A program made the position numbers and the translations under genes. From assembly GCA_965235115.1 (NCBI GenBank), contig OZ249436.1:9610001-9674000 (forward strand): a DNA stretch of 64,000 bases. Reading direction: 5' to 3'. Numbering within the stretch: the first letter of the stretch is position 1; each line of letters opens with the position of its first letter. The notes under the pieces are model-generated. The model worked only from the letters and a program-made list of their open reading frames with translations, did not search any database and was not told the DNA's origin. Of this stretch, positions 1 through 64,000 are shown one piece after another. The DNA is from Laetmonice hystrix (Eukaryota).

Positions 1-3000
1 CAGCCCAATCAGGTATAAGGTGCTGATTACATGGGTAGCCGGAAGATGGCAGTGCAGTCAGACGGAGGCCGCTTCAGTACTGCACTCTGGTGTTTGCTTC
101 CAACCTCTCTGTCATCTGTTTCTACTTGGGGATGGGATATCTGATATAGAAAGGCGAATAACGTCATTTGCCATTGTTAATTAAACCTTTACGGCAAACA
201 TCCACTGGGTCTACCATACAACGTTGTCGGACGCTTACAGGTGGTCAGTAGGGGACACAGATTACATGGGGGTAAATGATGGACGAAACGGATGGCCTGC
301 CTCCTGGACAATAAAGGCATGGAAACATGAAACATCAGGCGTCCCTATATTACTGGCCACAGTTGTATAGAAGCAAACAGGACAGTGAGCCCCAAGAGTA
401 CAGGGAGGTCAAACAGTACAGTGAAGAGTCCCCACAAGGTACTGCCTTGCCTAATACCCAAGCAAACACTACAGTGAGGCCGAACGAGGCCAAGCACTAC
501 GAGAGGCCAATCAGCACTCTGGGAAGTCTCTACATCTTATCGGCTGGCCTACTACCCATGCAACCAGTTCAGTGAGGTAGTGGAAATGAAAGATATAGGA
601 GAGGGGCATCTAAATGTTAAAATTTGGAGAAGATACTCAAATGGCAAGTAGACATATCACAACCGTTTATCTATAGCGAACGTACGAGACCTATAGAGGT
701 GACAGTTATACATCTGGCCTAACAATCATAATTTTGGGGGCGTAATTTCAATTTGACGTATCAAAAATGAAGCCATTTTTCGCTTATCATTGTCTCTCCC
801 CTAAGCGCCATAGGTGCCTGCCAGCCCGGCCAGGTATAAGGTGGTGATTACACGGGTAGCCGGAAGATGGCAGTGCAGTCAGAGGGAGGCCGCTTCAGTA
901 CTGCACTCTGGTGTTTGCTTCCAACCTCTCTGTCATCTGTTTCTACTTGGGGATGGGATATCTGATATAGAAAGGCGAATAACGTCATTTGCCATTGTTA
1001 ATTAAACCTTTACGGCAAACATCCACTGGGTCTACCATACAACGTTGTCGGACGCTTACAGGTGGTGAGTAGGGGACACCGATTACATGGGGGTAAATGA
1101 TGGACGAAACGGATGGCCTGCCTCCTGGACAATAAAGGCATGGAAACATGAAACATGAGGCGTCCCTATATTACTGGCCACAGTTGTCTAAAAGCAAACA
1201 GGACAGTGAGCCCCAAGAGTACAGGGAGGCCAAACAGTACAGTGAGGAGTCCCTACAAGGTACTGCTTTGCCTAATACCCAAGCAAACACTACAGTGAGG
1301 CCGAACAGTACAGTGAGGCCAAATAGCATACTGTCAGGCCAAGCACTACGAGAGGCCAATCAGCACTCTGGGAAGTCTCTACATCTTATCGGCTGGCCTA
1401 CTACCCATGCAAACAGTTCATTGAGGTAGTGGTAATGAAAGATATAGGAGAGGGGCATCTAATGTTAAAATTTGGAGAAGATACTCAAATGGCAAGTAGA
1501 CATATCACAACCGTTTATCTATAGCGAACGTACGAGACCTATAGAGGTGACAGTTATACATCTGGCCTAACAATCATAATTTTGGGGGCGTAATTTCAAT
1601 TTGACGTATCAAAAATGAAGCCATTTTTCGCTTATCATTGTCTCTCCCCTAAGCGCCAGAGGTGCCTGCCAGCCCGGCCACGTATAAGGTGGTGATTACA
1701 TGGGTAGCCGCAAGATGGCAGTGCAGTCAGAGCGAGGCCGCTTCAGTACTGCACTCTGGTGTTTGCTTCCAACCTCTCTGTCATCTGTTTCTATTTGGGG
1801 ATGGGATATCTGATATAGAAAGGCGAATAACGTCATTTGCCATTCTTAATTAAACCTTTACGGCAAACATCCACTGGGTCTACCATACAACGTTGTCGGA
1901 CGCTTACAGGTGGTCAGTAGGTGACACAGATTACATGGGGGTAAATGATGGACGAAACGGATGGCCTGCCTCCTGGACCATAAAGGCATGGAAACATGAA
2001 ACATGAGGCGGCCCTATATTACTGGCCACAGTTGTATAGAAGCAAACAGGACAGTGAGCCCCAAGAGTACAGGGAGGCCAAACAGTACAGTGAGGAGTCC
2101 CTACAAGGTACTGCTTTGCCTAATACCCAAGCAAACACTACAGTGAGGCCGAACAGTACAGTGAGGCCAAATAGTATACTGTGAGGCCAAGCACTACGAG
2201 AGGCCAATCAATACTCTGGGAAGTCTCTACATCTTATCGGCTAGCCTACCACCCATGCAAACAGTTCAGTGAGGTAGTGGAAATGAAAGATATAGGCGAG
2301 GGGCATCTAATGTTAAAATTTGGAGAAGATAATCAAATGGCAAGTAGACATATCACAACCGTTTATCTATAGCGAACGTACGAGACCTATAGAGGTGACA
2401 GTTATACATCTGGTCTAACAATCATAATTTTGGGGGCGTAATTTCAATTTGACGTATCAAAAATGAAGCCATTTTTCGCTTATCATTGTCTCTCCCCTAA
2501 GCGCCATAGGTGCCTGCCAGCCCGGCCACGTATAAGGTGGTGATTACATGGGTAGCCGGAAGATGGCAGTGCAGTCAGAGCGAGGCCGCTTCAGTACTGC
2601 ACTCTGGTGTTTGCTTCCAACCTCTCTGTCATCTGTTTCTATTTGGGGATGGGATATCTGATATAGAAAGGCGAATAACGTCATTTGCGAGTGTTAATTA
2701 AACCTTTAGGCAAACATCCACTGAGTCTACCATACAACGTTGTCGGACGCTTACAGGTGGTCAGCAGGGGACACAGATTACATGGGGGTAAATGATGGAC
2801 GAAACGGATGGCCTGCCTCCTGGACAATAAAGGCATGGAAACATGAAACATGAGGCGTCCCTATATTACTGGCTACAGTTGTATAGAAGCAAACAGTACA
2901 GTGATGCCTAAGAGTACAGGGAGGCTAAACAGTACAGTGAGGAATCCCTACAAGGTCCTGCATTGCCTAATACCTAAGCAAACACTACAGTGAGGCCGAA

Positions 3001-6000
3001 CAGTACAGTGAGGCCAAATAGTATACTGTGAGGCCAAGCACTACGAGAGGCCAATCAGTACTCTGGGAAGTCTCTACATCTTATCGGCTGGCCTACCACC
3101 CATGCAAACAGTTCAGTGAGGTAGTGGAAATGAAAGATATAGGCGAGGGGCATCTAATGTTAAAATTTGGAGAAGATACTCAAATGGCAAGTAGACATAT
3201 CACAACCGTTTATCTATAGCGAACGTACGAGACCTATAGAGGTGACAGTTATACATCTGGCCTAACAATCATAATTTTGGGGGCGTAATTTCAATTTGAC
3301 GTATCAAAAATGAAGCCATTTTTCGCTTATCATTGTCTCTCCCCTAAGCGCCATAGGTGCCTGCCAGCCCAATCAGGTATAAGGTGCTGATTACATGGGT
3401 AGCCGGAAGATGGCAGTGCAGTCAGAGGGAGGCCGCTTCAGTACTGCACTCTGGTGTTTGCTTCCAACCTCTCTGTCATCTGTTTCTACTTGGGGATGGG
3501 ATATCTGATATAGAAAGGCGAATAACGTCATTTGCCATTGTTAATTAAACCTTTACGGCAAACATCCACTGAGTCTACCATACAACGTTGTCGGACGCTT
3601 ACAGGTGGTGAGTAGGGGACACCGATTACATGGGGGTAAATGATGGACGAAACGGATGGCCTGCCTCCTGGACAATAAAGGCATGGAAACATGAAACATC
3701 AGGCGGCCCTATATTACTGGCCACAGTTGTCTAAAAGCAAACAGGACAGTGAGCCCCAAGAGTACAGGGAGGCCAAACAGTACAGTGAGGAGTCCCTACA
3801 AGGTACTGCTTTGCCTAATACCCAAGCAAACACTACAGTGAGGCCGAACAGTACAGTGAGGCCAAATAGCATACTGTCAGGCCAAGCACTACGAGAGGCC
3901 AATCAGCACTCTGGGAAGTCTCTACATCTTATCGGCTGGCCTACTACCCATGCAAACAGTTCATTGAGGTAGTGGTAATGAAAGATATAGGAGAGGGGCA
4001 TCTAATGTTAAAATTTGGAGAAGATACTCAAATGGCAAGTAGACATATCACAACCGTTTATCTATAGCGAACGTACGAGACCTATAGAGGTGACAGTTAT
4101 ACATCTGGCCTAACAATCATAATTTTGGGGGCGTAATTTTAATTTGACGTATCAAAAATGAAGCCATTTTTCACTTATCATTGTCTCTCCCCTAAGCGCC
4201 AGAGGTGCCTGCCAGCCCGGCCACGTATAATGTGGTGATTACATGGGTAGCCGCAAGATGGCAGTGCAGTCAGAGCGAGGCCGCTTCAGTACTGCACTCT
4301 GGTGTTTGCTTCCAACCTCTCTGTCATCTGTTTCTATTTGGGGATGGGATATCTGATATAGAAAGGCGAATAACGTCATTTGCCATTCTTAATTAAACCT
4401 TTACGGCAAACATCCACTGGGTCTACCATACAACGTTGTCGGACGCTTACAGGTGGTCAGTAGGTGACACAGATTACATGGGGGTAAATGATGGACGAAA
4501 CGGATGGCCTGCCTCCTGGACCATAAAGGCATGGAAACATGAAACATGAGGCGGCCCTATATTACTGGCCACAGTTGTATAGAAGCAAACAGGACAGTGA
4601 GCCCCAAGAGTACAGGGAGGCCAAACAGTACAGTGAGGAGTCCCTACAAGGTACTGCTTTGCCTAATACCCAAGCAAACACTACAGTGAGGCCGAACAGT
4701 ACAGTGAGGCCAAATAGTATACTGTGAGGCCAAGCACTACGAGAGGCCAATCAATACTCTGGGAAGTCTCTACATCTTATCGGCTAGCCTACCACCCATG
4801 CAAACAGTTCAGTGAGGTAGTGGAAATGAAAGATATAGGCGAGGGGCATCTAATGTTAAAATTTGGAGAAGATAATCAAATGGCAAGTAGACATATCACA
4901 ACCGTTTATCTATAGCGAACGTACGAGACCTATAGAGGTGACAGTTATACATCTGGTCTAACAATCATAATTTTGGGGGCGTAATTTCAATTTGACGTAT
5001 CAAAAATGAAGCCATTTTTCGCTTATCATTGTCTCTCCCCTAAGCGCCATAGGTGCCTGCCAGCCCGGCCACGTATAAGGTGGTGATTACATGGGTAGCC
5101 GGAAGATGGCAGTGCAGTCAGAGCGAGGCCGCTTCAGTACTGCACTCTGGTGTTTGCTTCCAACCTCTCTGTCATCTGTTTCTATTTGGGGATGGGATAT
5201 CTGATATAGAAAGGCGAATAACGTCATTTGCGAGTGTTAATTAAACCTTTAGGCAAACATCCACTGAGTCTACCATACAACGTTGTCGGACGCTTACAGG
5301 TGGTCAGCAGGGGACACAGATTACATGGGGGTAAATGATGGACGAAACGGATGGCCTGCCTCCTGGACAATAAAGGCATGGAAACATGAAACATGAGGCG
5401 TCCCTATATTACTGGCTACAGTTGTATAGAAGCAAACAGTACAGTGATGCCTAAGAGTACAGGGAGGCTAAACAGTACAGTGAGGAATCCCTACAAGGTC
5501 CTGCATTGCCTAATACCTAAGCAAACACTACAGTGAGGCCGAACAGTACAGTGAGGCCAAATAGTATACTGTGAGGCCAAGCACTACGAGAGGCCAATCA
5601 GTACTCTGGGAAGTCTCTACATCTTATCGGCTGGCCTACCACCCATGCAAACAGTTCAGTGAGGTAGTGGAAATGAAAGATATAGGCGAGGGGCATCTAA
5701 TGTTAAAATTTGGAGAAGATACTCAAATGGCAAGTAGACATATCACAACCGTTTATCTATAGCGAACGTACGAGACCTATAGAGGTGACAGTTATACATC
5801 TGGCCTAACAATCATAATTTTGGGGGCGTAATTTCAATTTGACGTATCAAAAATGAAGCCATTTTTCGCTTATCATTGTCTCTCCCCTAAGCGCCATAGG
5901 TGCCTGCCAGCCCAATCAGGTATAAGGTGCTGATTACATGGGTAGCCGGAAGATGGCAGTGCAGTCAGAGGGAGGCCGCTTCAGTACTGCACTCTGGTGT

Positions 6001-7740
6001 TTGCTTCCAACCTCTCTGTCATCTGTTTCTACTTGGGGATGGGATATCTGATATAGAAAGGCGAATAACGTCATTTGCCATTCTTAATTAAACCTTTACG
6101 GCAAACATCCACTGGGTCTACCATACAACGTTGTCGGACGCTTACAGGTGGTCAGTAGGGGACACAGATTACATGGGGGTAAATGATGGACGAAACGGAT
6201 GGCCTGCCTCCTGGACAATAAAGGCATGGAAACATGAAACATGAGGCGTCCCTATATTACTGTCCACAGTTGTATAGAAGCAAACAGGACAGTGAGCCCC
6301 AAGAGTACAGGGAGGTCAAACAGTACAGTGAAGAGTCCCTACAAGGTACTGCCTTGCCTAATACCCAAGCAAACACTACAGTGAGGCCGAACGAGGCCAA
6401 GCACTACGAGAGGCCAATCAGCACTCTGGGAAGTCTCTACATCTTATCGGCTGGCCTACTACCCATGCAAACAGTTCATTGAGATAGTGGTAATGAAAGA
6501 TATAGGAGAGGGGCATCTAATGTTAAAATTTGGAGAAGATACTCAAATGGCAAGTAGACATATCACAACCGTTTATCTATAGCGAACGTACGAGACCTAT
6601 AGAGGTGACAGTTATACATCCGGCCTAACAATCATAATTTTGGGGGCGTAATTTCAATTTGACGTATGAAAAATGAAGCCATTTTTCGCTTATCATTGTC
6701 TCTCCCCTAAGCGCCATAGGTGCCTGCCAGCCCGGCCAGGTATAAGGTGGTGATTACATGGGTAACCGGAAGATGGCAGTGCAGTCGGAGGGAGGCCGCT
6801 TCAGTACTGCACTGTGGTGTTTGCTTGCAACATCTCTGTCATCTGTTTCTATTTGGGGATGGGATATCTGATATAGAAAGACGAATAACGTCATTTGCCA
6901 TTGTTAATCAAACCTTTACGGCAAACATCCACTGGGTCTACCATACAACGTTGTCGGACGCTTACAGGTGGTCAGTAGGGGAGACAGATTACATGGGGGT
7001 AAATGATGTACGAAAAGGATGGCCTGCCTCCTGGACAATAAAGGCATGGAAACATGAAACATGAGGCGTCCCTATATTACTGGCTACAGTTGTATAGAAG
7101 CAAACAGTACAGTGATGCCTAAGAGTACAGGGAGGCCAAACAGTACAGTGAGGAATCCCTACAAGGTCCTGCATTGCCTAATACCCAAGCAAACACTACA
7201 GTGAGGCCGAACAGTACAGTGAGGCCAAATAGCATACTGTGAGGCCAAGCACTACGAGAGGCCAATCAGTGCTCTGGGAAGTCTCTACATCTTATCGGCT
7301 GGCCTACCACCCATGCAAACAGTTCAGTGAGGTAGTGGAAATGAAAGATATAGGCGAGGGGCATCTAATGTTAAAATTTGGAGAAGATAATCAAATGGGA
7401 AGTAGACACATCACAACCGTTTATCTATAGCGAACGTACGAGACCTATAGAGGTGACAGTTATACATCTGGCCTAACAATCATAATTTTGGGGGCGTAAT
7501 TTCAATTTGACGTATCAAAAATGAAGCCATTTTTCGCTTATCATTGTCTCTCCCCTAAGCGCCATAGGTGCCTGCCAGCCCGGCCAGGTATAAGGTGGTG
7601 ATTACACGGGTAGCCGGAAGATGGCAGTGCAGTCAGAGGGAGGCCGCTTCAGTACTGCACTCTGGTGTTTGCTTCCAACCTCTCTGTCATCTGTTTCTAC
7701 TTGGGGATAGGATATCTGATAGAGAAAGGCGAACAACGTC
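1..7740. repeat. Tandem array of ~848-bp monomers (about 9 copies, extends off the left edge)
   Basis: Identical short ORFs recur at 814, 1662, 2510, 3357, 4205, 5053, 5900, 6720 and 7568 (spacing 847-848; 820 where a 28-bp deletion occurs). Each monomer has internal acagtacagtgaggcc sub-repeats. Confidence 0.97.
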
Positions 7741-10173
7741 ATTACAACGTCCGACAACGTTGTATGGTAGACCCAGTGGATGTTTGCCGTAAAGGTTTAA
7801 TTAAATTAAATTTAAATAAAAGACACCGGGCTGGCAGGCACCTATGGCGCTTTTTTTTTTTATAATTTAATTTAATTTAACAGTACAGTGACACCAAACA
7901 GTACAGTGAGGAGTCCCTACATAGTACTGGCTGGCCTAGTATCCCAAGCAAACAGTACAATCTCAAATTTGTACATGCCCCAATTAACCAGATGATATCA
8001 TGTTCCAAATATTATGACACTGGGGTAAAAATTATAGAAGTTACAGTCAAGAAATAGTGTTCCAAAATTTTTAGGCCCACCCGATATATAAGGGTGGTTA
8101 AGGCCTAAGTAGGCCTACCTAGTTAGAAACTATCATGGGCCTAGAGCTTGCTCCTACTCTTCTAGAAACTCAAGAAATGAGTCCTCCTCTGAGAAATTGG
8201 ATAATAAGCGAGCGAACTAATATGTCTAAACTAAACGGGGAAAAAGACCAACATGGGATTCTGCAGACTGGCAAATTTTATTCGATCTCAAACCAAACAA
8301 TTATTCCTCCTGACCCTTGTGTGTCAGATCAACTGAAAATGACCACTTCAAACCACAGCATGGTTCTATAAATAGCACCTGCTGTGTGTTAATTCCAACC
8401 CTGTACATGACGGTGAATGTCACCTGCAGATGAACACGGTGGCTTCTGTACATTACATATTGCTCCAAAAGGTAGTCTTCAAACATATCGTATTTACTTG
8501 AGCCGTCATTGTAACAAAACAATCCCCTAGGTTAATACTGGACAACTATGATCTAGGAGATGAAAGATTCACTGACGGGAACATGCACCAAAATACGCAG
8601 AAATTTTTCACAGCAACACAAATAGCTCAACTGGAAGAAAGTAGGCCTATTCTATAATACATAATTTACTACTCAATACACAGAGTAATTCTGACCTTAA
8701 TAAATCGCCACGGATGATGATTGTCCGCTCAACATGTTAGCAACTAATGCAATGACCACTTCCTGAAACCCTGCAGATGTCTGACGTTAGCAACTAGCTG
8801 TCTATGCAATTATTGTGTATATTACACAGTTAATATGGCAGATATCTAAGCGAGTAAATAGATTAAAGAGCACACGACGGTGTAGAGTATCAAAGACAAC
8901 ATCCTGTCTCGGCATAGACCAGTAGACCTAGGATTAAATTAATGGCGATTCATAGTGTGCGTAAAAAAGATTTCCAACAGCAGCACGCTTGTACAACATT
9001 GACTGCAGGGACAACCAGACTGATAGATTCCAATTTGTCCTGATGAGCTGAACGTCAAAATTTCTTGGTGCCGTTATTGCTATCATGCAAACATCTGATT
9101 GCCGTACTAATGCCTAGGCTACAAGGCTTTGGAATGCAGGATATTCAGTGGCCAGTCCTTATACACCCACGGTGCACAATGTCGTAAATAATCTAGATCA
9201 ACACCGACTACCAAACGGCTGGCATAAAATCCCGCCAGGCTTTCATCAACGCAAGCCCTGACGGCAAGTGTCCTGCACAGGCTCCACCTAGTGGCGTCCA
9301 TTGGTATTAATCGCTCATGATACACCGCGCACGTACAAACATGGACACAGTCGGCCTTGCTCGCGCGGAATTATCAACTGATGTCAATAAAACAGATCCT
9401 TGAAACATTTGTGAACACTCTACGTTACACATTTCTCCGAGCATTACACTTTAACAAAACTGGAGGGGCACATCAAAAACACCAAACATCGGGTGCAAGT
9501 CAACTAATTTGTAGCAAGGTGCTAGGTAAGAACTCTCCCCTTCTTCCCAGTATCGATACCGATAACCGCGCCATCTTGTGGGAATAACAAATATAGCAAC
9601 CAAAGTGCAAAGCATGGACGCGTCGAGTTTCCACTGTATGAAAAAACGCAAGCATTTCAGACGAAATCGATAAGTTCGAAGTAAACATGCTTGTATCTGA
9701 TAGAAAATGCTAGGCAAGGCACAAATGGCAATGTATAAAAATGAATAGTATATTGAAAGTGCATGGTATAATTATTATATCCGAGCTGGTATCCACTGGT
9801 TGGTAGACTACCAGATTATATCAACATCACAACTCTCCGTACCTACGGTAGCTATCATAGTAACAGGATTACTGGTTACCATAGTAACCACCTATGTGAC
9901 CTCAACGGCCCCACCCCTGCCTTTAGCTTGCTTAACCAAGCATCGCTGACTCTCTCGTCTAGATACTTAATGATCTAATAGTTATTATTAATTGTATTTC
10001 TTTTCTTCATTTCATCAGTCTCGGAATATATTTCATTCTGATAACTTTAATTAACGGTATTTTTACAATGCAGTTTCTCATTTACATTCCGTCGTTTTCA
10101 CATTCTTTCCTTGACCATTGACGTTCCTGCGTGATGTTTTGTGCCTAGTTATCTATTACCCCGCCAGGTTCGC

Positions 10174-10269
10174 TCAGTAACGTGCCGTTCCAGGCACTGC
10201 ATGTTTTTTGCAGTAGGGGCGTCCACTCTTGGCGTAGAAACTCTGACCTTCCAAGTTGATCTGGCACGT
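10174..10269 (-). CDS. Gene A terminal exon (end of LIM3)
   Basis: ttacag acceptor; TCQINLEGQSFYAKSGRPYCKKHAMPGTARY*. Confidence 0.9.
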   Translation of the reverse strand, partial: TCQINLEGQSFYAKSGRPYCKKHAVPGTARY

Positions 10270-13200
10270 CTGTAACAAAAGACATTTAGAATGAAGAATA
10301 CTGTAATGGCTTGTCTCTGCAGGATTCTAAATATACTCATGAATCTCTTAAAAAATATATCTCTTTTCACACGCTTGATTCTTCATGTATATCCAGTACA
10401 TGAACGATTATACAGGATGTCTTTAAAAGTACGTTTGGGTAGTTAGGACTAGACCATGGCGAAAGGTTTCACTTACACTGCAGTTAAAGCACTCCGAGTG
10501 CCAGTTCTGGTTAAGGGCCTCGACCCAGCGGTCGCCAGGCTCAATGGGAAACTGACAACCATAGCACTTAGTCTGGAACATAGCCTGCCAGTCTGGAAAG
10601 AAATGAAGATTTCCTTTGAAAGGAAGGGCTAAGGGCAAACATCTCATTCAGAGATAGAAGTTAAAAACGATTTCTTCCATTGATTCGGTAGATCTTGGAA
10701 ATACTAAATACATGTCTACAATAACCTTTAAAATCTAAATAACATCTGTCACGTATTTTCCCATTTGGGCGGGAGTTCTGACTTCCCATACTGGACAGTG
10801 ACCAGGACGTCAACGGTTTGCGTACCTTTGTCACAGTAAGGGTTGCCATCCTCCAGGTGGAAACTGCCGGACCCGATGGGTTGACGGCAGTGGACACAGA
10901 GGAAGCAGTGGGGGTGGTATGTGTTCCTTAGGGCGTTGACACAGTCCTGTCCAAAACACAACACTTTCAAATTCATCAGCAAATAAACAACAGAAATGGT
11001 GCCATTGTCATCCTATTTCTTCACTTTCATTGTTCTTTATAGCAAAACATCTGGTTAAGTTTAATAAGTAAAACTTGCACATTGAGGCAGAGTCTAGGGT
11101 GCGTTTCTCGATCACCATGTCGTTAGCTTGTCGTATCGTTAACTCCAATGTATTTTCAATGGGGATTTTAACGCACGATAGGATAACGATAGATGAGAAA
11201 CGCACCCCTGATTTAACAAGTTCATATAACCATCAGCGAAAAAGTTTATCAGGAAACAAGAAGCTTTGTTAGAAACGTTAAAAACACCTCTCAACGCGGA
11301 GTTAACTTGAACGAGGGATTAGAAGAAATCAACTTACCCCTACAATCTTGCCACTACATTTGCCACAGGTTGGGGCAAAATAAGTGGCATAGTCCCGCTC
11401 ACAGAAAACTTGTCCCTCCTCCTCCACGAAGCCGATGTCAATGAGAGGAACCTTGCAGTTAGGGTTGGAGCAGGTGAAGTGATCCGGGCACCACTCCTTA
11501 TCCAACGCCAACACGAACGGGCCTCTGAAACAGACAAACCGGACAGATTTTAAACAACGCCAACACGAACGGGCCTCTGAAACAGACAAACCGGACAGAT
11601 TTTAAACAACGCCAACACGAACGGGCCTCTGAAACAGACAAACCGGACAGATTATAAACAACGCCAACACGAACGGGCCTCTGAAACAGACAAACCGGAC
11701 AGATTTTAAACAACGCCAACACGAACGGGCCTCTGAAACAGACAAACTGGTCAGATTTTAAACAACGCCAACACGAACAGGCCTCTGAAACAGACAAACC
11801 GGACAGATTTTAAACAACGCCAACACGAACGGGCCTCTGAAACAGACAAACCGGTCAGATTTTAAACAACGCCAACACGAACGGGCCTCTGAAACCGACA
11901 AACCGGACAGATTATAAACAACGCCAACACGAACGGGCCTCTGAAACAGACAAACCGGTCAGATTTTAAAACGTCAGTGTCTTGTGTTAGACACAGTGTA
12001 AGACGGCTTCTACAAGTATCAATACAGATTTCCATCATACTGGTAATTTATATATAATATAAATTGATACATTGAAACATAAGATATGTTTCTGTTGTAC
12101 AGGAATGGGTAGCGTACCTGATCGCAATGCCACACTTTGTACAGATGGGAATACCGCCGCCGGTCCTCATTGGCATGCTCTTGGCGTCTCCAGCCCGACC
12201 AAGTCTCATCTTGCGGGGACCTGTGGGCACCACTGGGGACCAAGGCTGTGCTCCTGCACGCGCTGGGGCCCGGGCCGGGGCAGGGGCCGGGGCAGGGGCT
12301 GAGTAACCCGCACGTGGGGCAGCTGGAGCAGGGGCACTTGAGGCACTGGGACCACTGAAGAAAGAGACAACAAAAACCCCGACGTTAATTAAATTTCTGG
12401 ATATCCTTAGCCTCATTTTTATAGTGAAGACGTTTTTATCATGGTTTAAGTTATGCTGATGCAGCATGCTGATCGAGGCAGCAGTTTCGCCAAGATGCAC
12501 AATCATTGTTCATAAAATAGCGACGATTTGTTAAGTTACATACGGAAGAATTTTTTTTCCTTCCGAATAACTGAAAATTTGCTTGTGTCTTTCACTGACT
12601 GAAGTAAACCATCCATATAGCACCACTATCGTTTCCTATACACGGCACTGAACACTGAAACAAAGCTTTCACAACATTATCCACGGGGAAATCTTTCAAG
12701 ACGAACACACGATGAGTGGTACATTTAGACAAAGTGGGAATGGTGAAAACCAAACAAAGGGCGGGGTATGGTCTATTTCTGTCAACTTAAACACAAGGTC
12801 TAACCAGTGATCTAATGCCAAAAACTGAACAAACATAGTGAATCAATATAATTACGTCCCTTTCAATTCTCCACTCAACTTTCATCGTTTACATGTGATA
12901 GGGGTCCACAGTACTGGATCCTTTAGTTAGCTTACATTGACAGTGAATGGAAATTTATAACATATTTAAAAACAAAATCTATAGCTAGATCTATTTCAAT
13001 ACCCAGACTCAACGACGCAAAACATAACATCTGACGCCTTTTTACTGGCATATTATACACTAATGTGTGTGTGCCGTTTTGGTTTCGAATAGAAGATGGT
13101 ACATTTCCTGACGAGTTTAGTCTGTATCGTTTACGTACCCTACACGGTTGACCTTGTTAGTCCAAGAGGCAGTCTGTGTAGGGGCGGGGTTGAAGGTTTT

Positions 13201-16200
13201 CACTGCACTGGGGCGGTACAAGTGTTCAGGCAAAGGTTCTCTCACGCTGTCTTCCTGCTGGACGAGGGAGAATGTTTCTGACGGAGTGTAGAGGCGAGGG
13301 CCGCCGCCGCCGCCGGAGTCGGACCCGTCTCTATAACATGCGGGTACACAACCATGCAACCGTGGCAGTCAGTTAACATCACTGACGGCACTCAGCCAAC
13401 AGCCGCGATAACCAACAAAACGACATTTCCATAGACATGGCTTGGAAAAATCGATATGGGTGTGTTACTATCGTACTTGGGGGTGGTAGGGTTGTCAAAC
13501 TGGGTCGAACAAATGACCAGGTAAGCGTGAGAAAAACCGGTGGAGACGGAGAGTCACTGTGATCGCAAACCCTCCCCCCCCGAACTTTTATCGGACCACG
13601 CCCTCCTCTGATAGATTCAGTGAATGACACGTTAACAATTAAATTATCACTATCTCTTCCTGCTACTCTTTACCATTCATGGCTAATTTTAAAAGTTGTG
13701 ATAAGTTTTTACCGGTATATTGGGTGGTTAATATTTGAGATGTATTATGTCGGTTTGTCATCTTTCAGACTCACTACGTATGAATTAGTTTTAATGTCAA
13801 AGCTGATGTATTTGGACTGTACAGAGTCAGTCACACAATAATCGATTTCCTTCTCGGCCTCCTCCAACAACTTTTATCCGTAATGTCAGAAATACAAAAT
13901 ATAGTGCTACCATGACAAAACAGCAACTACTCTCTAAGTTCTTAATCCAAAACTGACTAGAACATCTCTAGTTTCTATGTCTAAACATCAGACCCTTCTA
14001 GACAAAGACATACAAGACCAATAAAACAGTTTGGAAAAGGTTAGATTTTAAACACAAACTACCTCAAGTTTCCTGGTGGTTACTAGAATATCTATTGCAA
14101 AAATAATGCCACACAAACCCATATTCCCACTAGAATCCTACCGAGAATATATCACGTCACCCGATTCACAGTGTTTTAGCACCAAATCATTTGTTAGTCA
14201 GGTTGGAATTACTCTAGCATCAACAACGTTCTCCACACCACTAAATAAGGAGCGAACAGTTACACAACACACTATTCAGTCTGCATTCCTTTCATGCATG
14301 TAAACAATGAAGTATTTTCAACTGGAAAATTGACGGAAATGCATGTATGTATGTGTGTATGTACCTGCGCCATGGTGGAGTCGGATCTGTAAAGGAGAGA
14401 GATTTGTAAAAGTGATCATTAAACGGCGGACTGGTAAGAAATTCTCACCCGGAGCAAATGTCAACCACAGTTTGACCACCCAACATCTCAAAGTGACCCT
14501 TATCGTGGTTTGTAAAACGATATCAGACCTCAACATGTCAAACATGCTACAATGCTAAATTTGTTCACATCAGTATTTGTATCCATTAACTGAAATCCAC
14601 GTTTCTAAGCCAATTACCGGTATAACTACGTGTCTAAGCTCCTGTGGTGCTTTTTCCGTTATAATTTTTCATGATGAATTGGGCCGCATCTTTTCAAATA
14701 AAAACACCACCTTGAGTCATTACTAACATATTACATGTATATTGCCGGTACATGTGGTGTTATATAAGAAATGCGTCTACAAGTGAAGAAAAGCCTTTCA
14801 GCCTGGTATTACCGCCCGACATCAGACCCTACAGATGACGTTTTATCACCATAGGATTCTTTGATGGAACTGTTGCTATACAATCCCATGGGAGAGTTGA
14901 ACTGGGTGTGAACGACATTCCTGGAGGCTGGGTAGGATGTATGACTGGCCGGGGACGGGCCTCGACCTGACTGTCGGTACGTATCTACCTCTGAAATCAG
15001 CACACACCATGCAGCTAACACACGGCCAGAACATGGCAAACACGACGTGTGACAGGCAACTAATAAAACTGTTCGTCCAGAGAAAAACGTGGGGGGGGGG
15101 GGGGGGTGAGGATTCAAACGTTTTCAAAATGTGGAATTGTGATGATTAGGAACAGAAAATAAAATCGATACAGCTAAAGTCAGTCACAAACATTAAAGCC
15201 ACTCAGCACACAATTAACTCACGATCTTACAAGTGCATGACGTTACAAACGCGTCCAGTAACGGTTCAAATCAGTCTGCAATACATCTGACAGGTTGGAA
15301 GGACTCAGATATCTTTATAGCGTAATCTTTAAGTTTATTTAGTTTACACGTCAAATCTAAATGCTATGTCTAGCAATCTTCCATTCATTTGTACTGGTAA
15401 ATTTACTACAAATCACGCAAAGGCAAACCTAAAGGACCGTCAGGTTCCTACGTTTTTTGGCTCTTCATGCACTGTGATTCGCAGGGTTTTATAGAATGAA
15501 AGTCATTGCTAATTTTAGTGGGATCTTTTCTTTTTCTCCTGCTTACTGAAATATTCCAGTTTCATTAATCACTTCCAAAATACCAAATCCAGAACTCCTC
15601 AGCAGTAATCTAAACAATTTAGACATTGCGCTTATTTTCAGTTACAGTGATCGTTTGACCTTACCATTGCTGCCCGAGTCCAACTGATTTTGAAGCATTT
15701 TGAAAGTCTTCGACTTAATGTTGGAACTCGACGTGTCTGGATATTGGTTTTCCTCCTCCTGTTGTTGTACAAGGCTTTGTGTGGGACTACTGAAGGCTGC
15801 CGAGCGAGGGCTGTCCCGTTTTGTGGAGGGTTTCCAGACAGGAGTTGTGACCACAGGCTCTGGGGCCGGCGGCGATTTGTCGACCTTCCAGGGCGGAGTG
15901 GCTGCTCGAGGTTCAAACCTCGTCGGTGAGGGCACAGGGGACGGTTTCTTCTCCAGACCAGTTTTCCAGGGAGGGGTGGGGGCCCCAGTTTTGGACTGGG
16001 ATGAGTTAGTCTGGGACGGGGAATGGCCGGTGTTATAGACGTCACCATGCAAACCACTCGGGCTTTGGCTGTGGTTATGGTTATGGTCATGCAACATGCT
16101 ACCACCAGGTGGCGTGGGCGACGAGGAGGAACCATCATCACTACTGCAAGAGAAAGGCACAGAAATATGTGAGGCTGAAGGAGAGACATCACAGGCAAAT

Positions 16201-19200
16201 ATTCATGCAGCAAAAACTGAGGACAAACTGAGAACCATAGATCCATTTGAAGAAATACTTTACTGCTAGCAAGTTTCACACCGCCTTACTTATAGTGAAT
16301 GATATCTCATGAATAATACTTTACACAGCTATATTCTTCTTAGACCTCAAATGAAGAACTTGACTATCTAGACCACTACAGCATCGAGAAATATGTTGCC
16401 AAGAAAATGCCCAAACCCATGCATCAATAGATTATTTATTTCCAAGGTAAAGAACAGATACGTTAGAAAGTGTAAGCAAAACTGCCAGAGACGCCATCGG
16501 AAGATGCACTTTGCACTATGCAATCAATAGTGTTTTCTGGTGGTGTCCGATAACATGGTTTATGCGTGGGCCAAGTTCCAGGTGGGCGGAGAGCTGTGGC
16601 GACAACCTACCCTGAAACATTCATGGCTCTGGTCTGGCCGGTTAGACTGTCCATGACGTTATCCACCGAGTACATGCTGAGGGGCGTGTTGTACTGCTTG
16701 TTCATCACCACCGGCACTGTGCCGCCCCCGCCTGGCACGAACGGGCGGGCTGCCTTGTTGTAATTCTACAAACAGGATCAATATAATGGCTCACCTTAAT
16801 ATGGACAAAGGAAAGACAACCCACAGCGACCAAGGTCATAAAGAGGGGGTTATAAACAACCCTACACACAACGGTAACCCACATGGACAGGCTATATAAG
16901 TAAAACACAATAACCATGGCAACCAGTCAATAAACATTAGGTCGTGACTGCCAGTCAATATACAGATAACTAAGACAGCCCACCAACCGAAGTATTTATA
17001 CAATTCATACCTCTGTCAATGGCCCAAGTCGGTTATGTGTATAGACATAAGTCTGTCTAAACTTAGTGTAAGATTCAGATGGACATGGCTAACAGATTAA
17101 TGGTGATAGATACATTCCCCTACACTATTCGGGCTGGAGATGTTCCTGCTGAGAACCTGGCACTAATACCGAACACTATTCGGGCTGGAGATGTTCCTCC
17201 TGAGAACCTGGCACTAATACCGAACACTATTCGGGCTGGAGATGTTCCTCCTGAGAACTAGGCACTAATACCGAACACTATTCGGGCTGGAGATGTTCCT
17301 CTTGAGAACTAGGCACTAATACCGAACACTATTCGGGCTGGAGATGTTCCTGCTGAGAACCTGGCACTAATACCGAACACTATTCGGGCTGGAGATGTTC
17401 CTCCTGAGAACCTGGCACTAATACCGAACACTATTCGGGCTGGAGATGTTCCTCCTGAGAACTAGGCACTAATACCGAACACTATTCGGGCTGGAGATGT
17501 TCCTCCTGAGAACTAGGCACTAATACCGAACACTATTCGGGCCGGAGATGTTCCTGCTGAGAACTAGGCACTAATACCGAACACTATTCGGGCTGGAGAT
17601 GTTCCTCCTGAGAACTAGGCACTAATACCGAACACTATTCGGGCCGGAGATGTTCCTGCTGAGAACTAGGCACTAATACCGAACACTATTCGGGCTGGAG
17701 ATGTTCCTGCTGAGAACTAGGCACTAATACCGAACACTATTCGGGCTGGAGATGTTCCTGCTGAGAACTAGGCACTAATACCGAACACTATTCGGGCTGG
17801 AGATGTTCCTGCTGAGAACTAGGCACTAATACCGAACACTATTCGGGCTGGAGATGTTCCTGCTGAGAACTAGGCTCTAATATCGAACACTATTCGGGCT
17901 GGAGATGTTCCTCCTGAGAACTGGGCACTATTAGTATTATCAAGAATGGTGGATCTTGGTATTATCACTGACAGGATATGACAGCGGTGGGGAAACTGGT
18001 AGACAAAGATGGAAATTCTGGGACGTATGATACAGAGTACATTCATTCCTTGCATCAACAAGTCTAATTTAATGTTTCCCAAATGTCTTCTCAATGAGTA
18101 TGCCAGCCCATACGGCTCCACTACCTTGTACATGGTCCTAGTAGTCAGGTAGTTTATACAATAAGCCTTGACTTTCACTACCTTGTACATGGTCCTAGTA
18201 GTCAGGTAGTTTATACAATAAGCCTTGACTTTCACTACCTTGTACATGGTCCTAGTAGTCAGGTAGTTTATACAATTAGCCTTGACTTTCACTACCTTGT
18301 ACATGGTCCTAGTAGTCAGGTAGTTTATACAATAAGCCTGGACTTTCACTACCTTGTACATGGTCCTAGTAGTCAGGTAGTTTATACAATAAGCCTTGAC
18401 TTTCAAACAGCTGACTCCAGCAGTACGGGGGGAGTGCTGGGAGGAGGTCGAGGGACCGATATAGATGGCAGATCCCAGCATCCAGCCCTCCCGCTATATA
18501 TACACCCACTAAGACAGGAGGACTACTCTCTGAGCCACAACTACATCACTACAGGCAAACCTGGCCAATGTCTCCCACATTTCGGACCCGGTACATTCCA
18601 CTACACTATCACTATGAAACTACGAAAATCACGCAGAGAAACAAGTTTTAACCAGAACACTTTTCCCATTAATTTTGTCATTTTATGTAGTACTACCTGA
18701 GGTCGTAATTCCGTGTATCCGGTAGGCCTACTAGTATCCTGTAGAGATTCTGCTGTCAGACCTTAGCCTGGTACATAGACCTTAGAAAATGTGCTGGCTT
18801 TTATTCAATGACAACTACATGTGTACTTCCTTTTTCTAGAATCCACCCTGCGTTTGCTAAGGCTTTAGCGATTTAGAATACAATGTTTTGCTCCAACCTC
18901 AAGGCGGGCATGGAATGCACATTGATTATTATGGACGGATAGACTTATTTGGAAAGATTAAAAAACATAAGTTAAAATGCTTTGAGGTCCATCATACTTA
19001 TTTTAAGGAGACTGAACCGACTGAAGCATCATGAATTATGCTGAATTTTATTTGAATATGAAGAAAATATGAAACGAAATTGGGTCAGCGCGTTATGAGT
19101 TTTTTCCTCCACATTTATCACCTGCCGAATCTGGTGGCCGAGTATACTGTGGCTGTTGTAGAGAGGTGCCCCAGGGACGTTTAGACTGGCAGCTTTCTGA

Positions 19201-22200
19201 AGTGGAGCCACCTCCCCCGACTATTCTGACCTTGCTCACTGGGCCAGATGGCAAGGTTTAACCCGCACCGCGCCATGTTCACAATGTTCTCAAACTGAGC
19301 TTAGCTCGAGATCATAGAGTACTGACGTGCAGATAGCCTGCAGAGTAATACCCGCAGGGATTAAAAAAACATAATCAGCCTTGTTTTAAGGTCAGGACAT
19401 TTGTGTGTATCGCATGTCAATGTTTGACTCGCTACATGTACAGAGAGGGGGGCGGCTAATTGGAGGGAGATCAAATAATGTCACCCAGCTCCCTTAAAAA
19501 AATTAACACCTAAAGGTCATGCTGGAGTGTTCTGACACATTAACAAGTTTTATATCTTCACACAATCTCAACTAGTGATGTCCAGACTAGAATACAAATT
19601 AAACCAAAATATGTCAGTCCATTTGAAGAGAAATAAATGGGATCGACTTTCAAATTCATAAATCCTTTTCTGACCCGCAACTGAACGCAATGTTTGATAT
19701 GATTTAAGACATTTTTACTGGAGTCAAAAAAGAGTAAAAATACAAAAAAACATACATGTAATATATACAGAATGATATCCAACCCCTTGAAACATAATTT
19801 CCAACCTTTTAAATATTATTATTTTTGTTTATTTAAATATTTACAGTACTTTTACTAAAGGATTATGTCTTAAATTAGTACGCCCATCTCTTGAAAATAG
19901 CAGGTCTCCGACGAATTATTTCAGATATTAAATAAATCGTTAAAGAGCCTTACAGGTTGTTGGCTGGGTGGCGGCTGATAGCTGGGCTCTGCGGGTGGTT
20001 GATAAGGAGCATAGGTAGAAGGAGCTGGCGCCTGAGCCATCGGCCGGGAAGCACCAGAGGTACCTCTACAAAATACAACAAAAGTAATCGTCAATATCTT
20101 TAAACATGAAACGACCAGTCGTGTCGACCTACCAGTGGCAGAGGTACCTCTACAAAATACAACAAAAGTAATCGTCAATATCTTTAAACATGAAACGACC
20201 AACAGTGCAGAGCTATTCACAGGCTTACTCTGGGGCATCATCTATTACTACAACCATGGAGAACTTCATAAAACTGTGCACTAGCAGACCGGAAACTTTA
20301 CTACAACCATGGAGAACTTCATAAAACTGTACACCAGCAGACAGGAAACTTTACTACAACCATGGAGAACTTCATAAGACTGTGCACCAGCAGACCGGAA
20401 ACTTCACTACAACCATGGAGAACTTCATAAAACTGTACACCAGCAGACCGGAACCTTTACTACAACCATGGAGAACTTCATAAAACTGTGTGCACCAGCA
20501 GGCCGGAACCTTTACTACAACCATGGAGAACTTCATAAAACTGTGCACTAGCAGACCGGAACCTTTACTACAACCATGGAGAACTTCATAAAACTGTGCA
20601 CCAGCAGGCCGGAACCTTTACTACAACCATGGAGAACTTCACAAAACTGTACACCAGCAGACCGGAACCTTTACTACAACCATGGAGAACTTCATAAAAT
20701 TGTGTGCACCAGCAGGCCGGAACCTTTACTACAACCATGGAGAACTTCATAAAACTGTGCACTAGCAGACCAGAACCTTTACTACAACCATGGAGAACTT
20801 CATAAAACTGTGCACCAGCAGGCCGGAACCTTTACTACAACCATGGAGAACTTCATAAAACTGTGCACCAGCAGACCGGAAACTTTACTACAACCATGGA
20901 GAACTTCATAAAATTGTGTGCACCAGCAGGCCGGAACCTTTACTACAACCATGGAGAACTTCATAAAACTGTGCACCAGCAGACCGGAAACTTTACTACA
21001 ACCATGGAGAACTTCATAAAATTGTGTGCACCAGCAGGCCGGAACCTTTACTACAACCATGGAGAACTTCATAAAACTGTGCACCAGCAGACCGGAAACT
21101 TTACTACAACCATGGAGAACTTCATAAAATTGTGTGCACCAGCAGGCCGGAACCTTTACTACAACCATGGAGAACTTCATAAAACTGTGCACCAGCAGAC
21201 AGGAAACTTTACTACAACCATGGAGAACTTCATAAAACTGTGCACCAGCAGACCGGAAACTTTACTACAACCATGGAGAACTTCATAAAACTGTACAACA
21301 GTGGACCGGAAACTTTCTATGGTATTTTCAATCAGAAATAGAAATCAATTATACCTGAGGAGTCTATATTTGATCACAGCATGAGTACTTCACCACACTG
21401 CCATGCCGATAGCTGTGGGGTTCAATTACCAGTGACATTTAATACGACCATTTCCAATGCATGCGGTTGAGAGCCTTCTCGTTTAGGACCAGCCGGTTGA
21501 CATTACAGAATCACTGCGCTACACAGAACCTGTCCGTAGTAACCACAGCCGTCGGCTTAAACAACACTCCTGTAAATTACTGTGCCCTCAAGCCGTGTTT
21601 AAAATGAAATCACGGTTCTCTCCAATGACTACAGTCGACACCAACATCAGGAAAAACGCAATTCGTCCCACTCTACCCCTCTACGACACCGTAGTGAGAT
21701 AAAAAATAAATCTCACACAAACTATTCATCAGCAAAGGTCTCGTGATTACCACCAACAGCGCCAAATATAACACTGCCCAGAATTATTTGAAACCAAAAT
21801 AAGTACCGTGGTAACCTTTTTATGTGTTCTTTTTACCAGTATTTATAGGCGACCTGTACCCTGGTCTTCTAGTCGGGACAGGCATGTAACACTTGTGCAA
21901 ACCAGTTGGTATTTGGAAAGGTAGTAGTCAGGGTTTCTTGCAGACCCGTTTTTTGGCGGGAGACTCCTTCTAAAAAAATCAGTTACTCTACCACATGTAC
22001 TACCAAAAGTTTCCTGGCTTTACTCCTTCAAAATGCCTACCACTACGCTAACCCCCCACCCCCCACCCCCCCACCCCCGTGGTGATAAGTCTGCTTATAA
22101 CACACACATCGAACTCCTCCATGTAACCAACTGTAATAATGACTTTCAACTTTCAAACTATTCAAACTTTGATGTCGAAAACGACACCTGTTTTAAACCA

Positions 22201-25200
22201 CAAAACCGGTAAATACAGTACAGTAATATCTATGCCATGGAAAAAAGATTGTTCATATACACGTTAGCCAACTACAATACTCTAGTCATACAAATCAATA
22301 CTGTAAATTATAGTAAATGGATATGTGGATATTCGATACTGTTAAATGATTTAATTAGAGTTGTTGGTAGAGTACCGGTAGTGCTCAACGTGTTTAAAGT
22401 TCATCTCGGGGCTTTACTTGTGATACCCCGACCATGTGTTTGATGCCGACGTATATTTTAACGACCAGAGGTCCTACTGCGCCCAGGCCCCACGACGACC
22501 TCCGAATTCTGTCAATATCTACGGTTTATGGCTCCCTGTTGTAGACTTGATGGCCCCTGCAGCAGTCAGCCATGGACCGGTATACCACCCAGATATACTG
22601 GATCGTTTACAACCTTTATCATGGATATGAAGGCTGTCTACTTCAAACCATGACAACCAATGGGGTTCTCGATAACATTCACCATACAACGCCTTGTAGT
22701 TTGTGGTATCTTTATCTCACCATTGCCTCTTAAACAATATCAATTGACATTCGGGAAATAAATGATGCTGGTGCCGGTGCCCTACTTGTCAAATGTAGAT
22801 TCGTTTTCAAAAGTCTGTAGAACATCCTACTGGTAATCCCCAGGTATTGTTTGAATTGCTTTATGGCATTCGATATCGACCCGTGCTTGTCGTATTACTA
22901 AAGTAGGTCCCTCTTGGTGAAGGTGTGCAGGAATGTCTTTGATATTTCTGCACAGTCCTTATTCTAGTCTACAACATACGGTACATCATACATGTACATG
23001 TGTAGGCTATGGTGATGCCCAACTATTCTAGTAGAGTATCGAGTAGACAGACCAGTTGATGTCAATCATCGGGAGTTGGGAGGGAAGATGGTACATGGCA
23101 GATTGACTGAAACCAGCGTTTTCTGTGTGAATCAGCAGAGGACGGTGTGATCACTCTCTGAGACTTCAGGAAACATCGCCCAGAAAAACATGGCTATAGG
23201 TTATCAATGTGTTCCAGTTAGTTCTCTCCCATTGGTTGTTGATATTACGGGTGATGGCGGCCAGAAAATATAATTCCTTTTAATCAACAGCGGCAGATAA
23301 GGTTTTATAAGAGGTTTTATCGATATTATATATTCCTGACCATAACTTCCTTCATGGCCCCACGATTTCAACATAATCCAAGGTCATACGCTAGCCTACT
23401 GTTGTAAGAACCCCCGGTACATGTGCCCTGTTCCTGTCTTGCCTTGTTCTAACAAAAAACGGACGTGGCCACAGAGGATGACTGTATTTTTTCCTAACAC
23501 ACTTTAATACCTCAATGAGCAATATGTACCGGTGTCAAGCTGGTACATCACCGTATTTCTCACTTTGAGTTTGGTTTCTACCTGTGCAGCTGTAAGTCAC
23601 ATCAACACTAGGATCAATACTGTCACCTCTGGAAGCACTGGAATGACCCGCTATCATGAGGTCTATTGACACAGCCTTCTCTCACTGATAGTACGATATA
23701 ACAGGGTTCATCTCTCACAAACAGCTGGCAGGGTGATTCCATCTCACGGCTAGACCTGTCACTCAGCACGATGCCAGCCTCACAACGCACGCAGGCCTAT
23801 AGCTGAAGCTGATGGCTGGCTTTCCAGTTATTCAGTCCCAAGAGTATTGTTCTCATTCTTGATTCTACGTTTTGCATTTGTTGAAGATGTAACTTGTCCC
23901 TGGGTATGTTGTTTCTGCTAAACCAGGAGTTTGAACTCTGCTACCAACCAGGTCGTGACCTTGCTTTATATTGAACTTTGCCCTCAAATAACATCTTCAG
24001 CAGGTCAAGCTCAGGTCGCGGTGGGTAATCCTCTCAGACTTGCTGAAGACGAGCTCTTCACCGCCTCCCTGAATGATCTTTAGATTCAAAGAGTCACAAC
24101 ATAATCTCCTGGCGTGTACTGCCTTCTAGATACATGCATACTGAGATATGGCCATAACCAGAAGAAATATTACTGTTAATTTTACTAGGCCTACCACCTT
24201 AGAACTCCCACAAACCATTGAGAATTCAGAAAAAAGTCTGCTTCCATTCATTAATCGCGAACATAATACAACAGATAGACCTTTAAATAAATTCGAGAAA
24301 GAAAAAAAATCGTCCACCCAGTGGTATCTGTAGGCTAGTAGTTAGAGGCCCCCATTATCATTCAAGTCTGCCAAGGATGGGACATATTTAGCAATGTATC
24401 CCATGTGTAGCGGTATGTGCGGCGGCCAAGATCATTTAGTCTGTTGATGTCGGGTATCACTGTAGTCAGTTATGTACCCACAGGTCGGCCTGGTGGTTAG
24501 CCGTACACACATCATGCCAAGTTTCCATCAGTTCATGACAAACCTAACCATGTACTGCTGGGAGTGTGAAGGTATTTCCTTCCTAAACTAACGCGACCGA
24601 ATCACAGGTCTCTCCAGCCATCGGGCGACGTGCCTTTCTGGCTCCACTCTGGTGAAGCCATCCACATCACTAACTCACAAGGCGCGTTCGACTGTACACA
24701 GACACCCTGACAATGGGTGGGTGCCAAAAGGTCATGTCGGTAATTGAACAGTAGCTCGCACATCCACTCTATCACAGTTCCAACAAAGTTTTGTGACATG
24801 AATCATGTCAAAAGGTTTTTGTTGATGGACGAATCCAGGAAATAATTACATCGGAGGACAAGAATGTAGACCTGATCGAGTGTCTCATGCTATGGTACTG
24901 AAAGACTATTCTATCTCACAGCACGCAATTTGATATCAATACGTCAGATGATAATGGTATATACCGTTAGCAATCCAAAAATAATTTAGTTTACCCATAA
25001 AATCCTCTAGTTTCATCATCACAAAGAATAGTCGAGGAAAAGCAGAGCTATTTCAAGCATGACGTCTGATACGGAGAACACATACCCAAGGGAGTGACAA
25101 AAGATTACAGATTACAAATGGAAGAGGTCTTTTACAGTCTAGTACAAGGCAGATACTCCATCTCAACATTGGCCCGGAGGTCCTATGATTAAGGCTAACA

Positions 25201-28200
25201 GGAATTTAAATCAAACCTTATTAAACAGTATGACTACTGCAATATTTAAAGCTTAATTATGATCATCATATATCAGTGCTTGCTGGCAAGATCATTTTGA
25301 ATCCATACTGTGGGATTTCCTTCTTTCTTTATTTTTTCATTATCTAATGGACAATTCCACATTCACAGAGTATAATGACATAATGTCTAAGTAACATGTC
25401 TTAGTGCATCATGATATCAATGTAGTCTATGGTTATGTTTCTGGCGTTCAGAATTACATGATGTGGTATGGTCCATGATCTAAGTCCAAAGTTCTCTCTC
25501 ACTCTCCTGTATCCAGGTCACCACTTTCATCCCCTGTTAACGGCCTGTTCCTAGACGGGTTCTAAGATAACGCCACAACAAAATCTTACTCTATTGGTTT
25601 TTGTCGATCAACTTAAAACAAAAGTTATCTTTATGGTTCCCTGCCCTTGTTGACAAGCAGTCCCGGGGTATTAAAAACTTCTTAAACCAAGGAGGTCTTG
25701 AAAGAGATTTACCCGACTTGGGTTTGCAAGGCAAGCCCTGCATGGTACCGACTATTAAGGATTCATGGAGGACTTATAGTTGTCATCTAAACGATCACCC
25801 TGAGGCAAAGACTTGAGGATAAGTGTAGGAGCGTAGTTGTCCTTGACAGTACTCTATGTAATCACTGCGGTACACTGAGTGATGGTTAGGATCGATTTGT
25901 ATCGGTGCTGTAAAGAGGGCAAACTGTGGAATGTGACACCTCATTGACCTCAGTAAGGCGACATCACTGCAGTGTGTCATAGGGACATTATTGTGACATT
26001 AGGATATTAGTGTGTCATTAACTTCATTATCCCCTCACTGATGACAACATTTTAGTCAGATTCGGTGATGCACTACATGTACAGGAGAGCTGTTATTCAG
26101 ACACGGGTATCCTAATCATTTATAACCTTGAAGCCATCATCATTAGTTTCAATTGTCTGAATTTGGACATCACTTTCTAATGGTTTCCACCATGACAAAT
26201 GGATAAGACTGCTGTATTCTTTGTCTTGGTTCATATTATGTGTGTCACTTTCTATCTGAGGCCGGTGACACAGTGGCACGAGCCTCAGTGTCAGTTTTTC
26301 ATATTCATTAGCTAGGTCACATCCTCCTCCACTTCCTATGCAAAGACTTCTGACCTAGTTTTCTACTGATATCCTGGAAATGATCTGATATATACCCAAT
26401 GGTTCATTGATTACCATAATGTTCATGATGCTTGCACTTCATGTACAAGGGAGGGGTATTCAGTGTATAACCCAGAGCACAACACGAACCTTTGTTGATT
26501 TTCAGGTGTTGACTCAATTTAACTCTCTATGCATCAGTGGCGCATGTCTGCTGGTTTGCAACATTTTGTTTTGATGACATTTCACCACTGCTGGGACAAA
26601 ACGTTTTGTAAAGGTCAATGCCATGCAGCAGTAGGAGCACAACATCTCTGTACTATTATTCATTGATCAGTCTTTGCTTTATAATGCAAATGGCCTTGAT
26701 GACTTCAAACCATCAAGTCTACTGTGTCGGGTCACCCACCTAAAAATGTTGTCACCTCACTCTGCCTTACCATATTTCAAGTGAATGGACAGATGAATCA
26801 CTTAAATTAGCCAGCCTAAAACCCCCTCGAACGGCGCCCTTGGCCTGGCTGCAGGTTCAGACCATGTATGTTGTGTTTTGCTTTCGCAAAATTAAGAAAA
26901 AGGGGGGGGGTGTCACACCAAGAAATGCAAGCACTAATTCACTTGCCAGACGATCTTTTGATGATGTTTCAGACTCTGTTTTCAGAGTCATTTACGTAAT
27001 AGTACCAAACATAATAGTTCAGAAAACGTTTACACATTATTTTCTCTCCTATGATGCCAACCTCTGAGTCGTTAGTCCCTGATCCATAATTATTTTGGAC
27101 TGTCTATAACGTGTTAGGTTCTTTTCCTCTTAGTAGCATTAGCCAGGATTCTCACCCAAGATGCTCTCAATATCCTTAATCTTGCCAACAAAAATATTCT
27201 CATGCCTAATTAATCAAATACGCCGCCAGGTGCCCCAGTGCCAGGTAGTTTCTGTGCAGTTGACCTCTATGACCCCCTCTCCTTTTAATATACCTCCTGG
27301 TGACCTCTGGCTGGCTGGCTGGCCAAGTAACAAGCAAGTAACAACCCCTCCTGGTGATGATACTACAGGTACCTCCCACATGTAGCATCACCCCTGGCAA
27401 CCTACGCCTTGCAACAGGAAACCCCTGGCCAGTACTGCTAGACTAAACTTAAAGTAACACTGGCCCCAGGTCCTCAGGAAATGACTTTACAACCCCAAGG
27501 AAGAATAGGTCGGAATGGTCTGTTTTTCTAGTTACTAAATACATACATCAACGAACACCCAGAATCATCATCATATAAAATAGTGTACTTAAAGATTTGG
27601 TTATGATGAATTACATTGGTATTCATTTCTTTTTAAAAACATGCTACAATCTTGAACAATTCAATTATTTTGCCCTGGTCATTCAGCAACAACAAAACTC
27701 CCCTATTTTTACCCCAATATTTACCATTTAATTCACTGTTACAAATGTCTCCATACCTTCTGTTACAAAGGGGTTCACCGTTTCTGACTTGCTCTGATTG
27801 AGTTTCTCCTATATCAACATCAATTTATTTGTGCATTCATATACCACACGAGTGAGTATATCACCAAGAGTTTATAAAAGGGGGCTTGTCTTGCTGCACT
27901 TCATAAAACATTTTTATTTCAGGTGCTAGTATACTTTCTGTGATCATCTCTCTTCATCTCAGTGTACATCGTCTGTGTGAACTCTCACCTTAGTAGCGCC
28001 AGCTCCAACGAGTTGCCTGCACGCATGATCATCCCCTGGGCTTCCTTATGTCTCAGGCTGTCCGTAGGTGTGTCCCCTATCTTCGTAATGGTATCGCCCG
28101 TACAGACACCACATTTTGCTGCTAGGCTGCCAGGTGTGACCTATTTCCAGGGGGAGAAAGGTTGTCCGTTAGAGCCGGACCAAGGTATGAGCGGCATGTG

Positions 28201-29321
28201 TGGTTGCCTTTTATGGCGGTGGGTCTGGTGTATTTTGAGTTGGTACTGCTGTGTGGTTGGCGGGTTCGAACTTGTGGTTTTGCCGACACACGTTATCTGA
28301 ACAGTGCTGAGTTCACTGATCACACACTCTCACTCTCAATGTTCAAACCGTAAGTGATCAGTTCACTTATGATAAATAAGCAGACTATACTATAGGATCC
28401 AATCAAGAAGGGAGCCAGTATAGGCACCAGTATAACATTGATTCATCTAAATATTAAATAACGGGGGCAAATAATTCTAGGGATACTGGGTACCTTCATT
28501 CTTGACCCAAAACATTTATAAATAATCTCGTTCATCTCCAATGGAGATGACATAATAAATGGCCGACTCATAAAATTCTGGGCAGTATCCTCAGGACAGG
28601 ACGGCAAAGAATAACTCGGACCTAGAAGAATATTGATGACCTACATAGAATGAGGCCGGTCACACATGCTTGGCCTGGGGTGAACCAGAGTTAGCCACAG
28701 ACCATTCACGCTACTATTTAGTTTTCTGCCTTTCTTTCCATGCAAATTGAGGGAGTGAATCACCTGTGGGGAGAACACAATGAAATCTAACAGGATGGGG
28801 ACTCGCTTTCTTCCCATTTGGCAAATTTTCCAAACGGATGGTATAGGCCTATCTGTTTACTACTTTCATCTATTTATTGGGTGTGTCCTAAACTTGACCA
28901 ATGGCTAGCCCAATTACTGAGGTAATCCTACTAACTAAGATCAGGCTACATAATCCTGCAGCCTTGTCTGAAGTGCGTGGCGCTAAGGAATCTACCGGAG
29001 TTGTAAGAACATAATGTCAGTAAGAAATACAGTATTAGGGGCCAAGTTGAGATGTCCGGACACTCGGCCCACACGGCCGGCTCCCGGGCTGAGATCGGCC
29101 GGTAGACCGCTGACGGCACCGGCCGTGCATGGGTCCCAAAGTGACCGTCGAGGAAATACTTGTGACACACTTTCCGCCAAGTTTGCGCCCTATTCCCACT
29201 CAGTCCTTACCCGTTGGATGGTGATCGCACAGCCGAAATCCTTTCCTCCATACATCCGAAATCCCCATGGCGTATTCGTGTCTGACCGGTCAAGTTTGGC
29301 GGAGAGGGCTAACATCGACAT
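10174..29321 (-). CDS. Zasp: Gene A: PDZ and LIM domain protein, Zasp52/LDB3/Enigma-like (PDZ, 2 ZM motifs, AM motif, 3 LIM), 12 coding exons, ~711 aa
   Basis: Exons 29321-29211, 28140-27989, 20065-19954, 16765-16611, 16143-15665, 14990-14813, 13330-13139, 12354-12118, 11524-11338, 10946-10826, 10592-10477 and 10269-10174 all have GT-AG boundaries with matching phases and sum to 2136 nt. N-terminal PWGFRMYGGKDF PDZ and three C-terminal LIM domains. Exact orthology is not resolved. Confidence 0.92.
10477..10592 (-). CDS. Gene A exon 11 (LIM2 end / LIM3 start)
   Basis: DWQAMFQTKCYGCQFPIEPGDRWVEALNQNWHSECFNCS; ttccag acceptor, gtaagt donor; phase 1 to 0. Confidence 0.95.
10826..10946 (-). CDS. 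Gene A exon 10 (LIM2)
   Basis: DCVNALRNTYHPHCFLCVHCRQPIGSGSFHLEDGNPYCDK; cag acceptor, gtacgc donor; phase 0 to 1. Confidence 0.95.
11338..11524 (-). CDS. Gene A exon 9 (LIM1 body / LIM2 start)
   Basis: GPFVLALDKEWCPDHFTCSNPNCKVPLIDIGFVEEEGQVFCERDYATYFAPTCGKCSGKIVG; tttcag acceptor, gtaagt donor; phase 2 to 0. Confidence 0.95.
11503..11970. repeat. 52-bp minisatellite, 9 copies, built from the LIM1 exon splice acceptor
   Basis: gcctctgaaa recurs at 11521, 11573, 11625, 11677, 11729, 11781, 11833, 11885 and 11937. On the minus strand the unit is pyrimidine tract + CAG + first ~22 nt of the exon. Confidence 0.97.
12118..12354 (-). CDS. Gene A exon 8 (Pro/Ala linker and first two Cys of LIM1)
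   Basis: GPSASSAPAP...RTGGGIPICTKCGIAI; ttcttcag acceptor, gtacgc donor; phase 2 to 2. Confidence 0.9.
13139..13330 (-). CDS. Gene A exon 7 (linker with SETFSLVQQED, AM-like half motif)
   Basis: DGSDSGGGGGPRLYTPSETFSLVQQED...; tag acceptor. The donor gtacgt at 13138 was chosen because it gives the phase 2 needed by the next exon. Confidence 0.75.
14813..14990 (-). CDS. Gene A exon 6 (second ZM motif)
   Basis: RNVVHTQFNSPMGLYSNSSI matches the Zasp motif; tttcag acceptor, gtaata donor; phase 1 to 2. Confidence 0.88.
15665..16143 (-). CDS. Gene A exon 5 (Pro/Ser-rich, ends in KSKTFKMLQ AM-like motif)
   Basis: ctcttgcag acceptor, gtaagg donor; phase 2 to 1; open frame of 159 codons. Confidence 0.85.
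16611..16765 (-). CDS. Gene A exon 4 (first ZM motif)
   Basis: NYNKAARPFVPGGGGTVPVVMNKQYNTPLSMYSVDNVMDSL; tttgtag acceptor, gtaggt donor; phase 0 to 2. Confidence 0.92.
17122..17930. repeat. 51-bp intronic minisatellite, ~16 copies
   Basis: Unit acactattcgggctggagatgttcct(c/g)ctgagaactaggcactaataccga. Confidence 0.96.
18118..18405. repeat. 57-bp intronic minisatellite, ~5 copies
   Basis: Unit ctaccttgtacatggtcctagtagtcaggtagtttatacaataagccttgactttca; gives a 19-aa periodic ORF. Confidence 0.95.
19954..20065 (-). CDS. Gene A exon 3 (post-PDZ Pro-rich linker)
   Basis: GTSGASRPMAQAPAPSTYAPYQPPAEPSYQPPPSQQP; ttttgtag acceptor, gtaagg donor; phase 2 to 0. Confidence 0.85.
20056..20201. repeat. 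Direct duplication (~62 bp, 84-bp spacing) of the exon 3 acceptor region
   Basis: agaggtacctctacaaaatacaacaaaagtaatcgtcaatatctttaaacatgaaacgacca occurs at ~20056 and ~20140. Confidence 0.93.
20243..21300. repeat. 53/55-bp intronic minisatellite, ~20 copies
   Basis: Unit ttactacaaccatggagaacttcataaaactgtgcaccagcagaccggaaact; 53 and 55 alternate in 20834-21160. Confidence 0.96.
27989..28140 (-). CDS. Gene A exon 2 (PDZ C-terminal half)
   Basis: VTPGSLAAKCGVCTGDTITKIGDTPTDSLRHKEAQGMIMRAGNSLELALL; tag acceptor, gtgaga donor; 152 nt; phase 0 to 2. Confidence 0.93.
29211..29321 (-). CDS. Gene A exon 1 (start codon, PDZ N-terminal half)
   Basis: gccATG; MSMLALSAKLDRSDTNTPWGFRMYGGKDFGCAITIQR, then gtaagg; PWGFRxxGGxDF is the ALP/Enigma PDZ signature. 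Confidence 0.95.
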
Positions 29322-29879
29322 GGCGCTGCCGTCACCTGTGCAGGCAGGCGAGAGAAAACCTGACCGGCAGACGGTGCGCTTGCTCCGGTCGCCCGAAATG
29401 TGGGCCGGGCCGCTTAGTGCCACCCGTGCGCCGACCGCCCGACCGCCTGCCCTCCCGATTGAGTCACGGTTTTGCACGCGGCACGAATGTTTTCGATCCT
29501 GGTTCACTGACGCCGACCACGTGGGTGTAGGCCTACTCGCTCGCCGGGTAAACAAACAGGGCCACGTGGCACTCGCGATGACCAATGCTGTCGCTGTGCG
29601 AGTCGGTCCACCCCACAATCAGGATAGATGTATGGTTATTGGTTCGATCTTTTTGTTGGACGGATCTACTTTTATGTTCTTAATGATAGGGCCTAGACTG
29701 CACGTGGATTACGACACTGAGCTGGCCTACATGTCGTGGGAAGTTTTCTGAGTACTATTAGGCCCTATTATAGTTTGGCACCGGAGCAACACGGGGAGGA
29801 GGTCAGATCAAACTGGAGTCGTAGATCTACTGGAGAGCAGCATATTGAAACTGGCCATGCTACGACTTTATAATTTAGG

Positions 29880-29889
29880 CCAATATAGG
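29880..29889. promoter_or_regulatory. Candidate CArG box (SRF site) upstream of gene A
   Basis: CCAATATAGG matches CC(A/T)6GG, ~560 bp upstream of the ATG of a muscle-type gene. A single match could be chance. Confidence 0.3.
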
Positions 29890-30631
29890 CCCCCCCTATA
29901 GGCCTATAATAGGCCACATGTACTCCAAGGGGGAAAATATTCAACAGATTCCTGTAACAATTTGAAATTTGACAATCTTGGACCATAAAAAGCCGTGTGA
30001 AGAGCATCCCAAACCTGGGAAATACCCAAGGCAGGCATAGATCGACCGATAGATAATGTTTACAGGGCGTGGGGGCCGGAGGGACAGGGGGTATCTAACC
30101 CCATGGGCTACACAAGAAATTCTAACATAGATCTAGCTCTACCTGGGTATTTTTTAATACTTAGAAACGTTGTATACGGTTGAACACCAAGCCCAGATTT
30201 GGGGTTAAGCTGGTGCTGCCACCTGACGACCAGTAGACGTATATAGCTTCCCGCTCTTACACAGCGACCAGTTTCGCACGCAGGGCAACCCCCTTGGGCG
30301 TTCCCCACCCTGCAGCTGCATTAAGCGATTATCTGGGCACATTAACAGACCCTACGGCACTAACAGAAGGTCTCTTGGTGGTTTCTAAAGCGGAGAGGGC
30401 GGGGTTGGGTCGCTTGGTGCCGGAGATTATCTCTGCTTCCTGCGAATATAGATTTACCGGGACTCTCCCCCCCCCACACACACACACCTTCTCCTCCCAG
30501 CGACACACCATCCCCGATCTCGACCTCTATCAGATTCTACTCTGTCATATATATTTTAAACGATGAGCTACTGAAATACCCCAGTTCACATCAGGAAACA
30601 ACACATTCAAAGAATATTACAAAAAGTAAAG

Positions 30632-30637
30632 TTTATT
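30632..30637 (-). terminator. Candidate polyadenylation signal of gene B
   Basis: AATAAA on the minus strand followed by U/GU-rich tttgaatgtgttgttt, just upstream of the gene A promoter region. Other AATAAA candidates exist at ~30760 and ~31785. Confidence 0.3.
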
Positions 30638-33365
30638 TCGGGGTTTTCTTCAAGAATATCATGTCGAAACAGCACTTTATATATAAGGCACATGCACATG
30701 GTTCCGTTGTTTTCCAAAATAACATTGACACGAGTAATAAATACATCGGCACATCATTTTATTCCTGTTTCCTGTACCTGTCTCCTTCAGATAGTCTCAA
30801 TCATTATGACCTCACCTTTTGATGACTCTGAGAGTAATCACAACTTACTGTATCATCACACGGGAAATCTCTGATTTAACTGTGAAACGATGTATAAATT
30901 TCACAGAAGATATCCATCGACGGAAAGTTGATATACAGGCGTCATTACCAGTTAAAATACAGTGGGTTTACGCGACATTATACGTAACTAAGGAAATAGC
31001 TGGCAAGCCAAAAAAAGGGGTTTATATAACCGATGGCAATTAGCCCGGAGTGGGTTAAACTAAATTACAGATACAGTTAAAATATCGTAACACACACTTC
31101 CATATCACATCATGATTCACGACACATACACACTGCATGATTTCTTAAGGAAAGCAATATTCACGTATCGCGTCCCAAGTTTATGGTCATGCCGGGACAG
31201 GAAAGCCAGAGAACAGATATAATGTATACATATACTGGGACATGTAAAGGAAAACCTATAATTCCATCAAATTGCTATAACTGAACATTCTATTAGATCA
31301 TAAAACATAACGTGTGTGCACGGTTCTTGGCAATAATTATCTGACTGCATGTACAATTATATAACATCGACATGAGAATTAAACAGAGATCGAACATTTC
31401 TGGAAAGGTCATTCCATGACATTGAAAACAAATATACATAAGTAACATCATCACAACAGGCTGTGTGTGTCGAGAATATCGAGCTCAATACAAACATAGT
31501 GAGTAGCACATAAACCATCACATCATATAGCGTTATGTCCGCGGAGAATCCCTTCACCTCCGGTCCTCGGGAAAGGAATAAACACCACATATTTGGATAA
31601 CATAAACCGGCGCAAACCAACAGTGCAAACAAGCCTTATTTGATGAGAGATACATTAAACATGCAACAGGAAAATAATGTCTACAAAATGTATTACTTTC
31701 CGAAAATCTATATTGAAACAGACAACACGAAATATCTAGGATGGCTTGGGTTAAGTTCGGGAAGTAAAGCACTGTTGTCAGTTTATTAACTATGTAAATA
31801 TTATCATTATCAAGGGGGACCGTCGTTACTTGACAGGATGGCGAATTCTCACGTTGTGACAGTATAATACAATTACTGGTCTGTGAATAAGTGCGGGTAA
31901 GCACCTTACAATGCTGGGACAATCTCGCAACAAGCTAACAGGACACTACTTCTTTCTTAAAGATTTCAGTAACACCTCCTTGCCGAAAAAAATATATATT
32001 AACTTTAACGATTCTCCCCAAACTAACAGAAAGAAATGTGACAAGCTTTTCCGTTTCTAAACGGATTGGTAGGATTTACAGACATCACATTGGCTAGTAA
32101 AATCAGTCGACATGGAAGAACATAATAAGTATAGTACCAAAAAAAACATTCCTTTTTTCCAAAATGGATTTCCTCAAGTGCTCACAATGACATATGTCAG
32201 AATGAGAATGACATGCCTTGATTATCTGGAAGTGTCATCAAGAGTGCCAGGAAATACTGGTATGACAGTATAAACATACAACAAACATAACGAGTCAGAC
32301 CTATTAATCTGGTCAAATCGTAGTTTGTCAACTCCCGTCCACATAGAATGGGACTGAGATTATAACAGTAGTTTAAAGTAGCACAACAATATTTAATTTA
32401 ACAACAAAAATGCCCACGAGCACAGACATGAGTTGCCGACTTGTACACGAGTGGTGAAGTCCTACAGACGTACTTAGGATCACTAGGCTTTAGGCAGTAC
32501 ATATATTACAACTGACCCTTCACGGATATGTATATCTCTATTATAAGATACAGGTGCATAAAACATACACCCAAGGCAGTTCATTGTTTCTTTATATAAA
32601 CAACAATATAACACATGTTTTTATGTATCAGCAGTAGAAACTGGTGGTGGTTACTGCACATGATATACCGTTTACTGCACATGATATACCGTTTACTGCA
32701 CATGATATACCGTAACAGTCATAAATCTCCTTAAAGTCTTTATACTCTTCTTGATATCCACAGAAGAAGATACAGCATGATAAACGTATGCTACCAGCAT
32801 GACAAGCCTGACGTGATATCAACATCATTATGTGTAGCAGAAGAAGAGATTTCAACATCGAAGCCGTCCACTCTAATACTGACTTGAGTAGCTTTCTTCT
32901 TCTGAGGTGGATCCGCTACATTTTGACCGGCTAAGCACACAGAAAGCAAATGGTTGGCAGATCCTTTATGATCAGAACGTCTACACAGATGTACCCGCGG
33001 TGGCGGGTTTCGTCAGGTAAACTGTTCAACGTAAAGTCTCTGCCAGCCTATCCATACGTCGAAACAGTCCACCTTCTTTACATGATGAAAGATCAGTTTC
33101 TATCTTTCTCCTTTCTACTCCTTTACAAACTTGTCCCGTTATCCGACGTGATGGACATGCTGCAGCTGGCCATGATCACTGCTTCCAAGGTTCTGAAACA
33201 GGGCATCACAACGTTACAGATCAATCAACGTTACAAATCAATTCAAAGACAATCAACTTGTATCTGATTGTAAATATATAGACCGAAATAGAAATTAAAA
33301 GAGGAAGAAACAAATCTCTTACTTTGGCAGTGTGTTACACAGATAGTAGCAGTGCCATTATTGAG

Positions 33366-33447
33366 TTAGAGGTCAGAGGTCGCGGCACGATACCGGTCCT
33401 CCTCTAGTGCTGCCCTCTGGGCGCCCGAGACGATATCAGGGTGTTTG
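33366..33447 (-). CDS. Gene B terminal exon ending ...RAATSDL*
   Basis: actttcag acceptor, phase 2 entry; KHPDIVSGAQRAALEEDRYRAATSDL TAA. Confidence 0.75.
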
Positions 33448-36400
33448 CTGAAAGTATCAGGGTCATGTAAGTGAAACAGGAGGATCACGTTTGGCCTGGA
33501 CCGTGGCAGCCATGGCACGAAAAGGTTTTTTTTTTTACCTAAAAACCTTACAAATCGCATGGAAGTGCGCATGTACTTAACATTGCTATGGAAAGAGATT
33601 TTAAAACCCAATTTACTAACATGATCAAATGTCGCCATGCACACATACGTATTTGTAGGCCTACTTATGTGGAGAGAGTCCCTCGGTTGAGCTATTCTAT
33701 TCACTAATTTGGGAAATATGACAAGAAAAACAAAATAATTACACGAGAAGCAACATCAAACAAGGATGTTTCTTTGTGCTGAAGACGTGGCGCCTTACCT
33801 TTCAATTTCATCCAGTTGGCGATCGGCTTGGCTTTGGAAGGTTTCTACAACGTTTTGGGCGGAGTACATTCCGAGCGGGGTGTTGTACTGCTGGGGCATG
33901 AAGACCTTGACCCTGGGGGAGCTTTGCCTGGCCATGGCCGCCTCCTGCTTCCTCTGCTCCTGGTAGGCGGACCGGGGCGGCGGCAGGCCGCTCGAACCTG
34001 CTGGAGGCTCTGCAGGGGGGCACCACAACCAACATCAGTTACTTCATTCTCGTACTTATACCTACATACCACACAACAAGGGCTGTCAGGCCCTATTTGT
34101 CAAGGAATCTCACTCTAAATAAATAAAAAGAATCTGCTGATTCTACAAATATTACTGCATTACTGGTAACGTGCACTTTAATAATTTGACACGAGAGATT
34201 GGATTTCAATTTATGTTGATTTTGGAAGCTTTAGTAATTCTTTGAGCATTATTCGAGAATTTGCCTGGTTAACTTCATAGATCAATCATTTCACTGCCAA
34301 ATTGCCAAATAACTTTGAGAACCGAGTTATTAGGTCTAGTATTCACAACGCCCATATGAAGAACGTACATTGAAGCCCTTTTCATCAAATTTAACAACGC
34401 TATTTCCGGGACAATTATAAAGTTCTCACAAAGTTCCTTAAACTTAATCATTTGCAGCAATTATTAGGAAAATAATTATTGCAATGTCACGATAAACATC
34501 TTAACTTCTATGGGTACACTAGACCAAAAATAAATATGCACACACCACGACTACGATCTACTCTACTTGGGGGAGGCGGATACACACATTAAAGCTACAC
34601 TGGTATGACAGACTTTTCTACTATATCGCTACGAGTGTGGTTTTCAACCTGTGGTTCTTGAACTCACTTCCAAGGGAAATTTCATGTTTTCTAAGAGGAA
34701 CTGAACAGTCACCCGCTTTGTGCAATTATGCCTACCTCTTTTGAAAGGGATGATTTGCAAATAATTATCACCCAAAGTTGAAGCTGAACTCATAGAATAA
34801 TTTGAGGAAAGGAAAACGGCTGGGAACCACTCTTCAAGGGAAAGAAGCAGGCGGTGTTGTGTTAGACAATATCTCTCTTACCTATAGATACACATGTAGT
34901 TTATTGTAGTTAATCAACAATACACTGGGCTAGGTATAGGCTAGTTAGTCAGATCTAATCCACAGTCAATTCTACCGTTCGCTCCTGACTCGGGAGCGAA
35001 GCGAAGAGCCGACCCTGGGTTAGATCTGTCTAACTAGTATAGGCCGGCTTGTGTAGCTTTAACACTGTGTATCTGCGTGATTATGTTATTCAACCAAGAC
35101 TGCTGGCAAACGACAACAAACATGTTCACGCGCTGACTGATAACAAAGTTATACAAATCAAATTAACCTAAGCAGTTTCTTCTCCGAGTTTCTGCGATTA
35201 TCTTGGCATTAATTTTATAACTTTCTATGAATTAACAAAAATACGCAGCGCGTCTCTCCCTTCGGTACTACTTGATTCGGCATGAGTCGACGCAAATCTG
35301 CAAGATCAGAATTTGTTATTACGAATAGTTGGGATAGAGAATATCTCTTTCTTGAATAAACAACATGTCAAAAATGGCAGCTCTCTGCAATAAAATCACA
35401 AATAGTTACAATAATTCGTAAAACTCTAAATAGAGTTTGTGGTCAGTTTCAAACAAGCCTGCCGAGAAGACTCTTGATACTATAGCTGCGAGCTGAGACA
35501 TACTCAAACATCTTTATTAAAAGTTCTGAGTGTCGGTATCAAAGTCCCCTTCCCTCTGAAAGAATAGTAATTTTTACCCTTCATAAAATCATTGACTGAT
35601 CAAACATGACCCCTGTTAACTCCACTCTCGGCTACACTAGTCTTGCCCCCGCAACAGTCAAAGAAGGGCACTTCTGATCTTTTGACGGAAGGAGTTGTGC
35701 ACCTGCTGTATACCTTCTGTGAGAGTAGTGGTCAATGACATCATCAATGTATACAAATAGCGTCGTGCTGATCTCTGACCAGCTGACGAGTCGTCCGTCT
35801 GCACCTAGACAGTGTACTGTGTGAGGGTGACAGGGAGCAGAACATTACCTGGCTCGTTCTCCACCATGCTAGAAAGAACATTGAAGGTTCTGGACTGCAC
35901 TGGACCACGTTGTTCCTCCTCCTTGAGCAAGTCGGCATACTTGTGGTACAGAGCCGACTCTTTGGGTTCCATCTTGGCGGGTTCCTGGGGAGGCTGATCT
36001 GTAATAGGTGGCGGGGGCGGAAGGTTAGGGGCACTCGGCGGCTCGGGCCAGTCTGCAGCTTCCGTATCGGGCGGGAAGTGGGCGGGCGGGGGAGGCGCAG
36101 GGAACTCGGAGGGCATGTACTCGGCCAGCTCCTCGGACGATTCCGACGGCGGTGGGGGCGGGAAGTCATCGGACATGGCGTCCGGTGACCGAGGCTCCCT
36201 CACCGGGGCTCGGTAAGGCTGGAACCCTGAGTTTGTGGACGCTAGGGGAACGCTAGGGGTCTCTCCCTTGGGGCTGACCTTGGTGGTCTCACGGGCAGAA
36301 ACATTGATGGTCGATTTCTTGTTGGCAGATTCATGGACCTGAAATTTGGCTGGTATCCTCAGTCCTTTCCTGGGAGGGTCTGATGAGGAGGGGGAGTCAG

Positions 36401-39400
36401 ATTTGGTAAATTGTCCCGGAATTTTAATTTTTCCTGGTTCTTTAGGTTTGACTTCTTCCTTGTCGCTATCTGAGTTTGTGAATTTTGACGAAATCTTTAT
36501 GGTTGCTCTAGGAGCTTGGTTTATGGTAACCTGGTTTGGTGCAGTGGTGGACGTTTGGAATGTGGAATGCACAACTGAAGCTTTTGCCTGTTTTGCATCA
36601 TTCTCTATTGTGGATGGACTGCCGTGGAACTTGGCTGGAATGTGTACTGTTGGTCTGGGTGGCTCGTTCAATGTTACCGTCATGGGAGCGTTAACTGAAG
36701 GGTCGGACTTTAATGTAGGAGTGACTCTATCTGCAGGTGGTTCTCTTTCACTGGACAAACTTTGGGATTCATTTTCTTTAAACTTGGCAGGAATCGTAAT
36801 GGTTGGCATTAATCCTTCATTTAGGGCGACTGTCTCGGGAGGTTTGGACAGGCTTACTTCTGTAGTTCGCGCTCTTGAAACCACATCGTCATTAGATACC
36901 TTGGGAGCTATGTGCAATGTGGCTCTTGGTGCCTCATTCAGGGTGGCTGTGGTGGAATACGTGGACGGTAGGCTGGGCTCAGTCTTGGCGGGAATATGGA
37001 TGGACGCTCTGGGTGGTGCAGATATAGTATCTGAGGAGGTTTCAGTTTGTAAGACTTTCCCTGAGTGTGTCCCTGCTATGTGACCATTGGATGGCTTGAC
37101 GTGTTGGGACATGGGGCTGATGTTGATGGTTGCTCTTGGGGCCTCGCTCACTACGTGCGTTGTGTGCGACGTTTGCGCAGTGTGGATATTTGATGGCCAC
37201 TCAATTTTGGCTTGTGGTGATTTGTTAACAATACGGGGTGCAGGGTCTGTCTGAGTTTGGGGTGCCTGAAACTTGGCTGTCAGCTCAACCACAGATCTAG
37301 CGGGCTGGGAATTTGTACCCGTGTGGCCATTGTCAATAGCGGCGAAGGTGTCGCTTGGTTTGTATAGCGGGGACGGGTCGACCATGCCTTGGGATGGATC
37401 ACCTACAGTAACGTCCAGGTTCATGGTCGGGGCCTCGGAACCGTTTCTATAGGACACGTCATTGGTGATCTGAATGGTGGGACGGTTCTTTCCAACCACC
37501 ACGGTAGACATGTACCTACTCGGAGTACCGTCTGACCCAGGCGGGGTGGGACTCGCTGACTCCCGAATGACGGCGCTGGCGGGAGAAGGGTTGGGGGGCA
37601 TAGTGACAGAAGGTTTGGGGGTCATACTGACAGGTTTGGGGGTCATAGTGACAGAAGCTTTGGGGGTCATAGTGACAGAAGGTTTGGGGGTCATACTGAC
37701 AGAGGTGATGGGTGGCGGAGCCGGTGTCCTGTCCAATAAGGACCCTGAGCCTGTGGAGCTGCTGGTTAGAACCGGGGGCGTGTACGGTTTGGGAATGGGT
37801 CTGTACAGGGACTGCTTTGGCGTAACACCGGTGGAGAATCTCCTTTCTGGTTCAGTTAGTAGTTTGGGCTGGACACCTGTGGAGTGTCGGCGTGCTTCAT
37901 CATCAGGTGTGATGGCACTTAGAACGGGTGAGGACCGTTCCTGCTGCTGTGGTGTTAGGACTTTGGGAGGACAGGTGGCTGTGGTGGGTGGAGGGGGTAC
38001 GGGGTCCTCAATGACTCGGCCCACTACGGGTTTACTGGTCTTGGAGGGCGGGTGGTTAGGTCGGCCATACAGTTTCTCCTCTTCATCCATCTGTTTGACA
38101 AGCCGCATGGTTTCAGATGCTATGTATGGTTTAGGGCCGGAGGGACTGCTGTGAAAAAGCACACAAACAAACCACAAATATAACTCATGCATGTTAATAA
38201 AACTCTCCAAACGTGAGAAGTCCATGTATGTAATATGAGAATCAGAAATCTTTAAATTTTACAAACGGGCATTAATTTATAGGACCTTCATGATCTCAGA
38301 TCTTGATAAAAGGAGAGTTTGTTTTGTTACAGCTTCGATCTAAGGTTACCGAATAAAACTCTGGGTTTTTAAAAAACAGGAATTGCACAATTCCTGATTA
38401 TTTGAAAGTCTAGGACATGTATGACGTCACGGGTGTCTTTTTCTGAACGCTAATTTGGAGGCTATGACCTTCAAAGTTAAGGGACTGCGTAGGCGACTGT
38501 TGTCATATAAAAATCAATGCATGGACTTCAGTAAATGTTATCACCAACTATCAAACTAGGGTAAATAAGTCACTCTGTATGGCAGACTCCACAGTTTTCC
38601 ATTGACTCACACATTTCAGGGATGAAAGTGAAGGGTGCCAGTTTTCGTTTGACGATAAAGAGATGGGCTGGCCCTGTGGCTACAACCAGTAATACCATCT
38701 CATAGGAACTGCACGCATCGGAAACGGCAGGGTAGAATTCTGGGATGGCATTAAGTCCCAAATTTGATCAAAAGTTTTCAAAAGCTAGGCATTTGTCTTG
38801 TACCACTATGCACCTAGCACTTTAATTTCTGAAACATGACGTCAATGTGTCAAAATCTTTTAAAAATTATAAAATTATACGTTTTTTTAAATGCTCGTTC
38901 TTCATGCAGGGTGTCACTCCCACACGACCAAAGATGACACACTTGCTGTACTTGCCTTTACTTCATTCTCCGATACGATAAGATACGATACGAGTCGTTT
39001 CCTTCCGTTTTCTGCCTTTCATCGATCCCTGTATTTGAACAAGGATCGCTTTATTCAAGAAACCAAACGTTACAAAATCTCTTACCTGGTCTCTTCCGGT
39101 TTTTGTGCCTCGGGGATGGAGAGTGCCTCCATCTTGTCTCCTACTGTGTCCATGGTAACGTCATGCGAGTAGAGGCCTATGGGACTGTTGAACTGTCTGT
39201 TAGCTATAACCCTGGGGTTGCTGCCTGGGCCCTGGGCTGGCACGTACACTGACGGAGCAGAGGGAGTGACTGGTTGGGGTTTGCGAGCTAACATGACGGG
39301 CGGTGGGGGTTCTCCTGTTAACAACAGCAAGCATGCACATGCATTTTATAAACAATCAACTCCAACAACAGAAACACCAACAATAACGTAACGCAAAGAC

Positions 39401-42400
39401 TGCAATGTGCACTAAATGCAGCAATACTGATCAGTTCAGCAACCTGCAGTGGGGTTGAAAAAGTTCGACATTTTTTAACCATGCTCGTTCCCAGGCCCAC
39501 ACAGTTTAAGGGCAGTGCAGGTTGACCATCTATATAAGGTAAACCACCTACGGGGATACAGAACATGTCAGTTCTGTAGGAGCGCAAGACTGTTTGTAAA
39601 ATAACTTCCCATGGGACTTTCCATAAAACATTACCGCTACACTCAATGGTGACGTAGGGTGAGCAAGACTAGCGGTGGTAGGAGTTATCCATGGATACGG
39701 TGGGATCTATGGCCATGTCTGCCGCATTCCAACAGAGCCACCTGGCGGCTGACCATGACAGCTAAGAGCACATATCTCTACGACCCCATGGTAAAGGACG
39801 AGAAGGGACGCTTCATTCGAGTGTGTGTATCAGGATGGGTCTTATCAACAGTTTACGACTCCTCGCACGCATGACCAAATACTTCAGGCTTCTATATACT
39901 GTGAGGATTGGAGCGGGGACGGTGGGAGTCCATGTCTACTGGAGGGAGGGCTGGCCGGTGGGACTTGTTGACCCTGGATCAAGGTACAGTGGATGATGCA
40001 CAGAAGCCAGAGATACAGGAGCTTCAGACTGCTCAGGGCCACAGGTAACCCACACATGACAATAAACAAAGACGGTAAACATGGACAGGACTGTCCAAGC
40101 CAAACTTCATTATTCACATCAACACGTTATACAAGGAGAAAATTATCTATCTGCAAAAATTCAAAAAACAAATATTTACCTCTCGTAAAGAAAGAGCCTT
40201 GACACTATTCAAAATTTGTTTTCCTTAACCGAAGGCCAAGAGCACATTAGCTCAAGGTTACATATTAGTGACCAGTGCAGTTGTATAATACAGCTCAAAC
40301 CATTGTCCTACATACCCCCACAATGTTGACATGTTTGCTACATAATCCTTCTCTGAATATCATTACTGGTATGTTGCTATTGAAGAACAATATGTAGGAT
40401 TTCGAATTACATAGGTCTCTGAACCGAAGAGTTTGTGTAAACACTAAATTATACTAGGCTGTCTTTGCCTCTAGAAAATATATCTCCATCCCTACCCGAA
40501 GTCTGAACTACCGGATTCAATCCAATCATAATTTAGGAACGTAATTTTCTTGTAAACCATGAAAAGTGTATGGCCTGATGACGCTAAATACTTTGATATA
40601 TCAGCAGTACATTATAATGGAAACCATTGAGAAATCAATGTACAGAAGTTAAGTTTAAGGAGATTTATTTTAAAGGATCCCAGCTTCTGCAGAAACTTTT
40701 CTCTCTTAAGAGTAATTAGTGGATTCACGTGTAAAATATTTACATTGAGGATGCACAGCTGCCAATTGACATAATTTCGGATTGTTAAATTGTTACACAG
40801 GAAAGGATAACCTAGCAAGAATGTTTCACACATATCAACGTTATGAGAACATCTAGTGCCCCAACACAGGCGTTACTGTAGTGCACAACAATATCACCAG
40901 ACAGTGAATGAACAAATAAAGGTAGCATCGTTTAGATATCAGCTACTTACACCAGATCAAGAGAAGGCACGTTTTAGTACTCCAAACAAATGCAGTGCGC
41001 AGCCCAGCAGAGCAACTTTCCAGGGTGGTCTGGTCTTCTACCGACGTTAAACAAGTTGGGCTTTCTACTATATCTTTCTGAGGCCATTTACATTGAGACA
41101 TTTTGACTGGGTTTCTGAGACATTAATTTTGAGGTAGATGGGAAAGGTATTAAGGGCTGATAAAAACCTACCGTCGTTCTCCATCAGGCTCTGGAGTATC
41201 ATGAAGGTACGAGACTGTGTCTGTCCTTGGTCCGAACTGTCATCATCAGCGAATTGCTGGGGAGGGGGCTGGGCAGGCTGTCTGCAACCACACGGCATCG
41301 AGCCTGATCAACACACACACGGGCGGCACACGGTGTGCACACTGTCACACACACAACATGGGTGGCACACAGTGAGCACACACATCCCGGGCGGCGGCAC
41401 ACGGTGTGCACACACCCATTATGTCACGGTACACCGAGTCAGACTCGGAACTAATCCATAAGGAACACTGCGTACTGAAGGCAACTTATTACTAGTCGTA
41501 CACTTGTTATGCAATATTGGTGACCACAACAAGCAACGTGCTGCTACTACTAATGCTCTGTGGACTCGGGAATGGCGGGAAAATAGATTATACAGGGTAT
41601 GTCGGTATACTAGTGGGCATGGGTCGCTTTGGGCGTCACTGGAGAGGGTCGACGGTTAGTTATAATTACTATATATTTCGATTTTCTGTCGAAGGCTGAA
41701 AGAAAAGAGTTTTTTGGTCCTTGGTTTGTTTTACTGTGTCATTGGTATTACTGTGTGTACTGGCGCCTCTCTAGATTTGAAGGACTGTGGGCTAGGCACA
41801 CAGTCTAACTGGTCACCAGGTTCATGTACGATTGGCAATTAGTCCATTAGACGATAATGTGCCGTGAGGAAACAAATCTACAATATAAACAAAGGAAATT
41901 ATCATCACTATAACTGTACTGTGTCTGCAAATAAAAAAATATATAAGAAACAAGGATAAATTAATGTACACAGCTCTACATACCTAAAATGAAACTCAAA
42001 ATTTAGTTTTGCATTATTCGAATGAAAATAAAACATGCATAAACTAAGGAGGGAAAAGGAAACAATAAAAGGCAGCTCCTGCAGGGACGACACTAACATA
42101 GGGGAATCTACTGAAGTCTTGGGTTTAACGCTCAGAGACTGACTCCGAACTGACCCTGAAGGTGTTGCATCAATGTACCTTACACCAATCCGTCACGCCC
42201 CATCAAGTACGCGTGGAATTTGGAGAAAACTAAAGACAGTCCCCTTCAGGATGTTTGGGATGACTTCTGGTTGTTCGCATATTTTCCCGAGTTTGGAATA
42301 TATTATAAACAGCTTTACCTTTTGTCTTTAATGTGATTGTACAATACAAGAGTACAGCACTTTAGTCGACCTACGACACAGAGGTTTCGACCAACTCATG

Positions 42401-45400
42401 ACTGACTTCTACCCTTGAGATAAGTATTGCGTAATCCCCAGGACTTTCCCGACATTTTACTGCCTACAGGGAAGGACATTCTGTGCAACACCTCCCCTTT
42501 TTAATACAAAAAATAAAAACTATTTCCAACAGAACACTAGCTTGTTATGTAACCAACACTGCTATTGACAAGATCCCCTGAATGGATAAAATAGTGTGTA
42601 CGGAGGGTGGATGCATCGGTTTCATTGACACTACAGGGCTTGAAGACCACGATCAAATCCTTTCTTCTACACACAAGCTCTACACAGCTGCACAGAACCA
42701 CATCGGGACCCAGGTGTTCCCTGTCCGCGACATCTTACCCTCATTAGACAAGAGGCTGGCAAGGATGTTGAAGGTTCCCGACTGCCGCACTTCGCCCTGT
42801 CTGTTTTCGGGTTCAAGATGTTGATATTGAGGGTAGTAGGCTTGCCTGAAACGCAACACATACCATGTTAGAACATTATGTGAGAAAATGTGAACGGAAA
42901 TGTGAAAGCCATCACAAAAATCCAAATCCCCGGTGACCACTCAACAGCTGCAGGATTTAGCTTGTTGATTCGCTCTTGTCGTCGTTGCTGTGAAACTGTT
43001 TTTCCGCTGAGTCACTGAAATACCGACATTCGTTTTTATTCCCCCAATATATCAAGGAGATGTACTGAGTTAACCCTGGAGGTCACGGCGACTTGCTGAG
43101 ACATCGCAGGACACCCGTTGATATAAAGACAAGACAGTCTGATGAATCCACACTCGTGAGCAGGATCCCTCTACCTCTGGCGGTGACATCGAGCCCAGTC
43201 ATCACAGGCTGTCTATCACAGCAACTGATCCAACTGATCTGAAAGATAATCAACCAGCAGGTCTCCACAACACCCGCCCAGCACACGGGCAGCTGCCTAC
43301 ATCTCTTACCTTCGTGTTCCAGAAAACTACGGACGACATTGAATGAGCCGGACTGGACGGGACCCGCCTTGCTGAGGGCCTCGGCTGGGATAAACACCTG
43401 GTAGTGACACTGGGGGGACCTGGAATCACCACACCTGGCTACAGACGAGCCATCATGGGGCAGTTATATGGGCTCCCTGGTTTATTACGTCACCTCTCCA
43501 TCTAAATCACTTGTATTGATTGATGTCAGTCTGACACGTATTTCTAAATCACTTGTATTGATTGATGTCTGTCTGACACATATTTCTAAATCACTTGTTT
43601 TGATTGATGTCAGTCTGACACGTATTTCTAAATCACTTGTATTGATTGATGTCAGTCTGACACGTATTTCTAAATCACTTGTATTGATTGATGTCAGGCT
43701 GACACGTATTTCTAAATCACTTGTTTTGATTGATGTCAGTCTGACACATATTTCTAAATCACTTGTTTTGATTGATGTCAGTCTGGCACGTATTTCTAAA
43801 TCACTTGTATTGATTGATGTCAGTCTGGCACGTATTTCTAAATCACTTGTTTTGATTGATGTCAGTCTGACACATATTTCTAAATCACTTGTATTGATTG
43901 ATGTCAGTCTGACACGTATGTCTAAATCACTTGTATTGATTGATGTTAGTCTGACACGTATTTCTAAATCACTTGTTTTGATTGATGTCAGTCTGACACG
44001 TATTTACACCTCAAACTCTGTCTTTACATCTCGATTACTCTGAGCTTCAATCATCCCCAAACAGTCTCAGTGGCAATCACATTTCTTTCTCCAGGTATAT
44101 TAAATACAAATGCCATTAGTTCGATTATAATCAATCGTTTTGTGGTGGTATCCTTTTCTAATCCATGAAACAATTTCTTCTATTCGATATTTTTCCACAT
44201 GTTGCAGACTGCTGGTTGGTACCAGTACCCAGTTCTGCACACAAAACTAGCCAGGTGATGCTCAATCCGCCAGGTGGCAGGTCAGCGTTACTGCCGTTAA
44301 TTTTATCATCGCCTGTAATTTACACCCGAGGTCGACAGTCCAGAGCATCCCTGAATCAACTCTTAATGTAACAATAATCATCGAAAATTTACGCCTGCAA
44401 TAAAATGATAATATCACAATATTACAAAGATATTTAATATGTTTTGATTAATCTTAACTGATGCAATTTAATTTTCATAAATTAAGTTTTCCAAAGTACA
44501 AAATTATTTGAAAGTTTCTGAACTTTGAGAAACCTTAAAACTTACCCAACCATCATAAATAACTCTTTTGCCACTGTTATTTTTATGTAAACAATACCCA
44601 GGAGAGTGTTTGCATGGACCCCGTTGAGATAAATGGAGGCTATTTGTAGTGGTAGGCCCCGTTACTGTCGGTGTCGGGGGTGAGAAGAGTACTTACTGTG
44701 GGCTGGACCTGTAGTGTGGCTCAGGCTGGACGGCGGCGGGTGGCGGCTGAGGCCGTGTGCTGGGAGGCTCGAACGGTCGGGCCGTGGCTCTGTGAAACTC
44801 CTGCGGCTGCTGGTAGGTCTGCGTGGGGGGAGAGAGAGAAAACAGGCGCCCTGTTCACCAGTACAGATACATGGTAATGCCCTCATATAGGGCTCCTCGT
44901 GTGTATACTTCCCAGGTTTAGCTCTGGATATCTTGAAATCTCTGCGATTCGTAAACTCTATAAATTCTATTCTGAGGCGGATTTTCAAAAATAAAACTTT
45001 CGGAAACTTCCATGTATAAAAGTTAATGCCGGAGCACCTACACTTGTCTTGTGAAGACGGTTGTGAATAGAGTTACAGGTGACCAGACTACAAGCAACTG
45101 TTTGTCTACTAGTAGTATAGGCTTATTGACTAAGGACTCATACATTTGAATTCATGTGTAAGGTTACCAAATTACAGGGGAAAGGTTCCTTAAAAAGTTA
45201 TCAAATGTGGCCTGTCAGCAATATTTACCACCTAATGGTAATCACTACTCACGATACTGAAAGTAATCCTAAACACACTAGGATTGATCGACTAATTCTT
45301 CCCACGGTAGGAGGTAATTAAGTAACATCGAATTATATCTGTGAAGGTTAATCATTCATTCACCATAACAACGTATGGCTGGTATACAAAACAAGCAATT

Positions 45401-48400
45401 TTTTTTCTGTGCGGGCTTGCATAGCTATTTGGACTAAAACTTTTACCAAATGAAAAAATAATTGGTCGTGGCTGTGCAGGGGAAGGTGTTCCAGATTTCT
45501 GTGCGACTATACATTGCTGGTGAGGTCCGTTTAGTAACTTCCCCACGTATTAGCAGAGACAACACTGTTACAGCAATGCCCTTATAACAGTGCTGGTCCT
45601 CGGCCCCAACAGCAAATAACGCTCTCGCAAGGATTACATGGTCAGACGCAACCCTACGCCAAGGTCAACAGTCTGTCTGGTTGTCACCTTGATAGAAATG
45701 CTGCCAGGTAGCAAGCAATAAAAACATTCGATCATGACTCCGCTAAACATGTCGGAGATAAACTTGAATTGGTTTCCACCGCCAACGGTGCAAACCCATG
45801 TTGATTGCGTTTATACCTTCTGAAATAACGAAATGCATAGTTCTTTCAGACTGAACAGTAAATGTCTTGGGGTATTTCAGAAAGGGAAAATCTTATATAA
45901 CTATATGCTAATTCTTATGCACCGATACTGCTTTCAAAATGAAATGTCTGGAGATACTTGTCGAAATCTAATGTTGCCAAAAAAATGACAGAGGATATAA
46001 ATAGTTCTTCTCGTGTATTCTCGACACGATGTGTACTGTATTAATTCACTGTGAATCATTCCTGGCCTTTAATTCCCTATATCTCTATGTTATATTCAGT
46101 CACATTGTCAGTCACAGTCCATACAGTCTGGATGCTGTTCTTCCAAACTGTACCTATCATCAGAGAGATTCACCGACACACGCTATGAACAGGTTCAGAT
46201 CATTCGTAATGTATAATACTGGCTCCATATACTGACATATGCATTGAATTACGTCTACTTGGTCCCTTTGATTGAAAGCGTTTTTTGTAATTATGTACAG
46301 ACACGTGTAGTTTTCAGGTGATCAGGTCGATGACAACGGAAGGTAAAACACAACAAGAAGCCAAGCGAACACACGAGCCTACAGACGTGGCCACCAGATG
46401 TGGCTCGGTCAGGGCTCAGCCTTGACTTGCCTGCTGGGGTCCGTGGTGGCTGGGGGCTGCTGACGGATCCGACCCTGCTGGGGCCATTGGAGTGACGGTG
46501 TCCGGGCCTGTGGGATGGAGCTGGCCTGGGGCCTGGGGATGGTCCTGGGACTGGGGGGCACTACGAGTAGGGTTTCTCATTCCTCCATCTATGGGAGCGA
46601 AGGTTGAGGGTATGTACTGACCATCGGGACTCGTTGGGGCAGCAGATACAGGAGTGGGTCGTGCGGGTTCACTAGAGTAACTCGGCGGAGCGTAGGGCCT
46701 TGGGACAGATGGGACTCCCTCGGGAGGTGGAGGCCCTGCTGTCTGCCTGGTCGGGTTCCTGAGGCCTCCGTCAATAAGGGAGACCGCTGGAGGCGAGTAC
46801 TGTTCTTCATCACCTGGGGAGACACCAGGGGCAGCTGGAGCATATGGGGCGAGCATCATGGCATCTGTCTCCAGGGTGGTCATCTGGGGCTCGTAAGGGG
46901 ATGGGTGGATGGGGCCGTACTGCCTGCCTGGGGTGTTGTCTACTCCTGAAGGACCTTCTGGCCGTCTGTAACTGGGCTGAGGCCGAGGGGCGGGGATATA
47001 GACCGGGATCCCCCCAGCCAGCTCCATGCCGACAGTATAACCCCTGTCACTAAAACCTTTCTATAACAGGTCAGTCAGGAGGAACAGAACAGAACGGAAC
47101 ATAAGAACAATGGCTTCCAGGTAAAGGGTTAACATAGATTAGAGTAACACATGGACTATAGGAGAATTAAACTAAAATAGCTGGGAATCTGGATATTCAT
47201 AACCTATTTGATTTTTAAAAGTGTGTTTGGTACGAGAAATATATGTGGAAGAAATATTAAATACTGTGACTGAACAGCTGAAGGATATATGCCAAAGAAT
47301 CAAGTTTATTAATTACGTTTTCCTTCAATATGTACGCCAATATAGATCTATCATAAAAAGTGTTGATAAAGTGATTAATTGTGATATCATTGTCAACAGA
47401 GAGCAAAGCATAGCCACTTAATTATACCTAAGTTTCCAATTATTCATATTTTTGAATTATTAATACATCGTTCAAGCCATATTTCTTTCATTACTTGTGC
47501 ATCACTTGTACATGTTTAACGGTATTGGCGAATAACTAAGATACAACGATCAATATGTAAACACTACAGCTAGAACCGCTAGAACATACGTCACACAGCT
47601 GGGGCCTGTTCAGCGTGCTCCAAGACAAACAACTACGATGTCTAAGGTGCCAACGCCATTGGCAACTAATGTTTCTAAAGAAAAAAAGCCAGACATCATT
47701 TCATCACAGCAATACAATCACATTTATGCGTGTAATTATTAATGTCGTGATGCATTTAAGTTTTGTAACATATCTATCATGCTTTCTACAGAAAAGAGTT
47801 TTAGTTTTGTTGGTTTGAAATTCAACACTTTTTAAAACTGGATAATATGATTTGAATGATACTATAAATTATAAGATACTGCACCGAATGTCCCAAGACG
47901 GTTCTGCGTTTGCTTCATCCCCTTTATTCCCAAATAAGGTCATTGCATCCTGATGACACACACTAATAAAATGGTGGTTCTTCCTGAACTATTCCACATC
48001 GTAACATTACGACGAAAACGTCAGCCCTCCCTCACCCGAGCACAATGTTATCCTCAACATCCCCTCTGAGTCATCCTCAAACACACACACACCATTGTAT
48101 CAATCTCCTAATGACATTTTGGAATATGTCCCTCCGGGAGCACCAAACCCATGCCAATAGAAAGAATGACTCGGAGTATGTTCAGTGTCTATCATGTCAG
48201 TACAATTATTACACGAAACACCTGCTCTCAACCAGGTCAGTATTACACGTTGGTGCATTGTGTGTCCGACAAAACGTCACCCTGTACACACACACACACT
48301 TAATTACCACTAACTCAATGTGAAATGTGCTCTGGGTGAATTAAACAACCAGATCATAATCATGCGCCTGGATGTCTGAGAACACTAATGTCCATATACC

Positions 48401-51400
48401 CGCACTCTAAGGTCATTCACTGACCCAGTTATACCAGGATCCCGCCCAATGCTACATATATTATCGACTCGGGACCCCAAAATACCAAACATCCGTTAAA
48501 GGCTCCAGAGGAGTATTTTTCTTGGCGTTCGTTTTGTCTGACTGGCGACGAGACACAAAGGTGGTTTGTGTTGGCAGGTTTGATCCGTCTGCTATCACTC
48601 AACACTGGGGCCAGAGACTGGCGCGGTCAGCGCACTAACAACTCCCTCGGGCACAATACCGAGCATTCTCTAACTATACACAGTCATTAATACTTGTTAC
48701 TCGGTACAGTTTTTATCCCTGTCCTCGCCATATTGAAATAATTTTTATGGACACCTGCATACCAAATTTCTATACGTTATCAAAGATTACTTCTTAGTGG
48801 TAATAAAAAGGTTTATACTAAACACCTGTTAATGTTTGGCAGCAGATAATGTAATGATATGCTCATTTAATATCCATCACACCTTTGATGACAGCCATGC
48901 CACATTATTGTTACATCTGACCTCCTTCACTGTCTGATGCACTGCTTAACTATAGTAAGTCACTGTGCAGGTTGAAAAAAGGTTGTTTTATAACTAACAC
49001 TTTTTTCCTTGTTCCTTGATTAACCCTGGTCTGGCTTAGTTTCTGATTTTTCTTAATACCTCTCCTCTACTGCGATCTTCACTACTATTATATTTATTCT
49101 GATATTTGTAACTACATGGCAATGAAAATGCCAAATCAATTTGATGTCCACTACAAAATATTTGAACTTGAGAAGTGCATGTTAGCGATCGAGTCCCAAT
49201 TTCCTCGGCTCCTCCCCCATAACTTCCATCGAGAGGACGCCCATCAAACCTATTCCACTTATTATGGTCACATGGTAGTCAGTTAGTCCTATATTAACAA
49301 TCACAACTTGTATATATAAATTATATGACAACATATAATCCATCAGCTTCATACAATTCTGAAATACATGCACTAGTTCATACGAAATACTTTATGGTTC
49401 GTATTGCAAGTAGATCTACCATAAATACAAATAAAATATTCCGTATCAAAAGCTCCTCGATACCGTCTAGCCTACATTAAATACCCTCCAGATTCGGCAC
49501 AGCTGAGTGGTATGAATGTATGGCTGGGAATCACTTACCCTCCACTCAAGTAAATCCACCGAGTGCACTCAGCGTGCCAAGGTCTGCCCTCAGCCAGACC
49601 AGTCTCATTGAGAGCCATGAGTCAGACTGGACCTGACACGGTCCCACTGACCAGACCCATTCTGTCACTCCCACCACCAGACAGTGTAACGGCACTGACC
49701 AATGCCAACCAGGAGGATGACAGAGTGATGGAAAACACTGCTCCATAAAAACGGCTGTGCCAGTTTTTAGGCTGAACATTTCACCATGCAATACTTGCTG
49801 GAGTGAGACATCATCCAGCAACGAAAGAAAAATATCTAAACACTCGTTTAATGAAAACCAACATGAAACAACAAGCGTAAAATCCATGCTTCAATAATTG
49901 AAATGTGTGACGGCATCTATAAAATGCTTTGCCCCATACAGAGCGGTCATTTATAGATCATATAATATGAGCTGAATAATACTTGCCGTATTGTACGGAA
50001 CATTCTGTAAAAATTGTTAAAGCATTATTCACGGACGAATCTTTCATCGGAATAATAAAGGTTTTGAGTTGATTCGTGTGCCATCCCTGAGACTGCAAGT
50101 GGTACAAAGAAGAAAACAAATATCCGTAAACAATAAACTAAAAAGTTTTCCGACGATCCTATACAAATAGGAAATCCTCCAGGAAACCCTTGATATTTTA
50201 CCTGATAAAACATCAGACCGTTAACGTTTGTTACCAATACCATTGGCATGGGCCATTCCACTCATTTCTGTAAGACACCCCCCCCCCCCCCCCCATACAC
50301 ACACGCACCCAAACAACAACAACAACAACAACACACAGAAATACCAAAGTACAATGGAGAAGAAAAATGTTAAAGTAATTCCTGAGAACGATTCTGAGTC
50401 TCATGTGGATGATAAGACAACATCTGTGCATATGTTGTTTAGGAAGATACTTCAATATCTGGCCTGCATCAATATAAAAGATCAGATTGGACCTGAGCTT
50501 GGCGATATAGCTACATAATGCACCGTGTTGACATAGCCATAATCTTGTACCGGTGATTGTTATCGCTGTGCACTAAGTCTTCATATAGAGTACGTCATTC
50601 ACTGCTTCCTCTACGTGGTACATTGTATTCTGGTTAGGTATATACACGGTACACATAGTGATTGAAGGTCTCACCACCTCTAGATCACACACCGCATACC
50701 ACTGATTCATGTGACCGTGTCCTCAACAATCACATTCATCCGATAGAGGTGCAGCACGGTCAGAGGAAGTCACTCTCTGTGCACAGTTTCCTTTCGTTTT
50801 CTTTCTTTGATTCGACCGTTTTACTCTCCTACTTGATTGATATCATACAATCATTTCCGTCTCATATAGAAGGTGAACAGGATACTTTCTGAAGACCGGG
50901 ATGGTCACTTGACTAATGCTGTCCTGAAACCTAGTTCATCGTGAATGGAAACCACAATCAGACAGTAGGACATGATTCTGTTTCTTTTCGCGATCCTACA
51001 AGACTATCAGTATTTATAAAATAGGATGGCCGCCATCACATGGCCGATAATCTAGGACCTTGGCTCTAGGGCATGTGTGCATATTTTGTTTGCTGGTGGC
51101 TAGGGAGCAGAAGAAATCTGTCTGAAAATATGGCAGAATTTATGTAATATTTCTCCATTAGGCCTACTGCCTAATTTCCCTCCGATTGACTATTAAGACT
51201 TTAAAATGGGGAATCAGTCTCTTGACCGCCCCCCCCCCCCCAAACAAAACCAGCCTTTTCCGCCTTACGAGCAACCTTGCAACAGCTAGAAGTATCAGGG
51301 CCCAGTTCTTAAAAAATTAAGCTCTTGCTTAAGCTTAAGCTTAAGCTTAAGGCTTCTGATTGGCTGGCCTCAGTAGATCAGCCAATCAGAAGCGTTAAGC

Positions 51401-54400
51401 TTAAGCTTAAGCAAGATCTTAAGTTTTTACGAACTGGTCTGACGAAAGGGACTTGTTTGATAAATACGTTTATGAATATGTGTCCAGACTTCAAATCTCC
51501 CGGAGCTGCCGGAATGTGTTGGGATCATTGTGCCTTCTGGAAAATTTGGCCAGGCTGATTGCAGAAACATAGGACGGCTTCGAAATAAAAAATTATCTCA
51601 TACCCATTATCAAAACATATGTCCAAGTAACATTAAAGAAGCATAGTCATAAGCACCCCATTCGCATTCTTGGAGCAGGTTGACATTATGTTTGTAGCTT
51701 GCCCCCTCTTGCCGGGTAACAACAAAATTGCAATTCAGAAAAAAAATTGTAAATTTAAAACCGTAAACTAAATATTATGCTAGTGTGTGGAGAACAGCTG
51801 AATGTTTTCGGAGGGAGTTGTGTTTGGAGTGAGCCTGATCCCTCCGTACTGACTCGATGACTGGTTGACTTGGCCATTATCTGACGGTGGTAGCCGTGAA
51901 GCCGGCAGGCAGGTAACATGAGTAGGGCCGACCTAAAAATGGTGCCACCGGGAACATATAAACACTAGCACAGCTGACATGGTTGCCAACCCCTGTACGA
52001 CTGGCCCTCCTCCCCTGCCAGCCTCACATCAACGTTGATATACGAGTGATACGGCAACACTGGACCTCGTCAAGGTGTCCAAGCCAATCCACGTTATACT
52101 CCAAACATTGGCCACAGTTCTACTATTAAAATTAATGCTGACATGTCTCCAAACTATATCTTCAACTTTTATGTCTTAATTCTTACACCGATATATTGCA
52201 ATACTATTTTTCCGGAAATATGTTTTTTCAAATCTAAAAAGAAATAAAGCGCATCTCTTCGGTCTTTTTTCAACAGGTAATATACAACGTCAGTCATAAA
52301 CATTTTAATAAACTCGTCTGCTCTCGGTACCAATATATAAAGCTCTACTGACAGGAAGTGCTTCCTCTTTGGAGAGGTAATCAGCAATAAGATGTCTGTA
52401 CCTTACCAGGGGGTAGACGTAAGAAAAATGCTAAAGTTATATGCAACATGGCAACGTATTCCAGCTGGATGTAGGCCCTATAAACAGAACCCCCTATACG
52501 AAGCCTGCCATAGCCACTTCAGTGAACAACCGTGTACCAGTGGCCTGTGTACTCACACAGTATAGATTGAACGCTGTACTCGAGTTCTGCCCTCAAAGTC
52601 AAAAAATGTACATCAAAGGCCGTAGGCCTAATCATCTGCTGACCTAGAAACCCATTTCCACATACGAAGATTGCTCAAGTATTCTCACCAATATTTTAAT
52701 TGAAAAGTTCATTGGCACCATTGGATATTATGAATCTGTATAATTTGTAATAACTTGATGTTCGAGCATGGTATTCGCAGATATAGTTTGTGAATGTATT
52801 TCCCGACCGTGGTCCGTTCCATCCAGGCCAGTGTTGGCGTGAACACGTATACTGAGATGGGCTCCCATCAACAGGTGCTCCCTGGGGGTGGCGGGTAGGG
52901 GTGTTCTCACTCCCGGTTACCGGCGCTGGCAGGTGGGGCGAGTGAGGCTGGAGAGTGGGCCAGACCTCCAACTATCCCCTAGTAACAGTAACCTTGGTGG
53001 TCTGACCTTTACTGTGGCCTTGCCACGCAAAAACCTCAATGACAATACAGGAACCATCAAACATGGTTCCAGCTGAAACAGGCATACAGACCAATCAAAA
53101 CTGAGGCCAAAGAAAAAAGGCCTTTCCATGTTTTCCTACTTGTCTGTTATGAAGATAAATATGGGGTCAAATAAGAGCATTCTCCTGAATATTGTCAAAT
53201 ATACATGATCGTCATTGCCGGTTAAGGACTGCGGCCTTTCCAAACAAACTCGATAAAATCTGACATTGTCCACGACGTGTCTCCGTCACCAATCCACGCA
53301 AACAAACTCGGTCCGACTGACGTCAACAGCGCCCCCTATAGTGTGGTCAGACTGGACCGGACAGTGTTTTTGATTACTTTAATTAGCGGTCGTAGATAGA
53401 TTAGCCGCGTTGTATTCAGACAAGTGATATACAACCATTTCATCTACAATTTAAGACCCTCAAGATTGGCTTGATTTTGCTCGCGCTCCACATGATTAAA
53501 TTTCAGGATTGCAGCTTGCGAAATCTGAACTTTTCCTTTACCCTAAACACATCCAATACGTACTACGGGCGTAATCTGTATTTATTATTTCCAGCGTATC
53601 AAATCACGTTATTGACGACCTTGATAACATTTTTCCAAACGTATATTATTTCCAGCGTATCAAATCACGTTATTGACGACCTTGATAACATTTTCCCAAA
53701 CGTATAGGATTACTTCCAGCTTATCAAATCAAATTATTGCCGATCTTGATAACATTTTTCCAAACGTATCCGGCAGGACACAGCTTGAAAAGTACAACAC
53801 CACGTGACGTCCTGGTATTTCTTTCACCAGCTGCACCTTTAACAATCCTTTTTCAAATGCCAACGTGACTCAACTGCTACAATCTGAGGCTCCAGTTCCT
53901 TGCCAGAATTAAACATATTAGTCCAGACTACATCTAAGGTTATATACTCCTCATAATAATATCTACGGATCTCAGGTCAAACAGAAATAGAGGATAAGGA
54001 AAGAGAATGAACTCACAGGGTTACGTGGGTGAGAGGAGGCTCCGGTAAGGTCGTACATATCGTATCCCCTGCCAGGTTGACCTGAGGGACTCTGCGAGCT
54101 GATCACTGGGTTCTGGGGTACTGCTCCATGGGCCGGTCTGAAACAACCACATTTAACTGGTTATGGATGGCCATTCTACTCCACACCTATTTCTTCCCCT
54201 TTTTAGATTTGATAAAGTTATACATGTACAACAATATCGTCCGGAGACCTGGGAGAAAGATCAGAAACGGTTGAGGGCTATTCCCCAGCACTTGTTTACA
54301 TCAACAGCTGTTTATAGTTGCGGTAATGACAGTTTAGTGGTGTGATGATACAATCAGGGCCCTCATCCAGCTGTTCAGGCAGTCAACAGTCACCTTCACC

Positions 54401-55124
54401 ACCCAACAACAAGCTGACAACATCTCCTCTCAGCTCCCCACATTCTACTTCACCGAAAAAAAATATCAACTAAACTTGTTGAGATCATGCGATTGTTGGG
54501 GTACCAAACTATACAGCAAACATCTCTTTTTATAGAGGGAATAACAGAGAACAAAATGGGTCCAACAAAATGACGCTTACAAAGGTACATTGTGACGGAG
54601 GTACAGGGTAAGTTTCATTAAGTTAGTGGGTAAGAATCAGAAGAACTAATCCCTGATCCGGAGTACTGTGGCCGAAAAGTACAAACATTATTGGCTCGTC
54701 AATTTCGCTACTCCCGTCAAATGTTACTACTCGGTTCGTCGATTTCGATCCTCGGCTCGCAGATTTCGGTACTCGGGTCCAATGTCCCGAGTACCGAATT
54801 TTGCGACCCGTGTAGCAACATTGGACCCGAGTACCCAAATCTGCGAGCCGAGGATCGATATCGATTAACCGAGTAGCAACATCTGACCGGAGTAGCGATA
54901 TTTGTGAATCCTCCAGCCAAGAATGTTTGTACCTTTCGGCCACAGTACTACTGTGACGTTTTGCGGACTCACCTCTCCACAGTGAGGATCATGGTCTGTC
55001 CGTACTGGGTGATGGCGTTAGAAGCCTGTCCGTGCGTCCAGAACCGTGTCTTCTTGTCACCTATCTCCGTCACCTCGTCCCCAGATCGCAGACCGATCCT
55101 TGCCGCAGGACTGCCCGGTGTGAC
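33366..55124 (-). CDS. Gene B: LIM-less PDZ-ZM (Zasp/ALP-family) protein, 5' incomplete, alternatively spliced
   Basis: PDZ exon 55124-54973, then 54137-54017, 44818-44697, one of (43419-43310, 42845-42739, 41281-41172), 39314-39086, 38148-35849, 34009-33799 and 33447-33366. All phases are compatible; 3327 nt with a 110-nt alternative exon. Two ZM motifs, several QSxxF motifs, no LIM. Confidence 0.85.
33799..34009 (-). CDS. Gene B second ZM exon
   Basis: RVKVFMPQQYNTPLGMYSAQNVVETFQSQ; ctgcag acceptor, gtaagg donor; phase 1 to 2. Confidence 0.92.
34921..35055. mobile_element. Short MITE-like foldback element
   Basis: Imperfect terminal inverted repeats tacac..ctagttagtcagatctaatcc / gggttagatctgtctaactag..gtgta around an internal hairpin ttcgctcc-tgactc-gggagcgaa. 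Confidence 0.55.
35849..38148 (-). CDS. Gene B giant 2300-nt exon (Pro/Ser/Thr-rich, bracketed by AM half-motifs)
   Basis: 766 open codons; tttttcacag acceptor, gtaatg donor; phase 2 to 1. Starts SPSGPKPYIASETMRLVKQMDEEE and ends GPVQSRTFNVLSSMVENEP. Confidence 0.9.
39086..39314 (-). CDS. Gene B first ZM exon
   Basis: PRVIANRQFNSPIGLYSHDVTMDTV; taacag acceptor, gtaaga donor; phase 1 to 2. Confidence 0.92.
41172..41281 (-). CDS. Gene B alternative exon c (QSRTFMILQSLMENDG)
   Basis: 110 nt; ttgcag acceptor, gtaggt donor; phase 2 to 1. Confidence 0.82.
42739..42845 (-). CDS. Gene B alternative exon b (QSGTFNILASLLSNEG)
   Basis: 107 nt; gtttcag acceptor, gtaaga donor; phase 2 to 1. Confidence 0.82.
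43310..43419 (-). CDS. Gene B alternative exon a (QSGSFNVVRSFLEHEG)
   Basis: gtaaga donor, phase 1 exit. Acceptor attccag gives 110 nt with phase 2 entry; the alternative acceptor at 43434 gives 125 nt in the same phase. Confidence 0.72.
43500..44005. repeat. 42-bp intronic minisatellite, ~12 copies
   Basis: Unit tctaaatcacttgtattgattgatgtcagtctgacacgtatt; gives a 14-aa periodic ORF SKSLVLIDVSLTRI. Confidence 0.96.
44697..44818 (-). CDS. Gene B exon TYQQPQEFHRATARPFEPP...
   Basis: Strong tctctctctcccccacgcag acceptor, gtaagt donor; phase 0 to 2; the ARPF motif parallels gene A exon 4. Confidence 0.85.
46431..47043 (-). CDS. Gene B 613-nt Pro/Tyr-rich alternative exon with GC donor
   Basis: Open frame GYTVGMELAGGIPVYIP...HHGPQQ; gtgacag acceptor (phase 2); CAG/GCAAGT donor (phase 0) matches the next exon. 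Confidence 0.72.
49539..49618 (-). CDS. Gene B candidate internal first exon (PDZ-less isoform)
   Basis: ATG-initiated MALNETGLAEGRPWHAECTRWIYLSG followed by a perfect GG/gtaagt donor; phase 2 fits the exon at 47043. Confidence 0.45.
51296..51441. mobile_element. Palindromic MITE-like element with (cttaag)n arms
   Basis: ccagttcttaaaaaattaag..cttaagcttaag..cttctgattggctg / cagccaatcagaag..ttaagcttaag..cttaagtttttacgaactgg. Confidence 0.7.
53590..53770. repeat. Three ~61-64-bp tandem copies
   Basis: ccagcgtatcaaatcacgttattgacgaccttgataacatttttccaaacgta at 53591, 53652 and 53716. Confidence 0.9.
54017..54137 (-). CDS. Gene B post-PDZ linker exon
   Basis: PAHGAVPQNPVISSQSPSGQPGRGYDMYDLTGASSHPRNP; gtttcag acceptor, gtgagt donor; phase 2 to 0, like gene A exon 3. 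Confidence 0.78.
54666..54945. mobile_element. Tc1/mariner-type MITE (280-bp foldback, TA target duplication)
   Basis: TA|CTGTGGCCGAAAAGTACAAACATT ... AATGTTTGTACCTTTCGGCCACAG|TA, with extensive internal inverted symmetry. Confidence 0.8.
54973..55124 (-). CDS. Gene B PDZ C-terminal-half exon
   Basis: VTPGSPAARIGLRSGDEVTEIGDKKTRFWTHGQASNAITQYGQTMILTVE; gacag acceptor, gtgagt donor; 152 nt, phase 0 to 2, same length and phase as gene A exon 2. Not shown in the ORF track. Confidence 0.9.
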
Positions 55125-58100
55125 CTGTCACGGCAACAATCGGCAAGAATTACTCAGGCTGACCTAAATGGGAACGTTAGAACAATGACATACCGACGTT
55201 TTTCTCAGTATCTCTGAATCCATGCCGAGGCGTATTATGAATCTGTCCTGGAATGCAGATCATCACCTGCCTGGGAGGGCGTCTTGGTGACTGCAAAACA
55301 TTCAGTGCCATCTCGACATACCTTAGAGGTCCTCTCAAATAATTCTCGTATAAATTTACATATCACTTGTATTTTTATCAACCAAGATTCTTCACCGATT
55401 ACTCGGATACAAGTTACATAACTATACATTCTTCCGTTCTTGATTTTTTAATTTCTTTCCTCCAGATGTAACTCTTCTAACGAACAGACTGAATAACAGA
55501 ATTAAACTTCGTCTATTACCAACGTGACTGACATCCACCGCCACAAAGGCAATCAGTTATTTACTGCCCTATAGAATCTTTCCGGTGCATCTTACATATA
55601 AGTGTCATATACTGCCAATATACCAGGCGGGAGGTGAGAGCTAAGACAGTAAGCCATTCTCCTATATAGCTGAGATGAGACAGCTCTTGCATGCCTCGAG
55701 TTCCTACAGTTGTATCCCCTGAATGGCCGTTATCTGCGGCATGGCGGCGTTTGGTACATCCCACCCCATCCAACGGAATCTTACATTCAACGGGGATTTT
55801 AAAATAATTCCTAATATTTATATCTCCTGAATTATCCACGACCCTGAGATGGTGAGCCATCACGAAAATCACCACACCTATAACCAGAATCTTGGGAAAG
55901 CCCGCTCGTCATAATTAACCCTGGTGTTCGGCTATCAATCATTAGGAACCGTTTACGTCAAGGCATCACCAGCACCAAGTTATAGAGGTACATTTCCTGA
56001 CTCGGAGGTTCCGACGGCCTGGGAATGCTGCTGTTCACCCACATCACACCAAGTGGCCCTTTGACTTTCTGTTTCACCTCCATACACCACATCACCCAGG
56101 CACCTCGAGTCTTCTTACTGAGTGAGTAAACATCTTATACCAGTTCGCATCCCAAGGCCGCATCTGCTGTCCAATCCATCAGTTTTTACACGAGTGCTGC
56201 AGGAAATGATTATAACTAATAAAGGTCAAAATACCAGATCCTTGGTCTGACTTTCATATAGGATACGCCTTATAATATCATGATCAGAACGGATGCATCA
56301 ATTTCTTTAAAACTTAATAAGTGGTTCTAATCTTAGTTGTCACCCAACAAGATTAGATGCGACTGATGTACACCTTATTTATGTCTTTCAGTGAATTCTA
56401 TACCATACATGATGGGGCCTCACTTTATATAGTTGATACACTTTGTATAGTTGATACACTTTGTATAGTTGATACTGGTGGCATATTGAGGACCTCCGCT
56501 CTTATTTTTCTTCCGTGTTCGCTGTGTAACCCCCCCCCCCCCCCTTACGCACTTTCCCCTAATCTGACCTCCGCCCGCCCTTTCTAATATTATGGATCCG
56601 CCCCAGCTTTGCTATAGCCTCAGTTACTGGGCTTGGACCAGTAACCTTGACGTTGTGTGGGGGAGGGGTTATAGGTAGGGGTGTGTGAGGGCCACCGCTG
56701 CCGGCCGGCGTGCTGTGAACCAGTCTGTTTGCCTCCCCCACCCCACCCCCGGGTCATAACCCGCCGGACTGGTACTCGACCACTCTAACTTATCTCGACA
56801 CCCTCCCACCCACACCTACACAACACTTACCCACGGGGTAGGTGTATAACCAAGCACTTACAACACAGGAAACACGACTACCGACGGATACATGTATATC
56901 ATGGCTGGTACTTCCCATGTCTCACGACATGTAACTCAAACATATTACAGCCCCCTCAGTTTTCTTTTCAGCAACTTCCTTTCAAATTGCCATTTGCATG
57001 ATCTGCATTAATTTTGATTGTTTCATACTATGACATACTAATCAATCAATCAAGACTGATGTAAAATAGTATACGTGTAGATGATGCTGGTCGATGATAC
57101 TGACTATAAATTAGAATCCAATACACATGTACTTCACTTTTCTCAATGTTTGAGCGAGCAACCACCCAAAGATAACAGAATAATATCAACGACAACGATC
57201 ATGAAATATTGCATGTCTGTAATGAATCCAGGATAGACACTTAATAAAACGGTAAGAAAGAATGAGAGAAATAAAGGTACATGTATATGCCTATAAGACA
57301 AAGAGGAATATACGTTCCGGAATATCAAATAGGATATCGTATGCTTTAAATGTCTGACCTAAATCTGCCTTGGCATGTCTCTCCTCCTGGCACATGTATT
57401 GGGTAATATGAGGGTAAGTTTTGACAGTCACAGTCCAGCAGTCAGGTGACAACTCATGTCCGGAGTGGACTTCACGACAACCATGTCGTGCGGATGTCAG
57501 CCATGATGACCCATCTTACCAGACGATCACACGAGTGAGCGGTAACCGCAGACTGTGCAACCCCTTCTCTTGGACGTAACTGGTGCATGGCAAGTGTCAT
57601 GTGCACTTTCACGAGTGCCTCAAATACGCCAGCCCTATACAGACAAAAAGTGACGTCTCACTGCGGTATAATGCTACTCTATAAGTGACAGAAGCCAAGC
57701 TGGTATTCATAGGTAGTTATGGAGTTATGAATGTGACGAAGGAAAACGTTCATCAGTTACTCAGGTGCCATATAATGTCAGCGGGCCCACTGAGTGTCCT
57801 TGTAACAAATACACGCCTGCATGCCTCCCAGGGAGTGCTCGCTTATCGCGACACCAATAGGCTTATCTTAATCTGCAAACTATCCATTTCAATGCGGGAT
57901 TAATGAGGGTTTATCCCGAGGGGACATTTCTTTCTGTGTGATGTGACCATGGTTCCGACACGTACATAATGAACGAACACCCGTATGCCCCCAGTATATT
58001 CCCCTCTTTATCTTTATTAAATGAAATGGACTTTACTTGTATGGTGGCATATTTTATTTTAGATTCTATATCTGTATGGGATCCCTCACTCTTACCTCCA

Positions 58101-58991
58101 GGAAGCAGAAGGCCAGACTGAGTTCCCAACTTCCGACTCCATACCAACGCCTAGCCTAGCCCCCTCCATTGCCACGACTGGTGTAACGGATTTATTGCGT
58201 AATCCATCCCCACTGTCCCCTTTTATTTTAAAGAGATTTACGTTGGGAGGTGAGAGTTCATGACGTGCGATGGTTCTCTGTGGGTGTGTAATCTTTGGTT
58301 TGCCCTGTATCCTGAGCAGGATTTCCGAATTGTTTTTTCCTGTGGCATGGAGTATAGAATGATCTATAGTCCACTCGACGCTAACGGTGGCACCCACTGG
58401 GTTCCAGGCATTGTTTTATAACCAACAGCGCCAAGTAGGGGCTGTCTATTAGCACCACATTTATCGACCTCTTCAGTAGTCTGTCCTTTGATATTTAACC
58501 TCCGCAAACAAGGTTACACAGGAGTCCCATTGTCTGTGCTTGTGGTCGGAGGGGTTGAAAGAGATCATATCAGCGTCTCCATGGTTTACAAATTATGTAT
58601 CAGAGGGCAGTTATTCAACTCCATACACACCAAGATCGCCATCCTTGAACGTATTTTTTAAAGGCCACATTGTTTTTTGTTTGTTTTTGTTTTAAACAGC
58701 TCTGTATCGATTATAACGGAGCTTACCCCCCCCCCCATGTATATACAAGGTTGTATATCTATGTCTATTGAAAGTCTTATATCGAAATACATGATTTCTA
58801 TGTGACACCGTGCACATGTATCTGTAGGTTTATGAATAATTAATCAGATTTACGAGAAGGGGCAGCCTGGTCGTGGCTTATCTTACTCAGGCTCCGACCG
58901 CTAGTCCTACATCTGTAACCCCTTCCCTACCCTCATTGGTTTATTGCTCGGGTTTAAATGAGCCCCAGTATACAGGCAATGTCATCAAACC

Positions 58992-59097
58992 AGACAGATG
59001 CTCTCTGAGGTTCCAACAGTCCAGCTCTGACCACACACCGTACTCGGACAGATGCTCTCTGAGGTTCCAACAGTCCAGCTCTGACCACACACCGTAC
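58992..59097. repeat. 54-bp direct duplication
   Basis: agatgctctctgaggttccaacagtccagctctgaccacacaccgtact at 58996 and 59050. Confidence 0.92.
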
Positions 59098-59127
59098 TTT
59101 TGGAGGTAGGTTTCATAAAGTTTGCCT

Positions 59128-60026
59128 TTTTTCAGTTACTTGTTGTAAGGTCAGTAGTTCCCCCCGGGATACCCCGGTTTTTCAGTTACTTGTTGTAAGG
59201 TCAGTGGTTCCCCCAGGATACCCCGCTTTATCAGTTACTTGTTGTAAGGTCAGTAGTTCCCCCCGGGATACCCCAGTTCTTCAGTTACTTGTTGTAAGGT
59301 CATTGGTTCCCCCGGGATACCTCGGTTTTTCAGTTACTTGTTGTAAGGCCAGTGGTCCCCCCGGGATACCTCGGTTTTTCAGTTACTTGTTGTAAGGTCA
59401 GTGGTTCCCCCTGGGATACCCCGGTTTTTCAGTTACTTGTTGTAAGGTCAGTGGTTCCCCCCGGGATACGCCGATTTTTCAGTTACTTGTTGTAAGGTCA
59501 GTGGTTCGCCCCGGGATACCCCGGTTTTTCAGTTACTTGTTGTAAGGTCAGTGGTTCCCCCCGGGATACCCCGGTTTTTCACTACTTGTTGTAAGGTCAG
59601 TGGCTCCCCCCGGGATACCCCGGTTTTTCAGTTACTTGTTGTAAGGTCAGTAGTTCCCCCCGGGATACCCCGGTTTTTCAGTTACTTGTTGTAAGGTCAG
59701 TGGTTCCCCCAGGATACCCCAGTTTTTCAGTTACTTGTTGTAAGGTCAGTGGTTCCCCCCGGGATACCCCGGTTTTTCATTTACTTGTTGTAAGGTCAGT
59801 GGTTCCCCCCGGGATACCCCAGTTTTTCAGTTACTTGTTGTAAGGTCAGTGGTTCCCCCCGGGATACCCCGGTTTTTCATTTACTTGTTGTAAGGTCAGT
59901 GGTTCCCCCCGGGATACCCCGGTTTTTCATTTACTTGTTGTAAGGTCAGTGGTTCCCCCCGGGATACCCCGGTTTTTCATTTACTTGTTGTAAGGTCAGT
60001 GGTTCCCCACAGGATACCCCGGTTTC
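59128..60026. repeat. 49-50-bp minisatellite, ~18 copies, probably amplified from a SINE interior
   Basis: Unit tttttcagttacttgttgtaaggtcagtggttccccccgggataccccggt; the last copy continues ccggtttcctcccgctaaaactga. Confidence 0.95.
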
Positions 60027-61196
60027 CTCCCGCTAAAACTGAACACATGGATCTGACCCTGGCTATGGCGGAACACTAAAACTCCGATCCAAATCCTCAA
60101 TAAGAAAAGTATATCTAGGCTTTAGACGGTGTACTGGCACCCCCTCCCTGCGTAAAGATCGAGAACCAAAAGAGTCTTCATCACATATACAGTATTCATA
60201 GCATCAGCCAGAGTATACTTATCTATTTTTGTCCATCGTTTGGAAACCGTGAAGAAAGGGGGAAATCAAATAGAATGTATTTCATACTATATACGATTAT
60301 TTTAAACCATAGAACCTGTGTTTTGAACTATGTGCAACTATATCTTTGCAAACGTTACTTGTATCGGAAAATTTGGGAAAACGTTGTGCCTATAGGACTA
60401 TACATACGATAAATACTCTACACGCCCACATGACATTGATATACACCAAACACAACATAAAACAGGTGCCAGAGGGTACAACACATACAAGAGCCATCTT
60501 AGAAACAGGCAAGGTAGTAGAAGCAAAAAGCTTTCTGCTTCCCTACTTTCTGGACGTTAGCTTGTAGACACATTTTTTAGTTTTTTTTTGCCAGGCTTTA
60601 TCGCGATTACTGAAAGGCTTACCCTTAATTATAGCGTAATTGTTAACAAGAATCATCTATGTATCCTTATTAGTTAAGTATAAATTAAACCTCGCGACTA
60701 AGAGTTAACAAAATTGCGGAATTTCGTGTCTGTAATTTGATGGGGTGGTAGAGTTTTATGGGATGACCTTTTAACAGTCCTTCAAACCATACAGAAAAGA
60801 ATCTCAACTGTGTCTTCAAACTGCCTGTATGACCTCAAACTTACTGCTCTGTCAGACGCAGATGACAACACATCTCCCTAGGTAGTAGTATATATCACAC
60901 AGAAGGCAACTTTTATGGTGGTCCCTAGACGAACGGCAGATAAAGTTAGGGTCCTGATGGGATGACCCCATTCTTGTTTATTGACGGATCAAAGACACCA
61001 ACGATACGCACAGAATGTAAAAGGCAATTTATTGCCGCCTACATTTTGAATAATCGTATGTGAAGAAAATTACCTTAAATTGAAGTGCTTAAATGAGAGA
61101 TTCTATAACGCATGACTCCAAGAAACACATAAGGTCCTAATACCATTACTTGAAACAGTATTTTACGAAGAGCCCTCAGGAAATAGGAAACATTTT

Positions 61197-62146
61197 CCTC
61201 CTCAGAATAAACACATCTGCGTGCAGCCTTTCAGAGACAGGGGTTCCCTCACACCACACGCCCCAGTGGTTTCTTCACCATAGTATAAATCAGTCTATCC
61301 TAATTTACTGTTACTAGAGAGATAGAAATCTCTACTATTACCACGTGGGCCCAGTGTTTTGTTTACTTTTCCACCCTGAGCAAGGGTGAGCCGAGCTGAG
61401 CAAGGGTGAGCATGAGCTCATGCTCACCGTTTTCGTTTTTTTGTTGTTTTTTTTTTTTTCGTGAGGCGTGCTCACCCTTGCTCAGCTCAGCTCATCCTTG
61501 CTCAGGGTGGAAAAGTAAAGACAGAACCCCGGGCCCAAGACCCAACATCGCCTGCACATCAACTTCAAATTTCATTATATTTACACTGAAACTGGTGTAT
61601 CTGAAATGAAGATTTACTTCTGTTTTGTAGCCACAGGACAGATTTCAATAAACTAACAAGCCATATAGCAAGTTTTATTGACACCTCCTCAGAATAAACA
61701 CATCTGCGTGCAGCCTTTCAGAGACAGGGGTTCCCTCACACCACACGCCCCAGTGGTTTCTTCACCATAGTATAGATCAGTCTATCCTAATTTACTGTTA
61801 CTAAAGAGATAGAAATCCCTACTATTACCACCTGGGCCAGGTGTTTTGTTTACTTTTCCACCCTGAGCAAGGGTGAGCCGAGCTGAGCACGGGTGAGCAT
61901 GAGCTCATGCTCGCCGTTTTCGTTTTTTTGTTGTTGTTTTTTTTTTCGTGAGGCGTGCTCACCCTTGCTCAGCTCAGCTCATCCTTGCTCAGGGTGGAAA
62001 AGAAGAACGAACCCCAGGCCCAACACCCAACATCGCCTGCACATCAACTTCAAATTTCATTATATTTACACTGAAACTGGTGTATCTGAAATGAGGATTT
62101 ACTTCTGTGTTGTAGCCACAGGACAGATTTCAATAAACTAACAAGC
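61197..62146. repeat. ~460-bp tandem duplication (487-bp offset)
   Basis: cctcctcagaataaacacatctgcg at ~61197 and 61684; identical ORFs at 61406 and 61893. Confidence 0.95.
61362..61519. mobile_element. MITE-like hairpin (second copy ~61849-62002)
   Basis: tttacttttccaccctgagcaagggtgagccgagctgagcaagggtgagca / tgctcacccttgctcagctcagctcatccttgctcagggtggaaaagtaaa flanking a T-rich loop. Confidence 0.7.
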
Positions 62147-64000
62147 CCGACAGATGCTAGGTTTGTCCGCGAATAAACTTGAAGGTGCGCCCCTCAGAGA
62201 GGCCATACCTTGGAGGCCAACCACGAAAACCAATGGATCAGGATCTCTGAGGAGAAGCCAATTCTAAACACCATCCGTAATGTACACACGCGTACACGAG
62301 ACCAAGTTTTCTTTCTTGGTGCCAGTGCCTCTTGTACATATTGTCTGGGCCGCCCAGGGCACTGCTTTCCCGCTGTTATAATCTTTAAAGCAGGAATGTT
62401 CTCGACTGAACCCGCTATTAATCACGATTGCCTCTTACGTGAAAACAAGTTTTCATAGACTGCCTCAGCCCTGCAATGCACCATGCATGCAAAGCTAACC
62501 TCCGGAGATCGAAGTGTGACACTGGCATAGAATGTCCCCCAAAAGATAAACCCATCAGCTCTTTCTTTGTATACTTATCAAAGATATACAGGCTCAGCTG
62601 GCCACTCCAGCATTCTAAATATTAAAAAAAGTTTGAAAACGCCGCACAGCCTGAGCGGGGCCAACGAGACTATCCCTCCTTGGTCTGAGTCAGTCTGGTA
62701 TAGCACAACAATTCAAGGTGCAGTAAGGCTGAGTTGATTTTCACTTAAAAACCTTGGAACCGGAACTGTCAACAACACTGCAGGCGTGTAAGCATGAAGA
62801 ATGACTGACATGTCCAACAGCTGTCCCCCAGATTGTCACCTACAAGGCTGTCTAGTTACACCCGCAAATGTATCAAGTCCCTCAGGTAGAATCAAGTAAA
62901 CAAAATAAACCTTCTTATGGCACTCTGTTCACCGACAAAAAATTCTCCACACACATAGAGAGATCTCCTGGCCTCTAATTTGTTTACTCATCTTCTTTTT
63001 TTAGTTAGCTTCACGATACTCAGAGTAAGGCTAAAACCTGATTCCCGCAACATGGTCGGTGAAGATGTTATCTTTTTTGTTGTTTTATTTTTAAATGTGC
63101 TCTGAAGCTCCCGTATACAGAGTAAAGCTTGCATGATAGTTCATCTAAAGTATTGATGGATCAAATCAATGTTGTATGAAACTATGTCTGAGATGAATCT
63201 TTGGCGACAAAATTCTTCAGAAAAAGATAATAACATGAAAAAAAAATCACTCATAAAAATAAAAAATAAAATTCTTTACAGACGGCGGCCTAAGTTTTTC
63301 TACATTAAATTAAACACTAATATAAAAATCCAACCCTCACTGGACCCTTGCTCTTGTGATAAATATTCTCCTACCAAAATACCATGGCGTACTCCTCCAG
63401 AAGAGGACATACCAGAAGTTAGACTATACAGACAAGGCGACAAAAACATGCCCCCTTTCTATCATGACCGATCTTTCCGGGATCGTTTTTTAAGGACAAC
63501 CATGCATGGCACTGATTCATATGACTGAAAGCTTTTGTTGGCTGGCTTCTGCTCTACATACTTCTTAAAATAAGTCAACCATTCGATCCGTTTTGTGAGG
63601 ACGAATGCCGATCACGAGCTGCCGTCCAAAATACCTCAAGTTTTCGGTAGCTAATGAACGTACGCCTTAATTCCTACAATAATATTTGTTCAACAGATTC
63701 CCAACCATTGATAGAGAATTATAATAGAAATTGATTATATTTATACAGGTGAGCAGTGGGGAGTCCTTTTGCCTCTTTCTATTTGGATTTACTAACAGAA
63801 AATCGATTTTCATTTGGGCATAATAGTAAGTAAACTGGTGACAACACGGGTGGGCCAGCTCAGACTTTTCCATCATAACCTGTAGAATTATATTGATACA
63901 ATTCTACTGATACAAGAAATAGAGAAATCATTTCGTCGATCCAAAGTGAGTGCTATACCCTTGATGTTATACCTAATGGAAGATTATTGAGCGTAAAACA

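What the first reader, a model, noticed from the sequence alone, without database searches (positions are those of the whole stretch)
36345..37481. Array of PxIxIT-like motifs in the giant exon: a possible invertebrate calsarcin analogue
About eight spaced repeats occur: RPTIQIT (perfect PxIxIT, 37481-37464), RATINIS, RASIHIPAK, RATLHIAPK, MPTITIPAKF, RPTVHIPAKF, RATIKISSKF, KIKIPGQF and GLRIPAKF. PxIxIT is the established calcineurin docking motif. In vertebrates calcineurin is tethered to the Z-disc by calsarcins/myozenins, which also end in a PDZ ligand. A multivalent docking array plus a TSDL tail in a Zasp paralogue suggests a convergent, undescribed Z-disc calcineurin scaffold; alternatively the IPAKF part is a new repeated binding motif.
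Basis: partly seen in the sequence, partly recalled or inferred. Interest (0 to 1): 0.72.

Follow-up and report, generated by a model that had tools for sequence, protein, structure and literature searches.

The report
Conserved repeat array in Zasp-like exon
A long, optionally spliced, disordered exon of a muscle-scaffold (Zasp-like) gene in what is probably an annelid worm carries about eight conserved copies of an undescribed 18-residue motif.

Summary
The minus-strand exon 38148-35849 (766 codons) carries 8 strong and about 5 weak copies of an 18-residue unit, consensus x-T-L-N-E-a-P-R-a-T-I-x-I-P-a-K-F-q, far above chance.

The exon is transcribed and spliced, and it has orthologues in two related genomes. 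The units are better conserved than the spacers: 50% against 26% identity to the distant orthologue.

The calcineurin reading fails its membership tests:
- The residue read as the motif's proline is one of the least conserved columns (P in 3 of 22 copies).
- The residue read as "T6" is proline in 16 of 22 copies, which the validated consensus forbids.
- Only one window copy (PTIQIT) fits even the loose published consensus.
- With the published scoring matrix the best window scores are 18.3 and 17.8. The three training peptides I rescored gave 21.3-30.7, and 29% of shuffled exons reach 19.
- The distant orthologue has no match at all, and RPTIQIT aligns there to RAQIKLP.

An internal, in-frame acceptor, also present in the orthologue, skips the whole array. 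This resembles the alternative giant disordered exon 15e of Drosophila Zasp52. The binding partner is unknown, and interest is modest.

The parts
35849..38148 (-). Giant exon (2300 nt, 766 full codons). Acceptor AG at 38150-38149, donor GT at 35848-35847.
   Evidence: Open frame and splice signals read. An RNA-like contig joint 35849->34009 with GT..AG ends. Orthologous open frames P0001 and P0002.
37104..37157 (-). Unit 1 (HVVSEAPRATINISPMSQ)
   Evidence: Unit profile 10.1 bits. Own-genome search 26.2 bits.
36978..37031 (-). Unit 2 (DTISAPPRASIHIPAKTE)
36894..36947 (-). Unit 3 (ATLNEAPRATLHIAPKVS)
36777..36830 (-). Unit 4 (VALNEGLMPTITIPAKFK). This is the best published-PSSM PxIxIT score in the window exon, 18.3, below the 21.3 of the weakest training peptide I rescored.
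36624..36677 (-). Unit 5 (VTLNEPPRPTVHIPAKFH), the copy closest to the consensus
   Evidence: 36.2 bits
36477..36530 (-). Unit 6 (VTINQAPRATIKISSKFT)
36405..36458 (-). Unit 7 (EEVKPKEPGKIKIPGQFT), second half of the unit only
36339..36392 (-). Unit 8 (PSSSDPPRKGLRIPAKFQ)
37464..37484 (-). RPTIQIT, the only copy that fits the validated PxIxIT consensus. It is the least unit-like copy: the unit profile did not report it in the window and scored its P0001 equivalent -2.3 bits. PSSM score 17.8. It aligns to RAQIKLP in P0002.
37404..37430 (-). Weak copy PTMNLDVTV, identical in P0001
37269..37298 (-). Weak copy RSVVELTAKF, conserved in P0001
37191..37214 (-). Weak copy QAKIEWPS. Its P0001 equivalent, RAKIEIPSKL, scores 19.5 bits.
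36267..36314 (-). Weak copy STINVSARETTKVSPK
   Evidence: 1.8 bits in the window, 11.4 bits in P0001
35999..36000 (-). Internal alternative acceptor AG, in frame. The short form begins at 35998 and skips the whole array.
   Evidence: In one search a loose end at 35999 carries the end of the 41.2-kb AM exon, and the same loose end occurs at the ZM1 acceptor (39315). Sequence and frame were checked. A pyrimidine tract followed by CAG sits at the same codon phase in L001.
39086..39314 (-). Upstream ZM exon (DUF4749). It is in frame with the giant exon, but that junction was not observed.
   Evidence: Pfam hit, sequence, splice from the AM exon into it
33799..34009 (-). Downstream ZM exon, joined to the giant exon's donor
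   Evidence: Joint. Pfam DUF4749, 27.1 bits (just under the 28.7 cut-off). Sequence.
33366..33447 (-). Putative last exon ending ...TSDL plus stop. The splice is inferred and no RNA contig was seen on it.
   Evidence: The orthologous exon in L001 ends ...SSDF.

Best explanation
The stretch is the central part of an alternatively included, intrinsically disordered giant exon. The exon belongs to a LIM-less Zasp/Enigma-family paralogue with a PDZ domain, two ZM motifs and an ...SDL tail, in a genome that other notes of this scan call an annelid.

The exon carries 8 strong and about 5 weak copies of an old, lineage-restricted 18-residue unit, x-T-L-N-E-a-P-R-a-T-I-x-I-P-a-K-F-q. Its constrained positions are Pro7, Arg8, Thr10, Ile11, Ile13, Pro14 and Lys16.

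My reading is that each unit is a short strand-forming linear motif. On this view the array acts as a multivalent, low-affinity docking surface for a Z-disc or thin-filament partner that is still unknown, and it probably binds by adding a beta-strand to the partner. That would give the long isoform extra avidity at the Z-disc equivalent, much as the alternative disordered exon 15e does for Drosophila Zasp52. The invariant R-x-T/S just ahead of the strand could let a basophilic kinase switch binding off.

The array is not a calcineurin PxIxIT array. The likeness arises because P-R-x-T-I-x-I overlaps the PxIxIT pattern in two registers without meeting it.

Shown here: the exon is real and spliced, the alternative acceptor exists, the repeat exists, its conservation pattern is as described, and the PxIxIT criteria fail.

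Inferred: that the units bind a partner, the beta-augmentation mode, the kinase switch, and the analogy to Zasp52 exon 15e.
For: Repeat statistics are.

Conservation:
- There are two orthologous exons, P0001 (63% identity) and P0002 (33%).
- Every unit is retained in P0001 and several in P0002.
- The eight strong units are 50% identical to P0002 against 26% for the rest of the region (Fisher 1.7e-6).
- Column information is highest at I13, R8, P14, K16, I11 and P7.
- Conserved residues use varied synonymous codons, and DNA copies are only 70-77% alike.

Disorder:
- No Pfam hit.
- 72.7% of residues are P, S, T, A, E, K, Q, N, G or D, and 3.7% are aromatic.
- The AlphaFold2 single-sequence model has pLDDT 33 throughout. 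It places several low-confidence strands in the array region, some of them on units.

Expression and splicing:
- Run X4 covers exons only.
- It shows the joint 35849->34009.
- It also shows the AM exon joined both to the ZM1 acceptor and to the internal acceptor at 36000/35999.
- A matching acceptor sequence is present in the orthologue.

Gene context: DUF4749 and LIM exons, and separate PDZ starts for the two tandem genes.

Precedent: Zasp52 exon 15 uses alternative splice sites to give 130-4429-nt variants. Variant 15e encodes a 1475-residue disordered region needed for Z-disc stability, with conserved motifs of unknown function (PMC13521563).
Against: - No partner was identified and no binding was tested.
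- The unit profile finds nothing else in the 627-Mb genome, nothing in PDB sequences and nothing in the ESM Atlas. No second protein therefore shows the motif acting as a general docking site.
- Only three species are available.
- The junction from the ZM1 exon into the giant exon's 5' acceptor was not seen. One RNA-like contig (38053-38218) instead reads through that acceptor. The long form could therefore partly reflect intron retention or another transcript start.
- X4 is not on record as RNA. That it is RNA is my inference from its exon-only coverage and its joints.
- The low AlphaFold confidence could reflect the missing alignment rather than disorder.
Confidence: 0.6

Rival explanations
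1. The array is a multivalent set of degenerate PxIxIT sites that tethers calcineurin at the Z-disc, making this protein a functional analogue of calsarcin/myozenin.
For: - PTIQIT is a literal PxIxIT and is identical in P0001.
- The unit P-R-x-T-I-x-I lies one substitution from the pattern. In the sister species two units, PRITIN and PRVTIN, score 26.7 and 24.2 with the published PSSM, within the range of the training peptides I rescored.
- Wigington et al. note that multivalent SLiM binding can combine one consensus site with degenerate ones.
- Vertebrate Cypher/ZASP is reported to bind calcineurin.
- The region is probably disordered and accessible.
Against: - All the validated motifs listed in the paper's training set are described by P[^PG][ILVF][^PG][ILVF][^PG].
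- P and I at positions 1, 3 and 5 are strongly conserved across substrates (PMC6728138).
Position 6 is Pro in 16 of 22 copies, which the consensus excludes.
- In the other register position 3 is mostly Ala, which scores -5.7 in the PSSM.
- The best window scores are 18.3 and 17.8, against 21.3-30.7 for the three training peptides I rescored. 29% of shuffled exons reach 19.
- The two high-scoring P0001 units score only 8.5 and 13.3 in the window.
- P0002 has no consensus match, and its best score, 12.0, is not on a unit.
- RPTIQIT aligns to RAQIKLP in P0002.
- There is no LxVP.
- No Pfam hit, so no similarity to the calsarcin family was detected.
Confidence: 0.05
2. One or two copies (KNRPTIQITNDV, GLMPTITIPAKF) are weak, recently acquired calcineurin docking sites in this species and its sister. 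The rest of the array does something else.
For: These are the two top PSSM scores in the window exon, 17.8 and 18.3. PTIQIT is identical in P0001.
Against: - Both scores are below the 21.3 of the weakest training peptide I rescored and are typical of shuffled sequence.
- PTITIP ends in Pro, which the consensus forbids.
- Arg directly before the Pro of RPTIQIT costs -5.3 in the PSSM.
- Neither site is conserved in P0002.
- MPTITIP is RHTIKVP in P0001.
Confidence: 0.1
3. The units are structural rather than docking elements. On this view the paired short strands (VTLNE and TIxIP) either zip into a beta-rich assembly within or between molecules, or act as an elastic spacer.
For: - Each unit has two strand-prone halves separated by a Pro-Arg turn.
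- AlphaFold draws several low-confidence strands in the array region.
- Zasp proteins are known to oligomerise (PMC13521563).
- The same exon also holds a proline-rich TPKPSV tandem repeat.
Against: - Spacers between units vary from 6 to about 33 residues and diverge freely, which is unlike a folded repeat.
- pLDDT is 33 throughout.
- Copy number differs between species, with an extra unit in P0001 and fewer clear ones in P0002.
Confidence: 0.12
4. The conserved feature is mainly a cluster of basophilic-kinase sites (R-x-T/S followed by a hydrophobic residue), so the array is a regulatory phospho-region.
For: Arg8 occurs in 17 of 22 copies and Thr or Ser at position 10 in 16 of 22. The exon also keeps RRHSTG and RRFSTG, which resemble protein kinase A sites.
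Against: The most conserved columns, I13, P14 and K16, lie downstream of the acceptor residue. Units 7 and 8 lack the Thr but keep I-P-x-K-F. This fits a binding strand better than a bare kinase site.
Confidence: 0.08
5. The array is a neutral relic of internal duplication with no function of its own.
For: It is restricted to a narrow lineage. Nothing similar occurs elsewhere in the genome or in the databases searched.
Against: Units are conserved above spacers at 33% overall identity. Synonymous codons vary at invariant residues. DNA copies are old.
Confidence: 0.05

Closest known systems
Drosophila Zasp52 exon 15e (alternative giant disordered linker; Ho and Schock 2026, PMC13521563)
   Same: - Both are in a Zasp/Enigma-family Z-disc scaffold gene.
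- Both are one very long exon whose length is set by alternative splice-site choice: 130-4429 nt in the fly, about 150 or 2300 nt here.
- Both encode a disordered region with conserved short motifs of unknown function.
   Different: - No detectable sequence similarity. A search of 1.84 billion representative proteins found only two true relatives (P0001, P0002), neither carrying a source name.
- The fly exon lies between LIM1 and LIM2 of a LIM-bearing protein. This one lies between two ZM motifs of a LIM-less paralogue.
- The 18-residue unit array is specific to this lineage.
Calcineurin PxIxIT docking motif (NFAT PRIEIT, AKAP79 PIAIIIT; consensus P[^PG][ILVF][^PG][ILVF][^PG])
   Same: A short beta-strand motif with alternating Ile residues in a disordered region. 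One literal match (PTIQIT). The unit is one substitution away from a match in two registers.
   Different: - The defining Pro is not conserved.
- Position 6 is usually Pro.
- Published PSSM scores are at background level in the window exon.
- There are no matches in the distant orthologue.
- There is no accompanying LxVP.
Calsarcin / myozenin / FATZ
   Same: A disordered Z-disc protein with multiple linear motifs. Its C-terminal ...[ST][DE][DE]L-type tail is of the kind bound by Enigma-family PDZ domains (the PDZ binding is from my own knowledge). FATZ forms a fuzzy multivalent complex with alpha-actinin (PMC8163081, title and abstract).
   Different: - No Pfam hit of any kind, so no detected similarity to the calsarcin family.
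- This protein is itself a PDZ- and ZM-bearing Zasp paralogue.
- The orthologue's tail is SSDF rather than TSDL.
- Calcineurin binding is unsupported.
Drosophila Zasp66/Zasp67 (LIM-less Zasp paralogues)
   Same: A PDZ plus ZM architecture without LIM domains, encoded by a paralogue of the LIM-bearing gene. That the fly proteins act as blocking isoforms is from my own knowledge of Gonzalez-Morales et al. 2019. The paper (PMC6910826) was listed but I did not read it.
   Different: The duplication is presumably independent, being tandem here with gene A's PDZ start at 29267. The fly proteins are not known to carry this array.

Membership tests
Calcineurin PxIxIT docking motif | Proline at position 1 | tested here: not met
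The column carries 1.68 bits, one of the lowest values. Orthologous changes include P->I, P->H and A->V.
Calcineurin PxIxIT docking motif | Aliphatic or Phe residue at positions 3 and 5 | tested here: met
In the alternative register, where P1 is Pro7, position 3 is mostly Ala, so the feature is not met there.
Calcineurin PxIxIT docking motif | Position 6 is neither Pro nor Gly (usually T, S, H, N, D or Q) | tested here: not met
   Pro in 16 of 22 copies and Thr in 1 of 22. The consensus comes from Wigington et al..
Calcineurin PxIxIT docking motif | Score in the range of validated motifs with the published 12-position PSSM | tested here: not met
   The window maximum is 18.3 and 17.8, against 21.3-30.7 for the three training peptides I rescored. 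P(maximum of a shuffled exon >= 19) = 0.29. P0002 reaches at most 12.0. Two P0001 units do reach 26.7 and 24.2.
Calcineurin PxIxIT docking motif | The match is conserved in orthologues | tested here: not met
   Loose-consensus matches number 1 in the window, 3 in P0001 and 0 in P0002. Only PTIQIT is shared, and only with the close species.
Calcineurin PxIxIT docking motif | VIVIT-competable binding to the beta-14 groove of calcineurin A | not testable with these tools
   No binding assay is available. A complex prediction was not possible because calcineurin A of this genome could not be supplied as an unaltered sequence.
Calsarcin / myozenin (Pfam Calsarcin) | Sequence similarity to the family | tested here: not met
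   No Pfam family at E <= 1 for the whole open frame.
ALP/Enigma/Zasp family (gene level) | N-terminal PDZ domain with the PWGFR...GG signature | tested here: met
   An open frame reading ...NVQTPWGFRLQGGTEYGQPITIQR lies 2.2 kb beyond the window end on the same strand (L011). Its link to the giant exon rests on order and strand only.
ALP/Enigma/Zasp family (gene level) | ZM motif (Pfam DUF4749) | tested here: met
   The exon at 39082-39330 scores 30 bits against a cut-off of 28.7. The exon at 33795-34028 scores 27.1 bits, just under the cut-off.
ALP/Enigma/Zasp family (gene level) | C-terminal LIM domains (Enigma subfamily) | tested here: inconclusive
   The LIM exons at 10.4-11.6 kb follow a second PDZ start at 29267 and so appear to belong to the next gene. 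The giant-exon transcript appears to end at ...TSDL. Read-through was not excluded.
Zasp52 exon-15e-type alternative disordered exon | One long exon shortened by alternative splice-site choice | tested here: met
   The AM exon is joined to the internal acceptor at 36000/35999, in frame, as well as to the ZM1 exon.
Zasp52 exon-15e-type alternative disordered exon | Sequence homology to the fly exon | tested here: not met
   No named or insect-derived hit was reported in the representative search. The likeness is functional and architectural only.

The most novel reading that the evidence does not exclude
The 18-residue unit, with core R-x-T-[ILV]-x-I-P-x-K-F, is a new class of strand-forming linear motif. 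As a phospho-switchable multivalent array, it would tether a specific Z-disc or thin-filament partner to a splice-regulated, LIM-less Zasp isoform in annelid muscle. Low-affinity engagement of calcineurin's PxIxIT groove by avidity is not excluded as that partner.
Probability: 0.3. Interest if true: 0.55.

Novelty: new variant of a known kind. Interest (0 to 1): 0.3.

Why it matters
Alternative disordered exons in Zasp-family scaffolds have only recently been shown to matter for Z-disc stability in flies, and their conserved motifs have no known partners.

This exon offers an unusually clean case. It has a repeated, well-defined, conserved unit in a second phylum, and a splice switch that includes or removes the whole array. 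If the partner were found, it could show how such disordered regions anchor Z-disc scaffolds.

The result also shows how a repeated strand motif can mimic a PxIxIT site by eye while failing the quantitative criteria.

Tried and rejected
- Pfam on the whole open frame: no hit.
- Unit profile against PDB sequences at E <= 10: nothing.
- ESM Atlas feature search of the array: no usable hit.
- Unit profile against the whole 627-Mb genome: only the eight copies in this exon. One further hit, at E = 6 with a stop codon inside, I reject as chance.
- Three word-index protein searches and one exhaustive representative search found only two orthologues. P0003 and P0004 are low-complexity chance hits.
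- No DNA could be fetched for the P0001 contig, so no dN/dS was computed.
- AlphaFold2 on residues 200-640 without an alignment gave pLDDT 33. It is usable only as weak support for disorder, so no fold search was run.
- Known linear-motif classes were checked by eye and regex and rejected. RVxF occurs once, at chance level, and LxVP is absent. From my recollection of the ELM patterns, SH3, 14-3-3, LC8 TQT and CapZ CPI motifs are not matched by the unit. The filamin-ligand strand pattern is one residue out of register.
- Complex prediction was not run, for two reasons. Calcineurin A and the PDZ and LIM domains of this genome are split over several exons and cannot be given unaltered. I also do not claim a specific pair.
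- The sequencing-run search listed no run on record as RNA. Only one small run (X4) behaves like RNA.

Full report
**What is there**

The finding lies on the minus strand, inside an 818-codon open frame at 38258-35805. Splice signals bound an exon of 2300 nt. The acceptor is a pyrimidine tract plus CAG, with AG at 38150-38149. The donor is CCAG|GTAATG, with GT at 35848-35847. The in-frame exon protein, window:35850-38147:-, has 766 residues.

The protein has no Pfam hit at E <= 1. Its composition is 16% Pro, 12% Ser and 10% Thr, with 3.7% aromatic residues and one Cys. An AlphaFold2 model of residues 200-640, made without an alignment, has pLDDT 33 throughout. It places several low-confidence strands in the array region, some of them on repeat units. 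I read the exon as intrinsically disordered, with the caveat that the model had no alignment to work from.

**The observation**

Loose patterns for the two halves of the repeat occur 7 and 5 times, against 0.10 and 0.003 expected from shuffles, and no shuffle out of 5000 reached the observed counts.

A profile built from the clear copies finds 8 units above 10 bits in the window exon, plus weaker ones. Aligning 22 copies from three species gives an 18-residue unit, x-T-L-N-E-a-P-R-a-T-I-x-I-P-a-K-F-q (alignment A3).

Information per column is highest at I13 (3.9 bits), R8, P14, K16, I11 and P7. It is lowest at columns 1, 9, 12 and 18.

The copies are old. DNA identity between them is 70-77% over about 30 nt, and the conserved residues use varied synonymous codons. 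A 24-nt tandem repeat encoding TPKPSV at 37560-37726 is, by contrast, recent (86-94% identity) and is missing from the sister species.

**Is it a real, expressed exon?**

Four runs from one sample hold the stretch. Three cover introns and exons alike, so they behave as DNA. The small run X4 covers exons only and carries splice joints, so I treat it as RNA, although it is not recorded as such.

X4 has contigs along the exon body. It shows a joint 35849->34009 with GT..AG ends, which links the giant exon's donor to the downstream ZM exon.

Two loose ends carry the same 29 letters, which are the end of the AM-motif exon at about 41.2 kb. One sits at the acceptor of the upstream ZM exon (39315). 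The other sits at 35999, inside the giant exon. There the sequence reads ...CCACCTATTACAG|ATCAG, and the junction keeps the reading frame. A short form therefore uses only the last 150 nt of the exon and skips the whole array.

The distant orthologue has a pyrimidine tract plus TTGCAG at the same codon phase.

I did not see the junction from the ZM1 exon into 38148. One contig, 38053-38218, reads through that acceptor. How the long form begins is therefore open.

**Gene context**

Pfam finds ZM motifs (DUF4749) in exons at 39082-39330, 33795-34028 and 14809-15117. It finds LIM domains at 10.4-11.6 kb.

A PDZ start with an initiator Met (…TPWGFRMYGGKDFG…) lies at about 29267. That is downstream of a putative last exon which, spliced in frame from the ZM2 exon, ends ...AATSDL-stop at 33366. 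A second PDZ start (…TPWGFRLQGGTEYG…) lies 2.2 kb beyond the window's upper end on the same strand (L011).

So there are two tandem Zasp-like genes.

Other notes of this scan call the genome an annelid. I did not check this.

**Conservation**

An exhaustive search of 1.84 billion representative proteins, plus three word-index searches, found only two relatives. Both are open frames on large eukaryotic contigs in ENA assemblies: P0001 (63% identity) and P0002 (33%).

All units are kept in P0001, which has one extra unit (TPKLDIPAAF). Four clear units and several weak ones are kept in P0002.

Over residues 215-640, the eight strong units are 50% identical to P0002, against 26% for the rest (Fisher 1.7e-6). 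For all 13 units against P0001 the figures are 68% and 46% (1e-5). For the eight strong units alone, the P0001 contrast is not significant (62% against 55%, P=0.18).

The units are under selection.

The profile finds them nowhere else in the 627-Mb genome, nor in PDB sequences.

**Is it PxIxIT?**

I took the criteria from Wigington et al. (bioRxiv 10.1101/632547). All the validated motifs listed there fit P[^PG][ILVF][^PG][ILVF][^PG], and the paper supplies a 12-position scoring matrix. Nguyen et al. state that P and I at positions 1, 3 and 5 are strongly conserved across substrates (PMC6728138).

- Position 1 is column 9. It is Pro in 3 of 22 copies and is one of the least constrained columns.
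- Position 6 is column 14. It is Pro in 16 of 22 copies, which the consensus excludes.

Consensus matches number one in the window (PTIQIT), three in P0001 and none in P0002.

I reproduced the published matrix. The check peptide scores 30.70 against the published 30.69. I then scored every 12-mer:
- The window's best scores are 18.3 (GLMPTITIPAKF) and 17.8 (KNRPTIQITNDV).
- The three training peptides I rescored give 21.3-30.7.
- 29% of shuffled exons reach 19.

The "perfect" copy is the least unit-like of all. It aligns to RAQIKLP in P0002.

In a second register, where P1 is Pro7, two P0001 units (PRITIN and PRVTIN) score 26.7 and 24.2. But their window equivalents score 8.5 and 13.3 and their P0002 equivalents score less than 12, because column 9 is free to vary.

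The unit therefore sits close to PxIxIT in sequence space, but it is not selected to be one. There is no LxVP.

Vertebrate Cypher/ZASP is already reported to bind calcineurin (PMC8710605). The general idea of a Zasp-linked calcineurin scaffold is thus not new either.

**What it most likely is**

It is an alternatively included disordered module carrying a multivalent array of a lineage-specific, strand-forming linear motif. Its partner is unknown.

The closest described case is Zasp52 exon 15 in Drosophila. There, alternative splice sites give variants of 130-4429 nt. [quoted passage not shown]

By analogy, I propose that the array raises the avidity of the long isoform for a Z-disc component by strand addition. 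R-x-T ahead of the strand is a possible kinase switch. These steps are inferred, not shown.

**Not done**

I did not run a complex prediction. Calcineurin A and the PDZ and LIM domains of this genome are multi-exon and could not be supplied unaltered, and I do not claim a specific pair.

**Verdict**

This is a new variant of a known kind, of modest interest.

Noticed in passing
window 35998-36000 (-); L001 12900-12906: An internal in-frame acceptor inside the giant exon yields a short form of about 150 nt that skips the array. An equivalent pyrimidine tract plus CAG, at the same codon phase, is present in the 33%-identity orthologue.
   Followed up: partly
window 36129-36167 and 36084-36107 (-): DFPPPPPSESSEE and EFPAPPPP resemble the (D/E)FPPPPx(D/E)(D/E) ligand of Ena/VASP EVH1 domains, as I recall it. 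The first is kept in both orthologues (EDFPPPPPTDSSDE, PEFPPPPPP).
   Followed up: partly
window 37875-37892 and 37827-37844 (-): RRHSTG and RRFSTG, which resemble protein kinase A consensus sites, are conserved in P0001. In P0002 they appear as RRASTG and RRLSEG.
   Followed up: partly
window 37560-37726: A young 24-nt tandem repeat (86-94% identity) encodes TPKPSV-type repeats. It is absent from P0001, and P0002 has a longer, different TPK-x-ES repeat in its place. This part of the exon evolves fast.
   Followed up: partly
window 33366-33447 (-); L001 16185-16283: The putative last exon ends ...AATSDL here but ...AQSSSDF in the distant orthologue. Only S-D-hydrophobic-COOH is conserved. No RNA contig was seen on this exon.
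   Followed up: partly
window about 29190-29330 (-); L011 about 2178 (-): There are two separate PDZ starts (PWGFRMYGG... and PWGFRLQGG...). The locus therefore holds two tandem Zasp-like genes: an upstream LIM-less one and a downstream one with three LIM exons.
   Followed up: partly
window 38053-38218: An RNA-like contig reads through the giant exon's 5' acceptor into the intron for 70 nt. This could be intron retention or an alternative transcript start, given the ATG at 38225.
   Followed up: no
P0001 residues about 296-307: The sister species has an extra unit-like insertion (TPKLDIPAAFDG) that is absent from the window, so unit number varies between close species.
   Followed up: no
window 1-8000, 20300-21300, 43468-44043, 59200-59850: Several long minisatellite arrays show up as repeated open frames in the ORF lists, with periods of roughly 850 nt and shorter.
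   Followed up: no

What the first reader, a model, noticed from the sequence alone, without database searches (positions are those of the whole stretch)
41172..43434. Three-way mutually exclusive exon cassette encoding variants of the QSxxF (AM) motif
Exons of 110, 107 and 110 nt each enter in phase 2, exit in phase 1 and end in a homologous motif: QSGSFNVVRSFLEHEG, QSGTFNILASLLSNEG and QSRTFMILQSLMENDG. They lie between an exon exiting in phase 2 (44697) and one entering in phase 1 (39314). Including zero, two or three of them breaks the frame, so exactly one must be chosen. This duplicated-exon switch for a Z-disc motif is, as far as I recall, undescribed in this family and would give muscle-type-specific variants. 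It is the strongest candidate for a new system in the window.
Basis: partly seen in the sequence, partly recalled or inferred. Interest (0 to 1): 0.82.

Follow-up and report, generated by a model that had tools for sequence, protein, structure and literature searches.

The report
Three alternative exons in ZASP-like gene
A muscle-scaffold (ZASP-like, PDZ-domain) gene of an unnamed invertebrate carries three duplicated small exons; RNA from the sequenced animal uses each as an alternative version of one short protein motif, a solid but fairly ordinary case of a known splicing trick.

Summary
On the minus strand lie three homologous exons, A 43419-43310, B 42845-42739 and C 41281-41172 (110, 107 and 110 nt). 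All have AG/GT splice sites, enter in phase 2 and leave in phase 1, and each ends in a QSxxFxxL motif.

Run X4 comes from the same specimen and behaves as RNA. It joins each exon directly to the same upstream donor (44697). It shows no A-B, B-C or A-C joint.

All three exons, with the same order, phases and 1:1:1 orthology, are kept in a relative (L001) whose introns no longer align. Two more distant relatives have only one such exon, so the triplication is lineage-specific.

The model is too simple, though. Exon B is spliced to 34009, and exon C to 39314 or to an internal acceptor at 35998.

The gene is a ZASP-like paralog with a PDZ domain and a predicted stop before any LIM exon. It lies upstream of a canonical PDZ-ZM-LIM gene.

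Substitution of homologous exons is already known in this family (LDB3, PDLIM3, Zasp52), so this is a new member of a known kind. I found no docking/selector RNA pairing. Tissue specificity is untested.

The parts
54973..55124 (-). PDZ-domain exon of the gene that carries the cassette (gene 1). It encodes VTPGSPAARIGLRSGDEV... and, by prediction, runs from phase 0 to phase 2.
   Evidence: Pfam PDZ E=6e-8 and PDZ_6 E=1e-8 on the ORF 54972-55127. Boundaries read from the sequence. A possible preceding PDZ exon at 55247-55194 is tentative.
54017..54137 (-). Linker exon directly upstream of exon 44818 in the RNA.
   Evidence: The loose end of RNA contig 31 behind 44818 maps to 54017-54046 and is followed by a GT donor. 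The acceptor at 54137 is read from the sequence.
44697..44818 (-). Upstream exon shared by all three alternatives (122 nt). It ends in phase 2 with CA, so any of the three exons completes a Gln codon.
   Evidence: RNA contig 31 covers 44697-44818 at depth 67. An ortholog in L001 at 1765-1892 is 128 nt and also ends in CA.
43501..44005 (.). 42-nt minisatellite (12 copies) in the intron between the shared exon and exon A.
   Evidence: DNA contigs collapse or break there. No role has been shown.
43310..43419 (-). Alternative exon A (110 nt, phase 2 to 1), ending in ...GPVQSGSFNVVRSFLEHE.
   Evidence: The RNA joint 44697>43419 has depth 31.5 and is absent from the DNA runs. The ortholog in L001 at 3055-3179 is 125 nt with the same phases.
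42739..42845 (-). Alternative exon B (107 nt, phase 2 to 1), ending in ...VRQSGTFNILASLLSNE.
   Evidence: The RNA joint 44697>42845 has depth 32.3. The same contig continues from 42739 into the exon that starts at 34009. The ortholog in L001 at 4724-4833 is 110 nt, with 25 of 35 residues identical.
41172..41281 (-). Alternative exon C (110 nt, phase 2 to 1), ending in ...TQSRTFMILQSLMEND.
   Evidence: RNA joints 44697>41281 (depth 24.7) and 41172>39314 (depth 24.4), plus a second continuation to 35998. The ortholog in L001 at 6522-6640 is 119 nt (end corrected by 1 nt).
39086..39314 (-). ZM-motif exon 1 (229 nt, phase 1 to 2), containing RQFNSPIGLYS.
   Evidence: Pfam DUF4749 scores 29.8 bits against a cut-off of 28.7, on profile positions 2-40. 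The acceptor is confirmed by the RNA joint from exon C. The donor is predicted. Two GCATG sites lie 22 and 28 nt upstream and are conserved in L001 and L002.
35849..38148 (-). Large predicted exon (2300 nt, proline- and serine-rich). Its last 150 nt (35998-35849) can be used as a separate exon through an internal acceptor and encode a fourth copy of the motif (...GPVQSRTFNVLSSMVENEP).
   Evidence: ORF 35808-38258 has homologs P0001 (55% identity) and P0002. The internal acceptor at 35998 is shown by the RNA loose end from exon C. Outer boundaries are read from the sequence. No RNA evidence was obtained for the long form.
33799..34009 (-). ZM-motif exon 2 (211 nt, enters in phase 1), containing PQQYNTPLGMYS.
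   Evidence: The acceptor at 34009 is shown by the RNA loose end from exon B. Pfam DUF4749 scores 27.5 bits. The exon is widely conserved as an ORF in relatives.
33366..33447 (-). Predicted last coding exon of gene 1, ending ...AATSDL followed by a stop.
   Evidence: Read from the sequence. The stop position is conserved in L001, which ends ...SSSDF followed by a stop. Not confirmed by RNA.

Best explanation
The three exons are tandem duplicates of one ancestral exon, used as mutually exclusive alternatives in a ZASP-like Z-disc scaffold gene that has a PDZ domain and a predicted stop before any LIM exon.

Shown here:
- Each exon is spliced directly to the donor at 44697.
- No exon is seen joined to another.
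- Each encodes a different version of a roughly 36-residue segment: a variable part rich in aromatic, acidic or proline residues, followed by QS-x-[ST]-F-x-[IVL][LV]-x-S-[LF].

Inferred:
- Exclusivity is enforced mainly by reading frame. Each exon is 2 mod 3 in length, so two or three in a row give premature stops and the transcripts would be removed by nonsense-mediated decay.
- The choice among the exons is made by trans-acting splicing factors, not by competing RNA helices.
- The choice may be linked to what follows. In this sample B goes to the second ZM exon (34009). C goes to the first ZM exon (39314) or to the fourth motif copy (35998).
- The variants tune how the disordered internal region of the protein docks on a Z-disc partner, or how it is phosphorylated. 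This is by analogy with the alpha-actinin-binding internal region of ALP.
For: RNA:
- Run X4 comes from the same sample as DNA runs X1-X3. It covers only the predicted exons.
- It has GT..AG joints 44697>43419, 44697>42845, 44697>41281 and 41172>39314, at depths 31.5, 32.3, 24.7 and 24.4. None of these joints occurs in the three DNA runs.
- The contigs run unbroken from the shared exon into A, B or C.
- The three depths sum to about 88, against 67 for the shared exon.
- No joint between two cassette exons and no joint that skips all three is listed.

Frame: only single inclusion is open before 39314.

Conservation:
- L001 has the same order and phases, with lengths 125, 110 and 119 nt, all 2 mod 3 (C' corrected from 120 to 119 nt on the sequence).
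- Similarity scores give 1:1:1 orthology.
- Introns cannot be aligned.
- Nonsynonymous differences are 0.37, 0.19 and 0.29. Synonymous differences are 0.73, 0.59 and 0.79. The neighbouring exons behave the same way.

Origin: more distant relatives L004 and L006 have a single exon of the same phase class directly before the ZM2-type exon.

Uniqueness: the genome holds only these copies.
Against: - There is only one RNA data set, from an unknown tissue, held as assembled contigs. Contigs show presence, not absence, so rare co-inclusion cannot be excluded.
- The record does not state that X4 is RNA. That is inferred from its behaviour.
- Exon A's downstream partner was not seen. Its contig ends 7 nt past the exon.
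- The three exons do not share one downstream acceptor, unlike a textbook cluster.
- No regulator, no conserved flanking intron element and no functional datum for the motif variants was found.
- The match to the vertebrate motif is weak (hhalign probability 21%).
Confidence: 0.75

Rival explanations
1. Exclusivity is set by competing RNA secondary structure, as in Dscam1 exon 6 or 14-3-3 xi. In that model one docking site pairs with a selector next to each alternative exon.
For: A 15-nt stretch of the shared exon (44753-44767) is 14 of 15 complementary to 43274-43288, which lies 21-35 nt downstream of exon A. A 12-bp helix with two G-U pairs links the shared exon to a site 36-48 nt downstream of exon B.
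Against: No single site pairs with sequences beside all three exons. About one perfect 12-mer is expected by chance in the space searched, by my own estimate, and two were found. Nothing comparable exists in L001. No intron sequence flanking A, B or C is conserved between the two species beyond about 24 nt after exon B.
Confidence: 0.06
2. The exons act mainly as a dosage valve. Frequent double inclusion or skipping yields transcripts with premature stops that are degraded, so the cluster tunes the amount of protein rather than its sequence.
For: Every combination other than single inclusion gives a premature stop before exon 39314. Contigs would not show degraded or rare forms.
Against: All three peptides are conserved at the protein level while silent sites are saturated, and length changes come in multiples of three. 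The three single-inclusion forms have similar depth, and together they account for the depth of the shared exon.
Confidence: 0.1
3. Only one exon is functional and the others are decaying duplicates or splicing noise.
For: None was found.
Against: All three are in RNA at similar depth. All three keep open frames, splice sites and phases in a relative with unalignable introns.
Confidence: 0.02
4. The joints in X4 are artefacts: assembly chimeras, or a run that is not RNA.
For: The kind of run is not on record ('?'). The data are contigs of 140-165 nt with only about 30 nt on the shorter side of each joint.
Against: All four joints fall exactly on the predicted AG/GT boundaries. They are absent from three DNA runs of the same sample. 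Coverage is confined to exons. The loose ends map to further predicted acceptors and donors at 35998, 34009 and 54017.
Confidence: 0.03

Closest known systems
Homologous-exon substitution in vertebrate LDB3/ZASP (exon 4 versus exons 5-7) and PDLIM3/ALP
   Same: It is the same protein family and the same internal region between PDZ and the C-terminus. Remotely homologous alternative exons are swapped to give muscle-type isoforms (PMC4465641, PMC6279932).
   Different: By my reading, the vertebrate switch swaps the exon carrying the ZM motif (QYNxPxxLYS). It is two-way, with one exon against a block of exons. RBM20, which the cited review calls vertebrate-specific, controls the Ldb3 switch (PMC6279932). 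Here the swapped segment carries the QSxxFxxL motif, the switch is three-way, and the ZM exons are separate.
Drosophila Zasp52, Zasp66 and Zasp67
   Same: Zasp52 is listed among genes with mutually exclusive exons (PMC3303723). Zasp66 shares the PDZ domain and ZM motif with Zasp52 and has at least 13 annotated transcripts, and Zasp67 shares the same two motifs (PMC3591300). This resembles gene 1 here, which lies next to a canonical PDZ-ZM-LIM gene.
   Different: I could not establish which Zasp52 exons are exclusive or whether they carry this motif. Orthology to the fly genes was not tested. That Zasp66 and Zasp67 lack LIM domains is from my own knowledge, not from a passage I read. In gene 1 the absence of LIM rests on a predicted stop at 33366.
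Classical clusters of mutually exclusive exons from tandem duplication (criteria of PMC3228551; Dscam1, tropomyosin, alpha-actinin)
   Same: The exons are neighbours of similar length and the same phase, with sequence homology. One is used per transcript, and the frame breaks on multiple inclusion.
   Different: There is no shared downstream acceptor. Exon choice appears linked to different downstream exons. No competing RNA structure was detected.
ALP-like motif (AM) of te Velthuis et al. 2007 (PMC1781342), and the C-terminal half of Pfam DUF4749
   Same: It is a short conserved segment in the internal region with a possible kinase site. hhalign places the cassette profile on RAANLQSKSFRILAHITGT of a vertebrate ZASP-like model. 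The related exon of the neighbouring gene hits DUF4749 positions 50-90.
   Different: The paper describes AM as specific to the vertebrate ALP subfamily and encoded by exon 5. The matches here are below threshold, so identity with AM is a resemblance and not a demonstrated membership.

Membership tests
Cluster of mutually exclusive exons (criteria named in the title of PMC3228551: exon length, splice-site and reading-frame conservation, sequence homology) | Neighbouring internal exons of similar length on one strand | tested here: met
   The exons are 110, 107 and 110 nt within 2.25 kb of the minus strand.
Cluster of mutually exclusive exons | Same splice-site type and the same reading-frame phase at both ends | tested here: met
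   All have AG/GT sites, enter in phase 2 and leave in phase 1. The same holds for the three orthologs in L001.
Cluster of mutually exclusive exons | Sequence homology between the exons | tested here: met
   They share the QS..F core, with 11-14 of 36 residues identical between pairs. A profile of them finds only these copies in the genome.
Cluster of mutually exclusive exons | Each exon is used, and each is spliced to the common upstream exon | tested here: met
   There are three RNA joints from 44697 to 43419, 42845 and 41281.
Cluster of mutually exclusive exons | Two of the exons never occur in one mature transcript | tested here: inconclusive
   No A-B, B-C or A-C joint appears in X4, and the contigs run unbroken from the shared exon into each. 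Contigs of one sample cannot prove absence.
Cluster of mutually exclusive exons | A common downstream exon | tested here: not met
   B continues to 34009. C continues to 39314 and to 35998. A's partner was not seen.
Docking/selector RNA competition (Dscam1 type) | One docking site complementary to a selector beside every alternative exon, conserved in relatives | tested here: not met
   Only isolated helices at the level expected by chance were found, and none is shared with L001.
ALP/Enigma (PDZ-LIM) family | N-terminal PDZ domain | tested here: met
   The exon at 55124-54973 hits Pfam PDZ. It is linked to the cassette through the exon ending at 54017 in RNA. The first half of the PDZ domain is only tentatively placed.
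ALP/Enigma (PDZ-LIM) family | ZM motif (Pfam DUF4749) | tested here: met
   Exon 39314-39086 scores 29.8 bits against a cut-off of 28.7. Exon 34009-33799 scores 27.5 bits.
ALP/Enigma (PDZ-LIM) family | C-terminal LIM domain or domains | tested here: not met
   The predicted stop at 33366 is conserved in L001 and comes before any LIM exon. The LIM exons at 11601-10150 follow a second PDZ start at about 29.3 kb. Gene 1 is therefore filed as a ZASP-like paralog with no LIM exon before its predicted stop. Splicing through to the LIM exons was not excluded by RNA.
ALP-like motif (AM; PMC1781342) | A 34-residue motif with two predicted helices and a PKC-type site, specific to the ALP subfamily | tested here: inconclusive
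   hhalign against a vertebrate ZASP-like model aligns 19 columns on QSKSFRIL, with probability 21% and E 0.001. The exons alone give no Pfam hit. There is no solved structure.

The most novel reading that the evidence does not exclude
The cassette may be half of a coupled switch. In that reading the choice of motif exon dictates which downstream module follows: B with the second ZM exon, C with the first ZM exon or with the fourth motif copy. The gene would then produce matched motif-ZM pairs by long-range coordinated splicing.

The protein would also lack LIM domains and end in a conserved S-D-L or S-D-F tail, of the class that PDZ domains of this family bind on alpha-actinin. If so, the isoforms could differ in how they chain or cap Z-disc scaffolds.
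Probability: 0.15. Interest if true: 0.55.

Novelty: new member of a known kind. Interest (0 to 1): 0.35.

Why it matters
The function of the QSxxFxxL segment of ALP/Enigma proteins is not known. Here nature offers three conserved, expressed variants of it in one gene, beside relatives that have only one. That gives a ready-made comparison for binding or phosphorylation tests with Z-disc partners.

The locus also documents a dated, lineage-specific exon triplication that became an alternative-splicing cluster in an invertebrate outside the usual model organisms. The triplication is absent in two relatives and present in at least one.

It does not reveal a new mechanism.

Tried and rejected
- RNA runs. 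Two searches listed no run on record as RNA. X4 was recognised as RNA only by its behaviour when laid on the window.
- Annotated isoforms in relatives. The large-exon search gave only two unannotated ORFs. The exhaustive search with the ZM1 exon gave only ORFs and one vertebrate model. A profile of the cassette ORFs found nothing in the 5.8-billion collection. The cassette ORFs of L001 are not among the called genes, which may explain this.
- Closest relatives. The contig of the closest relative (P0001) and that of P0028 could not be read because the sample file is too large.
- Spliced transcripts. The ZM2 ORF hits are all genomic ORFs, not spliced transcripts.
- L003 is the other haplotype of L001 or a near copy (97-99% identical) and was not counted as independent.
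- Docking/selector search: nothing beyond chance, and nothing conserved.
- Rbfox-type GCATG sites are not enriched beside A, B or C. The sites about 700 nt after exon B in both species have unrelated flanks.
- Pfam on the single exons gave no hit. There is no solved structure.
- The organism could not be named with these tools.
Full report
**What is in the sequence.**
The finding lies on the minus strand. Reading that strand gives three exons:
- A, 43419-43310 (110 nt)
- B, 42845-42739 (107 nt)
- C, 41281-41172 (110 nt)

Each is preceded by AG and followed by GT. Each consists of one base, 35 or 36 codons, and one base.

The exon 44818-44697 (122 nt) ends with two bases, CA. Any of the three exons therefore completes a Gln codon. 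The exon 39314-39086 enters needing two bases and carries a ZM motif, RQFNSPIGLYS. Pfam DUF4749 scores it at 29.8 bits, above the cut-off.

Joining 44818-44697 to 39314 with none, two or three of the exons gives premature stops. Joining with exactly one gives an open frame.

**RNA evidence.**
Two searches for sequencing runs listed only runs of one sample, none on record as RNA. One of them, X4, has only 59 Mb of contigs yet holds the 229-nt ZM exon.

Laid on 39040-44860 together with three DNA runs of the same sample, X4 covers only the predicted exons, plus two depth-2 pieces of intron. It shows four joints with GT..AG ends that none of the DNA runs has:

| Joint | Depth |
|---|---|
| 44697>43419 | 31.5 |
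| 44697>42845 | 32.3 |
| 44697>41281 | 24.7 |
| 41172>39314 | 24.4 |

- The contigs run unbroken from 30-31 nt of the shared exon through A, B or C.
- No joint between two of the three exons is listed, and none that skips all three.
- The shared exon's contig has depth 67, against a sum of 88 for the three. Contig depth is a poor measure, but the figures fit one exon per transcript at broadly similar levels.

I take X4 to be RNA of the sequenced animal. This is an inference from its behaviour, not from its record.

**Where the loose ends go.**
- Exon B's contig continues into the exon starting at 34009, preceded by ...ctgcag. This is a second ZM exon (PQQYNTPLGMYS).
- Exon C has a second continuation to 35998, preceded by ...ttacag. 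This acceptor lies inside the large ORF 35808-38258.
- From 35998 a 150-nt exon (to 35849) encodes a fourth copy of the motif...GPVQSRTFNVLSSMVENEP. It enters and leaves in phase 1.
- Upstream, the shared exon is joined to an exon ending at 54017, not to the proline-rich ORF at 46419-47060.
- All three downstream acceptors (39314, 35998, 34009) accept phase 1, so each observed junction is in frame.
- Exon A's contig ends 7 nt past the exon, so its partner is unknown.

A cassette exon plus exon 39314 together total 339 or 336 nt. Skipping both to the predicted acceptor at 38148 would stay in frame. No such joint was seen.

**The gene.**
There are two PDZ starts on this strand:
- 55124-54973, which hits Pfam PDZ at 6e-8
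- about 29300 plus 28140-27988, with the canonical PWGFRMYGG

The cassette belongs to the upstream gene, which runs as follows:
1. PDZ exon
2. Exon 54137-54017
3. Exon 44818-44697
4. A, B or C
5. ZM exon 1
6. Large exon, including the fourth motif copy
7. ZM exon 2
8. Predicted terminal exon 33447-33366, ending ...ATSDL followed by a stop

The stop position is conserved in the relative L001, which ends ...SSSDF followed by a stop. No LIM exon precedes that stop. The LIM exons at 11601-10150 follow the second PDZ start.

Gene 1 is thus a ZASP-like paralog with no LIM exon before its predicted stop, lying head-to-tail with a canonical PDZ-ZM-LIM gene. RNA was not available to exclude splicing through to the LIM exons.

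**Conservation.**
The large exon found two unannotated ORFs, and one gave a readable locus, L001. L001 has, in the same order:
- the shared exon, 128 nt, also ending in CA
- A', 125 nt
- B', 110 nt
- C', 119 nt
- ZM exon 1, the large exon, ZM exon 2 and the terminal exon

All three cassette lengths are 2 mod 3, and all keep AG/GT. Similarity scores pair A with A', B with B' and C with C' (75, 126 and 85, against 14-55 for other pairs).

At the DNA level only exons align between the two species. Synonymous differences are saturated at 0.59-0.79, while nonsynonymous differences are 0.37, 0.19 and 0.29. The constitutive neighbours behave the same way. All three exons are therefore under purifying selection, and the triplication predates the split of the two species. 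L003 is the other haplotype of L001 or a near copy and adds nothing independent.

**Origin.**
A search with the ZM2 ORF found many relatives. Two readable loci are L004, from a genome assembly, and L006, an animal contig in a JGI metagenome. L006 has a gene-1-like PDZ exon.

- Each has a single motif exon, most like C.
- These exons are 104 and 176 nt with the same phases.
- Each lies directly upstream of the ZM2-type exon.
- Neither locus has a first ZM exon or a large exon.

This matches the B-to-34009 junction seen in the RNA. It suggests that the ancestral layout was shared exon, one motif exon, ZM exon. The triplication, together with the extra ZM and large exons, would then be specific to one lineage. 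In the window's own 627-Mb genome the profile finds only A, B, C and the fourth copy.

**Mechanism.**
Shown:
- alternative use from a common donor
- frame incompatibility of multiple inclusion before 39314
- protein-level conservation of each variant

Inferred:
- Transcripts with several exons are removed by nonsense-mediated decay.
- Splicing factors pick the exon.

I looked for docking/selector pairings and found only isolated helices. The best is 14 of 15 bases between 44753-44767 and 43274-43288. These are at about the number I estimate by chance, and none is shared with L001. Introns beside A, B and C carry no conserved element at this distance.

The only conserved intron element is a pair of GCATG sites 22-30 nt upstream of ZM exon 1. 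It is present in the window and in L001, and L002 carries one GCATG at about the same distance. This points to regulated use of that exon and fits its skipping after exon B.

The functional effect of the variants is unknown. The closest studied case is the internal region of ALP, which is disordered and forms an extended interface with the alpha-actinin rod (PMC2670261).

**Comparison with what is known.**
- LDB3 and PDLIM3 undergo substitution of remotely homologous exons (PMC4465641). Ldb3 exon 4 against exons 5-7 is treated as mutually exclusive (PMC6279932).
- Zasp52 is listed among fly genes with mutually exclusive exons (PMC3303723).
- Zasp66 and Zasp67 share the PDZ domain and ZM motif with Zasp52 (PMC3591300).

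The kind of device, and its use in this family, are therefore known. Different here are the segment being swapped, the three-way form, and the varied downstream partners.

The label 'AM' is uncertain. The original description restricts that motif to the vertebrate ALP subfamily (PMC1781342). My profile comparison with a vertebrate ZASP-like model aligns to QSKSFRIL only weakly, with probability 21%.

**Verdict.**
This is a real, expressed and conserved three-way set of alternative exons. It is a new member of a known kind, of moderate interest.

Noticed in passing
window 10150-29300, minus strand: A second, canonical PDZ-ZM-LIM gene lies directly downstream of the cassette gene on the same strand. 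Its parts are a PDZ domain (PWGFRMYGG at about 29250, and 28140-27988), ZM exons at 16765-16610 and 15123-14812, a KSKTFKML motif exon within 16202-15645, and three LIM domains at about 12100-10150.
   Followed up: partly
window 39336-39342 and 39342-39346; L001 9027-9035; L002 about 120-130: Two GCATG (Rbfox-type) sites lie 22-30 nt upstream of the first ZM exon's acceptor in both the window and L001. The marine-metagenome scaffold L002 carries one GCATG at about the same distance. This is the only intron stretch that still aligns between the species.
   Followed up: partly
window 33366-33447; L001 about 16182-16280: The predicted C-terminus of the cassette gene is ...TSDL in the window and ...SSDF in the relative. 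This is a class I PDZ-ligand-like tail and recalls, from memory, the ESDL end of alpha-actinin that PDZ domains of this family bind. Binding was not tested.
   Followed up: no
window 35998: An acceptor inside the large 2300-nt exon is used in RNA. The last 150 nt, which carry the fourth motif copy, can therefore be included without the long disordered part.
   Followed up: partly
L004 5830-5934; L006 8647-8822: More distant relatives carry only one motif exon, directly before the ZM2-type exon. The three-exon cluster and the extra ZM and large exons are therefore lineage-specific additions.
   Followed up: partly
window 46419-47060, minus strand: A 214-codon proline-rich open frame lies between the exons at 54017 and 44818. 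The RNA contig that joins those two exons skips it. It may be an alternative exon or no exon at all.
   Followed up: no
window 1-7900: A satellite with an 848-bp unit and a 2543-bp higher-order period. Copies 2543 bp apart are up to 99-100% identical.
   Followed up: partly
window 11503-11970, 17122-17930, 18119-18405, 20245-21316, 43501-44005, 59128-60025: Several intronic minisatellites with units of 42-57 nt and 5-20 copies. The one at 43501-44005 lies in the intron just upstream of exon A.
   Followed up: no
window 41322-41413 and 41415-41716: Three copies of a 21-nt GC-rich, partly palindromic element lie 40-130 nt upstream of exon C. Low-depth (2) RNA contigs cover the intron next to them, which may be unspliced precursor.
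   Followed up: no
window 43274-43288 and 44753-44767: A 15-nt complementarity (14 of 15) links the shared upstream exon to the intron 21-35 nt after exon A. It is not conserved in L001, and the number of such matches is close to my estimate of what chance would give.
   Followed up: yes
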